Shown piece after piece: positions 1 to 64,000 of a stretch of 64,000 nucleotides of DNA; position 1 is the first letter of the stretch, and each line of letters begins with the position of its first letter. The stretch lies in assembly GCA_964548165.1 (NCBI GenBank), contig CAZJQD010000008.1, positions 1,979 to 65,978 of the forward strand, given 5' to 3'. The stretch is from an uncultured bacterium (GTDB lineage: Bacteria > UBA8481). The notes under the pieces were generated by a model, which saw only the letters and a list, made by a program, of their open reading frames with translations, was not told the origin of the DNA and ran no database searches. The translations under genes were made by a program, and so were the position numbers.

Positions 1-797
1 TTGAGATCCTGGAGTCGACCACGGCGCGCGCCGCGGATCGCGGTGCCGCGCTCGTCGCGTGGAGCGAGACGGTCCTGCTGGAGTATCCCAACCTGCCGGG
101 ATCGGCCGCGCAACGGCTCCAGTCCCTCTCGGATCGGTTAGCCGTCTCCCTGCTCGTGGGCGCCCCCACCTACGTGAGCGCGAACGACAAGCGCAACAGC
201 GCCTACCTGGTCCGCCCGCGACGGAATGGATCGGCTGATTCGACGCTGGTGGCGCCGCGGTTCTCTCGCTACGACAAGGTGCATCTTGTCCCCTTCGGAG
301 AGTTTCTACCCGGATGGGGTCCGGATGACGGGCACGTGATCCTGCCCGAGGGAACCGGAGACTTCAGCCCGGCCGCGCACGTGCATCCGATCCAGGGGAT
401 CGGACCGCTCATCTGCTACGAGGGGGCGTTACCGAACCTGGCGCGCGACCAGGCCCAGGCTGGGGCTCGGCTCCTGGCCAACCTCGCGAATGATGCCTGG
501 ACGCACAGCTCCGTGGAGGCTGAACAGCACTATCGTCTCTCGCTCCTCAGGGCCGTCGAGAATGGGCGCCCGCTGGTACGCGCTGGGAACGTCGGGCGGA
601 GCGCGCTTGTCCGGGCGGACGGGACTGTTGTCGAGACCCTGGCGCCCGGGGAGCGAGGGGTCCTGGTGGGAGACCTCGCCCTGGCCGCGGATCGCACGGT
701 CTACACGCGTTTCGGGGATTGGGTCGGCTGGCTCTGCCTCCTGGGGACGCCGTTCTCCTTGACAGTCGGCGGCAAGCGCTGGGATCATTCACCTTGA
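1..797 (+). CDS. lnt: apolipoprotein N-acyltransferase (Lnt), C-terminal CN-hydrolase part; 5' end lies outside window
   Basis: Frame-3 ORF is open to the window start (…EILESTTARAADRGAALVAWSETVLLEYPNLPG… precedes the first Met at 156). Nitrilase/CN-hydrolase-type domain with the Lnt-typical segment DKVHLVPFGEFLP. Stop TGA at 795-797. Confidence 0.75.
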   Translation, partial: EILESTTARAADRGAALVAWSETVLLEYPNLPGSAAQRLQSLSDRLAVSLLVGAPTYVSANDKRNSAYLVRPRRNGSADSTLVAPRFSRYDKVHLVPFGEFLPGWGPDDGHVILPEGTGDFSPAAHVHPIQGIGPLICYEGALPNLARDQAQAGARLLANLANDAWTHSSVEAEQHYRLSLLRAVENGRPLVRAGNVGRSALVRADGTVVETLAPGERGVLVGDLALAADRTVYTRFGDWVGWLCLLGTPFSLTVGGKRWDHSP

Positions 798-798
798 T

Positions 799-1992
799 AT
801 GCTGAAAGTCCTCACCGTCAGTACCAATATCAGTGCCGGTCACCGCCGCGCGGCTGAGGCCGTGGGCCAGGCGATCCAGGCCGCGGCTCCGGGTTCCGTC
901 ATCGCCGCCCGCGACGCCATGGAACTGATCGGTGAGCGGCGACGTCGCCTCCTGACCGACACCTACCTGGGGATCCTGCGCCAGCAACCGGATTTCTGGA
1001 ACTTTCTCTACCACCAGCGCTGGTTGAAGGGGCCCATCCTGGGCATGAACCGGCTCTTCCTGGGGAGCGCCCCCGAGCGTTTCGTGGAGATGGTTGATGC
1101 CTTCGGGCCCGATGTCATCATCTGCACCCAGGCGATCCCGGCGCGTATCCTGGCCGACCTGAAGCTGGACGGCCGTATCGCGGCGCCCATCCTCTCGGTG
1201 GCCACCGATTACGGCATTCACCCCTATTGGGCGCATCCGGGCATCGACTGGTTTGCGGTTCCCAGCAACACGGCGCGCGAGGAACTGGCCGCGGACGGAG
1301 TCGCGCGTCGCAAGGTCTCGGTCACGGGAATTCCCGTCCACGCCGTCTTCGAGAACCCGCCAACCCGCGAGGACGCGCGTCGCTCGCTCAACCTGCCTGA
1401 GACCGGAAAGCTGGTCCTGGTGATGGGGGGTGGCAATGGGCTCGGGATCACGGCGTCGGATGTGGCGGCGCTGGAGCGGACCCCGGGCGTGACGGGGGTC
1501 ATCCTCATTGCCGGATGCAACGAGCGCCTCCTCGATGAGGCCGCGGCGACCCCGCGGGTGCCGGGGGTGACGCGCGTCGTACGGGCGACGGTCTCGGGTA
1601 TCGAACGCTACTATGCCGCCTGTGATCTCCTCGTCTCCAAGCCCGGCGGGCTCACCATGTCCGAGGCGACCGCGATCGGCCTGCCGATCGTCATGATAGC
1701 GCCGTTGCCTGGGCAGGAGGTTCGCAACGCGGATTTCCTATGTCGCGCGGGCGCCGCGGTCTGGGCTCGTTCCAACGCGGAGATGACGGGGATCGTGTTC
1801 CGATTGATGAGCGATGAGGCGCGGATCGAGGAGTTGGCCCGGGGATCGGCTGCCGTGGGCCGGCCGACGGCCGCCCGAGACATCGCGCGCATGGTCCTGG
1901 AGCTGGCGGGACTCCGCGCAGAGATCTCCGATAGCGCGGAGCCACGGTTGGCCGCTCTCAGCCCGCTTCCTTCCTCCGCCCTCGCGCGCTGA
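799..1992 (+). CDS. MGDG-synthase-family glycosyltransferase (GT28, UgtP/processive diacylglycerol glycosyltransferase-like)
   Basis: ATG lies 1 nt after the lnt stop. C-terminal GT28/MurG-type nucleotide-sugar motifs (GGGNGLG … SKPGGLTMSEA … GLPIVMIAP). N-terminal region typical of MGDG_synth-like glycolipid synthases. Confidence 0.7.
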   Translation: MLKVLTVSTNISAGHRRAAEAVGQAIQAAAPGSVIAARDAMELIGERRRRLLTDTYLGILRQQPDFWNFLYHQRWLKGPILGMNRLFLGSAPERFVEMVDAFGPDVIICTQAIPARILADLKLDGRIAAPILSVATDYGIHPYWAHPGIDWFAVPSNTAREELAADGVARRKVSVTGIPVHAVFENPPTREDARRSLNLPETGKLVLVMGGGNGLGITASDVAALERTPGVTGVILIAGCNERLLDEAAATPRVPGVTRVVRATVSGIERYYAACDLLVSKPGGLTMSEATAIGLPIVMIAPLPGQEVRNADFLCRAGAAVWARSNAEMTGIVFRLMSDEARIEELARGSAAVGRPTAARDIARMVLELAGLRAEISDSAEPRLAALSPLPSSALAR

Positions 1993-2076
1993 ACTCCTTC
2001 GTTCGCCCCCGCGCGCGCCCTCGCGCGCGCCCTCGCGGGGATCGCGCCGCCGCGGCGTGATCGGTAGTTCGCTCCA

Positions 2077-2880
2077 GTGAACCTGTTTCTTCGTTCCTGC
2101 GCGCGCCTGGCGCCGCTTCTCGGGCCGGCGAAGGCCGCTCATCTACTCGGGGGCGCCGCATCGATGGCCGCGGGTCTTGTGCCGGCGCGGCGCGTGATTC
2201 GCGCCAACCGCGCCTACTTCGGCCTACCGGGCGCCCACGGCGAGCGCGACGCGGCCGTCCTCGGTCACTTCGGCGCCTATCTCGGCGAGTTTCTCGGCGC
2301 GGCCGGAGATCCGGGGCGACTCGACGGCATGGTGGCGGCTGAGCAGTTCGCGGCCCTCGACGCGGTCGTGGCCGCGAAGCGAAGCGTCGTCGTGGTCACG
2401 CCCCACCTCGGGAACTGGGAGATTGGCTCCTGGGCCCTGGAGAGGCACAGCCCCGGGACCGTGATGCTCCTGCGCAAGACCGGCGACCCGGTCCTGGACG
2501 CGGCCTTTCGCCGGTCGCGGGGCCAGCGAGCGGTCATCGACGTGACCGAGGGCGTCCGCCCCCTGGTCGCGGCGCTCAAGGCGGGGAGGGTGGTCGCGGC
2601 TGCCATCGACGAGCCCCGGGATCACGGGATCGACGTGGCGTTCCTGGGCCGCGTGGTTCGCTTTCCCGCGCCGCTCTTTCGGATCGTCGCGGACGCGAAG
2701 GCGCTCGTCCTCCCGGCCCGCTGTCGCCGGCTAGCGCGTGGGCGGATCGCCGTTGAGGTCAGTGGCCCCGTCACGGATACCGGCCCGCGAGAGACGGCGC
2801 AGGCCGTCGCCGATGTGTTTAGCGCGTGGATTCGCGAGGATCCGGATCAGTGGATGATGCTGGGGGAGTTTCGGAATTGA
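2077..2880 (+). CDS. lysophospholipid / lipid A-type acyltransferase (LpxL/HtrB-LPLAT superfamily)
   Basis: GTG start. HtrB/LpxL-family catalytic HLGNWE (H-X4-E) motif. About 267 aa, same strand, 84 nt after the glycosyltransferase. Confidence 0.65.
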   Translation: MNLFLRSCARLAPLLGPAKAAHLLGGAASMAAGLVPARRVIRANRAYFGLPGAHGERDAAVLGHFGAYLGEFLGAAGDPGRLDGMVAAEQFAALDAVVAAKRSVVVVTPHLGNWEIGSWALERHSPGTVMLLRKTGDPVLDAAFRRSRGQRAVIDVTEGVRPLVAALKAGRVVAAAIDEPRDHGIDVAFLGRVVRFPAPLFRIVADAKALVLPARCRRLARGRIAVEVSGPVTDTGPRETAQAVADVFSAWIREDPDQWMMLGEFRN

Positions 2881-2939
2881 GGCGTGGCCCTAATGCCGTT
2901 TGCCAAAGGGTGGGGGGTCGCGCATAATCCTCGCCGGCG

Positions 2940-3767
2940 ATGCGGCGTTATTTCCCTCATGTTTCCTTGACGGTTCTGGGGATTTCCACAGCCCTCTTGG
3001 TGTCATCCGCCATGACTTACAGGTTATCGGCGATCCCGGCTCCCTCGAGCGCGGTCGGAGCGCTTTCGCTTGCTATGCCTGCGCCGTCCGGCGCATTCAA
3101 TCCGGAGAAGAATCTCTTCGGTGCGGCGCTGGAACCCGAGCCGGCGCCGACGGCAACGGTTGCCGCCCCGCCCGCGACGCCTCCCGGCAAGTTGCTCGTC
3201 GTCGGCATCATGCAGGGCGGCGCACGATCATCGGCCATCATCCGTAACCTCGCGGCCGATTCGGTATCTGTCTTTCAGCAGGGAGCCTGGGTCTTTGGGC
3301 GCTCGGAATACCTGGCGCGCGTGGAGCCCAGCGCCGTGATCCTGGCTGGTCCCTACGGCCGGCGCCGGCTCCTCGTCGGCGTGATGCCGGATGATCAGGC
3401 GCCGATCGTCGAAGCGGCCCGGCCGCCCGCGACCGCGGCCGCCACGCCCGGCATCGAGGTCTCGCGCGCCGAGATCAACGCTTCGGTGCGATCGCCCGAG
3501 GAACTGATCGGAGCGTCGAAGCTGGTCCCGGAGGTTCGCGACGGGCGGATCGTCGGGATCCGGATCACGGTCGTCGCCGAGAACTCCATCGTGAAGAAGA
3601 TGGGCATGGAGCCCAACGACATCATCAAGGCCGTCAACGGGCAGGCCCTCGACTCACTCGAGCGGTCCACGCAGGTCTGGGAGCAGGCCAAGAAGGCGCC
3701 GGAACTGCACATGCTGGTGGAGCGGGCGGGACAGGAGCGGACGATGTCCTACTATCTCCGGCCATGA
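2940..3767 (+). CDS. gspC: type II secretion system protein C-like (N-terminal TM anchor, C-terminal PDZ domain)
   Basis: N-terminal MRRYFPH + TM helix VSLTVLGISTALLVSSA. C-terminal PDZ-like RIVGIRITVVAENSIVKKMGMEPNDIIKAVNGQALDS. Stop overlaps the gspD start (ATGA). Confidence 0.6.
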   Translation: MRRYFPHVSLTVLGISTALLVSSAMTYRLSAIPAPSSAVGALSLAMPAPSGAFNPEKNLFGAALEPEPAPTATVAAPPATPPGKLLVVGIMQGGARSSAIIRNLAADSVSVFQQGAWVFGRSEYLARVEPSAVILAGPYGRRRLLVGVMPDDQAPIVEAARPPATAAATPGIEVSRAEINASVRSPEELIGASKLVPEVRDGRIVGIRITVVAENSIVKKMGMEPNDIIKAVNGQALDSLERSTQVWEQAKKAPELHMLVERAGQERTMSYYLRP

Positions 3768-6496
3768 CCGCCGGCGCGCGGAGAATCCCGGGTCGGGCGG
3801 TGATCCTGGCGCTTTTCGTCCCGCTGGTCCTCTTGACATCGGGCCAGCCGGCGGCTGTTGCCGAGGCCCCGGTGACAGGCGCGCCTGGGAGCGGCGCGGC
3901 CGCGAGCCATGACGCGTCGGTCCAGCTGGCCGAGGCCCAGATGGCGGCCGCGCGCAGCGAGGCCGCGGCCGGCCGCTACGAGGCCGCCCTGGCCGCCTAC
4001 GACGCGCTCGCCGCCGGCGGCGGTCCGGGCGCCGATGCCGCGCTCTTCCAGAAGGGGCTCCTGCTCTTCTCCCGCCTTCGTCGTTTTCCCGACGCCATCG
4101 CCGTCTTCGAGGACGTGCCGCGCCGGTTCCCGGACTCGCCGCAGGCCGACGATGCCTACTACTACGCGGGGTTCGTGGCCCAGTTTCATCTCCGCGATGC
4201 CGATCGCGCGGTGGCCCTGTACCGCGCCGGGTACGCGGCATACCCGGGCGGCGACTATCGCTGGGCGCTGGCCGACAAGATCCGCGAGCTGACAGGCCGG
4301 TCGCCGGCGGAACTGGAGCGGGGGACCTTGCCGCGCGATACATCCCTGGTGCCCCAGGGCGTCGTGTACCAGGGCGGGGACGCGGCGATGCGCCGCCCGT
4401 CACCGACGACGGACGTCTCGGAGAGCGCGCCCCTTCGCCCGCGCGCGGCGCGCGAGATCCTGATGCAGTTCGACAAGGCGCCGATCCGGACCTTCGTGCA
4501 GTGGATGGCCACGGTCACGGGTCGCAACTTCATCGTCGACGACGACATCGCGGGCGAGATCACCGTCTTCTCGGGCCGCGCGATCCCGATCGCCGAGGTC
4601 TACCGCGTCTTCCTCTCGATCCTCGAGGTGAAGGGGTTCGCCGCCGTGGAATCGGGCGACGTCATCAAGATCGTCGCGCGCGGTTCGGCCGCCCAGTTCG
4701 AGCTCCCGATCGTCCTCGACGAGGATGGATTCGTGCCCACGGACCGCGTGGTGACGCGCATCTTCCGGCTGCGCACCGTGGGCGCCGCGGGCGCCCAGAC
4801 GCTGTTGAGGCCCTTCCTGGCCCCGACGGACCAGCTCGTCTCCTCGGCCGACGCCAACACGCTCATCGCCACGGGCCCCGGCATCAACATCGCCCGGCTC
4901 GCCGAGCTCATCGCGCTCATCGACAACCAAAGGTCGCCGCTCGTCGTGCGCAGCTACCGCATTCAGTACGCGCGCGCCGCCGCTATCGCGGACAAGATCG
5001 GGCTCCTGGCCGGAGCGTTGACTCCGCCGGGTGCGACCGCGCCGCCCTTGAAGATCCTGCCGGACGAGCGGACCAACATGCTCCATGTGCTCGCGGACGA
5101 CGCGTTGCAGACCGAGGTGCGTCGGCTCGTCCTGGAGTTCGACGTGGACCGGACCACCGAGCGGCTGATGCGCGTCTTTCCGCTGGGGTACGCGCGCGCC
5201 GAGGAGGTCGTGAAGCAGCTGCGGCAACTGCTCGGCCTGGAAGCCCTGGAGAGCGCGGCCGATTACGGCGGCATCACGCAGACGGTCATCCTCGCGGATG
5301 CCCGCCTCAACGCGGTCTCCGTGGCCACCTATACCCCGCGCGTCCTCGACATGATCGACTCCTACATCCGAACGATCGATCATCCGCCCGCGGACGCGCT
5401 CCGACGCATGCATGTCCTGCGCCTGCAGAACGCCGAGGCCGCGCTCCTGGCCGAGATGCTCAACAAGATCTACGGCTCCTCGACCTCGACGACGGGTGCG
5501 CCGACCGCGGGCGCAGCGAACCCGGCGGGGCTCGCCGACCAGGTGATCATCACCGCCGATCAGCGCACGAACTCCTTGATCGTCACCTGCACGGACGTGG
5601 ACTGGCAGAAGCTCGAGCGCCTGATCGCGGATCTCGATGTCCGCAAGAAGCAGGTCCTCATCGACGCCGTCGTCCTCGAGACGAACCTCGACGAGGCCCG
5701 CTCCCTGGGCGTGACCCTGGGCTCGGCCGACCAGCCGCTGGAAGGTCACACGCGCGTCGCGGTCCGGAGCGATCCGATCGGGTTCCTGCCGACCTACCAG
5801 GCCCTGGTCGCCCAGGGCGGGCTCACCGTCGGCGTCGTCCGCGGCCAGCTCGTCGCCGGCATGCTCAATGCCCTCCTCAGCTCCTCCCGCACCAACGTCC
5901 TGCAGATGCCGCAGATCCTGGCCTTGGACAACGAGGTGGCGACGCTGAAGGTCGGCAACCTCACGCCGATCGTGACCTCGCGTTCCGTCGGCGGCGCCAA
6001 CATCCAGATCGGCGGATCGAGCTCGGTCTTCCAGAACGTGGAGTATCGCAACATCGGCTTGAACGTGACCCTTCGCCCGCACATCGGGGACCGCGGAGAC
6101 ATCCTCATCGAGTCCCGCATCGAGATCCAGAATCGCAACCTCCAGGCGGAGGCGGGGCTCGACCTCCCGGTCTTCACGTCTCGCGAGATCGAGCAGAAGT
6201 TCCAGATCAACGATGGCGAGTACATCGTGCTCGGCGGGTTGCTGAGGACCCAGGACGACGCCACCCAGCGCGAGACGCCGTGGCTCTCGCGGGTTCCGCT
6301 CATCGGCACGCTCTTCAAGTCCTCGCGGAACTCGGAGTCGAAGACGGTACTCCTCATCTTCCTGAGGCCTCGCGTCGTCACCGACGAAGAGACGGCTCGC
6401 GTCGTCACGGAGGAGGAGCGCCTGCAGTACGAGGCCGAGGCTCGCCAGCGGCCGGGCCAGTCGACGACCGAGGCCAGCCGGTGGATCCGGCCCTGA
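3764..6496 (+). CDS. gspD: type II/IV secretin (GspD/PilQ family) with an extra N-terminal TPR (YbgF/BamD-like) domain
   Basis: Signal/TM, then ~200 aa Ala/Tyr-rich TPR-like region (…YYYAGFVAQFHLRDADRAVALYRAGYAAYPGGDYRWALADKI…). N0 domain (FDKAPIRTFVQWMATVTGRNFIVDDDIAGEITVF). Secretin core (TNSLIVTCTDVDWQKLERLIADLDVRKKQVLIDAVVLETNLDEARSLGV). C-terminal GGLLRTQDDATQRETPWLSRVPLIGTLFKSSRNSESKTVLLIFLRPRVV. 910 aa. Confidence 0.85.
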   Translation: MTAGARRIPGRAVILALFVPLVLLTSGQPAAVAEAPVTGAPGSGAAASHDASVQLAEAQMAAARSEAAAGRYEAALAAYDALAAGGGPGADAALFQKGLLLFSRLRRFPDAIAVFEDVPRRFPDSPQADDAYYYAGFVAQFHLRDADRAVALYRAGYAAYPGGDYRWALADKIRELTGRSPAELERGTLPRDTSLVPQGVVYQGGDAAMRRPSPTTDVSESAPLRPRAAREILMQFDKAPIRTFVQWMATVTGRNFIVDDDIAGEITVFSGRAIPIAEVYRVFLSILEVKGFAAVESGDVIKIVARGSAAQFELPIVLDEDGFVPTDRVVTRIFRLRTVGAAGAQTLLRPFLAPTDQLVSSADANTLIATGPGINIARLAELIALIDNQRSPLVVRSYRIQYARAAAIADKIGLLAGALTPPGATAPPLKILPDERTNMLHVLADDALQTEVRRLVLEFDVDRTTERLMRVFPLGYARAEEVVKQLRQLLGLEALESAADYGGITQTVILADARLNAVSVATYTPRVLDMIDSYIRTIDHPPADALRRMHVLRLQNAEAALLAEMLNKIYGSSTSTTGAPTAGAANPAGLADQVIITADQRTNSLIVTCTDVDWQKLERLIADLDVRKKQVLIDAVVLETNLDEARSLGVTLGSADQPLEGHTRVAVRSDPIGFLPTYQALVAQGGLTVGVVRGQLVAGMLNALLSSSRTNVLQMPQILALDNEVATLKVGNLTPIVTSRSVGGANIQIGGSSSVFQNVEYRNIGLNVTLRPHIGDRGDILIESRIEIQNRNLQAEAGLDLPVFTSREIEQKFQINDGEYIVLGGLLRTQDDATQRETPWLSRVPLIGTLFKSSRNSESKTVLLIFLRPRVVTDEETARVVTEEERLQYEAEARQRPGQSTTEASRWIRP

Positions 6497-6518
6497 GCCC
6501 CCGCTTCGCCCCGTTGCC

Positions 6519-7991
6519 GTGACCCTCTTTCGCGAGTCTGCCGATCCCGCGCTCATTCGGCGTTTCCCCCGCGAGTTCCTGCTCTCGTCGGCCGTCGTGC
6601 CCTTGCGCGAGGAGGACGGCGTCGTCGTCGTCGTGGGTGCGCCCGAGGCGCGGGGAGCGGCGGAAGAGATCGGGTCGGTATTGGAGAAGCCTGTCCGGTT
6701 CACGCCCGGTGATCCCCGGGACATCCGCCGGTTCGTCACCGAGAAGTACGACGCGGGCGGGGGCGGCCGGCAGGAGGCCATCGACGAGCTCGAGCGCGAG
6801 GGCAGGGACGTGCGCGAGCTCGAGGAGCTGGCCAACGAGGCACCGGTCGTGAGGCTCGTGGGGGCCGTCCTCCAGGCGGCCCGGGAGCGCGGCGCTTCGG
6901 ACGTCCACATCGAGCCGCACGACGACGAGAGCGTGATCCGGTTCCGGGTTGACGGCGTTCTGGCCGAGCACGATCGCCTGCCGCGAGGTCTCCACCGCGG
7001 CGTCGTCTCGCGCATCAAGATCATGTCGCGCCTCGATATCGCCCAGACGCGGCTCCCGCAGGACGGCCGGATCACCGTGACGTCGGGGGGGAAGGAACTG
7101 GACCTCCGGGTCTCGACGATCCCGACGCCGCAGGGCGAACGCGTGGTGCTGAGGCTCCTGGAGCGCGGATCGGTCCGGAGGGGGCTGGGAGAGCTTGGCT
7201 TCACGGAATCGCTCCTGCCCCTCTGGCACGACCTCCTCGCGAATCCCCACGGCATCATCCTCGTGACCGGTCCCACCGGCAGCGGCAAGACGACGACGCT
7301 CTACGCCGCTCTCGACATCCTGCACACGGGCAAGGTCAACATCCTGACGGTCGAGGACCCGGTCGAGTACCAGATCGAGGGGATCGGGCAGATCCAGGTG
7401 AACCCGAAGATCAACCTGACCTTCGCCTCGGGCCTGCGCGCGATCCTGCGCCAGGATCCGGACGTCATCATGGTAGGCGAGATCCGCGACGAGGAGACGG
7501 CCGTCATCGCCGTGCAGTCCGCGCTCACCGGCCACCTCGTGCTCTCGACCCTCCACACCAACGATGCGCCGTCCGCGCTGCCGCGCCTGGTGGACATGGG
7601 CGCCGAGCCGTACCTGCTGGCGTCGAGCGTGCGCGGCGTGTTGGCGCAGAGGTTGGTGCGCCGTCTCTGCCCCCACTGTCGTCGGTCCCGCGCGGCAACG
7701 CGCGAGGAGGCCGCGTGGATGGGGGCTGATCACGTCGGCGTGACGCTCTATGATCCTGGCGCGTGCGAGCATTGCGCGGGCGTCGGATTCCGCGGCCGCA
7801 CGGGCCTCTTCGAGCTGATGCCGGTCACGGATGCGCTTCGCCCGCTCATCATGCAGAAGGCCTCGGCCTCGGCGCTCAGGCAGGCCGCGGCCGCGGAGGG
7901 CTTCCACTCGCTTCGCGAGGATGGGCGACGCGTGGTGGCGGCGGGCATCACCACGATCGCGGAGGTCGTGCGAGTCACCGAGGATATCTAG
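6519..7991 (+). CDS. gspE: type II secretion ATPase GspE (PilB/GspE family, canonical motifs intact)
   Basis: GTG start 22 nt after gspD. Walker A GPTGSGKTTT, Asp box EDPVEY, Walker B IMVGEIRDEET, His box LVLSTLHTNDA, tetracysteine CPHC…CEHC. Confidence 0.9.
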   Translation: MTLFRESADPALIRRFPREFLLSSAVVPLREEDGVVVVVGAPEARGAAEEIGSVLEKPVRFTPGDPRDIRRFVTEKYDAGGGGRQEAIDELEREGRDVRELEELANEAPVVRLVGAVLQAARERGASDVHIEPHDDESVIRFRVDGVLAEHDRLPRGLHRGVVSRIKIMSRLDIAQTRLPQDGRITVTSGGKELDLRVSTIPTPQGERVVLRLLERGSVRRGLGELGFTESLLPLWHDLLANPHGIILVTGPTGSGKTTTLYAALDILHTGKVNILTVEDPVEYQIEGIGQIQVNPKINLTFASGLRAILRQDPDVIMVGEIRDEETAVIAVQSALTGHLVLSTLHTNDAPSALPRLVDMGAEPYLLASSVRGVLAQRLVRRLCPHCRRSRAATREEAAWMGADHVGVTLYDPGACEHCAGVGFRGRTGLFELMPVTDALRPLIMQKASASALRQAAAAEGFHSLREDGRRVVAAGITTIAEVVRVTEDI

Positions 7992-8012
7992 CGTGCCCAT
8001 CTACTATTCACG
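7987..8012. repeat. copy 1 of a duplicated 26-nt motif, ctagNgtgcccatctact… (partner at 8130-8155, which contains the gspF GTG start)
   Basis: ctagcgtgcccatctactattcacga versus ctagagtgcccatctactcgtatcga. A 13-nt exact core (gtgcccatctact) plus the ctag; 21 of 26 positions identical, 143 nt apart. Confidence 0.6.
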
Positions 8013-8039
8013 ACCATCCCGGCAAAGCCGGGCCGGTCG

Positions 8040-8072
8040 CCAAGGGGGGTGCACGAACAGCTCCCCCCTTGG
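8040..8072 (+). other. perfect 10-bp GC stem-loop in the gspE-gspF spacer (ccaagggggg-N13-ccccccttgg); no downstream U-tract
   Basis: Left arm 8040-8049, right arm 8063-8072, exact reverse complements. Preceded by a smaller hairpin cccggc-aaa-gccggg (8018-8032). Confidence 0.5.
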
Positions 8073-8129
8073 ACACCCCCCATCTCGCACTTGTAGATAT
8101 GGCAGGATCCTGTTCAGATTGAGCGGACA

Positions 8130-8155
8130 CTAGAGTGCCCATCTACTCGTATCGA
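8130..8155. repeat. copy 2 of the duplicated 26-nt motif; overlaps the gspF start codon
   Basis: See 7987-8012. Encodes the N-terminus VPIYSY of GspF. Copy 1 opens a 46-codon ORF (VPIYYSRP…) that ends at the TAG of this copy. Confidence 0.6.
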
Positions 8156-9340
8156 GCCGTGCAGGGCGGGCGGACGACGCGTGGCGAGATTGCCGCGGAG
8201 AACGAGCGGCAGGCGCGAGCGCTGATCCGGGAGTCGGGTGCGACCCCGGTTTCCATCGCGGCGAAGACCTCGGAACGCGCGCGTCCCCCCGACCTGGCCT
8301 GGCTTGCCGCGTTCACGCGACAGCTCGGCACCCTCCTGAAGGCGGGATTCCCCCTCGATCGCGCGCTCACGACGCTCGCCGGGTCCGCACCGGATCCGCG
8401 CGCGCGCACCGTCCTGGCCGCGCTGGATGATGGTGTGAGGCGGGGGCAGAGGTTTTCGGACGCGGCGGCACGGGCCTTCTCGACGGCATCGATGGGCGGC
8501 GTCGGCGCCGCCTCGGAACTGGTCGCGATCCTCGAGGCGGGCGAGGCCGCGGGCGACCTGGCGCCGGTCCTGCTCAACTACGCCGAGATGCTCGACCGGC
8601 GGCTCGTCTTCCGCCGTCGCCTCCGCGGCGCGCTCTTCTATCCGCTCATCGTCGCCGGCATGGCCGTCCTCGTCGTGGCCTTCCTCTTCGTCTACGTGGT
8701 GCCCACGATCACGAGGCTCTTCGAGGGAACGAACCTCCCGCTCCCCTTGCCGACGAGGATCCTGATCGTCGTGGCCAATGCCGTCCAGGCCGGCTGGATG
8801 CCCGGGATCGCGGTGCTCCTGGTCGCGGCCTGGTTCCTGAAGCGGTGGATGGCCACGGCGCAGGGGAGGCTCAGCGTTGAGGCGCGCCTGCAGTCCCTGC
8901 CGGTGATCGGATCCATCCTGGCGCAGGCGGCGGGCGCCCGGTGGCTCCGCACGTTCGGGACGCTCCTGGGGAACGGCGTCGAGATCCTCTCGGCGCTCGA
9001 CATCGCCGGACGCACGGCGGCCTCGCCGCGCCTGCAGAAGGCCGTGGCGAGAGCGAGGCCGCGCGTTGCGGAGGGGGTTCCGCTGGCCAAGGCCCTGGCG
9101 GAGACGGGCGCGTTTCCCGCGGTCGCGGTGGAGGCCGTCACGCTCGGCGAGAGTTCGGGCACCCTGCCGCACCTCCTCCTGGAACTGGCGGCGGCGTGGG
9201 AGGGCGAGGTCGAGACGTCGGCGGAGCGATTCGCCGATCTTCTGGAGCCCCTGGTGCTCGTCGTGATGGGCGTCCTGGTCGGCGGCATCGTGCTGGCCGT
9301 TCTCCTGCCCATCTTCGAGTTCAACGCCTCGGTGCGGTAG
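8135..9340 (+). CDS. gspF: type II secretion system inner-membrane platform protein GspF (GspF/PilC family)
   Basis: GTG start. About 400 aa with two GspF-type repeats and three TM segments (…LIVAGMAVLVVAFLFVYVVPTI…, …GVLVGGIVLAVLLPIFEF…). Confidence 0.85.
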   Translation: MPIYSYRAVQGGRTTRGEIAAENERQARALIRESGATPVSIAAKTSERARPPDLAWLAAFTRQLGTLLKAGFPLDRALTTLAGSAPDPRARTVLAALDDGVRRGQRFSDAAARAFSTASMGGVGAASELVAILEAGEAAGDLAPVLLNYAEMLDRRLVFRRRLRGALFYPLIVAGMAVLVVAFLFVYVVPTITRLFEGTNLPLPLPTRILIVVANAVQAGWMPGIAVLLVAAWFLKRWMATAQGRLSVEARLQSLPVIGSILAQAAGARWLRTFGTLLGNGVEILSALDIAGRTAASPRLQKAVARARPRVAEGVPLAKALAETGAFPAVAVEAVTLGESSGTLPHLLLELAAAWEGEVETSAERFADLLEPLVLVVMGVLVGGIVLAVLLPIFEFNASVR

Positions 9341-9396
9341 CGGCCCGTCGTTCTTTCGCCGGGATTACCCGCAGGATGAGTGTCGGGCCTGTCGCT

Positions 9397-10296
9397 TCAC
9401 CACATCTCCCAGGGGGGCGGAGTCATCTTCTCGCGAAGGTAATCCAGGAACGCTCGCGTCTTCGCCGCAAGGTGCCGGCGCGCGGGGTAGACGACGTGGA
9501 TCTCCCGCTCGGCGGGAAGATAGGATTCGAGAACCTGCACCAGGCGTCGTCGTCGAATCTCGGCGGCGCAGAGGAAGGACGGAAGAAAGGCGATGCCCAG
9601 GCCGGCGATCGCGGCCTCGCGCGCGAGGGCGAGCACGGTGGAGGTCTGGCGCGGCTTGATCGCGACGCGGATTCTCTTCCCGCGTCGCTCGAGCGTCCAG
9701 GAGGGTTTCTCCGTGATCCTCCCGTAGACGAGCGCATCATGCGCGGCCAGGTCCGACGGGCGCCGCGGCGTACCACGCGCCGCGAGGTATTTCGGGCTCG
9801 CCACGAGGATGAAGCGGAACCGCCCGAGCGGTCGCGAGATGAGGGAGGAATCCGCGAGAGGGGCGGCGCGGAGGGCGAGATCGATGCTTTCGTCCACGAG
9901 ATCGACGGTGCGATCGGTGAGCGCAAGATCGAGGCGAACCTCCGGGTGTCGGGCAAGGAAGCCGGTGGCCACGGGCCCGAGGAATGCGATTCCGAACTCG
10001 ACCGGCGCCGTGATCCGCAGTAACCCGCTGGGCGTCTCCCGCATGCCCGTGATCGTCCTCTCGGCCTCCGTGGCGATCGCCACGATCCGGGCGGCCTGCT
10101 CGTGGAACTCGCGGCCGGCTTCCGTCAGGGAGAGGCTGCGGGTGGTGCGGTGGAGGAGGCGCACGCCAAGGTGATCCTCGAGGCTTGCCACCTTGCGACT
10201 GACGAAGGACTTCGGGACGGCGAGCGTCCGGGCCGCGCGGGAGAAGCCCCCGGCGTCCACGACCGCGACGAAGATGCGCATCCCGTTCAAGTCCAC
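9397..10296 (-). CDS. LysR-family transcriptional regulator
   Basis: N-terminal HTH (LNGMRIFVAVVDAGGFSRAARTLAVPKSFVSRKVASLEDHLGVRLLHRTTRSLSLTEAG) plus LysR substrate-binding domain. Divergent from pirin. Confidence 0.85.
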   Translation of the reverse strand: MDLNGMRIFVAVVDAGGFSRAARTLAVPKSFVSRKVASLEDHLGVRLLHRTTRSLSLTEAGREFHEQAARIVAIATEAERTITGMRETPSGLLRITAPVEFGIAFLGPVATGFLARHPEVRLDLALTDRTVDLVDESIDLALRAAPLADSSLISRPLGRFRFILVASPKYLAARGTPRRPSDLAAHDALVYGRITEKPSWTLERRGKRIRVAIKPRQTSTVLALAREAAIAGLGIAFLPSFLCAAEIRRRRLVQVLESYLPAEREIHVVYPARRHLAAKTRAFLDYLREKMTPPPWEMW

Positions 10297-10311
10297 GCTT
10301 GGCCTCCCGGT

Positions 10312-10333
10312 ATCGTTCTATTATTAGAACGAT
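10312..10333. promoter_or_regulatory. perfect dyad ATCGTTCTA-TTAT-TAGAACGAT in the AT-rich lysR/pirin divergent region; candidate LysR-type (T-N11-A-like) operator
   Basis: 9-bp arms are exact reverse complements. Lies 16 nt upstream of the lysR GTG and about 75 nt upstream of the leader ORF. Confidence 0.5.
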
Positions 10334-10408
10334 AAGTGCTAAATATACAGACTAGTAGACTATTGGCAACGGGCCTATTCTGGGTTCAGGTCGCAAGGAG
10401 GAAGAACC

Positions 10409-10504
10409 ATGAAGGGGTTTATGCAAACGGGGTCCTGGTCGGTGGAGGGCGTCTTCGCCGGGGAGAGGACGGCGGCGAGGGGCGAGAGGAGGGTCCGGGG
10501 ATGA
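10409..10504 (+). CDS. 31-codon upstream ORF / leader peptide (MKGFMQTGSWSVEGVFAGERTAARGERRVRG), translationally coupled to pirin
   Basis: Strong SD AAGGAGG 7 nt before the ATG. Its TGA overlaps the pirin ATG (ATGA at 10501-10504). Confidence 0.35.
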   Translation: MKGFMQTGSWSVEGVFAGERTAARGERRVRG

Positions 10505-11202
10505 GCATCATACTTCGGCATGGCGGGGAACGCGGGCGTACAAGCTGGGAGTGGCTCGAGAGCCGGCACACCTTCTCGTTCGGCGAGTATTTCGACCCGC
10601 AGAACCACAACTTCTCGATCCTCAGGGTCATCAACGACGACGTCATCGCGCCGGGCGCGGGATTCGGGATGCATCCGCACCGGGACATGGAGATCCTGAC
10701 CTATATCCTGGACGGCGCGGTTGCGCATCGCGACTCGACGGGCGCCGAAGGAGTGACCGGCGTCGGCGAGATCCAGCGCATGACGGCGGGGTCCGGGATC
10801 AGGCACAGCGAGCAGAACGCCTCGAGGACCGACCCCGTCCATCTCCTGCAGATCTGGATCATGCCCGAGCGCAAGGGGTTGACGCCCGGGTACGAGCAGC
10901 GTGCGATCGCGTGGTCGTCTCCGTGGACCATCCTGGCCGCTCCGGCCGGAGAGCCGGCCACCGTGACCCTCTCGGCGGATGCGCGCCTGCTGGCCAGCCG
11001 TCCGAAGTCGGGGGAGGAGGTCACGATGACACCCGCCGAGGGCCGCAAGACGTGGATCCATGTCGCGCGCGGCGCCGTCCACCTGGGGGAACACGCTCTA
11101 ACGGCGGGCGACGGGGCGGGAATCGCCGGGGAGCGCCGCCTTGTGTTTCGGGCGGATGCGGACTCCGAGATCCTGGCGTTCGATCTGCCGAAGGTGGAGT
11201 GA
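10501..11202 (+). CDS. pirin-family protein (YhhW-like bicupin; quercetin 2,3-dioxygenase family)
   Basis: MSIILRHGGERGRTSWEWLESRHTFSFGEYFDPQNHNFSILRVINDDVIAPGAGFGMHPHRDMEILTYILDGAVAHRDSTG is near-collinear with E. coli YhhW. Start refined from the track ORF (10336) to the internal Met with SD GAGGAGG. Confidence 0.85.
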   Translation: MSIILRHGGERGRTSWEWLESRHTFSFGEYFDPQNHNFSILRVINDDVIAPGAGFGMHPHRDMEILTYILDGAVAHRDSTGAEGVTGVGEIQRMTAGSGIRHSEQNASRTDPVHLLQIWIMPERKGLTPGYEQRAIAWSSPWTILAAPAGEPATVTLSADARLLASRPKSGEEVTMTPAEGRKTWIHVARGAVHLGEHALTAGDGAGIAGERRLVFRADADSEILAFDLPKVE

Positions 11203-11319
11203 GATGGCGGTCGCTACAGCGGTAGCTCCCGAAATTGGTGTAGAGTGAATCAAGGGGCGAGCGGGTTTGCTCGACCGCAATTTCCACGGTAATTCAATTC
11301 CAACCAGGAGGAAGATGTC

Positions 11320-11919
11320 ATGACGAAGGTTCTTGTCCTGTATTACTCCAGCTACGGCCACATCGAGACCATGGCCGGGGCCGTTGCCGAGGGGGCCCGC
11401 GAGGCGGGCGCCGACGTGGTCGTCAAGCGCGTGCCCGAGCTTGTGCCCGAGGCGGTCGCGGTGAAGTCGGGCTTCAAGCGCGACCAGGAGGCTCCGCTGG
11501 CGACCGTCGACGAGTTGCCGCAATACGACGCCATCATCATCGGCGTGCCGACGCGCTTTGGCAACATGCCGGCCCAGATGAAGAACTTTCTCGACCAGAC
11601 CGGCGGGCTCTGGCTCCAGGGCAAGCTCATCGGCAAGGTCGGCAGCGTCTTCACTTCGACCGCGACCCAGCATGGCGGCCAGGAAAGCACGATCCTCTCC
11701 ACGCACACGGTGCTCCTGCATCACGGGATGGTCATCGTCGGCCTGCCTTACTCCTTCCAGGGGCAGACGACCAATGACGAGATCACGGGAGGGTCGCCTT
11801 ACGGCGCCTCGACCATCGCGGGAGGGGATGGATCGCGAAAGCCAAGCACGAATGAACTGGCCGGCGCCCGCTACCAGGGCCGCCACGTCGCCACCATCGC
11901 CGGCAAGCTCAAGTCGTAA
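11320..11919 (+). CDS. wrbA: NAD(P)H:quinone oxidoreductase WrbA (flavodoxin-like)
   Basis: [25 protein letters not shown]…[21 protein letters not shown]…[17 protein letters not shown]… collinear with E. coli WrbA. SD AGGAGG upstream. Confidence 0.9.
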
Positions 11920-11927
11920 GGGTTTCC

Positions 11928-11980
11928 CGAGGTCAACCGATGGCTCTTTCCCAGGATTCGCGGGCAGGAGGTTGACCTCG
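11928..11980. terminator. 11-bp perfect inverted repeat (cgaggtcaacc … ggttgacctcg, 31-nt loop) between the convergent wrbA and thiD; candidate bidirectional terminator
   Basis: Arms at 11928-11938 and 11970-11980 are exact reverse complements. No clear U-tract. Confidence 0.35.
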
Positions 11981-12017
11981 TGGGCCCGGTGGCCGATCCG
12001 GTACGTGCGGCGAGGGT

Positions 12018-12821
12018 CTAGAATCCGGTCGTATTGAGGACGGTATGGGTGCGCACGCGTCGGCTGGTGGCGATGGCGTTGGTGAGAAAGTCCTTCGCGG
12101 CGGCCACCGCCTCCGGAAGGTCCAGGCCGCGCGCCAGGCCCGCGGCAATGGCCGCGGCATACGTGCACCCGGTTCCGTGAGTCGAGACGCCGCGGATGAA
12201 CGGGGACGAGAGCAGGAGCTCGTCCTTGCCGTCCCAGAAGACATCGACCGCATCCTTCACGCCCCGGAGATGGCCGCCTTTCACGAGAGCGGCGGCGCCG
12301 TAGACCTGGTGAAGTTGCCGCGCCGCCGCGCGCATGGCATCCACGGTCGCGATCCTGCGCCCGAGCAGGATCGCGACCTCATCGAGATTGGGCGTGATGA
12401 GCGTGGCCAAGGGGAAGAGGAGTTGCCTCAGCGCCGCGATAGCCGAGGGTTTCAGGAGAGGCGCGCCGCTTGTCGCGGCCATGACCGGATCGACGATGAG
12501 GGGGATCGGCGATCGCCTCGCCTGTCTCGTCCAGCGCTCGGCAACCACCCGGATGATGCCGCCGCTGAAGAGCATCCCCGTCTTGGCGGCGTGAGGGCGT
12601 AGCTCGGCGAAGACGGCGTCCACCTGGGCGGCAATCATGGCCGCGCTGACTGACTGGACGCGGGAGACCGTCCGCGGATTCTGGGCCGTGATGCAGGTCA
12701 CGACCGAGGTGCCGTGCACGCCGAGCGCGGCAAACGTCTTGAGGTCGGCCTGGATGCCGGCGCCCCCGCCGCTGTCGGAACCGGCGATGGTCAGGGCGAC
12801 GGGGAGAACGGGACGCTTCAT
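12018..12821 (-). CDS. thiD: hydroxymethylpyrimidine/phosphomethylpyrimidine kinase ThiD
   Basis: PfkB/ThiD fold: [39 protein letters not shown]…VDPVM…GGHL…[14 protein letters not shown]. Confidence 0.9.
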
Positions 12822-13041
12822 GGCGCCATCCTACTTTTTGTGCCGGTATTCGTCATCGGGCATGTTTCTCTGCCTTTCCCTGCCTTCCGGTCTCCTCCAG
12901 GGCTCCGGGAAACCTTTTGACATGCCGAGGGTCGGTATCTATAACTCGTGGCACAAACAGAACCGGCGGGCATCGGGGGCCGCCGGTAGACCGGTGAGGG
13001 GATGAGCCGCAAGTCGGCTGGGGCCCCGGGAGGAAAAATTA

Positions 13042-13323
13042 ATGTCGTTTGTTCGCAGGTGGTTTCTGCTCGGTGTCGCGATCCTGGCGATCGTCGTCGG
13101 GTTCGGGCTGGGCATGACGTTCATGATGCACACGATCGAGGTTTTCAACTCGGCCATCGACACGGCCGGGCGGGACCCGGTCAGTCTGATCGTGAACCTG
13201 GCCCATGGCATCAAGGGTATTCTCGCGTGGATCGTCTTCGGCCTTACGATGACGAATGCCCTGATCATCGCCTCGTCGCTGTCGTTGCCGCTTCTCATTG
13301 CGAAGGGCGAGGGCTGCAAGTAG
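13042..13323 (+). CDS. small two-TM membrane protein, hypothetical (93 aa)
   Basis: SD GGAGG 9 nt upstream in an unusually AT-rich start context (ggaggaaaaattaATG). Two hydrophobic helices. Lower-GC codon choice (ttt, gtt) than neighbours. Followed by an intrinsic terminator. Confidence 0.45.
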   Translation: MSFVRRWFLLGVAILAIVVGFGLGMTFMMHTIEVFNSAIDTAGRDPVSLIVNLAHGIKGILAWIVFGLTMTNALIIASSLSLPLLIAKGEGCK

Positions 13324-13341
13324 TTCCAGGCGTTCCAGGAC

Positions 13342-13374
13342 CCCCGGCGGCCGCGAGGTCGCCGGGGTTTTTTT
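13342..13374 (+). terminator. Rho-independent terminator (8-bp GC stem ccccggcg/cgccgggg, 10-nt loop, T7 tract)
   Basis: Stem 13342-13349 / 13360-13367, followed by ttttttt 13368-13374. Lies 18 nt after the small-ORF stop and abuts the stop codon of the convergent ppiD-like gene. Confidence 0.6.
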
Positions 13375-14890
13375 ATCGCTGTTCCATCCGGCTCCGGACA
13401 CTCTCGGCGTAGACGATGTCAGCTCGCTTCCGGAGCGCGTCGAGCCAGTCCCTGTAGAGCTGGTTCTTGAGGAAGTCGCGGTACTCACGCTCGGTGCTGA
13501 CCCGGAAGTTGTCCCAGAGGTCCGGATTTCCACCGCGGCGTCGCTCGATGCGGACGACATGGAACCCATGACCGGACTGGATGACGTCCGAGGGCTTACC
13601 TACCTCCAGGTCGAAGACGGCGCGCGTGATGGCGGGGTCCAGGACGATGCTGCGGCCCGTGCCGAAGTTGCCCACTTCCGAGCCGATCCGTTCCAGGCTC
13701 CCGCTGTCCGGATACAGCTCCGGGGTCATCTCCCCGGGGATGACGTCCCCGAGAAGGCCCCCGTTGGACGCCGACTTGCCGCTGGAAAATTGGCGGGCCA
13801 GGGCGGCGAAGTCCGCGCCCTCGGCGATCCGGCGCCGCAGGTCTTCGGCCAATGCCTTGGCGCGGGCGACTTCGCTGTCGCCCGACAGGGTGTTGCGGAT
13901 GCCGTCCGCCACGTCCGCGTAGGCCTGCCGGTGAGGCATCTCGTGGGCATCGAAGAGCGCGATGTGGTAACCGAACTCGGTCTCGATGATCTCGGTCGGG
14001 ATCCCGACGGGCCAGTTGAAGGCCACCGTGTCGAATGCGGGGACCATCTGCCCGCGCTGGAACCAGTCCAGCTCCTCGGCGTGAGCGGGGGACATCGTGT
14101 CCGCCTTGAACTGCGCGAAGAGGCGGCCGAAGTTCTCGCCCGCGCGCAGTCTCAGGAGGAGGGCTTCCGCCCGCGAGCGAGCGGCGAAGCGCTGTTCCGC
14201 GTCGGCGCCGGGAGCGAGCCGGAAGAGGATGTGGCGACCTCGGACACGCTCGCCGATGATGAAGGAGTCCCCGTGAGCGTCGTAATAGGCTTTCGCGTTC
14301 GCCTCGGCCACGAACGAGCCGGGCCGGACCAGGATGTGCCTCAAGAGCGCGCGCTGGTAACGGAGATTGTAGTAGTCGCGCAGTTCCTCGGGGGTGACGA
14401 CGACGCTGCCGGAAACCCAGTTGTAGACCTTCCACTGGGTGATGTCCTCGCCGATCACCTTTTCATAGGCCGCCCACTGGGAAGCCGGGAGGTCGCGGCG
14501 GGCGCGGGCAAAACGGCCCAGGTCGAGGTTGCCGTCCTCGTTGCGGAAGAGCCGTTCCCGGGTCTGATCGACGATCTCGTGATCGGTTGCCCGGAGCTTG
14601 AGGCGCTCGGCTTCCTGCATCGCGAGCCGCGCGCCCACGAGCTCGTCGACGACGGTCTTGTAGAGCTTCTGCTGGTCGGTCTCGGTCAGGTTGCCGGCGT
14701 TCTCGAGCCGCTGGCCGTAGGCGCGGTCGACTTCCTCGAAGCTGATCTCGTCGCCGTTGACCTTGACCGCGTAGGGGGTGCCCCGCGTGTCGCTGACATT
14801 GGCTCCCCATTCAAGGATGATGGTCGCCACGAAGGCCAGGACGAGCGCTATGACTCCCCACTTGGCCATATTTCTAAATTTCTGGAGCAT
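13373..14890 (-). CDS. periplasmic chaperone / peptidyl-prolyl isomerase, PpiD/SurA (parvulin) family
   Basis: True start MLQKFRNMAKWGVIALVLAFVAT (N-terminal TM anchor), 505 aa; the 1031-aa track ORF is an antisense artefact over the next gene. Parvulin domain (…GRHILFRL…FGYHIALF…). SurA/PpiD-like chaperone regions. Confidence 0.75.
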   Translation of the reverse strand: MLQKFRNMAKWGVIALVLAFVATIILEWGANVSDTRGTPYAVKVNGDEISFEEVDRAYGQRLENAGNLTETDQQKLYKTVVDELVGARLAMQEAERLKLRATDHEIVDQTRERLFRNEDGNLDLGRFARARRDLPASQWAAYEKVIGEDITQWKVYNWVSGSVVVTPEELRDYYNLRYQRALLRHILVRPGSFVAEANAKAYYDAHGDSFIIGERVRGRHILFRLAPGADAEQRFAARSRAEALLLRLRAGENFGRLFAQFKADTMSPAHAEELDWFQRGQMVPAFDTVAFNWPVGIPTEIIETEFGYHIALFDAHEMPHRQAYADVADGIRNTLSGDSEVARAKALAEDLRRRIAEGADFAALARQFSSGKSASNGGLLGDVIPGEMTPELYPDSGSLERIGSEVGNFGTGRSIVLDPAITRAVFDLEVGKPSDVIQSGHGFHVVRIERRRGGNPDLWDNFRVSTEREYRDFLKNQLYRDWLDALRKRADIVYAESVRSRMEQR

Positions 14891-14959
14891 GACCAAAGAG
14901 CGTAGCTCAACGGGTTCCTCGCGGCAACAGCGTTGCGCATCGGGCGCGGGGAGCAGAGA

Positions 14960-16231
14960 ATGGCCGCGATGCGTGTCGCGAATCGCAAGTGGTGGCGGAC
15001 CGAGCCATCCGGGGGAGGCGCTCCCGGCGGGGGCGGAGGCGGGGGGCGCCGCAGGAACGGCGAGCCGCCCTGGACGCGCCTCGTCGACTGGCTGACCGGC
15101 CTCGATACGGCGGCCGCCGTCATGCTGGCGATCGGCGTCGGCCTCCTCACGGCCGTCGCGCTCTATCTCTATCCTCCCTGGCATACGGCGCCGCGAGGGG
15201 CTCCGCCCGCGCTCGACGTGAGGGAGACGCGGCAGAGGCTGGCCGAGGACCCGCTCGACTACGCGACCCGTCTGGAGTTCGCGCGGTATTACCTCCAGTG
15301 GGGCCTGGCCGTCTCGCGGCGGCAGGCGCCGATGGATGACACCATGACAGACTCGGAGATGTACGCCTACTTCGAGGGGCGGCTCCAGGAGTGGGAGAAG
15401 CTGGGCGAGAACGTCTCGGGCCTGCGCGACATGCTCAGGCGGGACTTCGCCGCTTTCCGGACCCGCTTCGTGACCGAGGAACGGGCGGTCTCCAAGGGCA
15501 TGTTCGAGCAGGCGGTGCTGCTCTATCGCCAGACGCGCGCGCTCGGCGCCAATCTCTCCGCCCGTGATCTCTACGACCTCGGCACCGCCTACTACCAGAT
15601 GGGTCCGGAAGGCTACGAGGGAGCGGCCCGGTTTCTCGGGGAGGCCGTTGACCGCGGCCTGGTCTCGCCGCGCGCGCTGACGTTTCTCGGCAACGTCGCC
15701 GTCGCTCGCGGAGATTATGACCGCGGCATCGCGCTCTACCTGCAGGCCCTCGACGATGCCCCGGAGGACCCGATTCTCGCCTTCAACCTGGCCCTGGCTT
15801 ACAAGGAGCGGGGCAACTTCGAGCCCGCGATCGAGTACCTGCGGGTGACGCTGCGCCTGTACCAGGACAAGGAGAATCTCGTGGAGGACGAGCTCTCGAT
15901 CATCCTGCAGTCCCGTCTCGCGCTCGGCTGGTGCCTCCTGAAGGTGGGGCGTCACGCGGAGGCGATCGAGCAGTTGGAGACGCTCCTGGAGGGACAGCCT
16001 GACCTGGCGGAGGCCTACTACTGGCTGGGGGTCGCCTACGAGGCCCTGGGCCGCCATGAACTCGCGCGCAGTCACTACCAGCGGGCCGTGCGGTTGCAGC
16101 CCGGGTTCCGGGATGTGAACGAGCGCCTGGCGGCGGTGGAACGCCTCATCGCGGCCGAGCGCGCGGGCGCGACGGGCCGGCCAATCCGGGGCGTGCCCGT
16201 CTCGCGGCAATCCGCGCCCCGCGCCCGCTAG
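14960..16231 (+). CDS. TPR-repeat membrane-anchored protein, hypothetical
   Basis: Start placed at the Met with SD GGGGAG (the track ORF begins at 14933). Gly-rich N-tail, one TM helix (AAAVMLAIGVGLLTAVALYLY), then multiple TPR units (…AEAYYWLGVAYEALGRHELARSHYQRAVRLQP…). Confidence 0.5.
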   Translation: MAAMRVANRKWWRTEPSGGGAPGGGGGGGRRRNGEPPWTRLVDWLTGLDTAAAVMLAIGVGLLTAVALYLYPPWHTAPRGAPPALDVRETRQRLAEDPLDYATRLEFARYYLQWGLAVSRRQAPMDDTMTDSEMYAYFEGRLQEWEKLGENVSGLRDMLRRDFAAFRTRFVTEERAVSKGMFEQAVLLYRQTRALGANLSARDLYDLGTAYYQMGPEGYEGAARFLGEAVDRGLVSPRALTFLGNVAVARGDYDRGIALYLQALDDAPEDPILAFNLALAYKERGNFEPAIEYLRVTLRLYQDKENLVEDELSIILQSRLALGWCLLKVGRHAEAIEQLETLLEGQPDLAEAYYWLGVAYEALGRHELARSHYQRAVRLQPGFRDVNERLAAVERLIAAERAGATGRPIRGVPVSRQSAPRAR

Positions 16232-16247
16232 ACGCACGCCGCGCCCG

Positions 16248-17138
16248 ATGATGCCACGGCTCCAGATTCTCTTCGCGTTTCTCCTCTGGTCCACGACCGG
16301 TCCCCTGGTGCGAGCCGCGGACCTGCCCGTCGCCAACTTCATCACGATCGCGAACGCGGCCGGCCTCGGATTTCTTCTCCTCATCTTCGGCCGCCGCATC
16401 GTCGGAGGTCTTGGCGCCCTCCCGCGCGGGCCCATGCTCAGGCTCTGCCTGGGCGGCATCGTCAACATCTGGAGCTCGTACGTCGCGTTCTCCTATACCT
16501 CGGTCGCGAACGTGATCCTCTTTCACTACGTTGCACCCGTTCTCGTAGCCGTCGCGGCGCCGATGCTCTTGAGGGAGAGACCCGAGCCCGGAACGTGGCT
16601 GGCCCTTGGGCTCGCGTTCATCGGGCTCGTCGTGTCCGCGTGGCAGGACGTGGCCGTGGGTGGGCGTCGCGACCTCGTGGGCATCGCGCTCTCCCTGGTC
16701 TCGGCGTTTGGATACGCGCTGGCCATCCTGGAGTCGCGGACCGTCGCGCGCGCGGGATGCGATCCGTTCGCGGTCGTGATGATCCAGGCCGGTTCGCTCT
16801 CGATCGTCACGCTCCCGCTCATCCACTGGACGGCATGGCCCCTCGAGGGAACCCTCCTGGGGGCGCTGGCCGGCGTTCTGCACCTGACGATCGCCGCGGG
16901 CTTCTACCTGGTCGGGCTCCGTCGCGTGCCCGCCTCCACCGGCGCGGTCCTGGGGTACAGCGAGATCGTCTTCGGGCTCTTCTGGGGTGCCGTTCTCTTC
17001 GGGGAACCAGTCACTGTCTGGAAGATCGTGGGGTCGACCGCCATCGTCGGCGCCGGGTTGATGCTCGTTCGCACCACGAAGTTTTCGAGTTCTCCTGGGC
17101 CGGAAAATGCGTCGCCGGCTCCCATCAACCCGACCTGA
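16248..17138 (+). CDS. DMT-superfamily (EamA-like) transporter
   Basis: About 10 predicted TM helices in two EamA-like halves. 296 aa. Confidence 0.7.
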   Translation: MMPRLQILFAFLLWSTTGPLVRAADLPVANFITIANAAGLGFLLLIFGRRIVGGLGALPRGPMLRLCLGGIVNIWSSYVAFSYTSVANVILFHYVAPVLVAVAAPMLLRERPEPGTWLALGLAFIGLVVSAWQDVAVGGRRDLVGIALSLVSAFGYALAILESRTVARAGCDPFAVVMIQAGSLSIVTLPLIHWTAWPLEGTLLGALAGVLHLTIAAGFYLVGLRRVPASTGAVLGYSEIVFGLFWGAVLFGEPVTVWKIVGSTAIVGAGLMLVRTTKFSSSPGPENASPAPINPT

Positions 17139-17268
17139 TCGCGGCCGATCCGGGGCCTGGGCCGTAGACGAGCGCCATTCCCCGCACTTTGCATCGGGCG
17201 CCCTAAAGCCCGGCACGCCGAGGACCGATATTCGGAGAGCAGATCTCAGCTCCCGAGGAGGGCAACGG

Positions 17269-17778
17269 ATGAAAAAGCAGTCGCGGAAGTCGACCACGGT
17301 GACGGACATCGCGTCCGGTCGGAGGAAGACCTCGAAGTCGTCCTTCGGGAACGAGGGTCCGACCCTACGCACGGAAGGCAAGGTCGTCAGCCTGTCGCGA
17401 CGGGTGGAGTCCTCGTCGGGGTCGCCTGAACGCGCCACTTCCCGCAAAGATCGCGCCGCCGAGTGCCTGGCGGAGCTGGGATTGAGCGATCGCGAGATCG
17501 CGGCGATCCGCGAGAGCGTGCCGGTCGTGCCCTTCGACATCGAGCTCGTGGGTCGTTGTCGCGCCTTCGTCACCGCGCACCTCCACGGGTGGGACCATGC
17601 CACGTGGCTGGCTTTCGTGGAGGACCTGGCGGCGGACGGCTATGCGATCGGGACGGATAGCGGCCGCTGGTGGCTGGCCCAGAAGTTCGTCGGCAGTATC
17701 CTCGAGGCGATCCGGGCCTCCGAGCTTGCCGCGATCGTGGCGGCGGATACCACGCTCCCGGTGGCCAAGGCGGCGTAA
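17269..17778 (+). CDS. hypothetical protein (basic disordered N-terminus plus a conserved-looking C-terminal domain)
   Basis: Start refined to MKKQSRK with SD GAGGAGG 6 nt upstream (the track ORF begins at 17107). No family recognised. Confidence 0.45.
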   Translation: MKKQSRKSTTVTDIASGRRKTSKSSFGNEGPTLRTEGKVVSLSRRVESSSGSPERATSRKDRAAECLAELGLSDREIAAIRESVPVVPFDIELVGRCRAFVTAHLHGWDHATWLAFVEDLAADGYAIGTDSGRWWLAQKFVGSILEAIRASELAAIVAADTTLPVAKAA

Positions 17779-17813
17779 AGAGAGGCTCCTAACCTGATGT
17801 GTTCATGTAATTG

Positions 17814-17986
17814 AACCACGGAGACACAGAGACACGGAGAAAGTCCGGGCTCGAAATCAGAATCACAGATAGTCGAGCGGACTTTATAATGGGACCCAAT
17901 TGAGGGAAGTATTACGGGAGAAGCGTTGTAGTTCCCCCGACTTAAGCATGGTGCCTCTGTGCCTCAGTGCCTCCGTGGTTCGATTT
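17814..17986 (+). repeat. AT-rich island holding a 26-nt imperfect inverted repeat that encloses ~115 nt, followed by a T6 tract; candidate structured ncRNA or MITE-like element
   Basis: Left arm aaccacggag-acac-agag-acac-ggag (17814-17839). The reverse complement of 17951-17980 is aaccacggag-gcac-tgag-gcac-agag-gcac, 22 of 26 identical; the mismatches would be G·U-compatible on the opposite strand. Both arms are internal tandem triplications of an 8-mer. Inner 13-bp bulged hairpin aaagtccgggctcga…tcgagcggacttt. Followed by cgattttttgg. Local GC about 48% against about 70% background. Lies between two convergent gene 3' ends. Confidence 0.4.
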
Positions 17987-18092
17987 TTTGGCTCGGGATA
18001 ATGGTCTTCGGGACCGGAGCGGCGACGCGCGGAGGAAGAGGTTCACCGCACGGGCGCTGTCTTCGGTCCTTTGTCGTTAAGGGGGAATCGTC

Positions 18093-18140
18093 AAAGCGCG
18101 ATCGCTAGAGCGCGGTCGCTAGAGCGCGATCGCTAGAGCG
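18093..18140. repeat. three tandem copies of a 15-nt unit (gcgcgatcgctagag / cgcggtcgctagag / cgcgatcgctagag), each carrying the GCGATCGC and CTAG palindromes, plus a degenerate fourth unit; abuts the stop of the RnfC-like gene
   Basis: Read directly: aaagcgcgatcgctagagcgcggtcgctagagcgcgatcgctagagcgcgatctcgag. The last unit overlaps the minus-strand stop codon at 18133-18135. Confidence 0.6.
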
Positions 18141-19449
18141 CGATCTCGAGGCGATGGGCGCGGAGCGAGAGCACCTGCCCGTCGATGGGGCTATGGACGC
18201 GCGCGCTGACGCCTTCCGCAGCCTCGCCGACGACGTCGCCGATCTTGACCCGGTCCCCGACTGCCTTCGTGGGTATGGCGGGCGCGCCGGAGTGGCCGTC
18301 GAGCGGGAGAAAGACCCGGCCGGGGGCCAGGGGCAGTCCTTGCAGGGGCGCCGGCACATCCCACTCGCCGATGCCGAGCCGCTCCACGAGCGCGTGCACG
18401 GGGACCTTCCGGTTCTCGAAGAACTCGTTGAGGACGACGTTCTGTTCCCGGAACGGGCTCTTGAGGTTGTGCTTCTTCATCGCCACGCGCGTCTGGACCA
18501 TCATCTCGCGGACCGGCAGGGGAATGGGGCAGGCCCAGAGCGAGCAGAGTCCGCACTCACAGCAGAGCGAGGCATTGAAGACGTCGGGGGCCATGGGTTG
18601 AGCGGAGAGCCCCGAGCGCATGACCTTGGAGGGCCAGCAGCGGTGGCCGAGCAGGTAGCGTGGGCAGAATTCGGTGCAGAGGTTGCACTGGTCGCAGGCG
18701 GCGCGCGCGACGTGCTGGTGCTGCTCGGGCTTCTGCTGGCGCCGCGTCACGTAGGGATGATCGGCGGGGAAGACGAGGAAGCCGCTCGTCTTCTTCGTGA
18801 CGATGGCCGAGGCGGGATCCACGAATCGCCCCATCATCGGCCCTCCATCCAGGATGGCGAAATCGGCGACGGATGGTCCTCCGGCTGCTTCCAGGCAGAA
18901 CGAGAGGGGTGTGCCGATCGCGGTCTCGACGGTGATGGGGTTATGGACCGCGCCGCCGATCGTGATGTGACGCGAGGTTACCGGGCGTCCCTCGTCGACG
19001 GCGGCGGCGAGCTGGATGAGCGTGACGACGTTCTGGACGAGGCAGCCGACGTCGCCGGGGCGCCCGCCCTCGGGGATGATCCGGCCCGTGACCTCGTAGA
19101 CGATGTTGAACTCGTCGCCGGCAGGATAGTAGTCGTCGAGGATGGCGACCTCGACGCCGGTGCCGGCGGCGGCCTTCTCGACCGCGGCGATGGTGGCGTG
19201 GTGCTTGTGCTTGATGGCGACGCTGAATCGCGTGGCGCCGACGGCCTCGCCGGCCAACTGGAGGCCGCGGACGAGCTGGCGCGCGTAGGCGCGGCCGACC
19301 TGCTGATCGATCCTGAGGAGTGGTTCGCACTCGGCGCCATTGGCGATCACCCAGTTGGCCTTGCCGGAAAGCTTGATGTGGGTGGGAAAACCGGCGCCGC
19401 CGGCGCCCACGATGCCGGCCGCTTTCGCCGCTTCATTGATACTCATCAT
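18133..19449 (-). CDS. RnfC/PduS-family NADH-binding iron-sulfur flavoprotein (orphan; no other rnf genes nearby)
   Basis: GIVGAGGAGFPTHIKL (NuoF/RnfC-type NADH/FMN-binding glycine motif) near the N-terminus. SLBB-like segment. Two 4Fe-4S ferredoxin motifs CDQCNLCTEFCP and CCECGLCSLWACP. C-terminal barrel-sandwich-like GDRVKIGDVVGEAAEGVSARVHSPIDGQVLSL. Start set at MMSINEAAK (the track ORF begins 25 codons earlier). Confidence 0.65.
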   Translation of the reverse strand: MMSINEAAKAAGIVGAGGAGFPTHIKLSGKANWVIANGAECEPLLRIDQQVGRAYARQLVRGLQLAGEAVGATRFSVAIKHKHHATIAAVEKAAAGTGVEVAILDDYYPAGDEFNIVYEVTGRIIPEGGRPGDVGCLVQNVVTLIQLAAAVDEGRPVTSRHITIGGAVHNPITVETAIGTPLSFCLEAAGGPSVADFAILDGGPMMGRFVDPASAIVTKKTSGFLVFPADHPYVTRRQQKPEQHQHVARAACDQCNLCTEFCPRYLLGHRCWPSKVMRSGLSAQPMAPDVFNASLCCECGLCSLWACPIPLPVREMMVQTRVAMKKHNLKSPFREQNVVLNEFFENRKVPVHALVERLGIGEWDVPAPLQGLPLAPGRVFLPLDGHSGAPAIPTKAVGDRVKIGDVVGEAAEGVSARVHSPIDGQVLSLRAHRLEIAL

Positions 19450-19477
19450 CTGCCGTACAATACTCCCACAGGATCCC

Positions 19478-20311
19478 ATGACGTTCAAGACGACATCTTC
19501 GAGCCCGAGCGAGGGCCCGCTCAACCGCGTGCGCGCCGCTCCCCGCGATCTTGTCGCATTCTTGTTGCTCGTTCTCGGCCTGAATGCCTGCGCCTCGGCG
19601 GGCCCGACCCTGCCGGAATCCGGGACTCCCTCGGAACTGGCCCGCGCCTACTACGACCTGGTGCTCGCGGACCAGGCGCCTCCCGTGCGCGACCTCGAAC
19701 GCCGCCTCGTCGGCACCGGAGCCTTCGCGGAACCCATCGGCTGGACGGGCTCGGGCAAGATCTTCGCCTCGGTGCTGGCGGGAACGATCACGAGCGAGAC
19801 CGTCGCGATGCCGCGCTCCCCGCGCCGGTCGGGGACGGGAGAGGTACAGGCCATCGAGGTACGGACGCTTCACGCGACGGAGGTGCCGGACTGGTTTTCG
19901 TACATCGGGGAGTCGCGCCCGGGGTTCGCGAGCCTGGTGGCGGATCGCGTCTGGCTGGACGAGCGCGTCACCCGCGACACGGCCGTCCTCGCCGCGACGC
20001 TCTGGCACGAATACCAGCATGTCCGGGACCGGCGTCATTATCGCCGTCTCTCGCCGGCCATCCTCGAGGCCCGCGGCGCGATCCGGGAACTGACGACGGG
20101 CCTGGACGTGCGCGGCCTGCTCGGTCGCCTGGAGACGGCGCGAGCGAGCGGCGCCGAGGCCGCGCATTACCGCGAAGCGGCCGAGCGGGTGATGACGTCC
20201 ATGGCGCTTGTCCTGGGCGCGTCGGCCGCGAGCGCGCCCGCGATCGCGGCGTTCGGCGACGAGGTTGTGGCCGCGGCCGCCGATGTTCTTGTCTCCCTGG
20301 CGGGGATGTAG
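19478..20311 (+). CDS. secreted/lipoprotein putative zinc metallopeptidase (HExxHxxxxxH motif), hypothetical
   Basis: Start refined to MTFKTT…. Signal peptide with LVAFLLLVLGLNAC(ASA), lipobox-like or AxA site. LWHEYQHVRDRRHY has metzincin-like HExxH-X5-H spacing, but Gly is replaced by Asp. Stop 2 nt before the radical-SAM ATG. Confidence 0.5.
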   Translation: MTFKTTSSSPSEGPLNRVRAAPRDLVAFLLLVLGLNACASAGPTLPESGTPSELARAYYDLVLADQAPPVRDLERRLVGTGAFAEPIGWTGSGKIFASVLAGTITSETVAMPRSPRRSGTGEVQAIEVRTLHATEVPDWFSYIGESRPGFASLVADRVWLDERVTRDTAVLAATLWHEYQHVRDRRHYRRLSPAILEARGAIRELTTGLDVRGLLGRLETARASGAEAAHYREAAERVMTSMALVLGASAASAPAIAAFGDEVVAAAADVLVSLAGM

Positions 20312-20313
20312 CG

Positions 20314-22941
20314 ATGAGCCTGGGGACCTCCAACTGGCTCGCGGACGCGGGCGCCGCGGGGATCGGTGTGGGCGCGGACGCATCGGGGAGCGGCGCGATC
20401 CTCAAGCCCGGCCGTTACCTCGGCGGCGAGGTCAACGCGGTCGCGCGGCCCGGAGCCTCGCCCGCGCTCGCGCTCTGCTTCCCCGACGTCTATGAGATCG
20501 GCATGAGCCACCTTGGGCTCAAGATCCTCTACGAGGCCGCGCTCAAGGATCCGGATTTCGCCGCGGAACGCGTCTTCGCGCCGTGGCATGACGAGGAGGC
20601 GCGGCTGAGGCGAAGCGGCGGTGTCCTGCGATCGCTCGAGACCGGCCGACCACTTGGCGAGTTCGACCTCGTCGGCTTCTCCATCTCCTACGAGCTCTCC
20701 TACACGGACGTCCTCAACATGCTCGCCCTCGGCGCGGTTCCGCTCCGGGCCTCGGAGCGGGGCGACCAGGATCCGATTGTCCTCGCGGGTGGACACAGCG
20801 CCCTGCACATGGCGCCGCTCAGGGACTTCCTGGACGGCGTCTTTCTCGGCGAGGCCGACGAAGCCATGGGGGAACTCCTCGGGGCCTGCCGCGGGCCGCG
20901 GGACCGCGACGCCCGCCTCGATCGCCTCTCGACGATCGAGGGCGTGCATCTCCATGCCCCGCGGTTCGCGGGGCAAAAGGGGAGGCGACGCATCTTCTGG
21001 GGGTTTGGCCAGTCCAAGGGCGTCCTGAGGCCGGTGGTGCCGAATATCCAGGCCGTTCATGATCGGGTCTCGGTCGAGATCATGCGCGGGTGCACGCGGG
21101 GTTGCCGATTCTGCCAGGCCGGGTACATCACGCGGCCCCAGCGGTATCGCGATCTCGGGGCCGTCCTGGAGGAGGCGGAGACCGCCCTCGCGAACACGGG
21201 CTACGACGAGGTCTCGCTCGTCTCGCTCTCGTCGTGCGATCACCCGGGCATCCGCCCCCTGGCCGAGGCTCTCAACGCGCGTTTCTCGCCGCGCTCGGTC
21301 AGCGTCTCGATCCCCTCGACGCGCGTCGACGCGTTCGACATCGAGGTGAGCGAGCTGACCTCGAGCGGACGACGCACGGGGATCACCCTGGCGCCGGAGG
21401 TCGGTTCGGAGCGGATGGACCGCGTCATCAACAAGGGCTCGCCCACCTCCAAGCTCATCCAGAACCTCGAGGAAGCCTTTGGTCGCGGCTGGAAGACGGT
21501 GAAGCTGTATTACCTGATGGGGATCCCGTTCGAGACCCTCGCGGACGCGCGCGCGATCGGCGAGCAGTTGACGGTCCTGTATCCGATCGCGAAGAAGGCG
21601 CGCGGCGACATCCATGCCTCCGTCTCGATCCTCTGTCCCAAGCCCTGGACGCCCTTCCAGTGGCTGGGGATGGAGCGGGTGGAGATCCTCGAGGAGAAGA
21701 AGAAGGCGATCCGCGACGCGGCGCCGCGCGGGGTGAAGCTGGCGTTTCACGATCCCGAGCAATCGCTCGTGGAGGCCGCGCTCGCGCGCGGCGGCGCGCG
21801 GCTCGGGGCCGTCATCGAGGCGGCCTGGCGCCGCGGGGCCACGCTCCAGGCGTGGGGCGAGTTCTTCAACGCGGAGGCGTGGCGAGCCGCGTTCGTGGAC
21901 GCGGGCACCACGCTCGAAGCGGAGGCCCACCGCGAGTATGGGCACGACGAGGATCTCCCGTGGGAGGAGATCGAGCTCGGCGTAACGCGCGAGTTCCTGC
22001 GGCGGGAATGGGACGCCGCGGCGCGCGCGGCGCGCGGCGGGGATCGGTATTTGACCGAGGATTGCTCGACGGGCCGCTGCACCAACTGCGGCATGCCCTG
22101 CGTGGGCACGCATCCCACGGTCGATCTCAAGATGGAGGACGACGCCAGGAACGCTGTAGACCGCGAAGCGATCCCGGGGAGGCCACCCGCGGCGGCGCCG
22201 GCCGTGCCCCGTTCGCCCGATCGCTCTCTCCCCGTTCCGGTCGTGTCGCCCATGGTGCGTCGCGTCTCGTTTCGTTTCCGTCGCACCGGCGCGGCGACGC
22301 AGTTGGGCCATCTCGACCTGATGCGTCTCTTCGAGAGAGCATTGCGGCGAGCCGACCTCAGGGTCGCAACCTCGAGCGGGTTCAACCCGCGCCCGAAACT
22401 CAGGTTCGCCATGGCCCTGCCGCTGGGCGTAAGCGCCGAGCGGGAGTATGCGGAGCTGGACCTCGTGGAGCCCGTGCCCGAGGACTGGTGCGAGCGGCTC
22501 GACGCCACGCTCCCGGACTCCATCGGGTTGTTTGAAGCCGCGCCGCTCGAGGGAGCGCGGATGCCGCGCGTCATCGGAGCCGTGTATCGCGTGGAGTCCG
22601 GGGCCGCGGGAGCGATGGCGACGCGGCTGGCAGAGCGCATGACCGAGGCGGTGGCGCGAGGGGCGGCGCGCTCCGGCGGAAAAGTAGGTCGCAAGCGGCA
22701 GGGTGGGGGCCGGCGGGTGTCTCGCGGCGAGGACGCGAACGGAGCCGGCAGTCGCCCCCCGGCTCCGGCCACGTTCATCCTGGGCGAACATTGTTCGCTG
22801 GAGGGCCAGACCGAGGGTGCCGTTTACCTGAAGCTGGCCGTGCATGATGCGGGGAGCCTGGCGGTCGCCGATGTCCTGGCCCTGGTGCGAGACCTCGATC
22901 CGGCGCCGCGCGTCACGCGCACCGATCTCCTTCTGGAGTAA
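20314..22941 (+). CDS. radical SAM protein of the TIGR03960 family fused to a TIGR03936 (DUF2344) domain
   Basis: Start MSLGTSNWLADAGAAG; the 1595-aa track ORF is a read-through artefact. B12-binding-like N-terminal region. Radical-SAM Cx3Cx2C (MRGCTRGCRFCQAGY). C-terminal DUF2344-like region (…LGHLDLMRLFERALRRADLRVATSSGFNPRPKLRFAMALPLGV…). 875 aa. Confidence 0.8.
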   Translation: MSLGTSNWLADAGAAGIGVGADASGSGAILKPGRYLGGEVNAVARPGASPALALCFPDVYEIGMSHLGLKILYEAALKDPDFAAERVFAPWHDEEARLRRSGGVLRSLETGRPLGEFDLVGFSISYELSYTDVLNMLALGAVPLRASERGDQDPIVLAGGHSALHMAPLRDFLDGVFLGEADEAMGELLGACRGPRDRDARLDRLSTIEGVHLHAPRFAGQKGRRRIFWGFGQSKGVLRPVVPNIQAVHDRVSVEIMRGCTRGCRFCQAGYITRPQRYRDLGAVLEEAETALANTGYDEVSLVSLSSCDHPGIRPLAEALNARFSPRSVSVSIPSTRVDAFDIEVSELTSSGRRTGITLAPEVGSERMDRVINKGSPTSKLIQNLEEAFGRGWKTVKLYYLMGIPFETLADARAIGEQLTVLYPIAKKARGDIHASVSILCPKPWTPFQWLGMERVEILEEKKKAIRDAAPRGVKLAFHDPEQSLVEAALARGGARLGAVIEAAWRRGATLQAWGEFFNAEAWRAAFVDAGTTLEAEAHREYGHDEDLPWEEIELGVTREFLRREWDAAARAARGGDRYLTEDCSTGRCTNCGMPCVGTHPTVDLKMEDDARNAVDREAIPGRPPAAAPAVPRSPDRSLPVPVVSPMVRRVSFRFRRTGAATQLGHLDLMRLFERALRRADLRVATSSGFNPRPKLRFAMALPLGVSAEREYAELDLVEPVPEDWCERLDATLPDSIGLFEAAPLEGARMPRVIGAVYRVESGAAGAMATRLAERMTEAVARGAARSGGKVGRKRQGGGRRVSRGEDANGAGSRPPAPATFILGEHCSLEGQTEGAVYLKLAVHDAGSLAVADVLALVRDLDPAPRVTRTDLLLE

Positions 22942-23067
22942 AGCCGCGACGGCCGCCGACCGATAGCGCGGCATAGGGGGCGGACTGGCAGGAGGGCAGT
23001 CCGTCGCCGATAGGGAAAACCTGTGGAACATAAGGGGATAGCGTGTAGATTTGCAGAGGTTGGGAAC

Positions 23068-23096
23068 TTGACGAGAGCTTCTGAAAGCTTTAGAAA
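23068..23096 (+). promoter_or_regulatory. candidate sigma70-type promoter for smc (TTGACG-N17-TAGAAA) in the moderately AT-rich spacer
   Basis: -35 TTGACG at 23068-23073, 17-nt spacer, -10-like TAGAAA at 23091-23096, about 60 nt upstream of the smc GTG. Sequence-only prediction. Confidence 0.25.
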
Positions 23097-23157
23097 AGAG
23101 CGTCCCAGAACTGGAACGACACAGCTGAGCACACAGCTTAAACGCAGGAGCGTATCC

Positions 23158-26100
23158 GTGGTACTCAAGAGAATCGAAGTCTTCGGCTTCAAGTCGTTCC
23201 CCGACCGTACCGTTCTCGAGTTTCCCGAGGGCATCACGGCCATCGTGGGATCCAACGGATGCGGCAAGTCCAACGTCAGCGACGCCATCCGCTGGGTGCT
23301 CGGCGAGCAGTCGGCGAAGTCGTTGCGCGGCGACCGGATGGAAGACCTCATCTTCTCCGGCACGTCGTCGCGCAAGCCCTTGAACCTGGCCGAGGTCATC
23401 CTTACCTTCGACAACACGCACGGGCTCTTCCCCATCGAGTTCACGGAGGTTTCCGTCGGCCGCCGCCTGTTCCGTGACGGAACCTCCTGCTACCTCCTGA
23501 ACAAGCAGGAATGCCGGCTTCGCGACATCTTCGACCTCCTGATGGATTCCGGCATCGGGCGGCGCGCGCACGCCATCATCGAGCAGGGCAAGATCGACGA
23601 GATCATCACCGCGAAGCCCGAGGAGCGCCGGCAGATCATCGAGGAGGCCGCGGGTATCGCGAAGTACCGTTCACGCCGCGCCGATGCTCTTCGCCGCCTG
23701 GAGGCCACGCGCGAGAGCCTGCGCCGCGTCGACGATCTGATCCTGGAGCTGGAGCGGCAGGACCAGTCCCTGCGTCGCCAGGCGCGCAAGGCGGAGCGCC
23801 ATCGTGAGCTGACCACGGAGCTGAAGCAGGTCGAGCTCGCCCACGCGCGCGAGCGCGCCAGGACGCTGGATGAACAGCTGACCGCGGCGGGCGAACGCGT
23901 TCTCGAGCTCGACAAGGACGTCACGCGGATGGATGTCGAGCTGGCCGAGCTGGCCGTGGCGATCACGGCCGGGCGTGAGAGCCTGGATATCGCCCGTCGC
24001 CAGCTACGGGAGGCCGGATTGGAGCTCTCCGAGGCGGAGAAGGCTTCCTCGGCCGCCGAGTCGCGGCTCGGCGAGATGCGCGCCCGCCAGGACGATGACG
24101 CCCGTTCGCTGGCCGCCGTCGCCCGGGAGATTGACGCGTTGGATCAGCGCCTGGCTGCCGCCGCCGTGTCCCGCGCGAATGCGGCTGCCGAGTCGCAGGC
24201 GCTGGGCGAGACCCTGGCAGGGCTCGATGCGCGGCGCAGCGAGGCGGCGTTGACGCGCGATGATCGGCGCGCGGCCGTGGCGGCGGAACGTCGTCGTGGC
24301 GAGGAGCTGGCCACGGAGCGCCGGGCTGCCGACGCGGTGCGCGAGCGCCTGGCATCCGAGGAGAACTTCCTGGCCAGGACCCTCGCGGGTCTCGCGGAGC
24401 GCGACCTGGCGCTGGCGGCGCAACTGGCAGAGGCGATCGCGGCTCGCGAGGCCCTGGAGGCCGAGGCGGCGACGGCGCGCGGCGAGCTCTCCTCGGCCAC
24501 GGAGGCCGTGGTGGAGGCGGTGACGGCCAGGACGGAATCCGAGGAGCGCGCCATCGCGGCCGGTCATCGCTTCGATGCCACGACGCAGGCCCTGCACGCC
24601 GCCGAGCGCGAGCTTGCCGTGACGTCGTCGCGGCTGGAGTCGGCGTTGGCGCGCGCGGCCGCGGAGGCCGAGGTCGTGGCGGCGGCGGCCGCGGATGCCG
24701 GTTGCCCGCTCGCGCCGTTGGGTGACGCCCTGGGTGTGAGCGCGGAGCATGCGGCGGCGGTGGCCGCGGCGCTCGGGGATGTCCTTCACGGCGTGGTTGC
24801 CGGTGGCGAAGCCCCCGATCTCGATCGCCTCTCAACGAGCCTGGCGGGTCGCGCCGTCGTCGGCGAAGCGGCGGCGAAGTTCGCGGTCGCCTGGACGCCA
24901 CGCGAGGGGTTGACGCCCCTGGCCAGCGTGCTCGGGCCCTCCGCCGCCCCGGCCCTGCGATCGCTCCTGTCAGGCTGGTACCTGGCCACCGATGATGTGA
25001 TCGCGTCGTCGCAGTTGGCTCTCCTGGCCGAGTTCGAGCGGATCGTCACGCTGTCGGGCGCCGTTCATTGGCCCTTCGGCGCGCGCCGGGTTCCTGCCGC
25101 CGGCACCGGAGAAGAACTTTCCGCGGTGAGGGTTGCCCTGTCCGTTGCCCGCGCCGAGGCTGCCGCCGCGGTCGCCGCGCGCGAAGAGGAACGCGAGGAG
25201 GCTCGGGCGGCCCGCGATGAAGCCCGGTTGGCCTCGGTGGCGGCGCAGGCCCACCTCGACGACAAGAGGACGCAGGCTCGAAAGATCGAGTCCCGTCTCT
25301 CCGCGCTGACCACGCGCCTCGCGGACGCGCCAGAGCGCGCGCTGGGTTACGAGCGCGAGCAGGTGCAGGCCCAGGTCGTGACGGCGTCCGCCCGCCTGGC
25401 GGCGGTGAAGGAGGAGCGCGCGTCGGCCGCGGCCGCGGCGGAGTCCCAGGACGAGGAGCTCAGGCTCATTGCCGGGGTGATTCGCGACGCGGAGACGGCG
25501 GCAGAGAGCGCTCAGCAGGTGCTGGCCGGGCTCGATGTCGAGCTGGGCCGCGCCCGGGAGCGCCTGGCGGGTCTTGCCGCGGAAGAAGCTCGCCAGGCGC
25601 AATGGGAAGCGGAGTCGGCGGAGTCCCGCGCTCGGTACGGAGCCATGCGCGACGAGATCGCGGCGAGGCAGGAGCGGTTGGCCCAGGCGATCGGCGAGGT
25701 GCAGTCCGAGGTCGCCGAGCTCGTGGGGCGCCTGGCGGAACGTCGTCGGACGTTCGCGGCCTGCGAGACGGCGTGCGCGGACCTGGAGTGCGAGAACGGG
25801 GGCCTGGAGGAGAGCCAGCGCGCCCTCGCCCGGGCTCGCGAGTCCGCGCTCAGTGATCGCCACGCGGCCGAGATGGGCCAGATGAGTCTCCGGGGAGACC
25901 TCGCGGTGGTGCGTGACCGCGTCCGTGAAAAGTACGGCATCGAGGACATCGCGCAAATTCCGGCCGACGTCTCGGCCGGTCTCGAGGCGAGCGCGGGTCG
26001 AGTGGAGGAGCTGAAGGAGGCCCTGGAGCGCCTTGGTGGCGTCAATTGGGAGGCCAAGCAGGAGCTGGACGAGGTCGTCAAGCGCCTGGAATTCTACAAG

Positions 26101-26709
26101 GTTCAGCGCGAGGACCTCTCGAACGCCGAGAGTGGCCTGACGTCGGTGGTCGGCGACATCGATCAGCGCACCATGACGCTCTTCAACGAGACCTTCCGCG
26201 CGGTGAACACCAACTTCGGCCTGCTCTTCAACCGCCTCTTCGGCGCCCGTGCCGACATGCAGGGGAGCGCCGAGCTGGTGCTGCTCGATCCGGAGAACCC
26301 CCTCGAGTCCGGGATCGACATCATCGCGATGCCGCCGGGGAAGAAGCCCCAGACGATCTCGCTGCTCTCGGGCGGTGAGAAGGCGCTCACCGCCGTGGCG
26401 CTCCTCTTTGCCGTCTTTCTCGTCCGCCCCAGCCCGTTCGCGGTGCTCGACGAGCTCGATGCGCCCCTGGACGAGGCGAACGTGGGCAAGTACGTGCAGC
26501 TCCTGCAGGAGTTCTCCCAGCGGACGCAATTCATCATCATCACGCACAACAAGCGAACGATGGAGGCCGCCGATACGCTCTACGGCGTGACCCAGGCCGA
26601 GAAGGGCATCTCGACCATCATCGGCGTGCGTATGGCGGGCCAGGCCGCGTCAGCCGGGGAGACCGAGGCGGAGAGCGCGATCGACGCCATACCGGAAGCG
26701 GCGGGCTGA
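23158..26709 (+). CDS. smc: chromosome segregation protein SMC
   Basis: GTG start with SD AGGAG. N-terminal VLKRIEVFGFKSF…GSNGCGKSNVSDAIRWVLGEQ Walker A. Long coiled coils and hinge. C-terminal LSGGEKALTAVALLFAVF…AVLDELDAPLDEANV (signature and Walker B). 1183 aa. Confidence 0.9.
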   Translation: MVLKRIEVFGFKSFPDRTVLEFPEGITAIVGSNGCGKSNVSDAIRWVLGEQSAKSLRGDRMEDLIFSGTSSRKPLNLAEVILTFDNTHGLFPIEFTEVSVGRRLFRDGTSCYLLNKQECRLRDIFDLLMDSGIGRRAHAIIEQGKIDEIITAKPEERRQIIEEAAGIAKYRSRRADALRRLEATRESLRRVDDLILELERQDQSLRRQARKAERHRELTTELKQVELAHARERARTLDEQLTAAGERVLELDKDVTRMDVELAELAVAITAGRESLDIARRQLREAGLELSEAEKASSAAESRLGEMRARQDDDARSLAAVAREIDALDQRLAAAAVSRANAAAESQALGETLAGLDARRSEAALTRDDRRAAVAAERRRGEELATERRAADAVRERLASEENFLARTLAGLAERDLALAAQLAEAIAAREALEAEAATARGELSSATEAVVEAVTARTESEERAIAAGHRFDATTQALHAAERELAVTSSRLESALARAAAEAEVVAAAAADAGCPLAPLGDALGVSAEHAAAVAAALGDVLHGVVAGGEAPDLDRLSTSLAGRAVVGEAAAKFAVAWTPREGLTPLASVLGPSAAPALRSLLSGWYLATDDVIASSQLALLAEFERIVTLSGAVHWPFGARRVPAAGTGEELSAVRVALSVARAEAAAAVAAREEEREEARAARDEARLASVAAQAHLDDKRTQARKIESRLSALTTRLADAPERALGYEREQVQAQVVTASARLAAVKEERASAAAAAESQDEELRLIAGVIRDAETAAESAQQVLAGLDVELGRARERLAGLAAEEARQAQWEAESAESRARYGAMRDEIAARQERLAQAIGEVQSEVAELVGRLAERRRTFAACETACADLECENGGLEESQRALARARESALSDRHAAEMGQMSLRGDLAVVRDRVREKYGIEDIAQIPADVSAGLEASAGRVEELKEALERLGGVNWEAKQELDEVVKRLEFYKVQREDLSNAESGLTSVVGDIDQRTMTLFNETFRAVNTNFGLLFNRLFGARADMQGSAELVLLDPENPLESGIDIIAMPPGKKPQTISLLSGGEKALTAVALLFAVFLVRPSPFAVLDELDAPLDEANVGKYVQLLQEFSQRTQFIIITHNKRTMEAADTLYGVTQAEKGISTIIGVRMAGQAASAGETEAESAIDAIPEAAG

Positions 26710-26888
26710 GTCGCGCGGGAGGTTCGCCCGGCGCCGCCAAGGCGCGCTGAAGAGCCACCAGCGTCGGCATCCTCCTGCCGCTCGATCATCTTTGCGAAGA
26801 AACTCGACGGGCATCCGGTGCGTCTGATGGCGCATGCGCACGTTTTGGCTTATGACGGGACCCGTCCGCGCCGACAGGACGTAGCGGA

Positions 26889-27716
26889 ATGGCGTCGAGA
26901 GGCGACAAGAAGGGGACAGCGCGGGACCGCCGACAGCGTCCAGGCGACGAGGAGGACGTGGCGCCCGCGGCCGCGGCCCCCGCAAGTTCACCGGTCTCCC
27001 GCTGGCGTCGCCTTCTGCTGGCGTTTGCCGGCCTCGTCCTGCTGATCGGTTCGACCGCCTTTGCCGGGGCCTGGATGGGTATCCGGTCGGTGGAAACCTC
27101 GATCAATCATGGGCCCCAGGAGGTCGAAGAGGACGAGAGCGCGAGCCTGCCGCAACTGACTCTGACGCGCGGCCTGGACATTTCGATGGAGCGCTCGCTT
27201 CCCAGGCAGGGCGGGGAGGATCGTTTCCTGAGGGGACTGGTCAACTGGCGGCCCGGGGGTCGATTATCCGAGTCGGCCCCGCAGTCACCGGTGACCCCGG
27301 ATCAGGAGGCGGACGTCGAGCGCCCGATGGTGCCGCGCCCGCTGGCGGACACGCGCGTGGATCGGGACCCGTCCATCATCAGCGCCGCGGCGGAGCGAGC
27401 GGGGAGGCTGGGGGGTGCTGAACCGATCCGCGCTCCTCGCGCCATCGCCGGCGCGCGTACGCCGGCCGAGACCGGTGCGACGGTCCCGGGCAATCCCGGC
27501 GCCGTCTTGCCTGATGCGAGCCCCCAGTACGGGGTTCCAGCCTCGACAATATCTCCTCCCTCCGTCTACAATGACGCGGTCGGCGAGGCTGGGCGGCGCT
27601 CTCCTGTTCCCTACGCGGCTGAATACGCGCCCCCGCTCATGCCACCGCCCGTTGACGCTTCGCCCTTGGAATCCGGGGATGACCCGGGTTGGCGCCAGCG
27701 AGGACTCGTACCTTGA
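26889..27716 (+). CDS. hypothetical Pro-rich membrane-anchored protein
   Basis: One TM helix (RWRRLLLAFAGLVLLIGSTAFAGAWMGI), GC3-rich coding statistics, no recognised domain. Lies directly upstream of the polysaccharide export block. Confidence 0.35.
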   Translation: MASRGDKKGTARDRRQRPGDEEDVAPAAAAPASSPVSRWRRLLLAFAGLVLLIGSTAFAGAWMGIRSVETSINHGPQEVEEDESASLPQLTLTRGLDISMERSLPRQGGEDRFLRGLVNWRPGGRLSESAPQSPVTPDQEADVERPMVPRPLADTRVDRDPSIISAAAERAGRLGGAEPIRAPRAIAGARTPAETGATVPGNPGAVLPDASPQYGVPASTISPPSVYNDAVGEAGRRSPVPYAAEYAPPLMPPPVDASPLESGDDPGWRQRGLVP

Positions 27717-27795
27717 ATGGGAGGCAGGAGGCTTGGATTCTTCCGGCATTTTGGATCTTGTGTTCAGGCGACCCGGTGCCGATGGTGCCAAGAGG

Positions 27796-29175
27796 ATGGA
27801 TGTGAAATCAGCGGATAGTCCGCGAAAGGTGGCGAAAACCGTGATGACTTACTTTGCCCACGGCGCCCGTGCAGGGCTGCGGCCGTTGACTGGCATGCTC
27901 GTGGTACTCCTGGGGCTCGTCTTGGCCCTGGTTCTCGTCGCGCCGCCGATGGAAGCGGAGGAGATTACCCTGCCGGGAGTGGGCTACACGCCCGCATCCT
28001 CCGATGTTCGGCCGGGAACTGCCTGGCGAAGCGATCGCGTCGGGGAAGAGGTCTATCGCATCGGCGCCTCGGACGTCCTGGAGATCTCGGTCTGGCAGAG
28101 CCCCGATCTCAACCGGACGGTCACGGTTCGCTTTGATGGCCGCATCACGTTTCCGCTGGCGGGGGAGGTCGTCGCAGCCGGGCTTGCCCCCACGGAATTG
28201 GCGGCCGAGATCGGCGAGAGGCTCCGGGAGTTCATCCGCAATCCCCAGGTGAATGTCACGGTCCGCGAGTTCCAGTCCCGGCAGGTGCTCGTGCTGGGCC
28301 GCGTGGGCAAGCCGGGAATCTATCCTCTCCGAGGACCTCTCAAGGTCCTCGAGCTCCTGACCGCCGCCGACATCAAGCTCAACGAGATCGATCTCAAGAA
28401 CATCACCGTCATGCGGGCGACCGGCGAGGTTCTCAAGATCGACCTGGAGGCCCTGCTTTACCGCCAGGACGTCCGTCAGAACATCGACCTTCGCGCCGGG
28501 GACAACATCTTCGTGCCGGAGCGCCCATCGGCTTCCGCGACGACGGTCCAGTCCAAGGAGATCATGGTGCTCGGCGAGGTCGTCAAGCCCGGTGCACTCT
28601 CGTTTCCGGCGGATCGCACGGTCACGGTCAAGGAGGTGCTCCTGGGCGCCGGCGGATTGACCAATGCGGCGGCGCTGACGGGGGCCAAGGTCGTGCGCAG
28701 CGACCGGATCCAGGAGCCCGTGGATCTGAACCGGCTTCTTTTCAACGCGGACATGTCGCAGGACCTCGTCCTCCACGCCGGTGACGTGCTTTACATCCCG
28801 AAGCGCCGCGAGATGAGGGTCTACGTGCTCGGCATGGTCCGCACGCCCGGCGTCTACACGGGCCAACCCAATACGCTCGATCTCATGCAGGTCCTCTCGC
28901 AGGCGGTGCCCACCCAGTTCGGCGCCGTGCTCTCCAACGTGAAGATCGTACGCGGGTGGCCGAACAGCCCCAAGGTCATCTCCGCCAACGTGGAGGCGCT
29001 CTTGTACAGGGGACGACTCGAGGAGAATATCCCGCTCCAGGAGGGCGACGTGGTCTACGTTCCCGAGTCCTTCCTGGCGAATGCCCTGGATGTCGTCCAG
29101 CGCGTCCTCGGTCCGCTCTCCGGCACGGTGAGCTTCGTCGACACCGTGCAAGACGTCTCGGACCGCAACCGCTGA
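27796..29175 (+). CDS. wza: outer-membrane polysaccharide export protein Wza (Poly_export + SLBB domains)
   Basis: Poly_export motif region (…IGASDVLEISVWQSPDLNRTVTVRFDGRITFPLAGEVVAAGLAPTELAAEIGERL…) and repeated SLBB-type modules (…VLGEVVKPGALSF…, …VLGMVRTPGVYTG…). Start uncertain: ATG 27796 chosen, alternatives 27841 and 27844. Confidence 0.75.
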   Translation: MDVKSADSPRKVAKTVMTYFAHGARAGLRPLTGMLVVLLGLVLALVLVAPPMEAEEITLPGVGYTPASSDVRPGTAWRSDRVGEEVYRIGASDVLEISVWQSPDLNRTVTVRFDGRITFPLAGEVVAAGLAPTELAAEIGERLREFIRNPQVNVTVREFQSRQVLVLGRVGKPGIYPLRGPLKVLELLTAADIKLNEIDLKNITVMRATGEVLKIDLEALLYRQDVRQNIDLRAGDNIFVPERPSASATTVQSKEIMVLGEVVKPGALSFPADRTVTVKEVLLGAGGLTNAAALTGAKVVRSDRIQEPVDLNRLLFNADMSQDLVLHAGDVLYIPKRREMRVYVLGMVRTPGVYTGQPNTLDLMQVLSQAVPTQFGAVLSNVKIVRGWPNSPKVISANVEALLYRGRLEENIPLQEGDVVYVPESFLANALDVVQRVLGPLSGTVSFVDTVQDVSDRNR

Positions 29176-29191
29176 GAAGCAGGCGAAATCC

Positions 29192-31270
29192 ATGAACGGC
29201 GAGATGTCGCTCTGGGATTATCTCCGGGTTATTCGCCGTCGCTATCGCGTCATCCTCGCCGTGCCCTTCCTGGCCCTCTTGGTATCCATGCTGTATGCCA
29301 GGAACCTGTCGGAGATTTACGCCACTCGCGCGCTCCTGGAGATCCAGAAGAACCTGATTCGCGAGGGCGCGGGACTCCAGCGCGTCTTCGTCTCGGCCTT
29401 TGAACGGGCGACGCTGACCCGGCTTGCCGGGAACAAGGAAGTCGCCGCTTTCGCCGCGGAGCTCCTGGCCCAGGATCCGGAGTTTGCGGGCATGGACAGC
29501 GCGCGGTTGGCTGATGAGATCCGGGCCACGACCCAGGTCGGCAACCTGGAAAGCTCCAATCTGATCGAGGTTGGCGCCCGGGGCTCGAATCCCTCGCGCA
29601 TCACCAAGTTCTGCAACGCCTACGCGCAGGCTGTCATCCGGTATCACGACGAGCAGCGCCGCACGAGCGTGCAGGATCTCAAGGACTACCTGCTGGCGCA
29701 GATCGGGCGTTACGCCGAGAAGATCCATGGGCTCGAGCAGGACCTCATCCGGCTTCGCGCCCAGGGCGGCGGTGGCGCGACAGCGTCTCAGCCGGACCTG
29801 GCCCTGAGGATCGAGGAACGCCTCGCCGAGCTGAGATCGCGCGCGCGCCTGTCGGACGAGAGGCTGGCGGCCGTCGATCGCGCGGCCCTTTCCTCGGACG
29901 TGGAGGCCCTGGTGGCGGCGGTTCCCATGCCCGATCTTGCCCGGGACCTGCAGGAGCTGCGTGCCAAGCGGGCCGAGCTGGCGGATCTTCTCGGGAAATA
30001 CACCGAGGTGTATCCCTCGGTGGCCAGGGTCCGAGAGACCATCAGTCGACTGGAGGAGGGTTTGCGGGGCCGGTTGCCCGGCGCCGTCGCCACCGCTCGA
30101 CAGGTCGTCCTGGCCGAGAGGGAGTCCGTGCGACGGGAGCTCGAGCGGCTCCAGGCGGAACGGGCGATGATCGCGGCGGCGATGAGCGCTCTTCCGGACC
30201 GGCTCCAGCAGGAGGGATCGGCCCAGCGGGAGCTGGCGATCGCCACGTCGGTCAACCAGATGTTCCGCCAGCGTCTGGAGGACCTGGACCTATCCCTCTC
30301 CACTCCCTCGGATCGTCTCATCCTGGCGGAGGCGGCGCAGGTGCCCGCGAACCCCTATTACCCGAATCGCCGCCTGATCCTCTCGATCGGATTTTCGATT
30401 GGCCTGGCGCTCGCTCTGGCAACGGCCTTTCTCCTCGAGACGCTGGATACCAGCCTCTCGGCGATCAGCGAGGTGGAGCGGTTCGTCGGCAAGCCCATTC
30501 TCGCGGTCATCCCCTCGATCCGGATCGCGCCGCAGAAGGTCGCGGACTGCAAGTTCCCGGTGCGCAAGGAGCTCCTGGAGCGCCTCCCGCTCCTCGTGGA
30601 TTCACGGTCGCCCGCCGCCGAGGCCTATCGCACATTGCGCGCGGTCCTGCAGAGCCGCTTCTTTGCGGACGGTGGTCGCACCCTGCTGGTGACCTCCACG
30701 ACGCCCCAGGAAGGAAAGACGACGACGATCGTCAACCTCTCCATGGCGTGCGCGGCCGCCGGCATGAGAACGGTGCTGGTGGGCGCCAACATGCGCCACC
30801 CCGTCATCGGCCGCCATTTCGCCATCGATCGAACCCGCGGCCTCAACGAGATCCTCCAGGGGAGCATGACGATCGAGGAGTGTCTCCAGGCGACGGGACA
30901 CGAGAACCTCTCGATCATCGACTCCGGCGGCTTCGCCCGGCGGCCCGCGGAGCTCCTGGCCGGCCCCCGTTTCGATGAGCTCCTGGGGAGGCTGAAGGGG
31001 AGCTTTGACGCGGTCCTGGTGGATTCCCCGCCCAGTCTCCCGGTCGCCGACGCGGCCACCATGGCGTCCAAGGTGGACGGCGTTCTTCTCGTGTATCTTG
31101 TCAGCGTGGCGCCCCGTGATGCGCTCCTTCGCTGCAAGGAGATGCTCGAGAAGGTCGGTGGTCGGATCGTGGGGATCGTCTTCAACGACATCTGGGGAGC
31201 TTCGCAAATGGATTACGCGGGTTATTACTACCACCAGAAATACGCCGGCGACGAACTGAAGAGGTTGTAG
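29192..31270 (+). CDS. polysaccharide co-polymerase / tyrosine autokinase (Wzc/GumC/EpsB-like, PCP-2a), paralog 1
   Basis: N-terminal Wzz-type region (EMSLWDYLRVI…, TM), coiled coil, second TM. Cytoplasmic BY-kinase domain with P-loop TSTTPQEGKTTT, Walker B LVDSPP, and a C-terminal Tyr cluster YAGYYYHQKY. Confidence 0.8.
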   Translation: MNGEMSLWDYLRVIRRRYRVILAVPFLALLVSMLYARNLSEIYATRALLEIQKNLIREGAGLQRVFVSAFERATLTRLAGNKEVAAFAAELLAQDPEFAGMDSARLADEIRATTQVGNLESSNLIEVGARGSNPSRITKFCNAYAQAVIRYHDEQRRTSVQDLKDYLLAQIGRYAEKIHGLEQDLIRLRAQGGGGATASQPDLALRIEERLAELRSRARLSDERLAAVDRAALSSDVEALVAAVPMPDLARDLQELRAKRAELADLLGKYTEVYPSVARVRETISRLEEGLRGRLPGAVATARQVVLAERESVRRELERLQAERAMIAAAMSALPDRLQQEGSAQRELAIATSVNQMFRQRLEDLDLSLSTPSDRLILAEAAQVPANPYYPNRRLILSIGFSIGLALALATAFLLETLDTSLSAISEVERFVGKPILAVIPSIRIAPQKVADCKFPVRKELLERLPLLVDSRSPAAEAYRTLRAVLQSRFFADGGRTLLVTSTTPQEGKTTTIVNLSMACAAAGMRTVLVGANMRHPVIGRHFAIDRTRGLNEILQGSMTIEECLQATGHENLSIIDSGGFARRPAELLAGPRFDELLGRLKGSFDAVLVDSPPSLPVADAATMASKVDGVLLVYLVSVAPRDALLRCKEMLEKVGGRIVGIVFNDIWGASQMDYAGYYYHQKYAGDELKRL

Positions 31271-31280
31271 GAGCGGCGCG

Positions 31281-33530
31281 ATGGCCATCGGCTATGAAAT
31301 GTCGCTCCAGGATTACCTCCGGGTCATCTCGAAGCGTCGCTGGATCATTGTCATCTGCGCCTTCACGATCTTCGTCACGGCCATCGTCTATACCTCGAAA
31401 CTGACTCCCCGCTACGTGGCGCAAGGACGGGTGGAGTTGAACTACCAATCGACGCTGGCGAGCCTGCTTGCGGATGCCCTGCTCTACAAGGGGAACGAAT
31501 TGGCGACCGCGATCCAGTTCGCCTCTTCGATGCCGGTGATGGAGCGGGCCGCCAGGGAGCTGGGGCTCGTGGGGCCCCAGGCGACGAAGTCCCAGGCGAT
31601 AGCCGCCGCCGCCGACCTGCAGAGCAAGGTGGGCGTATCAGGCGACGGCCAGACCAATTTCATCCAGATATCCTTCACGCACTCCGATCCGCGGTTCTGC
31701 GCGGCCGCCGTGGACGCGATCGCCAATGCCTTTGCCAGGGAATATCGTTCCAGGAACACCCGGGATGCGGACCAGATCAAGATGTTCCTGGAAGAGCAGA
31801 TGCGTGCGGCGGAGCAGAAGCTCATCGACGCGGAGAACCAGATGCTGGCCTTGAAGCAGTCCCAGCGCGGGGTCACGCTGGAGCCGGGTATCCAGGCGAA
31901 CATCCAGCGCGTCGCGGAGATGGAGGCGGAACTGGAGCGGGTGAGGGCGGAGCGTCGGGGCGTCGAGGCTTCCTTCAACCAGCTGGCGGAGGAAGAGCGG
32001 AGCGAGGTTCCAGGAGGGGAGGCGACCGCCGCGGTGCAACGCGATCCGGCGGTGCAGGCCCTCAAGAAGCAGTTGTTCGAGGCCGAGGTCGAGCTGGCAA
32101 CGCGGCTGAAAACGCTGACTCCCAGGCACCCGGAGGTTCGGGCGGCCCAGGAGACCATTCGCCGCTTGCGCACGGAGATGGAGCTCACGATCGGCCAACT
32201 GGTCGAAGGCCATCGTTCCGGGCTGGAAGCCCGCGTCGTCGCGCTTCGCACGCGCGAGGACGCGCTCCTGCGCTCCCTTCCCAACTTGCGCGCCGCGCTC
32301 GACGACCTGCCGCGGCACCAGGTGGAAGTGGCCCGGGTGCAGCGAGCGATCGTCATGAACGAGAAGCTCTTCACGTTCTTCCGGGACAAGCTGGAGGAGA
32401 AGAAGTACGACGAGCTGGTCAACAGGGAAAACGCGATCACGGTCATCGAGCGGGCCGCGGTACCGCGCGTTCCGATCTACCCTGCGCGCTCCGCCAACGC
32501 CGCGATCGGTGTCGCCATCGGATTGATCCTCGGCCTGGCCCTGGCCTTCGTGGTGGAGGCGATGGACACATCGATCGGAACGATCGAGGATGTCGAACGC
32601 ACGACGGGCCTGTCCGTCATGGGCGTCATCCCCTCCATCGCCGTGGACGAGGAGTTGCCCGGTCGAACCCAGCAACCGGTGGTGGCGCTCGATCCCGAGC
32701 GGTCCAAGGCGAAGGATCTGCACGAACGGTTGAGCGAGCTGGAGGAGGTGTCGGCAGTCTCGGCGGGATCGGGGCGTGGCGGGAGCGAGGCGTTTCGCCC
32801 CCAGCTCATCACGTTCTACGATCCGAAGTCGCCCATTTCCGAGGCCTACCGCACGCTCCGCACCAATGTCCAGTTCAAGGGCCTGATGGGCAACGCCAAG
32901 ACGCTCACCATCACGTCCTCTGGTCCCCAGGAGGGCAAGACCACGACCCTGTGCAATCTCGCCGTCGCCATTGCCCAGTCCGGCCAGCGCGTGCTCGCGA
33001 TCGGCTGCAATCTCCGTCGCCCCGCCCTGCACAAGATGTTCGGCATTCGCAAGAAGCCGGGATTGACCGACGTGCTGATCGGCGCTCGGACCTGGCAGGA
33101 GGTTGTGCAGGAGACGGGCATCGAGAACCTGCATGCCTTCTGTTCCGGCCCCATCCCGCCGAATCCCTCCGAGCTCCTGGGTTCGCCCGAGATGACGGAA
33201 CTGATCCGCCAGGTTCGGGAGGCTTACGACGTGATTCTGCTGGACTGCCCGCCCGTCCTGCCCGTGACCGATGCCGCCGTGCTGGCCTCGAAGACCGACG
33301 CGGTTCTCCTCGTGTACTTCGTGGGGCGCGCGGCGCGCGAGGCCCTGCTCAGGGCGAAGGTCCAGCTCGAGAATGTCGGCGCCAAGATCCTTGGAGTCGT
33401 CTTGAACCAGATCCCGGCCGAAGGTCGCCTCGGCTACTCCTACTACTATTATCACTACCACTATTACGGGGAGACGGCGCGCGAGGATAAATTGCAGCAG
33501 CAGAAAGTTCTCAAGAAGAAGCGCAGCTGA
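31281..33530 (+). CDS. polysaccharide co-polymerase / tyrosine autokinase (Wzc-like), paralog 2
   Basis: Same architecture as paralog 1 (EMSLQDYLRVI…; P-loop TSSGPQEGKTTT; LLDCPP). Longer C-terminal Tyr cluster YSYYYYHYHYYGE. SD GGAG. Confidence 0.8.
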   Translation: MAIGYEMSLQDYLRVISKRRWIIVICAFTIFVTAIVYTSKLTPRYVAQGRVELNYQSTLASLLADALLYKGNELATAIQFASSMPVMERAARELGLVGPQATKSQAIAAAADLQSKVGVSGDGQTNFIQISFTHSDPRFCAAAVDAIANAFAREYRSRNTRDADQIKMFLEEQMRAAEQKLIDAENQMLALKQSQRGVTLEPGIQANIQRVAEMEAELERVRAERRGVEASFNQLAEEERSEVPGGEATAAVQRDPAVQALKKQLFEAEVELATRLKTLTPRHPEVRAAQETIRRLRTEMELTIGQLVEGHRSGLEARVVALRTREDALLRSLPNLRAALDDLPRHQVEVARVQRAIVMNEKLFTFFRDKLEEKKYDELVNRENAITVIERAAVPRVPIYPARSANAAIGVAIGLILGLALAFVVEAMDTSIGTIEDVERTTGLSVMGVIPSIAVDEELPGRTQQPVVALDPERSKAKDLHERLSELEEVSAVSAGSGRGGSEAFRPQLITFYDPKSPISEAYRTLRTNVQFKGLMGNAKTLTITSSGPQEGKTTTLCNLAVAIAQSGQRVLAIGCNLRRPALHKMFGIRKKPGLTDVLIGARTWQEVVQETGIENLHAFCSGPIPPNPSELLGSPEMTELIRQVREAYDVILLDCPPVLPVTDAAVLASKTDAVLLVYFVGRAAREALLRAKVQLENVGAKILGVVLNQIPAEGRLGYSYYYYHYHYYGETAREDKLQQQKVLKKKRS

Positions 33531-34981
33531 TGTCCCTTGCCGACACCGCCAGGGGGCTGGATTCGCCCTACCGCATCGATGGAGGGCGCACGAATAGACC
33601 CATGGCCGGCGCCATGGGCGTGGTCTTCCTGGCCTTGGGAATCGTCCTGCTGCTGGCCGGGCAAGCCAGCTCGTCCGGTTCCTCCATGCTGGCGATCGCC
33701 ATCGTCAGCGTCATCGTCGTCCTCTTCACGCTCATCGACGTCGAGTTCGGCATCTATTGCCTTGTCGCGGGAATGCTGCTGTCGCCCGAGATCGAGCTGG
33801 ATTTCATCAGGCTTCCCTCGCGCGCCGTCGTCATTCGCGTGGACGACCTCATGATCCTCATGGTCAGCGCCGCCTGGTTCGCGCAGACCGCGGTGCGCGG
33901 CAAGATCGACCTGCTCATGAATACGCCCCTGAACCGGCCCATCCTCCTCTTCACGTTGCTCTCGGTGATATCCACGGTGAGAGGGTCCTTCACCGGCGCC
34001 GTCGGTTCCCCCATGACCGCGTTCTTCTTCGTCTTGAAGTTCGTCGAGTTCTTCCTGCTCTATTTTCTCATCGTCAACACGGTCACCAACGAGGAGGCCA
34101 TCAGGCGCATCATGAAGGCCTATTTCCTCACCCTGCTGGTCGTGGTGGCCTACGCCACGTGGAATGTTCTCATCGTGAAGACCCACGGCAGGGCCACGAC
34201 ACCCTTCGAGAGCTCGGAGGAACCCGGAACGCTCGGCGGCTACCTGCTCTTCTCCTTCGCCCTGGCCTTCGGCCTGCTCAACTACGTGCCTGGCATCGTC
34301 AGCAAGCTCTTCTATGGGGCCATCATGGTGGCCATCGTACCGCCCTTCCTGTACACGCTCTCCCGGGGATCCTACATGGCGTTCTTTCCGATGTTCCTGA
34401 CCGTGATCCTCTTGAGCCGCCGCAAGATCGTTCCGCTCATGCTCCTCGTCGTCACGGTCTTTGCCGCGCCCTACATGCCACAGGCCACCATAGAACGCGT
34501 GGAGTATACCTTTCAGAATCGGGTTGAGAACTTGTGGTCCAGCGATCCGGACGACAAGGTCGAGCTCGATCCTTCGTCCCTCGCGCGCCTCGAGCGGTAC
34601 GACGGGGTCATCCGCCAGTGGCAATACCAGCCGCTCCTGGGCCAGGGCGTGACCGGCGTTGGTTTCGTCGACAGCCAGATCATGCGCGTATTGGGCGAGC
34701 TGGGCATTCTCGGCCTGTTGACGCTCATCTGGATATTCAAGGCCTTGTTCCAGACGGCTCTTCGCATGTACCGCTGGTTGCCGCCCGGCTATTCCAAGGG
34801 GCTCGTGCTCGGCATGATCGCGGGTACCGCCGGCCTCATCTTTCACGGGGCCACGGCCAATACCTTCACGGTCGTGCGCATTGCCGGGCCGTTCTGGGTT
34901 ACCGCCGGTCTCACCGTCGTCATCTTCAAGATCCACGAGAAGGAACTTCTGCTCCAGGAGAGCCAGCAGCGTGCGGCTTGA
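33530..34981 (+). CDS. O-antigen ligase / Wzy-type polysaccharide polymerase family membrane protein
   Basis: ATG overlaps the wzc2 stop (TGATG). About 10-12 TM helices with a large periplasmic loop, typical of the Wzy_C/O-antigen ligase family. 483 aa. Confidence 0.65.
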   Translation: MSLADTARGLDSPYRIDGGRTNRPMAGAMGVVFLALGIVLLLAGQASSSGSSMLAIAIVSVIVVLFTLIDVEFGIYCLVAGMLLSPEIELDFIRLPSRAVVIRVDDLMILMVSAAWFAQTAVRGKIDLLMNTPLNRPILLFTLLSVISTVRGSFTGAVGSPMTAFFFVLKFVEFFLLYFLIVNTVTNEEAIRRIMKAYFLTLLVVVAYATWNVLIVKTHGRATTPFESSEEPGTLGGYLLFSFALAFGLLNYVPGIVSKLFYGAIMVAIVPPFLYTLSRGSYMAFFPMFLTVILLSRRKIVPLMLLVVTVFAAPYMPQATIERVEYTFQNRVENLWSSDPDDKVELDPSSLARLERYDGVIRQWQYQPLLGQGVTGVGFVDSQIMRVLGELGILGLLTLIWIFKALFQTALRMYRWLPPGYSKGLVLGMIAGTAGLIFHGATANTFTVVRIAGPFWVTAGLTVVIFKIHEKELLLQESQQRAA

Positions 34982-35180
34982 GGATGCGGCTCAATACCTG
35001 CTCATCCTCGCCGTCGTACTGGGCGTGTTTCTCTGGTTCTCGGTCGAATACTGGGAGCAGATCGTCGCGCCGACCTTCCAGACCATTGGCGCCTGGTTCC
35101 AGTTGCTCCGAGTGCCGGTCCTCGCGTTCTTCCTTCTCGGCCTGGCCTTTCTCCTCTTTCGCTTGAACGGCCCGAGGTGA
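34971..35180 (+). CDS. small two-TM membrane protein, hypothetical (69 aa, GTG start)
   Basis: In-frame GTG inside the track ORF 34881-35180. Two hydrophobic helices. Stop overlaps the proC GTG (GTGA). Confidence 0.3.
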   Translation: MRLEDAAQYLLILAVVLGVFLWFSVEYWEQIVAPTFQTIGAWFQLLRVPVLAFFLLGLAFLLFRLNGPR

Positions 35181-35986
35181 TCCCCGGCGTGCCCTGGATG
35201 TTCGCGGGCGGCGGGCGCATGGCCGGCGCCATGCTGCAGGGGCTGGTATCCCGCGGCGCCGTTGCGTCGTCGCTGGCGGTGGCCGATCCCGATCCCGCGA
35301 CGCGCGCCGCGCTGGGCCGGACCCTCTCCATGACACGCTTGCATTCCTCCGTCGAGACCATGGTGGGCGCGGAGTCCGGCGGCCTTGTCCTGGCCGTCAA
35401 GCCCCAGCAGATGGACGCCGTGCTCGCGGCCGTGGCGGGCCGTCACTTTCCGGTCGTCGTCTCGATTGCCGCGGGCATTCCGACGGCGCGTATCGAGCAG
35501 GCCCTGGCTCCCGGGACCCCCGTGGTCCGGGCCATGCCCAACACGCCCGCTCTCGTGGGCAAGGGGATCACGGCGATCGCCCCGGGACGCACCGCCGGGA
35601 GAGAAGCGATGGGCCTGGCCCGTGACCTCATGGGGGCGATCGGCGAGGTCGTGGAGCTGGCCGAGGATCAGATCGACGCCGTCACCGCGATCTCGGGATC
35701 GGGTCCCGCCTACTTCTTCCTCTTCATGCAGGCCCTCCAGGAGGCGGGCGTGGCGCTCGGTCTCGCTCCCGATGTCGCGCTCAGGCTGGTTCTCGGAACC
35801 GCCGAAGGGGCCGTGGCCCTGGCCCGGCACCAGGAGGGGGATTTTACCGCGATGATCGCGGCCGTCACCTCCAAGGGCGGCACCACCGAGAGAGCGCTCG
35901 AGGCGCTCCGCCGACGCGACCTGCCGGGCGCGGTCCGAGAGGGGGCCGAGGCAGCCGCCGCGCGGGCCCGGGAGCTGGCGGGATGA
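35177..35986 (+). CDS. proC: pyrroline-5-carboxylate reductase ProC
   Basis: N-terminal Rossmann region (MFAGGGRMAGAMLQGL…), P5CR dimerisation domain (…ISGSGPAYFFLFMQALQEAGVALGL…TSKGGTTERALEAL…). Start is either GTG 35177 or ATG 35198. Confidence 0.85.
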   Translation: MIPGVPWMFAGGGRMAGAMLQGLVSRGAVASSLAVADPDPATRAALGRTLSMTRLHSSVETMVGAESGGLVLAVKPQQMDAVLAAVAGRHFPVVVSIAAGIPTARIEQALAPGTPVVRAMPNTPALVGKGITAIAPGRTAGREAMGLARDLMGAIGEVVELAEDQIDAVTAISGSGPAYFFLFMQALQEAGVALGLAPDVALRLVLGTAEGAVALARHQEGDFTAMIAAVTSKGGTTERALEALRRRDLPGAVREGAEAAAARARELAG

Positions 35987-36291
35987 TCATCGCCGCCAAC
36001 GCATTGCATGGCCTGGCGCTCGTCCTCGATTTCATCCTCGGTGCCTATCTCTGGATCGTGATCGGCGCCGCGGTGGTCAGCTGGGTCGGCGCCGATCCGT
36101 GGAATCCCATCGTTCGCTTCCTGCGACAAGCCACGGATCCCGTCTATCGCCGGATCCGGCGGATGCTTCCGTTTCTCGCCTCGGGTGGCCTGGATTTCAC
36201 CCCCCTGGTCGTGATCGCGATCATCTACTTCCTGCAGGCCGCCCTGGTGGGCTCGCTCTATGACTATGCGAGGATCCTCAAACTTTCCTGA
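35983..36291 (+). CDS. yggT: YggT-family integral membrane protein
   Basis: ATGA overlap with proC. About 100 aa, 2-3 TM helices. Conserved proC-yggT linkage. Confidence 0.7.
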   Translation: MIIAANALHGLALVLDFILGAYLWIVIGAAVVSWVGADPWNPIVRFLRQATDPVYRRIRRMLPFLASGGLDFTPLVVIAIIYFLQAALVGSLYDYARILKLS

Positions 36292-36403
36292 CTCTCCACG
36301 GGGTTCTGATACACTGCGCCCTCGCTGGGCGGCGAGATCATGAAACGCGCCCGGCCCCCCCGCGACCTCGAGGGGAGCGCGGAGGATTTACCAGGAGGAA
36401 CGC

Positions 36404-37267
36404 GTGAGCGGATCTGAGGGACTCATCGGAGTCATCGGCGGCAGCGGCATCTACCAGATGGAAGGCCTCGTGGACGTGGAGGAGATCCGCGTCGACACGC
36501 CCTACGGATCGCCGTCCGACGCGATCATCCTGGGCACGCTCTCGGGACGCCGTTGCGCCTTTCTCCCGCGGCATGGCCGGGGGCACCGTCTCCTGCCGCG
36601 CGAAGTCCCCTCCCACGCCAATCTCTATGCCCTCAAGAGCCTCGGTTGCGACTGGGTGCTGGCGCTCTCGGCGGTTGGTTCGCTCAAGGAGGACGTCAGG
36701 CCCCGCGACGTCGTCATTCCCGACCAGGTCGTCGACGGGACGCGTCAGCGGCACGGTACCTGGTTCGGCGACGGGATCGTGGCTCACGTCTCGATGGCCG
36801 ATCCCTTCTGCCCCGTGCTCCGCCGCGCGCTCGTCGACAGCTGTCGCGCGCTCGGGGTGAGCGTGCACGACGGAGGAACCTACTACTGCATGGAGGGGCC
36901 GGCCTTCTCCACGAAGGCGGAATCCGCCGTGAACCGTTCCTTCGGCCACAGCGTCGTCGGCATGACCGCGCTCCCGGAAGCTCGGCTGGCCCGCGAGGCC
37001 GAGCTGGCCTACGCGCTCGTCGCGCTCTCCACGGACTACGACGTCTGGCACGAGTCGGGGGAGGTCTCCGTCGAACTCGTCCTGGAGAACCTGCACGCGA
37101 ACGCGCGCAACGTCCAGCGGATCGTCAAGGACGTGGTAGGGAAGATTCCCCGCGAGCGGACGAGCCCCGCGCACGAGGCTCTCCGGGGGGCGATCATGAC
37201 CGATCGCAAGCTCTGGCCGCCGGCCACCATCGAGCGGCTCGGGATCATCGTGGAGAAGTACGCGTGA
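36404..37267 (+). CDS. mtnP: S-methyl-5'-thioadenosine phosphorylase (MTAP/MtnP, PNP family)
   Basis: GTG with SD AGGAGG. IGVIGGSGIYQMEGL…LPRHGRGHRLLP…ALSAVGSL…HVSMADPFC…YYCMEGPAFSTKAES…VVGMTALPEARLAREAELAYAL. Confidence 0.85.
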   Translation: MSGSEGLIGVIGGSGIYQMEGLVDVEEIRVDTPYGSPSDAIILGTLSGRRCAFLPRHGRGHRLLPREVPSHANLYALKSLGCDWVLALSAVGSLKEDVRPRDVVIPDQVVDGTRQRHGTWFGDGIVAHVSMADPFCPVLRRALVDSCRALGVSVHDGGTYYCMEGPAFSTKAESAVNRSFGHSVVGMTALPEARLAREAELAYALVALSTDYDVWHESGEVSVELVLENLHANARNVQRIVKDVVGKIPRERTSPAHEALRGAIMTDRKLWPPATIERLGIIVEKYA

Positions 37268-38982
37268 GCGCGGCGTATGGCAAGGAACACCTGGGATCGC
37301 TCCTCGTGCGCGCCGGCGTCCTCAAGGAGTCGGATCTCAAGGCCGCCCTCGACGAAGCGCAGAGCGACAATCGCCGACTCGGCGACGTGCTGATAGCGCG
37401 GGGACTCACGACCGAGGACCAGATCCAGCACTTCCTCAGCATTCAGCTGGGCTACCCGACCATCGACCTCGATCGGACCTGGATCGACCCCGAGGTCGCG
37501 CACGCCCTGCCGGAAAAGTTCGCGCGCCGCTACGGCGTGCTTCCGCTCTACCGCGCCGACGCCTCGGGAGGCCAGGCCGTGGTCGTGGCCATGACCGATC
37601 CCACCGACATCGTGGTGCAGGACGAGATTCGCAACGCGCTCGGGCAGGAGATCTTCGTGGTGATGTGCCTTCCGCGCAGCGCCATGGATCGCCACCTCGA
37701 CCGCCTCTGGCTCTCCGCCCCCGTCGTCGTGGAGGAGCCCGCCAGCGCCGCGGTCACGGAGTCGGCGCCCCCGCTCCTGCCGCTGGGCGGCGAGGAACTC
37801 AAGCCCTCCGTCGCCAGGCTCCTGGAGACGCTCTTCAAGCAGGCCCTGGATCTGCGGGCGTCCTCCGTGCATCTCGAGCCCAAGCAGAAATTCGTCTCGG
37901 TTCGCTATCGCATCGATGGGCAGTACACCAACGTCACCTCGCTGCCCCGGGACCTCTACCAGGCCGTCTTGACGCGGCTCAAGATCCTCGGGAAGCTGAC
38001 GGTTGGCGAGGCCGTGCAGGTGCTCGAGGAGGGGCGCTTTCATCTCCGTCCCGACCTGGTGGCGCCGCCCATCGATATCCGCGTGAGCATCGTTCCCGCG
38101 CTCTTCGGCGAGAAAGTAGTCCTTCGGATCACGCGGCGCTCGGAGATCATCCGTCCCCTGGCGGACCTGGGGTTCGAGGCCGGGCAGACCAGGGAGCTGG
38201 ACGAGCTCCTGGCGGCCCCTGCCGGCCTGATCCTGGTTGCCGGAAAGAATGATTCCGGCAAGACCACGACCGCGTACTCGTGCCTCTCCGTGATGGGAGG
38301 ACCCTCGACGATGATCGTCACGATCGAGGATCCCCCTGCCTACCCGGTGTCGAGTTTCAACCAGTTGAGAAAAGTGCACCTGCCGGAGACCCCGGAGACC
38401 GCCGCCTGGGACATGACCGTCAAGGCGGTGGAGAGACAGGAGCCGAACCTCGTGTACATGTCGAGCGTGGAGACGCGTGACGAGGTCAAGATGATGCTCA
38501 GGCTCGCCGCAACCGGTCGGCGGGTCCTGGCCACGCTCTTCGCCGATGACGCCGTCTCCGCCCACTGGGTTGCTCTCCAGCTGGGCGCCGACTCGTTTGC
38601 CATCGGATCGGTTCTAGCCGGCGTGATCAACGCCCGCCTCGTCCGCCTGCTCTGCCCTCATTGCCGCCGCCCCGCCCAGGCGCCGCCGCCGGACGCCGTG
38701 CTCGCGCGGTTGGAGCTCACGCGCGACTGGTTGAAGGGGAAGACACTCTACGCCGCCGTCGGATGCGAACTGTGCGGCGGTCACGGGTACCTGGGCCGGA
38801 CCGGCGTCTTCGAGGTTTTGACCGTGAAGGAACATCTCCGGGAGATGGTCGAGTCCAAGGTGCCATCCGACCTCATGCGCCGAGCCGCGATCGAGGCCGG
38901 CATGATGCCGCTCAGGGAGGCCGGATTGGCCAAGGTCCTGCGCGGGGAGACCACCATCGAGGAACTCGCCAGCCGCATCTAA
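37264..38982 (+). CDS. GspE/PilB-family ATPase-like protein with an N-terminal MshEN (T2SSE_N) domain; both c-di-GMP-binding motifs intact, His-box degenerate (likely regulatory pseudo-ATPase or divergent ATPase)
   Basis: GTG start overlaps the mtnP stop (GTGA). MshEN 24-residue motifs HLGSLLVRAGVLKESDLKAALDEAQ and RLGDVLIARGLTTEDQIQHFLSIQ. P-loop VAGKNDSGKTTT. Asp box IEDPPAYP. Walker-B-like YMSSVETRDEV. His box LVLSTLHTNDA replaced by RVLATLFADDA. Tetracysteine CPHC…CELC retained. Confidence 0.8.
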   Translation: MSAAYGKEHLGSLLVRAGVLKESDLKAALDEAQSDNRRLGDVLIARGLTTEDQIQHFLSIQLGYPTIDLDRTWIDPEVAHALPEKFARRYGVLPLYRADASGGQAVVVAMTDPTDIVVQDEIRNALGQEIFVVMCLPRSAMDRHLDRLWLSAPVVVEEPASAAVTESAPPLLPLGGEELKPSVARLLETLFKQALDLRASSVHLEPKQKFVSVRYRIDGQYTNVTSLPRDLYQAVLTRLKILGKLTVGEAVQVLEEGRFHLRPDLVAPPIDIRVSIVPALFGEKVVLRITRRSEIIRPLADLGFEAGQTRELDELLAAPAGLILVAGKNDSGKTTTAYSCLSVMGGPSTMIVTIEDPPAYPVSSFNQLRKVHLPETPETAAWDMTVKAVERQEPNLVYMSSVETRDEVKMMLRLAATGRRVLATLFADDAVSAHWVALQLGADSFAIGSVLAGVINARLVRLLCPHCRRPAQAPPPDAVLARLELTRDWLKGKTLYAAVGCELCGGHGYLGRTGVFEVLTVKEHLREMVESKVPSDLMRRAAIEAGMMPLREAGLAKVLRGETTIEELASRI

Positions 38983-39025
38983 TTTTGTAACCCCGGGGCC
39001 CTAATCGGCCGATAGGTCGATCGAT

Positions 39026-41116
39026 ATGGGTTCGTGGGCTCGCATAGGCGCCTTGTCATTCCTCGCGTTCACCGCCGTGGGTGCCTTCGGCTACTACGGG
39101 CGGCAGGGGGGGCTCGATGCCGCCGCCGGGTTCTCGCTCATGGGCGCCGCGGTGGGGGCCGAGGCGCGGATCAAGGAAGTTCTCCAGGAAAATCCCTCGG
39201 ACATCGAGGCCTGGATGCAGCTTGGGGATTTCTACCAGGAACATCGCCGGCTTCCGGAGGCGCTGGGGGCCTATGAGCAGGCGGCCCTGATCTCGGCCGG
39301 CGAACCGGGTGCGGTCCTGCGCCTGGCACAGGTCCAGATTCGCCTTGGCGCGCTGCTCGACGCCGAGACGCGCGTGGCGGGGCTCCTGGCCGCGCGGCCC
39401 GTCGACTCGGCGGCCATCAAGGTGCTCGGATGGATCGCCGTTCACCGGGCCATGGATGGCGCCGTGGGGATCGATGGCCTGTCGCCCGATCCCGAGCGCC
39501 TGGCGGAGGCGGATCGCCGATTCGCACGCGCGCTACGCATTTCGCCCGACGACGCCGAGGCTTTCCTTGGCCGCGCGGTCGTGGCCAGGCTCGAGGGCCG
39601 CGATGTCTCCGCGCTCGCCCTGGCCGAGGAAGCCATCGATCGAGACAGCGCCTTGTATTGGCCCTGGCAGATCCGCGGCGAGATCCTGGTCGACCTGGGG
39701 CGCGATTCTGACGCCCAGGCCGCCCTGGCGGGCGCCCGGGCCCGGGATCGGGGCCGCCCCTACTCGCTCATGGAGATGGCCGCGCTCTCTCGTCGTCTCA
39801 AGCGCCCCGAAGAAGCCGCCGCGTTCATGGCGGGAGTCGGACCTGATGGCGCGTTCAATCGCGGCGCCGACCTCCTGGCCGCCAACAGGCCCGCCGAGGC
39901 CGAGGCGGCCTTCCTGGACGCGCTCCTCGCGGATCCCGAGGATGACCTGGCGATGGATCGGCTCGAGAGAGTCCGGCTCCTCATCTATCCGGCTGACGAT
40001 ACGCGGCGCGTGGAGCTTGCGGACCGGCGTCTTTTGAAGGCCGCCCGGTCCGAAGCGGTCAACAACACGCTCCTGGCCTACCTGCATTACCGCCGCGCCG
40101 TCGCCCTGGCGCCTCAGCTCTCCGAGGCTCGGCTCAAGATGGCCCGGTTCTTCGAGCGCCAGGGATCCTTCACCTCCGCGGTCACGCAGTTGCGTCGCGT
40201 CGAGGAGCTGACGCGGTCCCAGACCGAGCGGCTCGTGGCCTCGGACCTCCTCGAGATGATCACCCGGCGGGCGCTCACCGAGATGGAGTCGACTCATGCC
40301 GTGAGTTTCGGGGCGATCTGGGAACAGCCGACCGGGGTCCTGGGCGAGCTCGTGGGCAACCCCGAGGTCCTGGAGGAGCGAATACGATGGAGCGTGACGC
40401 CCGTGCCTCGGCCCAGGTTGCGCGTCGCCATCCTTCCTTTCGCCGAGGCCCTGAGGCCCTTTCACGCGGGGGTCGGCCGGTTGAGTGGGGAATGGCTGTC
40501 GGGAACGCTGGGCCTCCTGCCGGGCTTCGAGCTCATTCCTGCCGCCGAGGTCGAGGCGGCCATGGCGCGGCATGGATTCACCAATCCCGACGCGATCGAT
40601 CCGGGATTGCTGGGCAAGGAACTCGGCGCCGAGCTGATCGTGCGCGGGCGCATCCTGGAGGCGCGCGAGGACGTGACGCTCCGGGTCGAGGCGGTCCTCG
40701 TTCCCGTCGGCCCCGTGGTCTGGCGGCAGGAGTACGCGGTTCGAGGAGGTGAGGCGCTGACACGAACCATCCTCGAAGCTGCGCGCGCGCTCGCCTGGCA
40801 CGCGCCCCTGGAAGGGACCGTCGTCCGGCGCCGAGACCGGAACCTGGTCACGGTCAACCTGGGCCGGGCCTATGGCGTCCGCATCGGGGATACGATGGTG
40901 ATCGAACGGCGCGGGCTCGAACTGTTCGCCCCGGGATATGACTGGCCCGGCCGCCGCGCCGACGTGATCGGCGAAGGGAGGGTTGTGGGGCTGACGGAAC
41001 GCTATGCCGAAGTGCGCTTGTTGCCGACAACGACCCCGGCTTCGGGCGTAGAAGCCCGACCCTCGACGCCCACGCAACTCGTCCGCGCGGGCGATATCGT
41101 TCGTCGCCGGCGATAA
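39026..41116 (+). CDS. TPR-repeat protein with signal/TM anchor and an uncharacterised C-terminal alpha/beta domain, hypothetical
   Basis: N-terminal hydrophobic segment. About 350 aa of TPR-like Ala/Leu-rich repeats. C-terminal ~250 aa (…RLRVAILPFAEAL…VTVNLGRAYGVRIGDTMVIERRG…) of unknown family. Confidence 0.5.
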   Translation: MGSWARIGALSFLAFTAVGAFGYYGRQGGLDAAAGFSLMGAAVGAEARIKEVLQENPSDIEAWMQLGDFYQEHRRLPEALGAYEQAALISAGEPGAVLRLAQVQIRLGALLDAETRVAGLLAARPVDSAAIKVLGWIAVHRAMDGAVGIDGLSPDPERLAEADRRFARALRISPDDAEAFLGRAVVARLEGRDVSALALAEEAIDRDSALYWPWQIRGEILVDLGRDSDAQAALAGARARDRGRPYSLMEMAALSRRLKRPEEAAAFMAGVGPDGAFNRGADLLAANRPAEAEAAFLDALLADPEDDLAMDRLERVRLLIYPADDTRRVELADRRLLKAARSEAVNNTLLAYLHYRRAVALAPQLSEARLKMARFFERQGSFTSAVTQLRRVEELTRSQTERLVASDLLEMITRRALTEMESTHAVSFGAIWEQPTGVLGELVGNPEVLEERIRWSVTPVPRPRLRVAILPFAEALRPFHAGVGRLSGEWLSGTLGLLPGFELIPAAEVEAAMARHGFTNPDAIDPGLLGKELGAELIVRGRILEAREDVTLRVEAVLVPVGPVVWRQEYAVRGGEALTRTILEAARALAWHAPLEGTVVRRRDRNLVTVNLGRAYGVRIGDTMVIERRGLELFAPGYDWPGRRADVIGEGRVVGLTERYAEVRLLPTTTPASGVEARPSTPTQLVRAGDIVRRRR

Positions 41117-41187
41117 TCAAGGGAGTGCGGAACGGGTGGCAGGAAGTCGCTCCAAGGGCTAGGATATCCCTCGCCAGAGGCCTCTTG

Positions 41188-42456
41188 ATGACACCCCATT
41201 GCCAAGTCCCGTCCTCCCCGGGCCCCTCTTCGGGCGGACGTTTCGCTCCGGGCGCCCGCAAGCCCCGCCTGCTCCACCGGTCTGCCCGTGCCTCGATCGT
41301 GGCGTTCCTGGTGAGCTTGGCCTGTCACGAACCCGCCGCCGCCCGGATTGGATACGGGGTTGCGTCCATCGACGACGCCTCGACGCTCTGGGCTCAAACC
41401 TGGGAGATCAAGCTCGGTCTCGAGGCCGGCGCCAATTACCGGCTCGAGGGAAGCGATGTCACGGCCGTCAGGGTGCCCACCCAGATCCGCTACGGGTGGC
41501 GCGAGCGCCTGGAGTGGGGATTCCTCCTGCCCTTTCTCTACCAGCAGACCGACAATAATAAGTTCGACGGGAGCGGGATTGGCGATATTGCCATCGCCTT
41601 GAAATACCAGATGACGCAGGACGAGGAGAACTACCCGGCCACGGCCACGGAGGTACGCCTGGGCTACGGCGCGGGAACGGCCACGGCCAGCGACGCGCTC
41701 TCGATTGCGATCAACTACGCTGTCTCGAAGTCCTTCGGTGAGCGCGGCGTCGCCCACGGAAACCTGGGCTACACGTTCTTCACCGCCGATCGGCAGGACG
41801 TTCTCAGCTGGGGAGCCGCCTACGATTACCGCTTCCTGGAGACCTTGAGGGGATTCCTCGGGGTCAACTCGGGAAGCCAGATGATGCCCGGGGTGCGAAA
41901 TGACATCATCGCCGAGCTGGGCGTGACCAGGCAGGCCGGTCCCTCGCTCGAGTACCAGCTGGCCGCCGGGATCGGCCTGAACAAGAACAGCCCGGACTGG
42001 CAGGTGCGTTTCGGTTTTACCAAGGAGCTCGGGCGCGGGGCGGGCGAGGCCACGAATTTTCGCAGGGCCGAGTGGAGCCATCCGCCGGCGCCGGGGGCCG
42101 CCGAGATCGTGGCGCGGGGAGAGAATGCGGCACGAACGGGCGATTACACCCTGGCCATATCGTACTATCGCGAGGCGATCACCATCGACTCGTCGCTCCC
42201 CTCGGCCTGGAACAACATGGGAATCGCCTACTTCAAGCTGGGCCGCACGACCGAGGCCATGGAGGCCTATGAAAACGCGGCTAAGCTTGCGCCCGACAAT
42301 GCCGACATATACTTCAACATGGGACTCGCTCATTACAAGTTGGGAGACATCTATGCCGCCCGGCGGGCATTTGCGCGCGCGCTGGAACTGAACCCCGAGC
42401 ACGGGCAGGCGCGGAGCAACCTCTTGTCCCTGGAAGGACGCACGGGAGCGCGATGA
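41188..42456 (+). CDS. predicted outer-membrane beta-barrel protein fused to C-terminal TPR repeats, hypothetical
   Basis: N-terminal half has alternating-hydrophobicity beta-strand pattern with aromatic girdle residues (…YRLEGSDVTAVRVPTQIRYGW…, …QVRFGFTKEL). C-terminal three TPRs (…AWNNMGIAYFKLGRTTEAMEAYENAAKLAPDNADIYFNMGLAHYKLGDIYAARRAFARALELNPEH…). Start uncertain. Confidence 0.45.
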   Translation: MTPHCQVPSSPGPSSGGRFAPGARKPRLLHRSARASIVAFLVSLACHEPAAARIGYGVASIDDASTLWAQTWEIKLGLEAGANYRLEGSDVTAVRVPTQIRYGWRERLEWGFLLPFLYQQTDNNKFDGSGIGDIAIALKYQMTQDEENYPATATEVRLGYGAGTATASDALSIAINYAVSKSFGERGVAHGNLGYTFFTADRQDVLSWGAAYDYRFLETLRGFLGVNSGSQMMPGVRNDIIAELGVTRQAGPSLEYQLAAGIGLNKNSPDWQVRFGFTKELGRGAGEATNFRRAEWSHPPAPGAAEIVARGENAARTGDYTLAISYYREAITIDSSLPSAWNNMGIAYFKLGRTTEAMEAYENAAKLAPDNADIYFNMGLAHYKLGDIYAARRAFARALELNPEHGQARSNLLSLEGRTGAR

Positions 42457-42890
42457 AAAACCTGATCATTATTGCCCTGGTTCTTGCCGCGGGCTGGTTC
42501 GGCTGGCAGAAGTTCACCCAGGGATACTGGGCCTCCGCCACGGCCAGGGACTTCGTCGAGGAACTGCGCCTCGGGATGGACAGCGGTTACCTCTCCAAGG
42601 CGATCAGCAGCTGGCAACCCCCGCTCCCGGAGAAGCAGCTGACGCTTCCGGCCGAGGGGATATCACCGGATTTCACGGTGACCATGGACAGCGAGCCCGT
42701 CCAGATCGCCGGGCGCACGACGATCTACTACCTCGTCACGTTCGGGAAGTCGCCCGTGGCCACGGGCGGTCGAAGCCTGCGCTACGAGTATCGCCTTACG
42801 CTCGTCAACGAGGGGACGAATTTCATCCCCAAGTGGACGACGGTCATGTTTCATCCCACGTCTCGCCGTGCGAATCGCGACGCGGCCTGA
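42453..42890 (+). CDS. small secreted/membrane-anchored hypothetical protein
   Basis: ATGA overlap with the upstream gene. N-terminal signal-anchor MKNLIIIALVLAAGWFGW. Confidence 0.45.
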   Translation: MKNLIIIALVLAAGWFGWQKFTQGYWASATARDFVEELRLGMDSGYLSKAISSWQPPLPEKQLTLPAEGISPDFTVTMDSEPVQIAGRTTIYYLVTFGKSPVATGGRSLRYEYRLTLVNEGTNFIPKWTTVMFHPTSRRANRDAA

Positions 42891-45153
42891 CGCCCTCCGC
42901 GTTCCCGTGAGGACTCCAGGCCATTCCGCCGGCACGGTCCTCGCCCTGTTCCTTCTCGTCGTTTCGGCCGGAGGCCTTGCCGAGGCCGCGTCGCAGAGCG
43001 TGCAGTTGCAGCAAGCGCGGCGGCTCTTCGAGGCCGGTCGCTACGCGCAGGCGATCGGGGAGTTCCGGCGGATCGCCGCGAGCGGTGAGAACACATCCGA
43101 GGCCGTGATCGCCGGGTACTACGTGGGGCTGACCGAGGAGAGGCGCGGCAACCGCGATGGCGCCATCACGGCCTATCGGGCGCTCTTGTCGCGCCATGGA
43201 GAATCCACGGAGATGGCGGGTTTCGCGCGCCAGAGGCTCAGGGAGCTCGAGTCCGGGGCGCCGCCTCGTGCGGCCGAGGTCTCCGACGCCGCCGTTGCCC
43301 CCGCGGTGCCGGCGCCCGACGTGACTACCACCGCGGCGCCGACGGCGGTCGATCGCCTCGCGCAGTCCGTGCTCTCGGACATCATGAGCAGCGATCGCGG
43401 CGCGGCACGCGTGTCGCGTCGCGCTCCGCCGTCTCGCCGCTCGCCTCGCCCGATCGCGGCGTCGCCGGCCCCCGTCTGGCCGAGCGCCGGGGGCGGATCC
43501 TCCTCCGCAGGAGCGGATTTTCCCGTCGCGCCCGAAGCGAGCTTTCCGATCGCGTCGGCCCTGGGCCCTGTTCCGGGCCCCTCGGCGATGGCACCCCGCT
43601 ATCCCTCTCCGTCCGCGGTGCCGGATTACCCCCTGGTGACCAGCATCACGTGGGGCCAGGGGGCAAGCGCCCCCTCCCGCGGCACGCTAGCCACATCCTC
43701 ACCGGACGCCACCATGGAGCCCGCTGCTGTCCAGTCCACCGGGTATCAACCCCTGGGCGAGGATGTCGCACGAGCCACTCACGTGCGCCGATCGATGCCG
43801 ACGACGGCGTTGGCGACGGACGTCTCGTCGCCCGGCGCTGGGCGACCGGTGGCTGCCTCGACGGCGCCAGTCGTGACCTGGGAAGTGTCGGTGGAGCCGG
43901 CCGCATCACCGGTGACACGCCCGGCGGGGCGAGTTCCCCCTCCAGCCTCGGGCACTGCGCTCGGTGGACCTCGAGGTTTTGCATGGCCGCAAGGCGATCC
44001 GGAGGGACTTCCTCCACTCGGGGCCTCCAGGCCCTCGTTCTCGCCGATCGCCATTCCGGCTGATGTGCCGTCGCTCTTGGGGTCCGATCCGCGCTCCGCT
44101 GGCGGATCACCTTCCCCGCTACCGGCGCCGCGTTCAGCGTCCCCGACCCCGGCGCCAGGAGGCGAGGTTGGCCCAGCGCAGGTGCCCCCCCCGTCTCCGG
44201 TCCCGGCGCCGCTCCCCGCCGCGCGTCCTGAAGATCGCGCCGCCGCTCTCGGAACTGCGCCTTGGGCGGGACTTTCCGTTGGAGCGCCGGTTGGTGTCTC
44301 TCTGCCCGCGCTCACGGTCGAGGAATTGGCCCCTGCTCCCCAGGTCAATCCTTCACCGACACCGCAGGCCGCGACGGCGCCGGTTCAGCCCCTGGAGGGG
44401 TGGTTGCTTCCCAGCCCCTCCGCGGTATCCCCGATCTCCCAGGATCCCTATTCCCTTCCCGCCCCTCTGCCGGCCAGCGGCGGTTCCGTCGGCGGTGACT
44501 TCGGCGATCTATCCCTTCCTTCGCCGTCCTTGACCGCGAGTGTCGGCATTCCCTCGGGCGCCCGGCCACCCTCGGTGAGCGCCCTCGATCAACCCCTGGC
44601 GCCGATCGAGCTGGCCCCGACCGGTGTCCCGGGTCAGACGCTCGCCGCGCCCGGTCCCTCGGCGCCCTGGGTCGAGAAGGCGCTCTCGTTGAAGCGGTTG
44701 GGACAATATCCCGAGGCGATCGAGGCCTACCGCCAGGCGCTCCTCGTGGACACCGGGAATCCCGTCGTCTTGAACAACCTTGCCGATCTCCTGGTGGAGC
44801 AGGGCGGGGACCTCGACGAGGCGATCCGGCTCGTCAAGGACGCGCTCGCCGCGGAGATCGCCGATCGGGGACCCTATTTTTCGACCCTGGGATGGGCCTA
44901 CGCGCGTCGTGGCGACCTGGACGAGGCGGAAAAATATCTCGACGAGGCCGTCAGAGTCGCGGCGACGGCCAGCCGGCTTTATCGTCGCGGCAGGGTCTAC
45001 GCCGCCCTGGGGCAGGCTGCGAGGGCCAGGGCCGACTTCGATCGGGCGCTCGTGTATGCTGAGGACGCCGCCACGGCTTCGCTGGTGCGCCAGGCCCTGG
45101 CGGAGATGGATCAACCGATCCCGGGTCAAGGAACACCCGGGATCATCCGATAA
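42868..45153 (+). CDS. secreted TPR protein with a ~450-aa Pro/Ser/Ala-rich low-complexity core, hypothetical
   Basis: Signal peptide (…AGTVLALFLLVVSAGGLAEA). N-terminal TPR-like repeats. Long PxxP/SP-rich disordered region. C-terminal TPRs (…ALSLKRLGQYPEAIEAYRQALLVD…). Alternative GTG start at 42907. Confidence 0.5.
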   Translation: MRIATRPDALRVPVRTPGHSAGTVLALFLLVVSAGGLAEAASQSVQLQQARRLFEAGRYAQAIGEFRRIAASGENTSEAVIAGYYVGLTEERRGNRDGAITAYRALLSRHGESTEMAGFARQRLRELESGAPPRAAEVSDAAVAPAVPAPDVTTTAAPTAVDRLAQSVLSDIMSSDRGAARVSRRAPPSRRSPRPIAASPAPVWPSAGGGSSSAGADFPVAPEASFPIASALGPVPGPSAMAPRYPSPSAVPDYPLVTSITWGQGASAPSRGTLATSSPDATMEPAAVQSTGYQPLGEDVARATHVRRSMPTTALATDVSSPGAGRPVAASTAPVVTWEVSVEPAASPVTRPAGRVPPPASGTALGGPRGFAWPQGDPEGLPPLGASRPSFSPIAIPADVPSLLGSDPRSAGGSPSPLPAPRSASPTPAPGGEVGPAQVPPPSPVPAPLPAARPEDRAAALGTAPWAGLSVGAPVGVSLPALTVEELAPAPQVNPSPTPQAATAPVQPLEGWLLPSPSAVSPISQDPYSLPAPLPASGGSVGGDFGDLSLPSPSLTASVGIPSGARPPSVSALDQPLAPIELAPTGVPGQTLAAPGPSAPWVEKALSLKRLGQYPEAIEAYRQALLVDTGNPVVLNNLADLLVEQGGDLDEAIRLVKDALAAEIADRGPYFSTLGWAYARRGDLDEAEKYLDEAVRVAATASRLYRRGRVYAALGQAARARADFDRALVYAEDAATASLVRQALAEMDQPIPGQGTPGIIR

Positions 45154-45249
45154 CGGCAGGGGAGGGTGCCTCGGCATCGTGAACCGCTTGCGACCGCGAC
45201 GGTCGTGGCGTCTTCAGGATACCGGGCAACGCAGAGAACGAGGCTGATC

Positions 45250-48120
45250 ATGCACGCATACCACATCCGGCTCATGAGGACGATCCTGGTTCTCTTTTTC
45301 ATGGGACTCACCGCGATCCTCCCGGCCCTGGCCCAATCCTCGGCGGGCGCGGGCAACATGGCGGCCCTGGCGCGCACCCATTATCAATTGGGCGTGCAGT
45401 ACGAGCGTGGCGGCCAGCCCGGCAAGGCGATCGACGAGTATCGCAGCGCATTCGAGGCCGACCCCACGCTCCTTGATGCCTATATCCAGTGCGGCAATCT
45501 CCTGGTGCGTAGCCAGCGGTTCACGGAGGCGGCCGAGGTGTACCGTCGCGCCGCGCAGGTGGATCGACGCCGCGCCGACCTCCAGCTCGTGCTGGGGGAC
45601 ATCTACCGCCAGCTCAACGACACGCGGGCCGCGCGCGACGCCTACTCCGCCGTTCTCGCCCTGGAGCCCCAGCACCCGAAGGCGACCCTGGAACTGGCGC
45701 GCCTGCAGATGAAGAGCGGCGCCTGGGCCGAGGCCGTTCGCGTCCTGGACGCGAACCGCGCCTTGTCCAACGATCCCGGAGCCCTGGCGGTTCGTGCCTA
45801 CTCCGAGCATCGCCTGGGGCGACTGGATATCGCCGCCCAGCTCTACGAGCGGCTTCTCGAAGCCAACCCGGAGAATGGCGATGCGCGCCTCAACCTGGGC
45901 ATCGTGGAGGCGGCCCGGGGCCGTACGGCCGAGGCCGTGGCGCAGTTCCAGCGCGCGACGCTCCTCGTCTCGGATAAGGCCCAGGCCTATCGCTACCTGG
46001 GCATGGCCCAGCTCGAAGCGGGCCGCGATCACGACGCGCTTGAGAGTCTCCGGCGCGCGGTCAGCGAGAACGGCTCCGATGTGGCCGCCCGCTACCGCCT
46101 GGCCCAGGTGCTCGTCAAGCTCTCCCGCCCGGTCGAGGCCGTTCAGCAGTTGGAGACCCTGCGTTCCTCCTCGGGAAACTTTCCCGAGCTGAGCGCGCTG
46201 CTGGGCCGGGCACTCCTGGCGGCGGGCCAAGTGCAGAGGGCGCGCGCCGAATTGGAGCGCGCTCATGCGGACAATCCCGGGGACACCGAGGTCACGCTGG
46301 CCCTGGCTGAGACCCTGCAGAAGGTTGGAGAGACGCGGCGGTCGCTGGAATTGTACGAGGCCGTGATCGCGCGCCGCAACGCACCGGCATTCGCCTACCG
46401 ATCCGTGGCCGACCTGCATGCCTCGCTCGGTGACGCCGTGCGCGCTCTCGAGTATGAGCGTGCGTACCAGGACCGGCGCCAGCGCGAGGACATCACGGAG
46501 GCGGTCAGCACCGAGCGTCGCTCCTGGCAGATGCGTCTCGACGAGACGCGGAGCAACCTGGAGCGCCAGCTGGCGGAGACGCGTCGCAGTGCCGACGAGC
46601 GCGTGCGCGCCGCCGAGGCGCGGGCCCAGGAGGCCTCGGTCGCGGCCCGCACCCAGGCGCGGGCCTGGGACACGGCGGCGGAGTGGGCTCGGCTCCAGCG
46701 CCAGGTCGATGAGCGCGTGGCGGAGATTCGCCGCGAGATCGAGACCCAGTACGGGGCGCGACCGAACGGCACGCCGGCGGGCACGAGCGCGCCCGTTCCG
46801 GTCGGCACGGGAGTGCCTCAGTCCCTGGCCGATGCGCGCCGGGCCGTGGACCTGGCCGAGCAGAGGGCGATGGCGGCGGAGAACGAGCTGCGCCGCCTTC
46901 GCGAGGGGCGACTGGACACCAGCGCCCAGGCGGAGATCTGGGCGGCGCGCGCCGCTTCCGAGCAGGCGCGGCAGAAGATCCTCGAGCTCTCGGCCGCGAT
47001 CGAGCGTGAGCGCGCGACGAGGGAAGAAGCGCAGGCGGGGGCCGAGCGCGTCCGCGCCGAGGCGACACGCGAAGTGCTCTCGATGCGCGCCCTCGTGGAG
47101 GGCGTGGATGCCGAGGTATGGCGTGGCCTGGGTGAGATTCGCGCGGACACCACGAATCTCCAGAACGAGGATCCGCTGGCGCGCCTGAAGTTCTATGTCC
47201 AGAACGTCCGGCTCTCGGCCGACGCCCGGGTCTCGCGGGCCCAGCTTGCGGCCGAGCAGAGGCTCAACGAGGCCAGGACGCGCGCGGAGTCGCAGGTGGA
47301 GCGCATTCTCCGCGACGCCCAGGGCCAGGTTGATCGAGCCCGCGTCCAGGCCGCCGAGGAGGTTCGGCGCAGTCAGCAGGCCGCGGATTCGCAGGTTGCG
47401 CAGAGGGTGTCGCAGGAGCGGGAGCGCCTCGCCTCGGAGGCCCTGGCCCGGCGGATGGCCCAGGCCGAGCAGTTGCGGGCAAGCATCGAGGCGGATGCCC
47501 AGGTGCGGTTCCTCGAGGAGAAGGCCCAGATCGAGGCCACGTACGAGGCCGATCGCATCCGCATGCAACGGGAATACGACCAACAGCTCGAGCGCTTCCA
47601 GTCCGAGTACCAGCGTCGCCTCGAGGCGGCTCAGGCCGAGTCGCGGCGCGCGAGCGAGCAGGTCGAGGCGCTGACCCGGAACGACACGGGCCTGTTGATG
47701 CGCTCCGAGGTCTACCAGAGGCTCGTTCGCGAGAATGCGATGGTCCGCGAGGATCTCGCCGGCGCTCGGCGAAGGCTCGAAGAGATGGGCCGCGACAAGG
47801 AAGACCTGGTTCGCGAAGCGGACGGGCTCCGGCGCGAGTTCGCCAACGTCCAGGCGCGGTTGGCGGCCCTGGAGCAGGAGTCGCGGCGCTTCTCGGGGAT
47901 CGAGGTCCTGGCCGAGCCCCTGCGCGCCGGCGTCGACCTCAATGCCGCCACGCTCGCGGAGCTCCAGGCGCTTCCCGGGGTCGGCATCCAGGAGGCGCGC
48001 AACATCGTCTGGTATCGTGAGAATGTCGGGCCGTTCCGCTCGACCGAGGAGCTCGTCAAGGTGCCGGGCTTCGAGGCCGCCAAGGCCCAGGCCATCCGCG
48101 CCCTCGTACGCGTCCGCTGA
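45250..48120 (+). CDS. secreted TPR + long coiled-coil protein ending in a ComEA-type helix-hairpin-helix DNA-binding domain (paralog 1)
   Basis: Signal peptide MHAYHIRLMRTILVLFFMGLTAILPALAQS. TPR block. About 500 aa Arg/Glu/Ala-rich coiled coil. C-terminal …VDLNAATLAELQALPGVGIQEARNIVWYRENVGPFRSTEELVKVPGFEAAKAQAIRALV, collinear with the ComEA HhH consensus (LNTA…EL..LPGIG…A.AI..YRE.NG.F.S.EDL.KV.GIG.K). Confidence 0.6.
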   Translation: MHAYHIRLMRTILVLFFMGLTAILPALAQSSAGAGNMAALARTHYQLGVQYERGGQPGKAIDEYRSAFEADPTLLDAYIQCGNLLVRSQRFTEAAEVYRRAAQVDRRRADLQLVLGDIYRQLNDTRAARDAYSAVLALEPQHPKATLELARLQMKSGAWAEAVRVLDANRALSNDPGALAVRAYSEHRLGRLDIAAQLYERLLEANPENGDARLNLGIVEAARGRTAEAVAQFQRATLLVSDKAQAYRYLGMAQLEAGRDHDALESLRRAVSENGSDVAARYRLAQVLVKLSRPVEAVQQLETLRSSSGNFPELSALLGRALLAAGQVQRARAELERAHADNPGDTEVTLALAETLQKVGETRRSLELYEAVIARRNAPAFAYRSVADLHASLGDAVRALEYERAYQDRRQREDITEAVSTERRSWQMRLDETRSNLERQLAETRRSADERVRAAEARAQEASVAARTQARAWDTAAEWARLQRQVDERVAEIRREIETQYGARPNGTPAGTSAPVPVGTGVPQSLADARRAVDLAEQRAMAAENELRRLREGRLDTSAQAEIWAARAASEQARQKILELSAAIERERATREEAQAGAERVRAEATREVLSMRALVEGVDAEVWRGLGEIRADTTNLQNEDPLARLKFYVQNVRLSADARVSRAQLAAEQRLNEARTRAESQVERILRDAQGQVDRARVQAAEEVRRSQQAADSQVAQRVSQERERLASEALARRMAQAEQLRASIEADAQVRFLEEKAQIEATYEADRIRMQREYDQQLERFQSEYQRRLEAAQAESRRASEQVEALTRNDTGLLMRSEVYQRLVRENAMVREDLAGARRRLEEMGRDKEDLVREADGLRREFANVQARLAALEQESRRFSGIEVLAEPLRAGVDLNAATLAELQALPGVGIQEARNIVWYRENVGPFRSTEELVKVPGFEAAKAQAIRALVRVR

Positions 48121-48121
48121 A

Positions 48122-48150
48122 CCTCAGCCGACGGACTGAGGATTTCGGGA
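48122..48150 (+). terminator. weak hairpin (cctcag-N8-ctgagg) plus atttc, immediately after the stop of the first ComEA-like gene; possible attenuator or terminator
   Basis: 6-bp stem at 48122-48127 / 48136-48141. Short, interrupted U-tract. Low confidence. Confidence 0.2.
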
Positions 48151-48187
48151 GTCTGCCGCCGACTTTTGCTATGATGCCGGGCAGGTC

Positions 48188-49747
48188 ATGAAGAGCTTCG
48201 CCTTGCCATCGGTAGTCCTCGTCCTCGCGCTCACCTCGCTTGCGGTTCCCGCCGTGGCGCAGGCGGCCGTCTCCCCCCGTGACACGACGCTGGCCGAGAT
48301 GGCCGCGGGTCTTCGAGCCAGCGACGAGGCGGTTCGCCGCATCGTCGAGCGCGCGATGGCGGCCGTGGAGCTCGCCGAGGCGCGCGCCAACCGCGAGGTG
48401 GCCCTCGCCCAGATTCGGATTGCCGATCTCGAGCGCGCCGTGGCGGCCCAGGGCGCGGAGATCGAGGCCTGGAAGCAGTCCGAGGCCGAGCTGGGGATCG
48501 CGTTGAATGCATCGCTGGCCGAGGCGGATCGCCATGCGCGGGAGGCCAGCGCCGCGGTTATGGAGCGCGATGATGCCCGGGCGCAACTGGCCGCCGCGCG
48601 CCTGGAATTGGCGGCGCTTGCCGAGTGGCGGGACACGGCGACGCGGGCCACGGCCCAGGCGCGTCGCGCGCTCGCGGAACGCGAGGAGCTGGCCGAGCGC
48701 CTCTCGGCCATGCATGCCCAGTTCGGTCTCAGTGAGCAAGCCGTGACGGAGGCGCGGGCGCGGGCGGAGGCCCTGGTCGCGCTCTACGGGGATACGCTGG
48801 CGGCCCTGGGCCGCGAGAACGAGACGCTGCGGGCCAGCATCGGCCAATTCCAGGATCGCATCCAGGCCTACCAGCACCGATCCGGCGTGATGGAGGAATC
48901 CTTGCGACAAGAGGCAGCCCGCGCCGCGTCCTGGGAGACCGCGATCGTCGAGATGCGGGCTCGGGTGGCGGAACATGACCGCGTCCTGGCGGAGGAACGA
49001 TCGGCCAGGGCTTCGGAGCGGCGCCAACTGGCGGACAGCCTGGCCTGGGAACGCGGGCGGGCAGCCGATCTCGGTCGGGCCCTGGACGCGGAGCGGGCGA
49101 GGCTAGGCGACCTCGAGGCGCGGCACGCCGCGTTGACGGAATCCGAGCGGGCGGCGCGCGCGGCCCTGGCGGCGGGCGCGGGATTGACCGAGACCGTCAA
49201 CGCCGTCATGGCCGAGCGTGATGCGCTGAGGATCGAACTCCAGAGCACGGTGCAGGTCCTGAACGATGCGGCGACCGCGCTGGCATCGGCGCGCGCCGAG
49301 CGGGACGAGGCCCGGCGCGGCATCGCTCCCGTAATGCCCTCGGAGGCGTCGCAGGTCGCATTGCTCGAGGCTCGACTGGCGGCCCGTGACCGCGAGATCG
49401 CGGCGCTTCGCCAGGCCCTGCTGGCCGTCTCCTCGCCACTGTCCCCTGGCGCTGTCGTCACCGTGCCGGTCGAGACCGCGCCGCCCGTGGCCGCCACGCC
49501 GGTCGTGATCCCGCCGGCTCCGGTCGTCCCGCCTGAAGTCCCGGCCTATGATTTTGACCCGATGCGCGGAAGTTATGACGACCTGGCCTCCATTCCCGCC
49601 GTGGGACCGACGCGGGCGCGGGCCATCGTCTGGTATCGCGAGAACGTGGGGCCGATTCGCGGCGAGAACGATCTCAAGTCCGTCCCTGGTTTCAACGATG
49701 ATCGGATCAGGCTGTTGCGCCCCTTCTGGCGCTCGAAGGAGAACTGA
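48188..49747 (+). CDS. secreted coiled-coil protein ending in a ComEA-type HhH domain (paralog 2)
   Basis: Signal peptide MKSFALPSVVLVLALTSLAVPAVAQA. About 400 aa coiled coil, Pro-rich linker. C-terminal …YDDLASIPAVGPTRARAIVWYRENVGPIRGENDLKSVPGFNDDRIRLL shares the signature AIVWYRENVGP(F/I)R…(K/S)VPGF with paralog 1. Confidence 0.6.
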   Translation: MKSFALPSVVLVLALTSLAVPAVAQAAVSPRDTTLAEMAAGLRASDEAVRRIVERAMAAVELAEARANREVALAQIRIADLERAVAAQGAEIEAWKQSEAELGIALNASLAEADRHAREASAAVMERDDARAQLAAARLELAALAEWRDTATRATAQARRALAEREELAERLSAMHAQFGLSEQAVTEARARAEALVALYGDTLAALGRENETLRASIGQFQDRIQAYQHRSGVMEESLRQEAARAASWETAIVEMRARVAEHDRVLAEERSARASERRQLADSLAWERGRAADLGRALDAERARLGDLEARHAALTESERAARAALAAGAGLTETVNAVMAERDALRIELQSTVQVLNDAATALASARAERDEARRGIAPVMPSEASQVALLEARLAARDREIAALRQALLAVSSPLSPGAVVTVPVETAPPVAATPVVIPPAPVVPPEVPAYDFDPMRGSYDDLASIPAVGPTRARAIVWYRENVGPIRGENDLKSVPGFNDDRIRLLRPFWRSKEN

Positions 49748-49750
49748 ACG

Positions 49751-50200
49751 ATGACCAACCTGCGAAGCGTGGTGACCCTGGGTATCCTGGCGGCGGTCCT
49801 GGCGTCTGCGGCCTGCACGGCGCCACAGACCCAGGCCGACCCGGCTTCGTCCGGCGGCGATATCAACTATCTTCAGCCCCTGCAGACCTCGCCCGAACTG
49901 CGCATCCGCGACCTGCCTGTCCCCGCCGGATTCACGTACAAGGCCGATCGCTCGGTCATCCTGGAGTATGGACCGACGCTGGCGGCGACTCTTCTGTACG
50001 AGGGAAGCTCCTCGATCGGCGATGTCATCGCGTTCTATCGGCGCGAGATGGAGAAGTTCGAGTGGACGACGAAGGCCGTCTTCGAGCGTGAGGAGGTCAA
50101 GATGATCTTCACGAAGGAAGGCCGCTACTGCGCGGTGACGTTGCGCGGGTCTTCCGGCCTGGGCCGGCGCACCACCATCACCATCGATTACGTCCCCTGA
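49751..50200 (+). CDS. lipoprotein, hypothetical
   Basis: MTNLRSVVTLGILAAVLASAAC: canonical lipobox L-A-S-A-A-C. 149 aa. Confidence 0.5.
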   Translation: MTNLRSVVTLGILAAVLASAACTAPQTQADPASSGGDINYLQPLQTSPELRIRDLPVPAGFTYKADRSVILEYGPTLAATLLYEGSSSIGDVIAFYRREMEKFEWTTKAVFEREEVKMIFTKEGRYCAVTLRGSSGLGRRTTITIDYVP

Positions 50201-50213
50201 TCCCGTTCCATCC

Positions 50214-51506
50214 GTGACGGGGACCCGCTCGTTGTTTTTCCAGGGAGTTCTCATCGCGGCACTGCACCTGGTCGCGACCGGAACGGTAGCCGCCGAGCCG
50301 ATGCCCAGCGATGCCTGGTTTGCCGCCGTCGGACGCGGCGATATCGCAACAGTGAGAGCGATGGTTTCCGCCGGCGCGACGGTCGATGTTCCCAGCCGCG
50401 TCCTGGGTCGCACGGCACTCATCCTGGCGGCCAGTTTCGGACACGGGGAACTCTGCCAGGTCCTTCTCGATGCGGGAGCATCGGTCGAGGCTCGAGAGTC
50501 GCGGACGGGGCGTACGGCTCTCCATTACGCGGCGCGTTCCGGGTTCCGGGACATCGTGGATCTGCTCCGGCAACGAGGCGCCAATCCGAAGCGCCGCGAT
50601 GAGCTATCCGGTCTCGACGCCGCCGGATTCGCATTAATGGGCGGTCATGATGCGCTGGCCCGCGAGCTGGCCGGGACGGTGCACGTCCCGCCGCCGACGG
50701 CGGGATTCGCTTCGCCACCATCTCCTCCGGTGGTCCATCGGCCGGAAGGGCGCGGTGAGCCGGAGGCCGCGGTCGCGCGCCCGGACTCCGTCGCCGCCAC
50801 GCGGCACGTGTCGGCACCGCGTTCCGATTCCCCCCTGCGCTCGGATGACGACGGCGAGACCCTGCCGCTTGCGTGGTTGTGGGACACGGCCCCGGCGGGA
50901 GGCGCGCAGGGACTCCTTGATGCGGCCGTATTCGAGGGAGTTCGCGCCTATAGCGTCGCCGCCGTCGACTCCGCGTTGGCCGCCGGAGGGCGCGTCGATG
51001 GTCGGGACTGGGACGGCTTCACGCCCCTCTTCCTCGCCGTGCTCCGCAACGACTCGAACATGGTGCGGGCACTCCTGGAGCGGGGCGCCGTGGCGGAGAC
51101 CCGCGATCGCGTCGGCTGGACACCGCTCCTGCATGCCGCGTGGAAAGGGTATGCGAGCATCGTGCGCATCCTCGTCAACCACGGCGCCCTCGTCGAGGCG
51201 CGCGGCGTGGATTCGTCGACAGCCCTGCACCTGGCGGCGGAGCGCAATCACTACCAGGCGATCGAGACGCTCATCGATTTGGGATCGCGCGTGAACCTGA
51301 GGACCCGGGACAACCGCTATGTCGGCTGGACACCGCTCATGATCGCCGCCGCCCGCGGTAACGATGTCTCGGTCGGCTACCTGCTGCGGGCTGGCGCAAA
51401 GCCGAACCTTCGCGGGCAGAACGGGTGGACGGCCCTTAAGGCGGCCTTCATGAATTATCGCACCATGGCGGCCGAGATCCTCAGGATGCACGGCGCGGAG
51501 ATGTAG
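50214..51506 (+). CDS. secreted ankyrin-repeat protein
   Basis: Signal peptide. At least six ankyrin repeats (…GRTALILAASFGHGELCQVLLDAGASV…, …GWTPLLHAAWKGYASIVRILVNHGALV…, …GWTPLMIAAARGNDVSVGYLLRAGAKPN…). Confidence 0.75.
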   Translation: MTGTRSLFFQGVLIAALHLVATGTVAAEPMPSDAWFAAVGRGDIATVRAMVSAGATVDVPSRVLGRTALILAASFGHGELCQVLLDAGASVEARESRTGRTALHYAARSGFRDIVDLLRQRGANPKRRDELSGLDAAGFALMGGHDALARELAGTVHVPPPTAGFASPPSPPVVHRPEGRGEPEAAVARPDSVAATRHVSAPRSDSPLRSDDDGETLPLAWLWDTAPAGGAQGLLDAAVFEGVRAYSVAAVDSALAAGGRVDGRDWDGFTPLFLAVLRNDSNMVRALLERGAVAETRDRVGWTPLLHAAWKGYASIVRILVNHGALVEARGVDSSTALHLAAERNHYQAIETLIDLGSRVNLRTRDNRYVGWTPLMIAAARGNDVSVGYLLRAGAKPNLRGQNGWTALKAAFMNYRTMAAEILRMHGAEM

Positions 51507-51721
51507 GCCCGGCACCAAGATCGGGGGTACGGGCTCCCGGTGATCGTGGATCGGCCCCTGTCGTCTTCAACCCGCCGCTCTTCTACCCGGCATGCCTGCT
51601 GGGCCACCTCAATTTCACTCACGCGGTCATCGGAGTGATGGCCGTGGTACCGCTCTTTCTCGCCGCGCGCCACTGGCTCGGCAATCGCGTGGGCGCGGCG
51701 TCCGTCGCGTCCCACAGGCGA

Positions 51722-52750
51722 TCATCCTGGCATGCGCGCCATGAGCTTCCATGGCCGCATCCAGACGAAGGCGGGAAACCCTTCGATGGCCCAGCTGAAG
51801 GGGAGGGGATCGTCATTGAAGACATCAAGCCGCGGCCAGGCCCATGGCGCGTGATCGGCGCGCGCCACTCCGGGCGTGGCCATCAGGCACGAACAGTATC
51901 CCAGCCGCGCGAGTTCGGGTCCGACCACGGGAGACGTGTCCCGGGCCTGTCCATAGGGATACGAAAAGAAGGCCGGTGGTCTGCCCGTCAGGGCTTCAAT
52001 TCGCTCGTGAGCGCCGCGGATCTCGGCCAGCGCGTCGGAGGGTGATAGGGAACCGAAGGAGGAATGCGTCGTTCCGTGACTGCCGATGACATGCCCCGCG
52101 CGGTGCAGGGAAACAACCTCGTTCTCGTCCAGGTAGAGTCGACTTTCACCTGGCGAAGGGGGACACAGGCCGGTCTCCCGGAGAATTCGCTCCAGCAGGC
52201 TTTCCCGTTCTTCGCCGTACACCGTGCCGCGCAGGGAGGTTTCCAGGGCCTTCGCCGACTCCCAGCGACCATCCGTGGCCTGTCGAACCACCCTGTCCGC
52301 TGCGGGACCGACGCGACGGCGCCACCAGAACCAGCGATGCAACCAGAGATAGCGCCGGTTGCCGACGCCGTCGGTGGCGAGAAAGAAGGCGGCCGGGATC
52401 CCGTGGCGTTCCAGTATGGGGGCGGCGATCCGCGCGTTATCACCGAAGCCGTCGTCGAACGTGATCGTGACGATGCGGTCCTCGCCGCGTGTAGACGCCG
52501 CGATGAACTCGTTCAAGCCGAGAACGCGATAGTGCTTGAGCAACCACAGGAGTTGCTCCTCGAAATGACCGGGTGTCACGTAGAGGCCGAGCGCATCCGG
52601 GATGAAATCATCATTTTGATCCCGGATCCGGTGATAGAGCAGGATCCGTCCGATCCCCTTGCGCCGGCGCAACCGTTCGAGGCCACCCAGGCCCGACGCC
52701 ACTTTCATGCCTGTTCGCGCGCAGGCGTGGGCCACGGAGCGGAGGCTCAT
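51722..52750 (-). CDS. polysaccharide deacetylase-family (NodB/CE4; ArnD-like) protein
   Basis: NodB motif IVTITFDDGFGDN. Start refined to MSLRSV, which overlaps the formyltransferase stop (ATGA). 342 aa. Confidence 0.75.
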   Translation of the reverse strand: MSLRSVAHACARTGMKVASGLGGLERLRRRKGIGRILLYHRIRDQNDDFIPDALGLYVTPGHFEEQLLWLLKHYRVLGLNEFIAASTRGEDRIVTITFDDGFGDNARIAAPILERHGIPAAFFLATDGVGNRRYLWLHRWFWWRRRVGPAADRVVRQATDGRWESAKALETSLRGTVYGEERESLLERILRETGLCPPSPGESRLYLDENEVVSLHRAGHVIGSHGTTHSSFGSLSPSDALAEIRGAHERIEALTGRPPAFFSYPYGQARDTSPVVGPELARLGYCSCLMATPGVARADHAPWAWPRLDVFNDDPLPFSWAIEGFPAFVWMRPWKLMARMPG

Positions 52751-53571
52751 CGATGGTCCGGCGGCTCGGGGACGAGGATGCCTCGGCGAAGATCCCGGAG
52801 ACATCGCGCGCGGTAGCCGGGGGCCGGAGCCCGGTAGACCTTCCCCCCGGGCCTGGTCGCTTGAGGCGAGGCGGTCCGATCGACGATCGAGCGCACCAGG
52901 CTCGGAAGCCGTTCCACCGCGCGCCGAAGGCAATCATCGTAGCAATCCTCCGGATCCCGGTATCCTCCCTGGTGAATGATCTGCTCGTGGTGGATCGGGC
53001 CGCGATCGAGCTCAGGGGAAATCTCGTGGAACGTGAAGCCGACGGGCCCGCCAGTGACCAGCGCCCAGAAGATCGTCTCGGTTCCGCGATAATGGGGGAG
53101 TATCCCCGTGTGGTAGTTCAGGATGGTCCCGGAAACGAGTCGCAAGGTCTCTGCCGAGAGAATCCGGGTTCCGGCGACGAGCACGTGGTCCAGTTTTTGA
53201 GCCTCGAGGACGACCGCGGCTTCCGGGGAGTTGAGATCCGAGACGATGGTCACGGGCACGCCGAACCGACGCGCCACGTCCGCGACCGGGGTTGCCTGCC
53301 GGCGGCGGCGGTGGAGCCAGCGGGCCGGCCATAGCAGGGCCCGTGGGACCAGGGAAAGCCCCTCGGATTTCAGGCGGGCGCGCCAATGTCTTGCCGTGGC
53401 GCGAGGACCGCTTCCCGCGTCGATCGTGACGATCAAGTCATAGCCTTCCGGGGCGAGAGCGGTGACGAACGCGGCGCCGGAGAAGGAATGGGGAACGGTC
53501 CAGATGCCGATCCGCGCCGGGCTCGAATGGGCGGACAAGTCCATGCCGGATGAACGATCAGGTCTCTCCAT
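52747..53571 (-). CDS. formyltransferase (Fmt/ArnA-N-terminal-type sugar N-formyltransferase family)
   Basis: Formyl_trans_N catalytic segment ILNYHTGILPHYRGTETIFWALVTG and FTFHEISPELDRGPI. Confidence 0.7.
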   Translation of the reverse strand: MERPDRSSGMDLSAHSSPARIGIWTVPHSFSGAAFVTALAPEGYDLIVTIDAGSGPRATARHWRARLKSEGLSLVPRALLWPARWLHRRRRQATPVADVARRFGVPVTIVSDLNSPEAAVVLEAQKLDHVLVAGTRILSAETLRLVSGTILNYHTGILPHYRGTETIFWALVTGGPVGFTFHEISPELDRGPIHHEQIIHQGGYRDPEDCYDDCLRRAVERLPSLVRSIVDRTASPQATRPGGKVYRAPAPGYRARCLRDLRRGILVPEPPDHR

Positions 53572-53630
53572 CCAGGTGGTCCTTTCGAGGAGTTTCGAAC
53601 GAGATCCGGCAGGGGACCGTAACCGAGGAT

Positions 53631-53652
53631 GCTACGCCCGGACGAGCGTAGC
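53631..53652. other. 7-bp perfect palindromic hairpin (gctacgc-N8-gcgtagc) in the spacer between the methyltransferase and formyltransferase genes of the minus-strand operon
   Basis: Read directly. Possible intra-operon processing or attenuation site. Confidence 0.3.
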
Positions 53653-53720
53653 GAACGGCGGAGGGCGGAGTCAAGCGCGTGCCCCCCGCGGCATTGTCGG
53701 CGGCATCTTCTCCCGCGGGA

Positions 53721-54596
53721 TCATGATGGACGACTGAGCCTCGCTTCCAGCGTGGCCGGTTCGGCGCGGTAGAGTCCTGAGAGGACCAGGGCCAGCGGGA
53801 GAAGAAACGGGATCAGCAGCAGGGACACGAGGCCCCATGCGCGCGCACGGGGGTCGCCCTTCAAGGTGCGATAGAACGCATTGGGCTCCGGGAGGATGAG
53901 GTTGAGCATGGTCTGCAGCCAGCCGGCAGGATCGTATTCCCGGCGTGTTCCCGATTCATCCACCAGGCTGAGCTCGCAGGCTGCGGCGAACGCGCGGAGC
54001 GTCGCGCGCGTCAGGTGCGTGCGGTGGCGGGGAGGATCGAGGTGGAACCAGGCCGCGCGTCCCCACTGCGATTGCGTGGAGTTGAAATTGGGCACGGCCA
54101 GGAAGAGCGTTCCTCCCGGAGCGAGCAGCGCCGCGAGGCGCTTCAAGCGCGGCAGTGGATCGTCGAAGTGCTCGAAGGAGTGCCAGAGCGTGATGAGCTT
54201 GGGGCGGAACGCGGACCGCTCGACGTCCTCCACGGTTCGAAACTCGGCGTGGGGAGCGAAGGGATCAAGGCCCCGCGCATCCCAGCCGAGCGCGCGCGCC
54301 GCGCGGACGAAGTCGCCCTCGCCGGATCCGCAATCGAGCAGTGGTCCCGGGCGAGCGCCCGCCAGGATGCGCCTCCGGGAGGCGCCGACGCCGGGCAGGA
54401 GTTTCTTGAACCATCCGATGGAGAAGTAGGGGAGAGGGTAGGAAGCGCCCGAACCGATGGTGCGCACGAGACCGCAGGGCTCGCAGCGGACGATCCGGTA
54501 CGTGTCCTGCGGTGCCGACGGATCCCTGGCCTCAAACAGCGCCTGGAAGGCCGGCGATCCGCAGAGCGGGCAGACCTCAGAGCCTGAAGAGGACAT
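53721..54596 (-). CDS. class I SAM-dependent methyltransferase with N-terminal Cys4 zinc ribbon
   Basis: CPLCGS…CEPCG ribbon. SAM motif I LLDCGSGEGDF. Post-I acidic residue. Hydrophobic C-terminal tail. 20-nt overlap with the downstream (5') GT2 gene. Confidence 0.7.
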   Translation of the reverse strand: MSSSGSEVCPLCGSPAFQALFEARDPSAPQDTYRIVRCEPCGLVRTIGSGASYPLPYFSIGWFKKLLPGVGASRRRILAGARPGPLLDCGSGEGDFVRAARALGWDARGLDPFAPHAEFRTVEDVERSAFRPKLITLWHSFEHFDDPLPRLKRLAALLAPGGTLFLAVPNFNSTQSQWGRAAWFHLDPPRHRTHLTRATLRAFAAACELSLVDESGTRREYDPAGWLQTMLNLILPEPNAFYRTLKGDPRARAWGLVSLLLIPFLLPLALVLSGLYRAEPATLEARLSRPS

Positions 54597-55305
54597 GACG
54601 AATCCACAGGTACCAGATGTGAAGGATCATCTGCACGCCGATGACGACGGCCGTCCAGCGGCTCGATGTCAGCCCGGGTCGTCCGACCCTCGGGCGAAAG
54701 TGCAGCGGGATCTCGACGGTCTGGCCGTGTCGAATCATGTGGAACATCATTTCCGGTGAGAAGTGAGAACCGCCCACGGTAAAGAGGTTGCGGATGCGCT
54801 CGTAGAGGGGCCGGCTGATGAGCCTCATGCCGCAACCGACGTCCGTCAGCGACGGGCGGCCCAGCAGGAGTTCCATCATCTTGGCGACGGCCCAGTTTCC
54901 ATACTTCAGAAAGGGGCCCATGTTGGCTCCGGCCCAGATCATGGATGTCGACGTCCGCGTCCCGAAGACGCCGTCGAAGTCGTCGGAGTAGAGCAGGAGC
55001 TTCCGGATGTCCTCGCCGCGGAACGTCAGGTTCGGCGGCGCGTGGATGAGGAGGTCTCCCGTGGCCGCCGCCAGGCCCGCCTGGCACGAATGGCCGTAGC
55101 CTTGCTTCGCGACGGGAACAAGCCGGACTCGTGGATCCTCCTTCCTGTGAAGCTCGACCTCGCGGACGGTGCCGTCCGTGGAGTTGTTGTCGGTAACGAC
55201 GATCTCGTCTACCACGTCGAGCCCGAACTCGCGTATGGCCTGCCGGATGGATTCCTCGTAGTTGTAGCAGAGCAGCACCACGGAGACGCGCTTGCCCTTC
55301 CACAC
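54577..55305 (-). CDS. GT2 polyprenyl-phosphate glycosyltransferase (DPM1/ArnC/GtrB-like)
   Basis: VSVVLLCYNYEESI…VVTDNNSTDGT…(DxD-like)…GTR, plus a single C-terminal TM (AVVIGVQMILHIWYLWI). 242 aa. Confidence 0.8.
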   Translation of the reverse strand: MWKGKRVSVVLLCYNYEESIRQAIREFGLDVVDEIVVTDNNSTDGTVREVELHRKEDPRVRLVPVAKQGYGHSCQAGLAAATGDLLIHAPPNLTFRGEDIRKLLLYSDDFDGVFGTRTSTSMIWAGANMGPFLKYGNWAVAKMMELLLGRPSLTDVGCGMRLISRPLYERIRNLFTVGGSHFSPEMMFHMIRHGQTVEIPLHFRPRVGRPGLTSSRWTAVVIGVQMILHIWYLWIRHVLFRL

Positions 55306-55306
55306 G

Positions 55307-56554
55307 TCAGAGGATCCGGAGAGCGGGAACCGGGATGATGTAGCGACCTCCGCGGGTCGAGAACGCGCTTGTCTTCTCCACGATCTCGTCCACGAAGTTC
55401 CAGGCCAGGATCAGGAGGTAATCGGGAGGCTCCGTGTCCAGGCGGGATCGGGGCGAGATCGGAATCCTCGTGCCCGGGGCCAGGTGGCCCTGCTTTTCGG
55501 GGGTATCGTCGACGATGTACTGCACGAGCGTGGAATCCGCCTGGGCGGCATTGAGGAGGATGGCGCCCTTGGCGCTCGCGCCGTACGCGGCCACGCGCTT
55601 GCCTTCCTCCCGGAAACGGGTCAGCGCCGTGCGCAGTTCGCCTCGAATCCAGTCGATTTCTCTCGCGAAGCGGCGGTAGGGATGTTCCTCGTGAAGCCCT
55701 GCGTCCCTCTCGAAATCGAGCATGGCTCGAACGGCGTCGCTGGCGTACGTGCCGCGCCCGAAGTAGAGCCGGAGTCCACCTCCGTGGATGGGAATCCGGC
55801 GAACGTATCGAGCGCGAAGCCCATGGCGCTCTCCCAGCCGGAGAAGGGGTTGGAGCAGGAAGTAGGAAAGATGCTCGTGGTAGATCGTGTCGAACTCGCT
55901 CTTCTCGACGAGATCGGCCAGGTAGGGGACTTCGAGGACGAAGTGGCCGGTCGGCGCGAGGACGCGCGCGACGGCAGAGAAAAACTCGTCGAGGTCATCG
56001 ACGTGCGCGACGACGTTCGTGGCCGTCACGAGCTCCATGCAGGGCCACTGCCGGGCGGATTTCTCCGCTGCTTCGTGTCCCCAGAACGCCGAGAGAACCT
56101 CGTGGCCGGCCGCCCGGGATGTGGGGGCAAGATTGCCAGCCGGGTCGACCAGGTGCGTGCGATATCCGCGCCCCGCGAAGGAGGAGAGGAGCGTGCCATC
56201 ATTGCCGCCGATATCGAGCACGGGGGCGCCCCTGGGAAGGCCTGCAATTTCCTCGGCCTCGCGAGCGAAGCGGTCGCAGTGTCGGATGAACGTGGACGAT
56301 ACGCCCGACCGGTAGGCATAGGTCGTGAACATGAGCGCGGGGTCGACGACGACGCTCAACTGGGCATTGGCGCAATCCATGCACCGCATGACCACCAGGG
56401 GTATGCGGGGTTCGGGAGCCCTGTCGTCAGGGGAGATGAAGCGATTGGCCAGCGGCATGAGACCGAGATCGACGATGACACTGAGGCGGCGACCCCCGCA
56501 GATGCGGCACTCTTCCCGCGGGTGATACGACGCATCGCCCATGGCGGTCTGCAT
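55307..56554 (-). CDS. SAM-dependent sugar C-methyltransferase (TylC3/NovU-like; Zn-ribbon + Methyltransf + C-methyltransferase C-terminal domain)
   Basis: N-terminal CRICGG…CMDC ribbon. SAM motif VLDIGGNDG. C-terminal domain typical of NDP-hexose C-methyltransferases. 415 aa. Confidence 0.7.
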   Translation of the reverse strand: MQTAMGDASYHPREECRICGGRRLSVIVDLGLMPLANRFISPDDRAPEPRIPLVVMRCMDCANAQLSVVVDPALMFTTYAYRSGVSSTFIRHCDRFAREAEEIAGLPRGAPVLDIGGNDGTLLSSFAGRGYRTHLVDPAGNLAPTSRAAGHEVLSAFWGHEAAEKSARQWPCMELVTATNVVAHVDDLDEFFSAVARVLAPTGHFVLEVPYLADLVEKSEFDTIYHEHLSYFLLQPLLRLGERHGLRARYVRRIPIHGGGLRLYFGRGTYASDAVRAMLDFERDAGLHEEHPYRRFAREIDWIRGELRTALTRFREEGKRVAAYGASAKGAILLNAAQADSTLVQYIVDDTPEKQGHLAPGTRIPISPRSRLDTEPPDYLLILAWNFVDEIVEKTSAFSTRGGRYIIPVPALRIL

Positions 56555-56735
56555 GACGTAACCATAGCTTCAGCCCTCGAATTGGAAAAGGTCTAATCCG
56601 GTCTGCAGGCGCGCCACATCGGGCCCGGAAGGATCCCCTGGCGAAGCGTCCGGACCTGTCCTGCCCCCGGCAAGACCCGAGGTGGCGGGCAGGAGTGTTG
56701 ACCGTGGCGGGCGCGCGGTTCGCTACGGAGCGGGT

Positions 56736-57212
56736 TCAGTCGAGGCGTTCGGGATGGCCCGTGAAGCGAAGGCCGATGGCGCCGCGGAGTCCTGTTGCCG
56801 CCGCGTTGTAGGCGGTCTTCATCTCCTGGTAGTTGCGGAGCGCGATGGCGCGGCGGTTCTGGGCGCCGGCGAGTTCATCGGCGGCGCGACGTGACAGGGG
56901 ATCATCGACGGCGGTGGACGGGCGCGGAGCCCGACCCGCGGCGGAGAGGATCCCGTTGTAGAGCCGATCTTTCTCGCTGGAGCTCGTGGCGCCCCGGTAG
57001 GAGGCGATGGCCGCGTCGACCTCGCTGCCCGCTATGCCGGCCGCGCCGAGCGCCGCGAGGACGCGCTCCTCCTGGTTTCTCAGCTCGGCCTCGGCCGCCC
57101 CGACCTCCCTGATCAGTCCATTCATGTGGTTGGAGCAGTCCCAGGCGACGGCGGCCAGAAGGAGCGCGACGAAGACAAGGCCCGCGCAACCGATAAAGGC
57201 CAGGCCGCGCAT
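56736..57212 (-). CDS. LemA-family protein, divergent paralog
   Basis: N-terminal TM (GLAFIGCAGLVFVALLLAAVAW), then LemA-like helical region (NHMNGLIREVGAAEAELRNQEERV… versus canonical YNQLVKARNA…). Confidence 0.5.
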   Translation of the reverse strand: MRGLAFIGCAGLVFVALLLAAVAWDCSNHMNGLIREVGAAEAELRNQEERVLAALGAAGIAGSEVDAAIASYRGATSSSEKDRLYNGILSAAGRAPRPSTAVDDPLSRRAADELAGAQNRRAIALRNYQEMKTAYNAAATGLRGAIGLRFTGHPERLD

Positions 57213-57292
57213 GGGGATGCCCGGCTCGCCGGCGGCCGACGGGGCACCCTGGGAGCCCGGCGCGGCCGCGGAAGAGGTCGACGGAGCGTCGC

Positions 57293-57865
57293 TCAGAACT
57301 TGACCTGCGGCGCACGCTCCACGAGCTCGTCAGGGACGTCGTAGAACGCGCGAGGTTGGAAGCCGAAGAGGCCGGCAAAGAGGACGGTGGGGAACTGCTG
57401 GCAGGTGTCGCGATACATGCGGGCCACGCTGTTGTAACCGTTGCGCGCCGCGGCGATCCGGTTCTCGGTGTTCGTCAGCTCGTTCTGCATGTTCATGAAG
57501 TTGGCGTCCGCCTTCAATTGCGGGTAGGCCTCGGCGACGGCCAGGAGGCCACGCAGCGCCTGGGTCAGCGCGCCGTCGGCGTTTCCGACCTCGGCGGGAC
57601 CATGAGCGGAGGCCGCTCGTCCGCGGGCCGCGATCACGGCCTCCAGCGTCTTGGATTCGTGGGTGGCGTAGCCCTTCACGCTCTCGACCAGGTTGCCGAT
57701 GAGGTCGAGTCGTCGCGCGAGGTCGACCTCGATATCGGACCAGGCCTGGTCGGTGGCGTTTCTCGCCTTGACGAGCTGGTTGTAGAGGGCGGCCATCCAT
57801 CCGAAGAAGATCACGGCCACGACGAGCACGACGAGCGCCGTGATCCCCAGGATTCCCATCATCAT
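57293..57865 (-). CDS. lemA: LemA-family protein
   Basis: Start refined to MMMGILGITALVVLVVAVIFFGW with SD AAGGAG. LemA signature …YNQLVKARNATDQAWSDIEVDLARRLDLIGNLVESVKGYATHE…. Confidence 0.75.
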   Translation of the reverse strand: MMMGILGITALVVLVVAVIFFGWMAALYNQLVKARNATDQAWSDIEVDLARRLDLIGNLVESVKGYATHESKTLEAVIAARGRAASAHGPAEVGNADGALTQALRGLLAVAEAYPQLKADANFMNMQNELTNTENRIAAARNGYNSVARMYRDTCQQFPTVLFAGLFGFQPRAFYDVPDELVERAPQVKF

Positions 57866-57998
57866 GTTTACGTCTCCTTGTCCTGTTCCCGACCATTCCG
57901 GCCTGGCCGGACTGGTCGCCAAGGGGGGCGCGCCAACAGATCCCCCTCGAACTCCCCCCGGCGCCTCGTCCGCTTCCAGTGACCGGCGCCCGCCCTGG

Positions 57999-59210
57999 CT
58001 ACCATCCGCGCGACGCGCCGCCGCCGCCGCTCATGCCTCCTCCGAATCCGCCGCCCGAGCTCGAACCGCCGCCCGAGGAGGACGAGATCCGTGGAATAGT
58101 GGCGTATCGCGTCGTCTGATGCTTGCAGGCGGCGCAATGACCGTCAACTCGCTTCTGGCCGCTCGATACCGTGGTCGCCGGCGAGAGGACCGTCTCGGTC
58201 TCCTTCATCGTTCGTCGCCCGCACCTCGGGCAGGGGATGAAGCCGGAGAACCAGGCCACGTACTCCTTCGTCTCGTACTTCAGGCAGCGAGGACAGATCC
58301 AGACGTCGTAGTCGACGGCACCCAGCTCTTCCTCCAGGCGCTGCTCGACGGAAAGGCTGGCGTCGTCGTCGGTCTCGGAGAGGAGCCGGAGCCGGGTGCC
58401 GCAGGTGCGGCAGGAGTGGGGGCCGTAGCGGAGAAAGCCGCGCGTGTTGGTGATGAGCGAGACGACGAGGAGCGCGGCGCTTCCCGCCAGGAGCGGCAAG
58501 AGATCACCCGATGCCGTCTTATCGAACAGGATGTTGAGGCCGACTCCGCCTGTCACGAGCGCCGAACCACCGGCGATGACACTCCCGACCAGGAACGCGA
58601 AGGGCGGATAGTTCTCGCGGTGTCGTCCCCACCAGCCCAGGAGGAGCTGTCCCAACCCTGCCAAGGCGCCGAAGAGTGCGGCCCCCCACGTGATGCCACG
58701 CTTGCCGCGCAGGAAGGCGGGCGCCGAGCTCGCAAAGCCCCGCGCCTCCTCGGGGTGGGCGCGTAGGCGCGCCGTGATCGCCATCGCTGCGGCCTCGACG
58801 CCGCCGGCGAAGTCGCCGTCGCGGAAGCGGGGAATGGCATGCTGATCCAGGACCTCGCCGCAGAGCCCGTCCGGGAGGATCGGCTCCAGGCCGTAGCCGA
58901 CCTCGATTCTCGCCCGTCGCTCGGTCGGCGCCACGAGCAGAAGGACGCCATTGTTGCGGTCGCGCTTGCCGATGCCCCAGGCATTGAAGAGCCCGTTGGC
59001 ATACTCGTCGACGGACTGCCCCTCGAGGGAGTTGACCGTGACGATGGCAAGCTCGGCCGTCGTGGCCGCCTCCATCGCGCGCGCCTCGACCTCCAACTTC
59101 TCCTCGATCGCCGGCGGCAGGATCTCGGCCAGGTCGAGGACGCGTCGGCCGGAAGGGGGCGATGGATAGGCGAGAGCCCCGGCGAGCAGTACTGCGGCCA
59201 GGACCTTCAT
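57999..59210 (-). CDS. TPM-domain protein (YgcG-like) with TM segments, a Cys-rich zinc-ribbon region and a Gly-rich tail
   Basis: Signal peptide. TPM domain (…AELAIVTVNSLEGQSVDEYANGLFNAWGIGKRDRNNGVLLLVAPTERRARIEVGYGLE…). Two TM helices. Four CxxC (CRTC, CPRC, CPRC, CAAC). Tail GGGSSSGGGFGGGMSGGGGASRGW. Confidence 0.7.
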   Translation of the reverse strand: MKVLAAVLLAGALAYPSPPSGRRVLDLAEILPPAIEEKLEVEARAMEAATTAELAIVTVNSLEGQSVDEYANGLFNAWGIGKRDRNNGVLLLVAPTERRARIEVGYGLEPILPDGLCGEVLDQHAIPRFRDGDFAGGVEAAAMAITARLRAHPEEARGFASSAPAFLRGKRGITWGAALFGALAGLGQLLLGWWGRHRENYPPFAFLVGSVIAGGSALVTGGVGLNILFDKTASGDLLPLLAGSAALLVVSLITNTRGFLRYGPHSCRTCGTRLRLLSETDDDASLSVEQRLEEELGAVDYDVWICPRCLKYETKEYVAWFSGFIPCPRCGRRTMKETETVLSPATTVSSGQKRVDGHCAACKHQTTRYATIPRISSSSGGGSSSGGGFGGGMSGGGGASRGW

Positions 59211-59223
59211 GCCCGACCGACGC

Positions 59224-59916
59224 TCACCCGGCGATCGTCGCCGGGGTCAGGAGCGCGATCGCGGGCAGGACGCGATCGGCCTCGCGCCGCAGGTCGTCGG
59301 CGGAGTACGTGTGGGCCACGGCGAGCGTGCGGCAACCGGCGGCGCGAGCCGATCTCAGGCCTCCCTTGGAATCCTCGACGGCCAGGATCGCGGATGGCGG
59401 GATCGCGAGGATCGCCGCCCCCTTCACGTAGGGCTCCGGATCGGGCTTGGAGACCGCGACATCCTCGCTGGCGACGATGCCGCGGAAGAGGTTCGCGATC
59501 CCGCCGATCGCCAGCGCGGCCTCGATCTCGGCGCGCCGCGCCCCGCTGACGATCACGAGGGGCCAGGCGGTGGCGCAGGCCCTCACGGCCTCCAGGGCGC
59601 CGGGAAAGAACGGGGGCTTATCACCGAGCAGGTCCATGTAGATCGCGATCTTGCGCTCCATCACGACCTCCGCGTCCTGATCGGGAACGCGTCCCGGGTG
59701 ATCGAGGCGGATCCGCTCGATGGCGCCGCGGTCGTCGTAGGCGAGGTAGCGGTCCCAGTAGATCTCGCGGGTGAGCGTGATGCCGTAGGGCTGGAAGGCG
59801 CGGCAGAGAGCCTCGCAGTGGAGGTTCTCGTCGTCGACGATGACCCCGTTGAAGTCGAAGGCGATGCCGCGAATGGGGCCCGCATCGCGCGCACCCCTGT
59901 CGCCGGCGCCGCTCAC
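59224..59916 (-). CDS. HAD-superfamily hydrolase (beta-phosphoglucomutase/phosphatase-like subfamily IA)
   Basis: Motif I IAFDFNGVIVD (DxN instead of DxD). Motif II SGAR. Motif III/IV …K…EDSKGGLRSARAAG. GTG start inferred; the 503-aa track ORF is a mixed-frame artefact. Confidence 0.55.
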   Translation of the reverse strand: MSGAGDRGARDAGPIRGIAFDFNGVIVDDENLHCEALCRAFQPYGITLTREIYWDRYLAYDDRGAIERIRLDHPGRVPDQDAEVVMERKIAIYMDLLGDKPPFFPGALEAVRACATAWPLVIVSGARRAEIEAALAIGGIANLFRGIVASEDVAVSKPDPEPYVKGAAILAIPPSAILAVEDSKGGLRSARAAGCRTLAVAHTYSADDLRREADRVLPAIALLTPATIAG

Positions 59917-60533
59917 AGGGCGCGCAACGCCGCGGGCACCATCGCCGCGAAGAGGAGTTCGCCGGGAACGCCGGCCAGGGCCAGTGCCATGGCCGGTTGC
60001 GGCTTGAGGCTCAGGCCCAGGAGAATGCCCGCGTTGATGGCGAGGAGCGCTGTCGGGAGACCGAGGATGGCGCTGCCCAGGAGGAAGAACGCCACGGGGC
60101 GCTGGTGGGTCGTCAGTGCCAGGAGAACGAGGAGCGAGGGAAGGGCGACGAGGATGGCGCCGCCCGCGGGCTGCGTGCGCGCGAATCGGGGACGGAGAAC
60201 GGCGAGAACGGGCGACGCCAGGTAGACGCCGATCCCTGCGCCGGCGAAGGCGGCGGTGGCAAAGGCGACGATCGGGGAGAGGCTCGTCGCGGCAAAGCGC
60301 GCCAGGCCGGCGTTGAGGACCGTGGCGGCCACGGCATAGCTGATCATGAGCGTGTACCAGCGGTAGGGAAGCCCCCGGCCGCCGAGGCTCGTGAAGACCA
60401 TGGCCCAGAAGGCCCCGGCAAAGGTGCCGGCCGCCATGGGCGAGAGGGCGATGGAGCGGCCGGAAAGGGTGGGGATCTCCAGGGCGAGCGGCGAGGAGGT
60501 GAGGAGAAATCCCAGCGGTTCCAGCGCGTTCAT
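59913..60533 (-). CDS. hypothetical polytopic membrane protein (about 6 TM)
   Basis: Start at MNALEP, overlapping the S8 peptidase stop by 1 nt (TGATG). Very hydrophobic Ala/Leu-rich sequence. No family assigned. Confidence 0.4.
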   Translation of the reverse strand: MNALEPLGFLLTSSPLALEIPTLSGRSIALSPMAAGTFAGAFWAMVFTSLGGRGLPYRWYTLMISYAVAATVLNAGLARFAATSLSPIVAFATAAFAGAGIGVYLASPVLAVLRPRFARTQPAGGAILVALPSLLVLLALTTHQRPVAFFLLGSAILGLPTALLAINAGILLGLSLKPQPAMALALAGVPGELLFAAMVPAALRAL

Positions 60534-62797
60534 CAGCCGGCGAGCGCGTACCAGGCTGCTGAGAGTGCGCGGCCCGGAGCGGTGCCGAGGAGCGTGTCGC
60601 GGAACGCCCGGATGAGGTCCAGGGCGGTGGGCGGCCACGGTGATCGGGCGAGCAGGCAACCACCGCCACCGCCCGGTGAACCGACGCTCCCTGTGACGGC
60701 GATAATGGCAGGCACGCTGGGCGTAATGGCGGCACCGGCGTAGGCGTAGGCTCGCTCAGGCTGGGGATTGCCGCTGGTGGTGGCGTCGGTCGCCACGGCG
60801 TAGAGCCAATAGCTGGTCCCGATGGTCAGCGTCGATAGCGAGACGCTCTCGGACTGGTCGTCGGTCAGGCCCGAGGCCAGGAGCGTGCCATCGAAGCCGA
60901 CGGCGTCGGTGTCGGCGTAGACCGCGATGGTCACGGTGTTCGTCTCCGTCTGGAACGCCTTCCAGGAGACCTTCACCGTGGAGACCTCGCTGGAGGCCGT
61001 CTGAGGGGCCTCGACCGAGACCTGGAGCGCGCTGGGGTAGAGCCGTGCCTCGGTGGAACCGAAGGCCAGGTTGGAGTAGCGGCCGCGCGCCGATTGGGCG
61101 GCGCCGAGCGCGAAGGGAGCGCCGAGGTACAGGGTATCGCCGAGCGGAGGTCCGCCACGGCGCACGAGGGCCGAACCCGTCGTCTCGCCGTTGATGGCCA
61201 GGAGCAAGCCGGAGTCGCCGTAGGTGATGGCCACGTGGTACCACTGGTCGGGATTGAGCGCCCGGGGAGAGACGACGGAGCCCGAGTCCTGCATGCGCAG
61301 CTCGAGCTTGCGATCCGACCGATAGAAAAGCTCCAGGTTGCCGCTGCCGCGCCCGTTGTTGCCGCGCTGGGTCAGGACGAAGGCGGTGTCGCCAGGCTGG
61401 ACGCTGTCGGGGCGCCAGTAGAACTGGATGGAACCCCGGTCAGCGGCGTGGCGCTGGAAATACCCGGCGCTGGAATCCTGCGCGGAGAGGACAAGGGCAT
61501 GGGCGGACTGCCGGCCGCCGCCCGCGACCAGCGTGGCTGTTCGCGTGTCGCCGTGAGGAAGCGAGTCGCCGTAGCGGGAATTGGCCGCCGCGACCCGCAG
61601 GAGGCGGGCCAGGTCGAGCCGGCCGGCGCCCGTGAAATCGTCGAAGCCCGCGGACTCGATGTCCTTGGCCGTGGAGCGGAGGAGCTTGAGGAATTGCGCT
61701 GGTGTGATCCCGGGGCGCACGCCTTTCACCATGGCCGCCGCCGCCGATACAAGAGGTGTGGCAAACGACGTGCCGCTCGTGGTGGTGAAGGTTCCGTTCA
61801 GGGTGAGCGTGACGATGGCGGAGCCCGGCGCGACGACGTCGACCCCGGTCAACCCGGATGAGGCCCCGTAGGACGAGAAGGCCGAGCGGGCATCGGCCGA
61901 CGTCGAGGAACCTACGCCGATGGCGTAGGAAGAGCTGGCAGGATAGATGACGAACTGCCCACCGCTGTTCCCGGTCGCGGCGACCGTGATGATGCCCGCG
62001 TTGTAGGCTTCCAGCAGGCGTGTCTCGATCAAGGGATCGATGGCCGCATCGTCGAATCCGAGCGAGAGGTTGATGACGGTGGCCTTGAGGGCGATGGCGC
62101 GCCGGATGCCGCTGTCGATGTCCGCGCTGGTGCCGATGGCGTCGGCGCCCGACAGGACACGGATGGCGAGGATGTTGGAGAACCAGTCGGCGCCCGCGCA
62201 GTGGATGCCGTTATTCGTGACCGCGCCCGCCGTGGCGGCGACCCGCGTGCCGTGTCCGGATCCCGATGGCGTGTCGGAAACGTCGCTGTTGCCGTCGATG
62301 ATGTCGATCGCGGGGGCCGTCCTGAGGCGCGCGGCGAGGTCGATGTGCGTGGTGTCGGCCCCGGAATCGATGATCGCGATCGTCTCGGACGCGCTCCCGC
62401 GCGCGTACTCCCAGGCCTCGGGCGCGCCGATGATCGCCAGGTGGTACTGGGAGGCGAACTGCGTGTCGTTCGGGATGACCGTCAGGCCCCGGTAGATGTA
62501 ATTGGGCTGGGCGAAGAGCACGTCACTGCGCCCCTCGAGCTCCGCGACGGCGTCCTCGACGCTCTGGCCGGACCGCGTCCTCACGACCTCGAAATCCGGG
62601 CCCGTCGACTCCTCGGTGGCGCGATAGCCGAGCGCGCCGAGGAGCCCTGCCGGGACCGCGGGCTTGAGCCGCACGATGACCTCGCCGGGCACATAGGGAT
62701 AGGGATCGGCGGCTTCCGTGCGTACAAGGACGGCCAGCAGGCAGAGGAGCGGGAGGAGCAACGTCGCTTTTTTCACGGTTTCCTGATTAAATCCCAT
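60533..62797 (-). CDS. secreted subtilisin-family (S8) serine peptidase with a C-terminal LamG/concanavalin-like domain
   Basis: Signal peptide. Catalytic triad Asp (IAIIDSGAD), His (GHGTRVAATAG), Ser (GTSFATPLVSAAAAM). LamG_3-like segment (…NPDQWYHVAITYGDSGLLLAINGE…). Tail …GSPGGGGGCLL…. An alternative GTG start 6 codons downstream would give MKKATLLL…. Confidence 0.8.
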   Translation of the reverse strand: MGFNQETVKKATLLLPLLCLLAVLVRTEAADPYPYVPGEVIVRLKPAVPAGLLGALGYRATEESTGPDFEVVRTRSGQSVEDAVAELEGRSDVLFAQPNYIYRGLTVIPNDTQFASQYHLAIIGAPEAWEYARGSASETIAIIDSGADTTHIDLAARLRTAPAIDIIDGNSDVSDTPSGSGHGTRVAATAGAVTNNGIHCAGADWFSNILAIRVLSGADAIGTSADIDSGIRRAIALKATVINLSLGFDDAAIDPLIETRLLEAYNAGIITVAATGNSGGQFVIYPASSSYAIGVGSSTSADARSAFSSYGASSGLTGVDVVAPGSAIVTLTLNGTFTTTSGTSFATPLVSAAAAMVKGVRPGITPAQFLKLLRSTAKDIESAGFDDFTGAGRLDLARLLRVAAANSRYGDSLPHGDTRTATLVAGGGRQSAHALVLSAQDSSAGYFQRHAADRGSIQFYWRPDSVQPGDTAFVLTQRGNNGRGSGNLELFYRSDRKLELRMQDSGSVVSPRALNPDQWYHVAITYGDSGLLLAINGETTGSALVRRGGPPLGDTLYLGAPFALGAAQSARGRYSNLAFGSTEARLYPSALQVSVEAPQTASSEVSTVKVSWKAFQTETNTVTIAVYADTDAVGFDGTLLASGLTDDQSESVSLSTLTIGTSYWLYAVATDATTSGNPQPERAYAYAGAAITPSVPAIIAVTGSVGSPGGGGGCLLARSPWPPTALDLIRAFRDTLLGTAPGRALSAAWYALAG

Positions 62798-62802
62798 CCC
62801 CC

Positions 62803-63744
62803 GTGGCCATGGAACCTCATTTTTTGCGCGCGTTGCTCGATCCGCTGGCCTCCACGTGTCGCACCGGCATGCTTGAAAGCGATCCCGTCGGGCTTGTCCA
62901 CGAGTTCCATGAGCCCCGCGATGTCGAGGTGGCGGGGCTCTTCGCTTCCTCGCTGGCGCTCGGCAGGGTCACTTCGATCCGCGAGAAGATTCGCGATCTG
63001 CTTTCACGCCTGGATCGCTGTCCGGCAGGCGTCTGCCGCGGTGAGCGACCCTCCCAGCTCGCCCGCCGATTTCGCGGTTTCCGGCACCGCTTCTTCGGCG
63101 GCGACGATCTTGCCGTGCTCGCCGCCAACGCCGGGAGCCTCATGCGGGAATGGGGGAGCCTGGAGGCGGCATGGCAATTTCCTGCCGCCCCTGAGCCCGC
63201 CTCCGCCGCGCTCGCGCCCATCGCCGCCTCGCCTCCATCCTTCGAGGCCGCCGCCGATCGCTTTGCGCGGGCGCTCTCCATGCCCGTGCGGGGGTTGTCA
63301 CCGGCGTCGCGACTTCCCCTGGTGGTCTCCCCGGCCGGGGGATCGACCTGCAAGCGCCTGGCCCTGTACGTGCGCTGGATGGTGCGGCCCGCGGATGGAG
63401 TCGACCTGGGCATCTGGTCCTGTCTCACGCCCGCGGACCTGGTGATCCCGCTCGACGTGCATCTCTTCCGCATCTCCCGGCTGCTGGGATTGACCCGCCG
63501 GCGGACCGCGAATTGGGCCGCCGCGCGTTCCGTGACGTCCGCCCTGGCCGCGCTCGATCCGACGGATCCCGTGAAGTATGATTTCGCGCTCTCGCGGATC
63601 GGCATCGTTCACGGATGTCGCGGACGCTGGCACGCGATGACCTGCCCTGCGTGCCCCGTCCGCACGGCCTGTTCCGCCCCGCGCCGCCGACGGGCGACGA
63701 GTGGTGAAGCGAGCCCGCTCCGGCGGCGAAAGAGGACCCTGTGA
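62803..63744 (+). CDS. TIGR02757-family (DUF2400) protein, HhH-GPD/DNA-glycosylase-superfamily-associated
   Basis: Family-typical segments DPVGLVHEFHEPRDVEVAGLFASSLALGRV, LALYVRWMVRP and KYDFALSRIGIV. Start is 5 nt from the divergent S8 start. Confidence 0.55.
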   Translation: MAMEPHFLRALLDPLASTCRTGMLESDPVGLVHEFHEPRDVEVAGLFASSLALGRVTSIREKIRDLLSRLDRCPAGVCRGERPSQLARRFRGFRHRFFGGDDLAVLAANAGSLMREWGSLEAAWQFPAAPEPASAALAPIAASPPSFEAAADRFARALSMPVRGLSPASRLPLVVSPAGGSTCKRLALYVRWMVRPADGVDLGIWSCLTPADLVIPLDVHLFRISRLLGLTRRRTANWAAARSVTSALAALDPTDPVKYDFALSRIGIVHGCRGRWHAMTCPACPVRTACSAPRRRRATSGEASPLRRRKRTL

Positions 63745-64000
63745 CCACGCGAGATGAGCAAGAGCCGGAGCGACTGAGGACCTTTGCCGCGGAGTTGGCG
63801 CGCGAGGCGGGCGCGTTGTTGCGAGAGCGATTCACCGGTGAACGTGCCGGGGACGCCCGCGCCAAGAGCCCGCGCAACATCGTGACGGAGGCGGACCTGG
63901 CGGCCGAGCGCCTGCTCCGGGAACGGATCATGGGGCGCTTCCCCGATCACGCCATCGTGGGCGAGGAGTACGCGCCGCGCGAGGGGCGCGGCGTCTCGTG
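63741..64000 (+). CDS. inositol monophosphatase-family protein (SuhB/IMPase), N-terminal part; 3' end outside window
   Basis: GTG overlaps the upstream stop (GTGA). IMPase motif …DLAAERLLRERIMGRFPDHAIVGEE…. ORF is open to the window end. Confidence 0.65.
   Translation, partial: MTTRDEQEPERLRTFAAELAREAGALLRERFTGERAGDARAKSPRNIVTEADLAAERLLRERIMGRFPDHAIVGEEYAPREGRGVS

What the first reader, a model, noticed from the sequence alone, without database searches (positions are those of the whole stretch)
3764..4400. Secretin carries a ~200-aa N-terminal TPR (YbgF/BamD-like) domain ahead of N0: possible built-in pilotin
Between the signal/TM segment and the N0 domain (FDKAPIRTFVQWMATVTGRNFIV…) lies an Ala/Tyr-rich region with TPR-like periodicity (…YYYAGFVAQFHLRDADRAVALYRAGYAAYPGGDYRWALADKI…). 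Secretins normally rely on separate TPR lipoprotein pilotins (PilF/PilW/Tgl-type) for outer-membrane targeting. A covalent fusion would be an unusual self-piloting arrangement. It makes this GspD 910 aa.
Basis: partly seen in the sequence, partly recalled or inferred. Interest (0 to 1): 0.55.

Follow-up and report, generated by a model that had tools for sequence, protein, structure and literature searches.

The report
Secretin with a built-in TPR domain
A type II secretion outer-membrane channel protein (GspD) from a rare bacterial lineage really does carry an extra, well-folded TPR protein-binding domain at its front end, but that domain lacks the lipid anchor that defines the "pilotin" helpers, so its role is still open.

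Summary
ORF 3764-6496 (+) is a 910-aa GspD secretin in a gspC-D-E-F operon. Residues 51-186 form a three-repeat TPR domain (Pfam TPR_16 above its cut-off; AlphaFold pLDDT 96.7). A 37-75-aa disordered linker joins it to N0.

It is not a gene-merge artefact. All 14 homologues (53-100% identity) keep one ORF. The only signal peptide precedes the TPR. The start codon overlaps the gspC stop. An independent assembly gives the identical protein.

The TPR pilotins PilF, PilW and TadD are not among the matches.

The "built-in pilotin" reading is only partly supported. No homologue has a lipobox cysteine, so Lol-type piloting is excluded. A chaperone-like assembly role remains possible.

My best guess (about 0.4) is a flexibly tethered periplasmic docking module below N0, placed like the AMIN domains of PilQ or the TPRs of BcsC/PgaA.

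The family is rare and appears confined to Hydrogenedentota-like genomes. A separate, much larger family of lipobox-TPR-secretin fusions turned up, so TPR-secretin fusion as such is not unique. I rate this a new variant of a known kind, of moderate interest.

The parts
2940..3767 (+). gspC-like gene (275 aa): an HR-like region plus a C-terminal PDZ domain. Its stop codon overlaps the gspD start (ATGA).
   Evidence: Pfam T2SSC scores 24.2 bits, below its cut-off; PDZ scores 23.6 bits. NCBIfam GspC_delta scores 93 bits (cut-off 150) and TIGR01713 scores 55 bits. It is 42% identical to the gene upstream of gspD in L001. The sequence is shown.
3764..6496 (+). Whole gspD ORF, 910 aa: signal peptide, TPR, linker, N0, N1-N3, secretin domain and C-terminal tail.
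   Evidence: TIGR02517 GspD equivalog scores 433 bits against a cut-off of 351. GC3 is 0.82-0.96 in this frame throughout.
3764..3862 (+). Sec-type signal peptide, aa 1-33. It has Arg-rich n-region, the hydrophobic stretch AVILALFVPLVLL, and AVA|EA as likely cleavage site. There is no cysteine, so it is not a lipoprotein signal.
   Evidence: Sequence. No lipobox in any of the 14 homologues.
3863..3913 (+). Low-complexity Ala/Gly/Pro spacer, aa 34-50. It is poorly conserved.
   Evidence: Alignment. Mean pairwise identity is 0.17 for aa 1-50.
3914..4321 (+). TPR domain, aa 51-186: three TPR hairpins (helices 51-68/72-85, 90-103/108-121, 127-141/146-159), a capping helix (166-177) and a short helix (181-186). 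It is of the YbgF/BamD type.
   Evidence: Pfam TPR_16, TPR_6 and TPR_14. AlphaFold pLDDT 96.7. PDB sequence and fold matches to CpoB/YbgF and BamD. Conservation rises from 0.31 in TPR1 to 0.64 in TPR3 plus cap.
4322..4393 (+). Variable disordered linker, aa 187-210. Across homologues, the whole distance from the TPR to N0 is 37-75 aa.
   Evidence: pLDDT below 50. Mean pairwise identity 0.14, with length variation.
4394..4459 (+). Conserved, clade-specific motif just before N0, aa 211-232. The consensus is RRxPPETDVxETAPxRPRxA. Its role is unknown.
   Evidence: Alignment. Mean pairwise identity 0.55. It is not folded in the AlphaFold model. It is absent from non-TPR GspDs.
4460..4678 (+). N0 domain, aa 233-305.
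   Evidence: PF21305 at 77 bits. AlphaFold gives a beta-alpha fold with pLDDT 81-87.
4679..5863 (+). N1-N3 region, containing four Secretin_N stretches.
   Evidence: PF03958 at 133 bits.
5873..6379 (+). Secretin (outer-membrane channel) domain, aa 704-872.
   Evidence: PF00263 at 125.6 bits.
6380..6496 (+). C-terminal tail, aa 873-910, in the position of an S-domain. It ends in the clade-specific motif [ST]E.[DE][KRQ]W[IL], 2-5 residues from the C-terminus. The range includes the stop codon.
   Evidence: The outgroup C-termini lack the motif.
6519..7991 (+). gspE, the secretion ATPase.
   Evidence: PF00437 at 457 bits, plus MshEN.
8135..9340 (+). gspF, the inner-membrane platform protein.
   Evidence: PF00482 at 176.5 bits.

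Best explanation
The gene encodes a complete GspD-type type II secretion secretin with an added N-terminal module. That module is a non-lipidated, three-repeat TPR domain of the YbgF/BamD type, joined to N0 by a flexible 37-75-residue tether.

Shown:
- The domain is real and is exported with the secretin.
- It is conserved in every member of the clade.
- It is under purifying selection about as strong as on N1-N3.
- It carries no lipid anchor.

Inferred:
- The TPR precedes N0, which is the inner-membrane-proximal end of a secretin, so the assembled multimer would carry one TPR per subunit hanging on leashes around its base. The subunit number was not determined here; published GspD channels are 15-mers.
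- There the TPR acts as a peptide-binding docking module that ties the secretin to a periplasmic or inner-membrane partner. Candidates are a component of the assembly platform or an envelope-spanning or cell-wall-associated machine of the kind that YbgF/CpoB binds.
- This would help position or stabilise the channel. It would parallel the N-terminal AMIN domains of PilQ and the N-terminal TPR scaffolds of the BcsC, PgaA and PelB outer-membrane channels.

It is not a Lol-dependent pilotin. The partner is not identified.
For: - Domain reality and type: Pfam TPR_16 above its cut-off; AlphaFold pLDDT 96.7; CpoB/YbgF and BamD are the best sequence and fold matches.
- Tether: aa 187-226 are disordered, and the TPR is not predicted to pack on N0 (two-domain pTM 0.51). 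Linker length varies among homologues.
- One exported polypeptide: the only signal peptide lies upstream of the TPR; 14 of 14 homologues have a continuous ORF; an identical protein appears in an independent Logan assembly; the ATGA overlap with gspC is also seen in L083.
- Selection: mean pairwise identity is 0.64 for TPR3 plus cap, against 0.56 for N1-N3 and 0.14 for the linker.
- No lipobox in any of the 14 homologues.
- Positional precedent: AMIN domains N-terminal to N0 recruit and anchor PilQ (PMC10653833).
- The BcsC TPR appears among the PDB profile matches (5xw7, E 1.6e-4).
- YbgF/CpoB acting as a periplasmic adaptor of the Tol system is established knowledge, not tested here.
Against: - No partner was identified.
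- Apart from gspE and gspF, no neighbouring gene is invariably linked. The gspC-like gene is adjacent in only three of six loci.
- TPR folds are promiscuous, so similarity to YbgF and BamD says little about the ligand.
- The best-documented functional link between TPR proteins and secretins is piloting or assembly, which favours the rival explanation.
- The clade-specific C-terminal motif could be an in-cis ligand for the TPR.
- The two-domain AlphaFold model (aa 50-320) gave no high-confidence contact between the TPR and N0 or the linker, so the structure gives no hint of the interaction surface.
Confidence: 0.4

Rival explanations
1. Built-in, lipid-independent assembly chaperone (a 'pilotin-like' function without the lipid). 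Before assembly, the TPR groove binds a segment of the same or a neighbouring secretin monomer. Candidate segments are the conserved C-terminal tail or the unfolded beta-lip. This keeps the monomer soluble and assembly-competent and promotes multimerisation or hand-over to the outer membrane, possibly via BAM. It would replace a separate pilotin.
For: - Known TPR partners of secretins are pilotins. TadD binds the last 4-5 residues of RcpA in its groove (PMC10499894). Tgl, PilF and PilW are proposed to hold the unfolded beta-lip (PMC10653833).
- The clade has its own conserved near-C-terminal motif [ST]E.[DE][KRQ]W[IL], which non-TPR GspDs lack.
- No pilotin-like gene lies in or next to the operon. 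The small ORFs checked are not lipoproteins.
- An independent family fuses lipobox, TPR and secretin. This shows that covalent TPR-secretin linkage is selected elsewhere.
- The region of BamD that matches is its N-terminal half. From memory, that is the half that binds substrate targeting signals.
Against: - No lipid anchor in any of the 14 homologues.
- The TPR is at the opposite end of the protein from the S-domain position. In the shortest homologue the tether is only about 37 aa, so contact in the assembled state would need a nearly fully extended linker.
- No specific similarity to PilF, PilW or TadD.
- The TPR domain is net acidic (-2 to -11) and the C-terminal motif is also acidic.
- The co-occurrence of motif and TPR rests on a single clade and is not independent evidence.
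Confidence: 0.3
2. Cargo-side module. The TPR ring recruits or guides secreted substrates, either folded exoproteins or a polymer, into the secretin vestibule. It would be comparable to the TPR scaffolds of the exopolysaccharide channels BcsC, PgaA and AlgK, or would complement the PDZ domain of GspC.
For: - The architecture 'N-terminal TPR plus outer-membrane channel' is standard for BcsC and PgaA. BcsC is among the PDB matches. PgaA TPR acting as a scaffold is described in PMC9384988 (listed; I did not read it).
- T2SS secretins have been implicated in slime or polymer export (PMC12475490).
- The gspC-like gene and its PDZ domain are variably present next to gspD.
Against: - There are only three repeats, far fewer than in the polysaccharide scaffolds.
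- The neighbouring genes are a standard gspC/E/F set.
- The polysaccharide export cluster in the window (27415-34981) has its own Wza-type exporter.
- There is no direct evidence for any substrate.
Confidence: 0.12
3. Artefact: a separate upstream TPR gene has been merged with gspD by a sequencing, assembly or annotation error, or the extension is non-functional.
For: None was found. In-frame internal start codons do exist (aa 189, 196, 201, 209, 234).
Against: - All 14 homologues down to 53% identity keep one ORF.
- An identical protein comes from an independent assembly.
- The internal Met234 is not conserved (Val or Ile in others).
- A protein starting at an internal codon would have no signal peptide.
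- GC3 is 0.88-0.90 in frame through the TPR and linker.
- The TPR is conserved at the level of N1-N3.
Confidence: 0.02

Closest known systems
GspD, the type II secretion system secretin (TIGR02517)
   Same: It has the N0, N1-N3 and secretin domains followed by a C-terminal tail. It scores above the equivalog cut-off. It sits in an operon with gspC-like, gspE and gspF genes.
   Different: It carries about 230 extra N-terminal residues (signal peptide, spacer, three-repeat TPR, linker). The nearest TPR-less GspDs retrieved are only about 36% identical over 28% of the protein.
TPR lipoprotein pilotins: PilF/PilW/Tgl (type IVa pili) and TadD (Tad pili)
   Same: A TPR fold that is functionally associated with a secretin. 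In TadD the groove binds the secretin C-terminus (PMC10499894).
   Different: Those are separate outer-membrane lipoproteins with five or six repeats. Here there are three repeats and no lipobox. The module is fused at the N0 end. There is no specific sequence or fold match to them.
YbgF/CpoB C-terminal TPR domain (PDB 6g5s, 2xev)
   Same: It is the best natural sequence match (E 7e-11 with the profile). It is a near full-length structural match (TMt 0.77-0.80). It has the same three-repeat size and the same 'FP.S...DA.YY.G' type motif.
   Different: There is no N-terminal coiled coil and no tol-pal gene context. TIGR02795 scores only 19.8 bits against a cut-off of 90.1. The TPR here is a domain of a secretin, not a free periplasmic protein.
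BamD (YfiO)
   Same: TPR type and fold match: profile E 4e-6, Foldseek rank 1 and 3, and a Pfam YfiO match in 2 of 14 members. BamD is an assembly factor for outer-membrane proteins.
   Different: BamD is a five-repeat lipoprotein, and only its N-terminal half aligns. There is no lipobox here.
PilQ N-terminal AMIN domains
   Same: They occupy the same position (between signal peptide and N0) and are joined by flexible linkers. They are accessory domains that position the secretin (PMC10653833).
   Different: AMIN is a peptidoglycan-binding beta fold, not a TPR. No AMIN match was found here.
Lipobox-TPR-secretin(-cohesin) family found here (P0031 and relatives)
   Same: A TPR module lies directly N-terminal to a secretin in one polypeptide.
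   Different: 116 of 119 members have an 'AGC' lipobox immediately before the TPR. They use the TPR_1/2/11 types and have no N0 Pfam match, and many have a C-terminal cohesin domain. They are only 24% identical to the window protein over 30% of it. This looks like an independent fusion. That family, rather than this one, has the full 'lipoprotein TPR pilotin plus secretin' anatomy.
HxcQ-type liposecretins (self-piloting through an N-terminal lipid anchor)
   Same: The concept of a secretin that needs no separate pilotin (cited in PMC12475490).
   Different: Self-piloting in HxcQ depends on the N-terminal lipid anchor, which is absent here.
BcsC, PgaA and PelB: an N-terminal periplasmic TPR fused to an outer-membrane channel
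   Same: The same design principle. BcsC TPR is a PDB match at E 1.6e-4.
   Different: Those channels are monomeric beta-barrels for polysaccharides with many more repeats. This is a multimeric secretin.

Membership tests
GspD (T2SS secretin) | Domain set N0 + Secretin_N repeats + C-terminal Secretin domain | tested here: met
   PF21305 at 77 bits, PF03958 at 133 bits (four stretches), PF00263 at 125.6 bits.
GspD (T2SS secretin) | Score above the curated equivalog cut-off of TIGR02517 | tested here: met
   433 bits against a cut-off of 351.35. The PilQ, MshL and SctC models all score below their cut-offs.
GspD (T2SS secretin) | Encoded with other T2SS core genes | tested here: met
   A gspC-like gene (below cut-off), gspE and gspF are adjacent. 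D-E-F order is conserved in L001, L081, L082, L083 and L084.
GspD (T2SS secretin) | Pseudopilins and GspL/M present, so that the machine is complete | tested here: inconclusive
   No prepilin-type G[FY]TL[IV]E motif was found in any frame of the 64-kb window. The rest of the genome was not available.
TPR superfamily (YbgF/BamD type) | Significant match to TPR profiles, and a helical-hairpin fold | tested here: met
   TPR_16 scores 43-48 bits against a cut-off of 32.7. All 14 members match TPR_16, TPR_6 and TPR_14. The model has seven helices at pLDDT 96.7.
YbgF/CpoB proper | Score above the TIGR02795 cut-off, an N-terminal coiled coil, and tol-pal gene context | tested here: not met
   19.8 bits against a cut-off of 90.1. 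No coiled-coil segment lies before the TPR. The neighbours are gsp genes.
BamD proper | Lipoprotein with five TPRs matching the YfiO profile | tested here: not met
   No lipobox. Three repeats. YfiO is matched by only 2 of 14 members, at E about 1e-3.
TPR pilotin (PilF/PilW/Tgl/TadD) | Outer-membrane lipoprotein: signal peptide ending in a lipobox cysteine | tested here: not met
   None of the 14 homologues has a lipobox. The two with a Cys in the h-region (P0005, P0012) do not fit [LVI][ASTVI][GAS]C.
TPR pilotin (PilF/PilW/Tgl/TadD) | Specific sequence or fold relationship to known pilotins | tested here: not met
   Known pilotins are absent from PDB profile matches at E<=0.01 and from the top 50 Foldseek matches. 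Only generic TPR similarity can be assumed.
TPR pilotin (PilF/PilW/Tgl/TadD) | Binds its secretin and is required for multimerisation or outer-membrane localisation | not testable with these tools
   This needs deletion and fractionation experiments or complex prediction.
Liposecretin (HxcQ type) | N-terminal lipid anchor on the secretin itself | tested here: not met
   No lipobox.
PilQ-type AMIN-bearing secretin | AMIN domain(s) N-terminal to N0 | tested here: not met
   No AMIN match in Pfam. The PilQ model scores 194 bits against a cut-off of 284. The resemblance is positional only.

The most novel reading that the evidence does not exclude
This clade has a new, Lol-independent way of making a secretin self-sufficient. 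A non-lipidated BamD/YbgF-type TPR, fused to the N-terminus, captures the secretin's own clade-specific C-terminal motif or its beta-lip. It acts as an in-cis chaperone or targeting device, possibly handing the protein to BAM. No separate pilotin would then be needed.
Probability: 0.25. Interest if true: 0.6.

Novelty: new variant of a known kind. Interest (0 to 1): 0.38.

Why it matters
How secretins reach and assemble in the outer membrane differs between systems and is still only partly understood. For many T2SS no pilotin is known.

A natural covalent fusion of a TPR module to a GspD is a 'Rosetta stone' type hint that TPR-mediated interactions matter for T2SS secretins too. It also offers a compact construct, one polypeptide, for testing what such a module binds.

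Comparing it with the much larger lipobox-TPR-secretin family found here could separate two contributions to secretin biogenesis: the lipid anchor and the TPR.

If the TPR instead proves to be an anchoring or docking domain, it would be, as far as I found, the first T2SS counterpart of the AMIN domains that localise type IV pilus secretins.

Tried and rejected
- Whole-library HMM search with the TPR profile. The top 150 were almost all ~1000-aa multi-repeat TPR proteins scoring through many stretches. Only one secretin representative (P0009) appeared. The search says only that the TPR type is common, and it gave nothing on other fusions.
- Word-indexed search with the TPR+linker+N0 profile. 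It returned four weak matches and did not even recover the family, so it was uninformative.
- GTDB genome scan with the TPR+N0 profile. The patterns came from N0, so 79 of 80 loci were ordinary GspDs matching N0 only. Only L001 carries the TPR.
- Metagenome scan with TPR-specific patterns. It found two loci, which confirms rarity.
- Literature. I found no paper describing a TPR-secretin fusion, and nothing on Hydrogenedentota T2SS. The library is incomplete, so this is not proof of absence.
- Search for a separate pilotin. Small ORFs next to gspE and gspF in L081 and L082 are not lipoproteins. There is no pilotin-like gene in the window operon.
- Prepilin motif search in the window. It found none.
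- Internal start hypothesis. In-frame starts exist, but none is conserved, and none would provide a signal peptide.
- Electrostatic complementarity between the TPR and the C-terminal motif. Both are acidic, so there is no support from this.
- AlphaFold of TPR+linker+N0. No confident docking of the TPR on N0 or on the pre-N0 motif was predicted. With 14 sequences this is weak negative evidence.
- I considered a full-length or chimeric (TPR plus C-tail) prediction.

Full report
WHAT IS THERE

The window carries a compact operon on the + strand.
- A gspC-like gene lies at 2940-3767. It has an HR-like region and a PDZ domain. It scores below the cut-offs of the GspC models.
- A 910-aa secretin gene lies at 3764-6496.
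- gspE lies at 6519-7991 and gspF at 8135-9340.

The secretin passes the curated GspD equivalog threshold (TIGR02517, 433 bits against 351). It fails the thresholds for PilQ, MshL and SctC. From residue 233 onward it is an ordinary GspD: N0, four Secretin_N stretches, the secretin domain and a 38-residue C-terminal tail. The finding concerns the roughly 230 residues before N0.

CHECK OF THE OBSERVATION

The N-terminal extension has five parts.
- Residues 1-33 are a Sec signal peptide with no cysteine.
- Residues 34-50 are a low-complexity spacer.
- Residues 51-186 are the TPR domain.
- Residues 187-210 are a variable linker.
- Residues 211-232 are a conserved motif just before N0.

Pfam TPR_16 matches residues 61-126 above its gathering score. 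It scores 35 bits on the full protein and 43-48 bits on the isolated region.

AlphaFold2 with a 14-sequence alignment gives seven helices, that is three TPR hairpins plus a cap, at mean pLDDT 96.7 and pTM 0.89. In the longer construct (residues 50-320) the linker (aa 187-226) has pLDDT below 50. N0 folds separately. The overall pTM of 0.51 indicates no fixed orientation between the two domains.

The region is therefore a folded TPR, not a disordered linker. The fold covers about 136 residues rather than about 200.

IS IT ONE GENE?

Five observations say yes.
1. Fourteen homologues (53-100% identity, 861-933 aa) all have signal peptide, TPR, linker and N0 in one ORF. All 14 TPR regions match TPR_16, TPR_6 and TPR_14.
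2. The only export signal lies upstream of the TPR. The in-frame internal starts (aa 189, 196, 201, 209, 234) are not conserved, and none would yield a signal peptide.
3. The gspD start overlaps the gspC stop (ATGA at 3764-3767). The same 4-base overlap is seen at 53% identity in L083.
4. GC3 stays at 0.88-0.90 in this frame through the TPR and linker.
5. An independent Logan assembly encodes the identical 910-aa protein.

Conservation within the clade is graded.
- TPR1: 0.31.
- TPR2: 0.51.
- TPR3 plus cap: 0.64.
- Linker: 0.14.
- Pre-N0 motif: 0.55.
- N0: 0.75.
- N1-N3: 0.56.
- Secretin domain: 0.75.

The TPR is thus under constraint comparable to the canonical periplasmic domains.

WHAT KIND OF TPR?

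By sequence, the best natural match in the PDB is the TPR domain of CpoB/YbgF (6g5s). It scores E 1.3e-5 with the single sequence and 7e-11 with the family profile. BamD from several species follows at about 4e-6, then BcsC at 1.6e-4.

By fold, the top matches are BamD and the Xanthomonas YbgF TPR domain (2xev, TMq 0.73, TMt 0.77-0.80). YfgM, of the PpiD-YfgM complex, is also close.

The NCBIfam YbgF model matches only weakly (19.8 bits against a cut-off of 90.1). PilF, PilW and TadD do not appear among profile matches at E<=0.01 or among the top 50 fold matches.

The protein is a member of neither family. It has no coiled coil, no tol-pal context, no lipobox, and three rather than five repeats.

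DISTRIBUTION AND CONTEXT

The family is small.
- It comprises 14 clusters among 5.8 billion proteins.
- It occurs in one of the GTDB representative genomes returned (L001).
- TPR-specific patterns found it in two JGI metagenome loci.

The one named member is from a Candidatus Hydrogenedentota MAG. The next-best secretins lack the TPR and are only about 36% identical over 28% of the query. The fusion therefore characterises the whole clade.

The invariant neighbours are gspE and gspF. The gspC-like gene is adjacent in the window, L001 and L083, but not in L081, L082 or L084.

Upstream there is a tightly packed trio of genes: Lnt, an MGDG-synthase-like glycosyltransferase, and a lipid-A-type acyltransferase. 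The trio is conserved in the window, L081 and L083. No pseudopilin motif occurs in the window.

THE PILOTIN IDEA

TPR pilotins (PilF, PilW, Tgl, TadD) are outer-membrane lipoproteins.
- TadD binds the last 4-5 residues of RcpA in its groove and is required for secretin assembly (PMC10499894).
- Tgl is proposed to hold the unfolded beta-lip of PilQ transiently (PMC10653833).

Here, none of the 14 signal peptides has a lipobox. Lol-dependent self-piloting, as in liposecretins, is therefore excluded.

The TPR is also at the N0 end. Its tether is 37-75 residues long. The shortest would have to be almost fully extended to reach the S-domain region of an assembled channel. That distance is an estimate from published GspD dimensions, recalled from memory.

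A pre-assembly, in-cis chaperone role is not excluded.
- The clade has its own conserved motif, [ST]E.[DE][KRQ]W[IL], 2-5 residues from the C-terminus. The TPR-less relatives lack it.
- The part of BamD that matches is its N-terminal half.

Against this, both the TPR (net charge -2 to -11) and the motif are acidic. The co-occurrence also rests on a single clade.

MOST LIKELY MECHANISM

I favour, at about 0.4, a tethered docking module. Each subunit of the assembled multimer would contribute one TPR on a flexible leash at the base of the channel. The TPR would bind a peptide of a periplasmic or inner-membrane partner and so position or stabilise the secretin.

The reasoning is inference from anatomy and precedent.
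- The slot between the signal peptide and N0 is where PilQ carries its AMIN localisation domains.
- YbgF/CpoB is a periplasmic adaptor of the Tol system (established knowledge).
- An N-terminal TPR fused to an outer-membrane channel is the scaffold design of BcsC and PgaA.

The self-chaperone rival gets about 0.3. A cargo-side role gets about 0.12. An artefact gets about 0.02. None of the steps beyond 'exported, folded, conserved, non-lipidated TPR on a flexible tether' is shown.

COMPARISON AND NOVELTY

One secretin retrieved in passing (P0031) led to a very large family, mostly from soil metagenomes. It has the architecture lipobox 'AGC', then TPR, then secretin, often with a C-terminal cohesin domain.
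- All 120 best matches, at 70% identity or more, keep this layout.
- 116 of the 119 relatives listed with P0031 have the lipobox.

That family, not this one, has the full anatomy of a lipoprotein TPR pilotin fused to its secretin. It is only distantly related to the window protein (24% identity over 30%), so the two fusions look independent.

I found no paper describing either fusion, but the searchable library is incomplete. TPR-secretin fusion as a class is therefore not unique. The GspD-specific, non-lipidated, YbgF/BamD-type version is a rare new variant of a known kind.

VERDICT

- Interest is moderate (0.38).

Noticed in passing
P0031 and P0185-P0303 (proteins); not in the window: A very large family of secretins, mostly from soil metagenomes, has a lipoprotein signal ('AGC' lipobox in 116 of 119) directly followed by TPR repeats, then the secretin domain, often with a C-terminal cohesin domain. 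This is the anatomy of a covalently built-in TPR lipoprotein pilotin. I found no description of it in the searchable literature.
   Followed up: partly
window 156-2880 (+); also L081 6194-9860 and L083 78-3446: A trio of envelope-lipid genes sits directly upstream of the T2SS genes, with overlapping stops and starts in L083. The genes are Lnt (apolipoprotein N-acyltransferase), an MGDG-synthase-like glycosyltransferase and a lipid-A-type (HtrB/LpxL family) acyltransferase. The trio is conserved at 53-62% GspD identity. It is curious that the lipoprotein-maturation enzyme is co-operonic with a secretin that has no lipid anchor.
   Followed up: partly
window 4394-4459 (aa 211-232 of GspD): A clade-specific conserved motif, RRxPPETDVxETAPxRPRxA, lies immediately before N0. 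It is unstructured in the AlphaFold model and absent from TPR-less GspDs. It could be a short linear motif, for example a ligand of the TPR or of GspC.
   Followed up: partly
window 6467-6493 (last 9 residues of GspD): A clade-specific near-C-terminal motif, [ST]E.[DE][KRQ]W[IL], is followed by 2-5 variable residues. It recalls the C-terminal peptide of RcpA that binds the TadD TPR groove.
   Followed up: partly
P0019, P0021: Some GspD-type secretins (N0 + Secretin_N + Secretin) carry a C-terminal SPOR (septal peptidoglycan-binding) domain. This is another accessory-domain fusion to T2SS secretins.
   Followed up: no
window 41125-42456 (+): A 443-aa protein combines an outer-membrane beta-barrel family match (Phenol_MetA_deg, aa 123-297) with C-terminal TPR repeats (aa 337-430). 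It is a second fusion of TPRs to an outer-membrane protein in the same window.
   Followed up: no
window 45166-48120 (+) and 48188-49747 (+): A 984-aa multi-TPR protein ends in a ComEA-like HHH_3 DNA-binding domain. It is followed by a 519-aa protein with the same HHH_3 domain.
   Followed up: no
window 13373-~14900 (-) and 14933-16231 (+): A PpiD/SurA-like peptidyl-prolyl isomerase lies divergent from a TPR protein with an N-terminal membrane anchor. This layout resembles the PpiD-YfgM pair. The PpiD-like gene lies downstream of gspF in the window, L001 and L081, immediately so only in L001. The listed 1031-aa ORF 13373-16468 (-) is over-extended.
   Followed up: no
window 27415-34981 (+): A polysaccharide export cluster: a Wza-like Poly_export/SLBB protein, two Wzz/GNVR tyrosine-kinase-like proteins and a Wzy_C O-antigen ligase/polymerase-like protein.
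   Followed up: no
window 1-64000: No prepilin-type (G[FY]TL[IV]E) motif occurs in any frame. The pseudopilin genes of this T2SS, and gspL and gspM, must lie elsewhere in the genome or be very divergent.
   Followed up: partly

Follow-up and report, generated by a model that had tools for sequence, protein, structure and literature searches.

A palindromic element between two convergent genes of an uncultured bacterium carries the arms of a widespread repeat family linked to GxxExxY genes

Position and structure of the element

The window (the whole 64-kb stretch of DNA analysed here) contains a short AT-rich patch between two convergent genes, as an earlier note made from the sequence alone had described; the coordinates of the genes and features are given in Table 1. 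The gene to the left encodes a small conserved hypothetical protein for which no Pfam match was found, and its stop codon lies 19 nt upstream of the element. The product of the gene to the right is matched by P0001 at 100% identity over 438 aa; its nearest named relative, at 66% identity, is in a Candidatus Hydrogenedentes MAG.

The element is approximately 192 nt in length. Its boundaries are accurate to about ±5 nt because they were set from an alignment with the closest relative found, L120 (alignment A1), and from a reading of the junctions; a gap-penalised global alignment misplaced the L120 spacer and was not used for this purpose. The GC content of the element is 0.49 compared to approximately 0.68 in the surrounding DNA. 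The value of about 48% given in the earlier note is accurate for the element or for positions 17800-17999 (0.48-0.50; 0.50 for the latter), but not for the interval 17779-18092 to which it was applied (0.54). Nor is that interval a single feature, since positions 17990-18132 lie outside the element. Positions 31201-31500, the other low-GC patch in the window, span a junction of coding genes and contain no repeats.

The element is built around two inverted arms of 31 nt each that are 84% complementary and are separated by 115 nt. Tandem Repeats Finder identifies CACGGAGA repeated 3.0 times in the left arm (17817-17840) and GTGCCTCA repeated 3.4 times in the right arm (17951-17977), in agreement with the long imperfect inverted repeat of tripled 8-mers that had been noted previously. 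Two further features from the same description were also recovered: an inner bulged hairpin (17840-17886, pairing aaagtccgggctcga with tcgagcggacttt), which is present in the minimum-energy folds, and a T-tract following the stem, which is found on the plus strand of the element only. As RNA, the element folds with an energy of -78.3 kcal/mol on the plus strand (z -5.5) and -80.1 kcal/mol on the minus strand (z -7.0); the corresponding value for DNA is -38.5 (z -5.5), and none of 200 shuffled sequences folds as well. A single sigma-70-like promoter match (10/12) is located inside the domain, compared to 0.1 expected in shuffles; as a consensus match alone, this is weak evidence for a promoter.

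There is one copy of the element in the 64-kb window. No tRNA or tmRNA genes were found in a scan of the window, and a blastn comparison of the element with plasmids and phages gave no match.

Table 1. Coordinates of the element, its parts and the adjoining genes in the window.
Feature	Position	Strand	Sequence, composition or basis
Small conserved hypothetical protein gene	17269..17778	+	tblastn with L120 and L122 orthologues
Whole inserted palindromic element (predicted)	17798..17989	.	No counterpart in L120, flanks align
Left arm, purine-rich	17809..17839	.	AATTGAA + CCACGGAGACACAGAGACACGGAG
AT-rich spacer between arms	17840..17950	.	GC 0.48, opens with AAAG
Sigma-70-like promoter match, ATCACA-17-TATAAT, 10/12	17862..17890	+	Inside spacer
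Right arm, pyrimidine-rich	17955..17985	.	Ends ...CTCTGTGCCTCAGTGCCTCCGTGG + TTCGATT
T6 tract directly after extended stem	17984..17989	+	Sequence and fold
Ordinary intergenic DNA outside element	17990..18132	.	Aligns with L120 (alignment A1)
438-aa Nuo51/SLBB/4Fe-4S/RnfC_N protein gene	18133..19449	-	Pfam

Presence and absence in relatives

In L120, the counterpart of the 438-aa protein is 84% identical and that of the small convergent protein is 60% identical. The gene order is the same as in the window (RnfC-like, small ORF, EamA, TPR, PpiD), but the convergent spacer is approximately 150 nt in length, compared to 354 nt in the window. The stop-codon regions and the DNA to the right of the element can be aligned between the two, whereas the segment from approximately 17798 to 17989 has no counterpart: the L120 empty site reads ...TACCTGA-GCGA-GCCGGGATGA... 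and the window reads ...AACCTGA-[192 nt]-GGCTCGGGATAA.... By this alignment, the window and its nearest relative differ by insertion or deletion of the element. No target-site duplication is present at the window junctions when these are compared with the empty site.

In three more distant relatives (L121-L123, 69-73% identical), a Memo gene is found at the corresponding place; convergent spacers in two of these (L122 and L123) are 35-50 nt in length and do not contain the element. No Memo-gene remnant was found in positions 17990-18132 of the window. Insertion in the lineage of the window would be more economical than loss in L120, with the polarity drawn from few genomes (one relative that shares the gene order of the window and two that do not).

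The arm family across genomes

The 24-nt core of the left arm fits the pattern CCACGGAG-N-CAC-N-GAG-N-CAC-N-GAG exactly, and the reverse complement of the right arm fits the same pattern; no matches are expected based on shuffles of the window. When one genome per species was scanned (596 Gb), this pattern was found at 119 or more genome loci in about 18 phyla, against our estimate of approximately one chance match for 20 specified bases on both strands of 596 Gb. The matches are distributed among Acidobacteriota, Planctomycetota, Nitrospirota, Nitrospinota, Gemmatimonadota, Chloroflexota, Verrucomicrobiota, Lentisphaerota, Kiritimatiellia, Chlamydiota, Spirochaetota, Armatimonadota, Sumerlaeota, Desulfobacterota, several classes of Proteobacteria and Bacteroidota (including the isolate Lewinella cohaerens DSM 23179), as well as a Heliobacteriaceae MAG and a Methanoperedens MAG.

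Among the matches listed, 67 arms have a partner arm 6-1044 nt downstream, and the purine-rich arm comes first in all 67 pairs. Most of the spacers in these pairs are 6-130 nt in length, with a median near 35; over the family loci, spacer length spans 6 to about 500 nt. For about 40 of the 120 pattern matches listed (solo arms), no partner arm lies within 3 kb, and nested arms are observed at one locus (L070). The ends of the palindrome are also shared: in 60 pairs they read (a)TTCA-CCACGGAG ... CTCCGTGG-TGAA(t), for which the window counterpart is TTGAA-CCACGG ... -TTCGA. Spacers start with AAAA in approximately 70% of these 60 pairs and end with TTTT in approximately 55%. Spacer GC content is lower than that of the host at 33 of 35 loci (0.42 vs. 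0.59), and the window values of 0.48 and 0.68 follow the same trend. No target-site duplication recurs among the 60 members. Similarity between the window element and other loci is limited to the arms, as the interiors are dissimilar.

Defined as two inverted arms, the purine-rich one leading, that each contain at least two C-R-C-N-R-A-G units at 8-10-nt spacing, the family includes the window element, which has three units per arm. The element also has TTCA/TGAA-like ends, an A-rich spacer start and an AT-rich spacer. Judged by these sequence features, it belongs to the tandem-8-mer arm family.

Association with GxxExxY genes

At some loci, the arms enclose a gene. In L012 (Chitinophagaceae) and in L038 and L055 (Terriglobia), an ORF of approximately 125 aa lies between them; this ORF belongs to the GxxExxY family (TIGR04256, E 4e-45; PF13366 PDDEXK_3, E 9e-45). 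We then approached the association from the protein side, using 80 metagenome loci picked solely by GxxExxY protein similarity. With arms defined as at least two tandem units at 8-10-nt spacing, 45 of the 80 loci have arms on both sides and 70 have them on at least one side, compared to 0/80 for shuffled flanks; these loci are those most similar to the query, and the 70/80 figure may not extend to the whole Pfam family. Conversely, when arm pairs 250-1100 nt apart were considered, GxxExxY was found in 50 of 60, and no second small-ORF family recurs. As far as sequence comparison can establish it, the arm family is tightly linked to GxxExxY genes.

The arms around GxxExxY ORFs have the general form (TT)CACC-[C-R-C-N-R-A-G-N]x2-5, with tandem units of 8-9 nt, and can be divided into sub-types that include CACGGAG, CACAGAG, CACGAAG, CGCAGAG, CGCCGAG and CGCAAAG. 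The relationship between arm sub-type and protein similarity is statistically detectable but very weak, with an effect of 0.5-1.6 percentage points.

The GxxExxY family comprises 23,654 clusters at 50% identity (E ≤ 1e-3). The alignment shows little or no variation at the D...E-x-K residues, suggesting that the protein is likely an active nuclease. No relative was found in the PDB by sequence, no likeness to the homing endonuclease I-Ssp6803I was established, and the AlphaFold2 model (pLDDT 55) is too uncertain for a fold search. PDDEXK_3 has been described as a family of unknown function that has undergone multiple transfers between divisions (Steczkiewicz et al. 2012, PMC3424549). No GxxExxY gene was found within the 64-kb window, and no decayed GxxExxY coding remnant was detected in the window spacer; the window element may nonetheless derive from a gene-bearing copy.

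Gene-less hairpins and turnover at one site

Hairpins without a gene are also found beside GxxExxY genes. In L112, two copies of one gene-less hairpin flank the GxxExxY gene as direct repeats with nearly identical interiors. Gene-less hairpins likewise flank GxxExxY genes in L119, L130, L169 and L196, where there are 2-4 hairpin copies each with interiors that are 80-100% identical.

The junction between a SpoU-methylase gene and MgsA in closely related Terriglobales (MgsA 91-100% identical) was observed in three states. In L206 and L217, a GxxExxY gene is located between two arms, and the gene upstream takes its final codons and its stop codon from the left arm. In L216 and L219, a different allele of the gene is located between two hairpins with CACAGAG units. 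In L218, there is no gene: the junction is instead occupied by a perfect 30-bp palindrome with a 17-nt loop, CACAAAG/CACGAAG units and the opposite polarity (pyrimidine arm first). Gene-bearing and gene-less states thus alternate at this orthologous site, as read from the compared sequences.

There is no sign of GxxExxY element movement on short timescales. The GxxExxY protein P0132 of L206 is found, identical in sequence, at this same junction in 24 contigs from many samples; because it keeps this site throughout, movement does not appear to be rapid.

Constraint on the stems and alternative explanations

If the family were maintained as RNA, compensatory changes would be visible in its stems. 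Each arm of the 60 family stems compared has four variable positions, which are occupied by purines on the left (88% of cases) and by pyrimidines on the right. These positions form Watson-Crick pairs in 47%, compared to 39% expected for independent arms. G-U mismatches (67) are not in excess of A-C mismatches (61), and mismatches are not clustered on one strand (11 elements vs. 11.9 expected). Because there is no covariation and G-U does not exceed A-C, selection looks to be at the DNA level and not for one RNA strand: each arm looks to keep its own sequence pattern, with nothing to indicate that an RNA helix is selected on a particular strand. The GGAG repeats were also considered as Shine-Dalgarno or CsrA (A-N-GGA) mimics, but the key position alternates between G and A and the repeats lie in a double-stranded context, both of which speak against this.

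The pattern of change in the stems bears directly on the suggestion in the earlier note that the patch could encode a small structured RNA, possibly 6S-like. Were it an independent RNA gene of this or another type, the closing stem and inner hairpin would be its functional fold and the T-tract its terminator. The very stable fold on both strands, the T6 tract after the stem and the promoter match would all suit such a gene, but we consider this explanation very improbable. Rfam 15 gave no match at gathering thresholds in the whole 64-kb window or in 20 family loci, and a permissive scan of positions 17600-18300 (E ≤ 10) returned only noise (best E 0.79) and no 6S. The element is missing from the syntenic spacer of L120, even though L120 retains both flanking genes and the non-coding DNA next to the element, an outcome that the earlier note had set down as counting against its reading; the interior of the element is unconserved in every other locus. 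Moreover, a transcript starting at the promoter match would lack the left arm, since the match lies inside the domain, and most family members occupy co-directional gene pairs, at 3-20 nt from the gene on either side. A second suggestion, an elaborate bidirectional terminator, corresponds to a terminator or mRNA-stabilising hairpin that the host evolved for the convergent pair without any mobile origin. The location between convergent 3' ends and the long stem followed by T6 on the plus strand are consistent with this, but intrinsic terminators have a short G+C-rich stem and a loop of 3-8 nt followed by a U-run, and a standard scan of positions 17500-18300 called none, the 115-nt "loop" being far longer than terminator geometry allows. 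The minus-strand gene has no U-tract, L120 does without the element, and local terminator evolution does not explain the same 24-nt arm pattern in about 18 phyla. A downstream run of T4 or more is found in 12 of 60 family members, so the T-tract is not a family feature. Using a rough ORF heuristic, the gene pairs around 49 members were scored as 36 co-directional, 6 convergent and 7 divergent, with distances to neighbouring genes that are often 3-20 nt; this distribution resembles the expectation for adjacent bacterial gene pairs generally. Because gene orientation around the members looks like the genomic background, the family is not a terminator class, and we regard a host-evolved terminator as a decidedly unlikely explanation for the window element. 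Any terminator activity that the element has may be at most a local, incidental side effect.

The MITE-like insertion that was the third suggestion of the earlier note is the closest of the three to what we find. In its conventional form, the element would be a MITE or REP/REPIN moved by a DDE transposase or RAYT (an IS200-like tyrosine transposase), with GxxExxY as a mere passenger or a gene that preferentially lands in hairpins. Terminal inverted repeats are present (the 31-nt arms), and several copies with conserved interiors occur in the same genome in some MAGs (L112, L119, L130, L169 and L196). The nested arms of L070 and the weak correlation of arm type with GxxExxY sequence also point in this direction. 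However, all-against-all clustering of 4112 ORFs from 119 loci identified no recurrent transposase or RAYT neighbour; the sole recurring cargo is GxxExxY, a PD-(D/E)XK gene and not a known transposase. The arm ends lack a GTAG or CGTC tag (a conserved tetranucleotide of this kind at one end of the palindrome is part of the definition of a REP; Di Nocera et al. 2013, PMC3733652), and target-site duplications are absent. On balance, a conventional element of this type is unlikely.

Proposed origin and significance

We conclude that the patch is probably a non-autonomous copy, lacking a gene, of a palindromic DNA element that is widespread and whose relatives enclose GxxExxY genes. The arms of such elements consist of tandem 8-9-nt units (C-R-C-N-R-A-G-N) with the purine-rich arm first and the termini TTCACC.../...GGTGAA, and full-length relatives carry a GxxExxY gene of approximately 125 aa (PD-(D/E)XK superfamily, PF13366/TIGR04256) between the arms or between two hairpins. 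Approximately 192 bp would have entered the 3' spacer of the convergent genes after the split from the L120 lineage. Spread would occur as DNA by a route resembling homing or REP-like copying, and would require a GxxExxY-type nuclease that acts in trans, its target being either the arms or the hairpin/cruciform that they form. The RNA properties of the element would be by-products. Read-through from either gene would fold into an interrupted stem of approximately 30 bp, and the stem followed by U6 on the plus strand may end or stabilise the transcript of the small conserved gene.

More speculatively, the hairpins and GxxExxY together could constitute an undescribed pan-bacterial selfish system in which the nuclease recognizes the CRC-N-RAG units and drives copying into intergenic DNA. 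We hold this broader proposal tentatively, as a possibility that falls somewhat short of even odds. In such a system, the palindrome would be recognized by its nuclease in duplex, hairpin or cruciform form, and both gene-bearing and gene-less hairpins would be copied. A transcribed hairpin may also be processed into an RNA partner of the GxxExxY nuclease.

For the window, these results recast the candidate structured RNA as a probable inserted palindromic repeat, for which an sRNA annotation would be inappropriate. The broader interest is in the family: a 24-nt arm sequence common to about 18 phyla, composed of 8-nt units in which the CAC/GAG skeleton is fixed, and tied to GxxExxY/PDDEXK_3 proteins. 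Should the nuclease act on the arms, these provide a defined substrate for biochemical testing, and horizontal spread gains a mechanism. If the selfish system is real, it would provide a function for a protein family of more than 23,000 clusters that is now annotated by motif alone, and would explain a very common class of intergenic hairpin in soil and freshwater bacteria. The hairpins also matter for gene calling, operon prediction and metagenome assembly, as they lie within a few bases of gene ends and can contain the stop codon on which the preceding gene ends (as in L206).

Comparison with known systems

No description of the arm family or of its association with GxxExxY was found in Rfam 15 or the searchable literature, the coverage of which is incomplete such that a prior mention is possible. 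The exact arm strings are absent from the searchable literature, and GxxExxY, PF13366 and TIGR04256 are mentioned there only incidentally.

The REP/REPIN-RAYT system (Bertels & Rainey 2011, PMC3116915; Di Nocera et al. 2013, PMC3733652) is similar in several respects: REPs are short extragenic palindromes that are often paired into long hairpins, there are many gene-less copies per genome, and one small nuclease-type gene is flanked by the repeats. In contrast to REPs, the arms described here are tandem 8-9-mers with TTCACC ends in place of a GTAG/CGTC tag. The partner gene has a PD-(D/E)XK fold, whereas RAYTs have an HUH/Y1 fold. REPs are also largely confined to particular lineages, whereas the present arm sequence occurs in about 18 phyla.

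The intervening sequences (IVS) of 23S rRNA, such as that of Coxiella burnetii (Warrier et al. 2016, PMC4990558), also consist of a selfish ORF of approximately 120 aa inside inverted repeats; in the host transcript, these pair into a long stem that is excised by RNase III, and decay of the ORF yields gene-less versions. However, an IVS is located in defined 23S rRNA helices and encodes an S23p/PF05635 four-helix protein, whereas members of the present family lie between protein genes and carry PF13366. No rRNA was found in the window or in 20 family loci, and the element is thus outside a 23S rRNA helix location.

Correia elements and other bacterial MITEs (Delihas 2011, PMC3184786) are gene-less sequences of 100-200 bp with inverted ends of approximately 26-30 bp; like the window element, they are intergenic, are co-transcribed with their neighbours and may bear promoter-like or terminator-like signals. 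MITEs differ in having target-site duplications, a cognate DDE transposase and a narrow host range, none of which holds here.

An integron attC site was also considered. These sites have the arrangement R''/L''...L'/R' with a GTTRRRY core and occur in cassette arrays beside an integrase. The candidate was rejected, as the right end of the element reads GTGGTTCGAT and not GTTRRRY at the boundary, and there is no cassette array or integrase among the neighbouring genes. Because the defining features of REPs (GTAG/CGTC tag, RAYT), MITEs (target-site duplication), IVSs (rRNA location), attC sites and 6S RNA are lacking, we place the element among the nuclease-associated palindromic repeats, as a variant of that kind. 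A further parallel in logic may be with homing endonucleases of the PD-(D/E)XK type. I-Ssp6803I is one such enzyme, intron-encoded and targeting a tRNA gene: a restriction-fold nuclease is encoded inside the sequence whose empty version it would cut. If the same logic applies here, it offers a route by which a GxxExxY gene could enter vacant hairpins.

Rewriting of gene ends and reversed palindromes

In Terriglobales contigs, the junction between a SpoU-methylase gene and MgsA may carry a cassette, in which inverted-repeat arms flank a gene for the predicted nuclease GxxExxY. The stop codon of the SpoU-methylase gene comes from the cassette left arm in L206, as it does in L207-L215 and L217, whereas in the cassette-free contig L218 the gene ends at a different, native stop; for this reason, insertions of the arm family can rewrite the 3' ends of genes. 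In the palindrome found in L218 (see table) the polarity is reversed, with the pyrimidine arm leading and the GGTT/AACC "outer" ends directed toward a 17-nt loop. A reversed arm order is also seen around the gene in four GxxExxY loci (L173, L179, L187, and L196). The reversed palindrome of L218 may represent either a junction between two elements or a vacant target.

Arrangements of the arm family and a neighbouring tandem repeat
Feature	Location	Description
Nested arms	L070:3400-3720	CACGGAG-type hairpin within CACGAAG-type arms
Tandem array	L196:1593-2085	three gene-less hairpins, 96-97% identical, ~181-nt period, beside GxxExxY gene
Solo-arm examples	L002, L003, L008, L013, L026	arm-pattern match, partner not recognised
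Cassette left arm	L206:1458-1487	translated as last ~10 codons of upstream SpoU-methylase gene
Gene-less palindrome	L218:1489-1565	occupies site of GxxExxY cassette in relatives
14-nt tandem repeat, unit AGCGCGATCGCTAG	window 18095-18145	3.6 copies, 94% matches

Unit number, solo arms and two-domain proteins

The arms of the L206 cassette are unequal, with three units on the left (5') versus five on the right (3'), and those of the L217 cassette are equal, with three units each. Because unit number differs between the arms of a single cassette, this pattern suggests that units are gained or lost by slippage. Among the arm-pattern matches listed, approximately 40 of 120 lack a recognisable partner arm within 3 kb (solo arms); the partner may have decayed, the cargo may be larger, or the assembly may be chimeric at the repeat. 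Some solo arms adjoin other short purine-rich repeats, and some are seemingly intragenic (L003, in a gidA/mnmG-like ORF). Some of the GxxExxY relatives among P0246-P0258 are 260-295 aa in length with two matches each to the 124-aa query, and are tandem two-domain versions of the predicted nuclease.

Gene content and tandem repeat at the window locus

In the more distant relatives L121-L123, a Memo-family gene separates the RnfC-like gene from the small convergent ORF (compare window 17779-18132), with a methyltransferase gene additionally present between the two in L121. The Memo-family gene has been lost from both the window and the relative L120, and no remnant of it was detectable in window intergenic DNA at 17990-18132. 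The copies of the 14-nt unit reproduce the 3'-terminal 14 nt of the RnfC-like gene, TAG stop included; the palindrome GCGATCGC lies inside every copy. As L120 has only one copy, the repeat is a lineage-specific tandem duplication immediately past the RnfC-like stop codon.

Follow-up and report, generated by a model that had tools for sequence, protein, structure and literature searches.

A gene in the window, the whole 64,000-nucleotide stretch of DNA that was analysed, encodes a PilB/GspE-family protein, designated psPilB, that is most likely a signalling switch and not a motor. Under the reading that we favour, at a probability of roughly 55%, psPilB is a c-di-GMP-responsive pseudo-ATPase that was converted from a motor to a ligand-controlled, non-hydrolysing scaffold or switch. 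It would descend from a PilB/GspE/MshE-type hexameric secretion ATPase, within the Candidatus Hydrogenedentota lineage only. A sequence-only reading of this DNA had proposed a regulatory pseudo-ATPase, a view supported here by the replacement of four catalytic residues in the 20 core orthologs (from which loss of ATPase activity is predicted) and also favoured by purifying selection and by a site outside any T2SS or T4P operon. Coordinates of all features are collected in Table 1.

Table 1. Features of psPilB and its surroundings, in positions of the window
Feature	Position	Strand	Description
Canonical GspE	6519..7991	+	catalytic motifs all intact; in gspC...gspE-gspF operon (gspC-D-E-F)
Polysaccharide-export genes	27415..34981	+	Wza-type exporter, two Wzc-type chain-length/tyrosine-kinase proteins, Wzy_C-family membrane protein
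S-methyl-5'-thioadenosine phosphorylase (MTAP) gene	36404..37267	+	TIGR01694 317 bits, cut-off 275
psPilB CDS	37264..38982	+	572 aa, predicted PilB/GspE-family pseudo-ATPase, GTG start
MshEN motif I HLGSLLVRAGVLKESDLKAALDEA	37288..37359	+	residues 9-32; position 1 Arg -> His, position 24 Gln -> Ala
MshEN motif II RLGDVLIARGLTTEDQIQHFLSIQ	37375..37446	+	residues 38-61; perfect consensus after canonical 5-residue spacer
C-terminal subdomain of N1D	37447..37707	+	Pfam MshEN/T2SSE_N match, residues 62-148
N2D domain	37804..38163	+	carries kept arginine fingers R258, R273, R288; dN/dS 0.05
Walker A GKNDSGKT	38242..38265	+	fits GxxxxGKT; family-invariant P-T-G -> K-N-D
ASP box TIEDPPAY	38320..38343	+	Mg-coordinating Glu (E357 of GmPilB) -> A359; EDPVE -> EDPPA
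Atypical Walker B region RQEPNLVYMSSVET	38434..38475	+	catalytic Glu (E395 of GmPilB) -> S401
HIS box TGRRVLATLFADDA	38512..38553	+	H413 -> R419 (TGH -> TGR); gamma-phosphate His H420 -> F426
Zn-binding tetracysteine motif	38653..38775	+	intact; C464, C467, C501, C504
696-aa TPR/FlgT-like protein	39026..41116	+	N-terminal anchor, TPR region, FlgT-like C-terminal half (FlgT 3w1e, E 1.4e-12)
Downstream co-directional genes	41125..48120	+	beta-barrel+TPR, 145-aa, 761-aa TPR and 984-aa TPR proteins

Every psPilB motif string quoted in the earlier reading is found in the forward-strand ORF at 37264-38982: HLGSLLVRAGVLKESDLKAALDEAQ at residue 9, RLGDVLIARGLTTEDQIQHFLSIQ at residue 38, the P-loop string VAGKNDSGKTTT at residue 325, YMSSVETRDEV at residue 398 and RVLATLFADDA at residue 420. 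A GGAG Shine-Dalgarno-like site lies ∼10 nt 5' of the GTG start codon. The product passed the gathering threshold of the Pfam T2SSE model (PF00437) with 226 bits against 24.9, where the canonical GspE of the window reaches twice as much (457 bits), and fell below the equivalog cut-offs for both PilB (TIGR02538; 325 versus 675.65) and GspE (TIGR02533; 306 versus 630.25). An AF2 model was obtained with pLDDT 90.5 and pTM 0.81. When this model was used with Foldseek, the best matches were PilF, PilB and GspE, at TM 0.90 and rmsd 2.4-3.0 Å, the TM value of 0.90 applying both to G. metallireducens PilB (5tsh) and to 5oiu. As modelled, the N1D-N2D-CTD fold of a PilB-type ATPase is complete. Relative to known MshE/PilB/GspE ATPases, ∼6 residues are inserted after the ASP box.

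Catalytic residues were mapped by HMMER alignment to G. metallireducens PilB (GmPilB) using the roles assigned by McCallum 2017 (PMC5424180), where the catalytic Glu and the ASP-box Glu are described as completely conserved across the PilT-like ATPase family and one HIS-box His as highly conserved. Counts were taken from 71 ordinary relatives (the canonical set, or outgroup) and from the 22 sequences of the psPilB clade, of which 20 are core orthologs. The ASP-box Glu (A359 position) and the catalytic Glu (S401 position) are each present in 71/71 canonical sequences versus 0/20 core clade sequences, and the first HIS-box His (R419 position) in 69/71 (97%) versus 0/20. The gamma-phosphate His (F426 position) is likewise found in 71/71 canonical sequences, and is replaced by F or Y in all 22 members of the clade, so that the His-to-Phe change pointed out earlier does recur among orthologs. 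Its register is correct: F426 aligns with H420 of GmPilB, as agreed by HMMER against three solved PilB/PilF chains, by MAFFT with the 71 canonical relatives and by AF2/Foldseek. The reported Walker B substitution was also recovered, with S401 in place of the catalytic Glu on alignment to GmPilB; GEIRD there reads SSVET, and the R-D that follows the lost Glu has become E-T. Catalytic loss extends beyond what had been noticed, to four residues that include the ASP-box Glu and the first HIS-box His. Two basal clade members still have E359, and one of these also has E401, while both already carry the H-to-R, H-to-Y and P-loop G-to-D changes. Because these basal members hold intermediate sets of residues, the catalytic site appears to have decayed stepwise.

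Other elements of the active site are kept. R257, R271 and R286 of GmPilB correspond to R258, R273 and R288, which are R or K across the clade, and K331/T332 correspond to K333/T334; the four zinc-motif cysteines are invariant in the clade alignment. Within Walker A, K333 is Met in two orthologs and T334 is Asn in three, and since 5 of the 22 orthologs lack the Lys or the Thr, nucleotide binding is not strictly kept, although most members may still bind an adenine nucleotide. New acidic residues near the active site are conserved as well: D330 (21/22), D/E403 (17/22), which lies two positions after the lost catalytic Glu, E407 (20/20 core sequences) and also D428. One could propose from D330, D/E403 and E407, which are specific to the clade, from a GxxxxGKT that is intact in 17/22, from the three arginine fingers and from strong purifying selection on the CTD that psPilB is an active ATPase using non-canonical residues (for example D/E403, or P-loop D330 for metal), and that it drives an as yet unrecognised envelope machine, the product of the neighbouring TPR genes. 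We consider this very improbable, given that psPilB has none of the four residues needed to bind Mg, activate water and sense the gamma-phosphate, and that a single E-to-A change at the catalytic Glu already renders PilB ATPase-dead (E391A abolished the activity of M. xanthus PilB; PMC5544727). Furthermore, the substitute candidate D403 is absent in five members, five are without the Walker A Lys or Thr, and the cluster has no platform (GspF/PilC-like) gene. On the residues present, we are largely confident in predicting that hydrolysis of ATP at a useful rate by psPilB would be impossible.

The N-terminal domain was scored above the cut-off by both family models applied, Pfam MshEN (PF05157; 57.4 bits, cut-off 23.1) and the NCBIfam c-di-GMP motif NF053729 (50.9 bits, cut-off 38), which upholds the earlier assignment to MshEN; across the motif region, the N-terminus also matches the models for NfrB and EpsG. 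Spacing of the motifs is 24+5+24 (residues 9-32 and 38-61), with the same numbering as in V. cholerae MshE. Both motifs had been described as preserved. This is correct for motif II, which fits RLGxx(L/V/I)(L/V/I)xxG(L/V/I)(L/V/I)xxxxLxxxLxxQ with its key positions in 19-22 of the 22 sequences (R38 in 21; L39, G40, L43 and Q61 in 22), but not for motif I, in which all hydrophobic and Gly positions are kept and only polar positions 1 and 24 deviate. Due to these two changes, R9H and Q32A, the term “intact” overstates the status of motif I. Note also that the first string, quoted as a 24-residue motif, has 25 residues; motif I proper comprises the 24 residues 9-32. Even the relaxed form of the pattern (Wang et al. 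2016), [RKPN]hGxxhhxx[GAS]hhxxxxhxxxhxx[QNKRYWST], excludes motif I, both at position 1 (His, where Arg or Lys is usual) and at position 24 (Ala). Across the clade H9 occurs in 17/22 and Q32 in 0/22 (A, V, S or I in 22/22), versus Q in 60/71 of the outgroup, and L10, G11, L25, L29, L39, G40, I54, L58 and Q61 are each kept in at least 19 of 22.

Published mutants suggest that deviations of this kind would lower, not abolish, the predicted binding of c-di-GMP. Mutations of R9 and Q32 in MshE cost at most ∼5-fold in affinity, and PilF GSPII-B, with K/L at position 1, binds with a Kd of 6 nM, so that the Arg of this position is dispensable. A Gln-to-Glu change in GSPII-B causes an ∼80-fold loss of affinity, and PilF GSPII-A, in which one motif is degenerate, does not bind c-di-GMP. 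Motif II and all hydrophobic and backbone contacts are at least as stringently conserved in psPilB as in ordinary PilBs. We lean towards the prediction that the pocket still binds c-di-GMP, with an affinity probably altered now that motif I is without its two polar side chains.

The same substitutions (R9H; Q32 to A/V/S/I in 22/22) replace both polar ligand contacts of motif I, and PilF GSPII-A illustrates that an MshEN-like domain may be unable to bind when its motifs deviate. The N1D might then be a docking domain only, without c-di-GMP sensing, and the dead ATPase could be built into a canonical GspE/PilB machine or cap it, as a structural subunit or a competitive inhibitor, for example via mixed hexamers or competition for the GspF/GspL platform. 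The N1D of GspE binds GspL, the window contains a canonical T2SS operon whose GspE is without the c-di-GMP motif, and the pore-loop acidic residue (D406) and N2D of psPilB are well conserved. A database tandem PilB-PilB fusion with one degenerate half (P0135) indicates that dead and live modules can cooperate. We nevertheless regard docking alone as unlikely: the hydrophobic and backbone determinants of the pocket, together with all of motif II, are kept more strictly than in ordinary PilBs, which is hard to account for without a ligand, the NF053729 score is above its cut-off, and T2SS/T4P platform genes never adjoin psPilB in seven ortholog contigs, a prepilin peptidase in one of them apart.

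Among 1.84 billion representatives, the psPilB clade comprises 22 sequences in 2 clusters at 50% identity, and all named members are Candidatus Hydrogenedentota. psPilB is under purifying selection, with dN/dS ∼0.12 overall at dS ∼1 (N1D 0.13; CTD 0.11; constraint is strongest on N2D). Conservation extends to the substituted positions, namely K328, N329, D330, A359, R419, Y/F426 and an SxHWV motif. Loss of many family-invariant residues and scores far under both equivalog thresholds are what would be expected of a paralog without function that is on its way to becoming a pseudogene. Such decay has a negligible probability in our estimate, as the ORF is intact in 22 orthologs at identities down to 46%, the dN/dS value is low at that dS, the replacement residues, synteny and translational coupling are conserved, and the fold is confidently predicted. 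With selection and conservation as observed, the pseudogene reading is in effect already refuted.

The TGA stop of the MTAP gene (mtnP) overlaps the psPilB GTG start as GTGA. This overlap, as described earlier, is real; however, GTGA is the commonest type of start/stop overlap in operons and is therefore not unusual in itself, as had been suggested, but is ordinary translational coupling. Coupling and synteny are conserved among psPilB orthologs, and the notable feature is that MTAP lies directly 5' of psPilB across the whole clade. The conserved 3' neighbour is the 696-aa TPR/FlgT-like protein, which is found only in the same lineage; it is predicted to be periplasmic, and direct contact with a cytoplasmic psPilB is for this reason unlikely. 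For all of the downstream co-directional genes synteny with psPilB is conserved, and the 984-aa TPR protein among them ends in a ComEA-like HhH domain. The polysaccharide-export genes lie upstream of psPilB on the same strand, and their Wzc-type kinases have no MshEN motif of their own. No GGDEF or EAL genes are present within the window.

Every contig that runs past psPilB keeps the trio of MTAP, psPilB and the ∼700-aa TPR protein. The full array from Wza to the 984-aa TPR protein is found in 4 of 7 contigs, and its upstream part also in a truncated one (L008). One contig (L002) has no Wza-Wzc cluster beside the trio and in another (L005) 6 kb of inserted DNA separate psPilB from the TPR gene; due to these exceptions, the link between psPilB and polysaccharide export should be considered one of neighbourhood only. 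Beside psPilB no platform (PilC/GspF), PilM/GspL, pilin/pseudopilin or secretin genes were found in the seven ortholog contigs, where the sole T2SS/T4P-type neighbour is the prepilin peptidase, three genes downstream in L085. The canonical T2SS operon of the window lies 30 kb from psPilB, and its GspE, with LVLSTLHTNDA at residue 340, lacks the 53-residue c-di-GMP motif.

In the mechanism that we propose for the signalling switch, ligand bound at the N1D would switch the dead N2D-CTD body to another conformation or oligomeric state, and this change would be read by a partner, with no platform protein being driven. Signalling from N1D to body is proposed by analogy with M. xanthus PilB, whose control of EPS does not require ATP hydrolysis (Black et al. 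2017, PMC5544727), and with the allostery of C. thermophilum PilB, for which cdG and ADP are mutual allosteric effectors (Dye & Yang 2020, PMC6957770). As the likeliest candidate for the output, which we still hold at less than even odds, we name the surrounding cell-envelope/polysaccharide system, made up of Wza-Wzc-Wzc-Wzy and the downstream TPR/FlgT-like, beta-barrel-TPR and TPR-HhH proteins. A more speculative extension, which we think quite unlikely, would make psPilB the cytoplasmic, c-di-GMP-gated and ATP-independent switch of an undescribed, Hydrogenedentota-specific trans-envelope system. The parts of such a system would be the co-inherited anchored TPR/FlgT-like protein, the outer-membrane beta-barrel-TPR protein, the Wza-Wzc-Wzc-Wzy exporter and further TPR proteins that end in DNA-binding domains of the ComEA-like kind. 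A former type IV filament motor would then serve solely to transduce signals for assembly of a matrix (polysaccharide/eDNA). In a variant of this extension, His9 and Ala32 of motif I would have shifted ligand preference off symmetric c-di-GMP.

PilB/GspE-type ATPases are regarded as obligate motors. Judged by its sequence, psPilB is a variant of the known PilB/GspE plus MshEN type, in which the apparent natural loss of the motor is the new element. The clade offers a ready natural test of the proposal, derived from M. xanthus genetics, that PilB can be a purely signalling protein, and would show which parts of the scaffold serve signalling and which serve work. It would extend the set of pseudoenzymes used in c-di-GMP signalling by one that derives from an ATPase, and it draws attention to a conserved, as yet uncharacterised cluster of envelope and polysaccharide genes in a phylum without cultured members. 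These findings concern few proteins, 22 sequences in those two clusters, and all statements on activity are predictions.

psPilB has the N1D(MshEN)-N2D-CTD fold in common with MshE/PilB/GspE-type ATPases (V. cholerae MshE, P. aeruginosa PA14_29490, T. thermophilus PilF and C. thermophilum PilB), and with MshEN-bearing secretion ATPases also the 24+5+24 spacing, the Zn Cys4, the arginine fingers and the Walker A GKT. It differs from MshEN-bearing ATPases in being without the ASP-box Glu, the catalytic Glu and the HIS-box His, in its P-loop GKNDSGKT, in the His/Ala of motif I and in having no pilin, platform, secretin or GspL/PilM neighbours. It resembles M. xanthus PilB in a hydrolysis-independent output (proposed for psPilB), an N-terminal c-di-GMP motif and a functional or genomic link to exopolysaccharide; however, M. 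xanthus PilB is a fully active moonlighting motor, whereas psPilB has apparently given up motor function and a separate canonical GspE is present in its genome. FimX and LapD, with their dead EAL/GGDEF domains, and PelD are degenerate-enzyme receptors for c-di-GMP, and psPilB would share with them an enzyme fold without catalysis that is retained as a c-di-GMP signalling module for surface structures or polysaccharides. In those proteins the dead domain itself binds c-di-GMP, whereas in psPilB binding is predicted for a distinct receptor domain, and the dead part, an ATPase, would presumably act as output or scaffold. MshEN is also fused to non-ATPase outputs, as in the NfrB glycosyltransferase of E. 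coli and the EpsG-type tyrosine kinases of PEP-CTERM EPS loci. Control of polysaccharide production by an MshEN-type motif, as proposed for psPilB, would be common to all of these, but the output is a glycosyltransferase or kinase in NfrB and EpsG and a PilB-derived body in psPilB.

Residue roles were transferred to psPilB, the 572-residue PilB/GspE-family protein, from Geobacter metallireducens PilB (GmPilB), where they had been defined by McCallum et al. 2017 (PMC5424180), using HMMER alignments to solved PilF/PilB chains. Native GmPilB numbering equals the 6olj chain index minus 20, which was verified on E395, D398, E400, E357, T411, H413 and H420. Four catalytic residues are replaced in psPilB: the Mg2+-coordinating Glu of the ASP box (E357) by A359, the catalytic Glu (E395) by S401, the first His of the HIS box (H413) by R419 and the gamma-phosphate-contacting His of the same box (H420) by F426. 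The sequence-only reading, whose quoted psPilB peptides were all found in place (as was LVLSTLHTNDA in the window's gspE), had reported the last of these correctly, though it is one of four losses. The phosphate-binding Walker A pair (K331/T332; psPilB K333/T334), the arginine fingers R257, R271 and R286 (psPilB R258, R273 and R288), T411 (psPilB T417) and the Zn-binding Cys4 are all kept. Walker A itself reads GKNDSGKT, versus the family-invariant GPTGSGKT. Shifting Walker B by two residues (VETRD onto GEIRD) would restore the catalytic Glu. This register was rejected because its Arg is not conserved among orthologs, most of which have VDTxEE, because the basal orthologs P0021 and P0022 (SEVRG/SSIRD) align gap-free, and because HMMER and MAFFT agree on the ungapped register.

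Profile searches gave a Pfam T2SSE score of 226 bits for psPilB (457 for the window's canonical GspE). The family-HMM check on the MshEN region, which the sequence-only reading had proposed, was positive for both Pfam MshEN (57.4 bits; cut-off 23.1) and NCBIfam NF053729, the MshE-related c-di-GMP motif (50.9 bits; cut-off 38). Scores against the PilB and GspE equivalogs were 325 bits (TIGR02538; threshold 675) and 306 bits (TIGR02533; threshold 630), respectively. An AF2 model built from a 93-sequence alignment (pLDDT 90.5, pTM 0.81) superimposes on PilB/PilF/GspE structures with a target-normalised TM of ∼0.90 and an rmsd of 2.4-3.0 Å; the substitutions therefore lie within a PilB fold that is in other respects ordinary. 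Structurally, psPilB belongs to the T2SSE superfamily and to the MshEN domain family. It lacks four features by which a functional PilB/GspE ATPase is defined (ASP-box Glu, catalytic Glu, HIS box and equivalog score), and by operon context it also falls outside that group. Fold and domain content clearly place it in the family, as an outlier. ATPase activity is predicted to have been lost, with a probability of roughly 0.8.

A search of 5.8 billion proteins returned a sharply bounded psPilB clade of 22 sequences (46-100% identity, at least 493 bits), beyond which the score falls to 320 bits and 33% identity, at ordinary PilBs. Named members are Candidatus Hydrogenedentota; the clade occurs in only four genomes among GTDB species representatives and forms two clusters among 1.84 billion 50%-identity representatives. 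Of the 148 representatives that remained among the 150 best matches, the first 45 were scanned for motifs, and the only non-canonical one was a tandem fusion in which one half is degenerate. Tandem PilB-PilB fusions account for many of the ∼1000-residue proteins in the representative library (P0134-P0147); in P0135 a degenerate first half (GPTGSGTTT, EDPVQL) precedes a canonical second half, giving a fused pair of dead and live ATPases.

Residues E359, E401, H426, R403, D404 and G400 (psPilB numbering) are present in 100% of 71 canonical relatives and in 0% of the 20 core clade members. Position 419 is His in 69/71 canonical sequences and Arg in 21/22 clade sequences, and position 426 is Tyr or Phe throughout the clade (22/22). 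The clade also conserves the replacing residues (K328, N329, D330, A359, R419, A427, D428 and S432-x-H-W-V), so they represent a new fixed state rather than drift. Both basal members already carry the H to R, H to Y and P-loop G to D changes; each retains E359, and P0021 retains E401 as well. These intermediate states indicate stepwise decay, starting at the HIS box. The Walker A Lys is lost in two clade members and the Thr in three, which argues that even nucleotide binding is not essential everywhere in the clade. For the closest pair (window psPilB and its L004 ortholog, dS ∼1), Nei-Gojobori dN/dS is 0.12 overall and 0.13, 0.05 and 0.11 for N1D, N2D and CTD, respectively. psPilB is maintained by selection.

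The c-di-GMP site was compared with that of MshE, where two 24-residue motifs (Arg9-Gln32 and Arg38-Gln61) are joined by a five-residue linker (Wang et al. 2016, PMC5013675). Spacing and numbering in psPilB are exactly those of MshE. Both motifs had been described as intact, which holds for motif II, a perfect match to the consensus, and is too strong for motif I, which deviates at positions 1 and 24. Motif II is better conserved in the clade than in ordinary PilBs (R38 in 21/22; L39, G40, L43 and Q61 in 22/22). Motif I keeps all hydrophobic and glycine positions in psPilB (L10, G11, L14, G18, L25, L29); its first position is His (17/22 in the clade), and its last is Ala, Val, Ser or Ile across the clade, with Gln in 0/22 versus 60/71 of the outgroup. 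Both psPilB deviations fall outside the relaxed search pattern of Wang et al. 2016. In MshE, mutations of hydrophobic residues cost >10-fold and those of Arg9 and Gln32 at most ∼5-fold (PMC5013675); PilF GSPII-B, whose position-1 sites hold Lys and Leu, binds at 6 nM, and in that domain a Gln-to-Glu change costs ∼80-fold (PMC11731258). These published values suggest that the motif I changes are tolerable, and c-di-GMP binding by psPilB is therefore rated likely, probably with altered affinity. The window's canonical GspE is entirely without the 53-residue motif, so that within the window psPilB alone carries an MshE-type c-di-GMP module. A scan of the window for GGDEF/EAL genes returned none, a result uninformative on the genome as a whole.

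Features of the window, with coordinates.
Feature	Position	Strand	Remarks
Canonical T2SS operon	2940-9340	+	gap at expected secretin position
gspC-like	2940-3767	+	with PDZ; canonical T2SS operon
gspE	6519-7991	+	only C-terminal subdomain of N1D
gspF	8135-9340	+	canonical T2SS operon
1595-codon open frame	18154-22941	+	Radical_SAM_N2, Radical_SAM and DUF2344 matches begin only at residue ∼788
SMC gene	23023-26709		follows 1595-codon frame
Co-directional array	27415-51506	+	24 kb; gaps 0-112 nt
MTAP	36404-37267	+	287 codons; passes TIGR01694
psPilB	37264-38982	+	572 codons; GTG start
TPR696	39026-41116	+	696 aa
Beta-barrel+TPR protein	41125-42456	+	443 aa; N-terminal beta-barrel (weak Phenol_MetA_deg match), C-terminal TPRs
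TPR984	45166-48120	+	984 aa; secreted-looking; ComEA-like helix-hairpin-helix (HhH) end
519-aa protein	48188-49747	+	secreted-looking; adjoins TPR984; ComEA-like HhH end
Ankyrin-repeat protein	50214-51506	+	430 aa; almost wholly ankyrin repeats; ends the array

A minus-strand ORF over the T2SS region (4400-7288) is a mis-call by a crude GC3 gene caller. The first half of the 1595-codon frame could be either an extension called in error or a domain lacking annotation.

psPilB belongs to no T2SS/T4P operon and lies 30 kb downstream of the canonical gsp genes. The co-directional array that holds it runs in the order Wza-type exporter, two Wzc-type proteins, Wzy_C-family protein, proC, yggT, MTAP, psPilB, TPR696, beta-barrel+TPR protein, 145-residue protein, 761-residue TPR protein, TPR984, second HhH-ended protein, 149-residue ORF and ankyrin-repeat protein, with four TPR proteins and two HhH-ended proteins (TPR984 among them) in all. 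The Wza-type exporter passes the XrtA/PEP-CTERM exporter equivalog, and the Wzc-type pair are chain-length/tyrosine-kinase proteins; Wzc1 was rejected as a second pseudo-enzyme, as in both the P-loop reads PQEGKTT and Tyr residues cluster at the C terminus. A GGAG lies ∼10 nt 5' of the psPilB start. A longer, 809-residue ORF from TTG 36553 was rejected because orthologs all begin M/V-x-x-x-Y-x-K-E-H-L-G and the extension is out-of-frame sequence across the MTAP gene. The psPilB GTG overlaps the MTAP TGA as GTGA, which had been called unusual; a 4-nt ATGA/GTGA overlap is found in five or six of eight loci (a short gap elsewhere), and it is ordinary translational coupling, notable only for the conserved pairing. 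A promoter/terminator scan of 26.5-42 kb found no terminator-like sites in the gaps flanking MTAP, psPilB and TPR696; its matches lie in coding regions (12 versus a shuffle mean of 6.7, sd 2.5), a modest excess that is weak evidence.

Looking up P0001 by exact sequence among contigs gave no match, and synteny was drawn from ortholog contigs instead. Gene order on both sides of psPilB, through TPR984, is kept in four Hydrogenedentota contigs (L001, L004, L005, L006); in L008, which stops shortly after psPilB, the upstream part is kept. The most distant orthologs, on L002 (53% identity) and L085 (49%), keep only MTAP-psPilB-TPR∼700. L005 has an insertion of ∼6 kb that separates psPilB from the TPR696 ortholog (L005:11680-17727). 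The array looks like a lineage-specific envelope/matrix supra-operon. At the locus of the basal P0021 (L085:3159-11525) the order is yggS-proC-yggT-MTAP-psPilB-TPR-STAS-aroE-prepilin peptidase. Proteobacteria have a pilT/yggR-yggS-proC-yggT synteny, with the yggS-proC-yggT block beside a PilT-family ATPase. By analogy, the L085 order hints that psPilB may descend from a T4P-linked locus.

TPR696 homologs are confined to the psPilB lineage (12 matches in 5.8 billion proteins) and sit on psPilB-carrying contigs wherever context could be checked. The protein comprises an N-terminal hydrophobic anchor, ∼300 residues of TPR, a conserved helix (invariant RVEELTRSQxERL, residues ∼391-403, where model pLDDT is low) and a C-terminal half matching the periplasmic flagellar protein FlgT (3w1e, E 1.4e-12). 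From the anchor and the FlgT-like half TPR696 is probably periplasmic, making it unlikely to contact cytoplasmic psPilB directly. The 443-residue beta-barrel+TPR protein has its domains in reverse order relative to the TPR-porin exporters PgaA and BcsC. The motif IVWYRENVGP[FI]R is almost the same in the two HhH ends, which suggests a DNA-binding role, extracellular or periplasmic, tied to the TPR cluster.

On the best-supported reading, a PilB/MshE-type motor has become a non-hydrolysing, ligand-controlled scaffold. The regulatory pseudo-ATPase proposed by the sequence-only reading stands on the four replaced catalytic residues, the fixation of the losses in the 20 core members and selection; its functional part is predicted. 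The retained Walker A, arginine fingers and highly constrained N2D would fit a nucleotide-bound or nucleotide-mimicking closed state, with MshEN supplying the input. Output to the surrounding polysaccharide-export and TPR envelope genes is a tentative suggestion drawn from neighbourhood only; alternatively, psPilB might act on the canonical T2SS, via mixed rings or competition. The scaffold reading is made plausible by two PilBs. In M. xanthus, PilB controls exopolysaccharide production without need for ATP hydrolysis or pilus assembly, its signalling conformation being set by nucleotide state (E391A is ATPase-dead; PMC5544727), and in the PilB of C. thermophilum, c-di-GMP bound to N1D and ADP bound to the CTD influence each other allosterically (PMC6957770).

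The searchable literature yielded no account of a natural PilB/GspE pseudo-ATPase, or of Hydrogenedentota pili or EPS, although such absence is not proof. Robust and conceptually neat, the psPilB finding provides a naturally occurring separation-of-function allele; its distribution is limited to one small uncultured lineage, however, and the functional statements are all predictions. psPilB would follow the same logic as FimX, LapD and PelD, in which a c-di-GMP receptor is carried on a dead enzyme, and its proposed way of signalling resembles that of PilB in M. xanthus.
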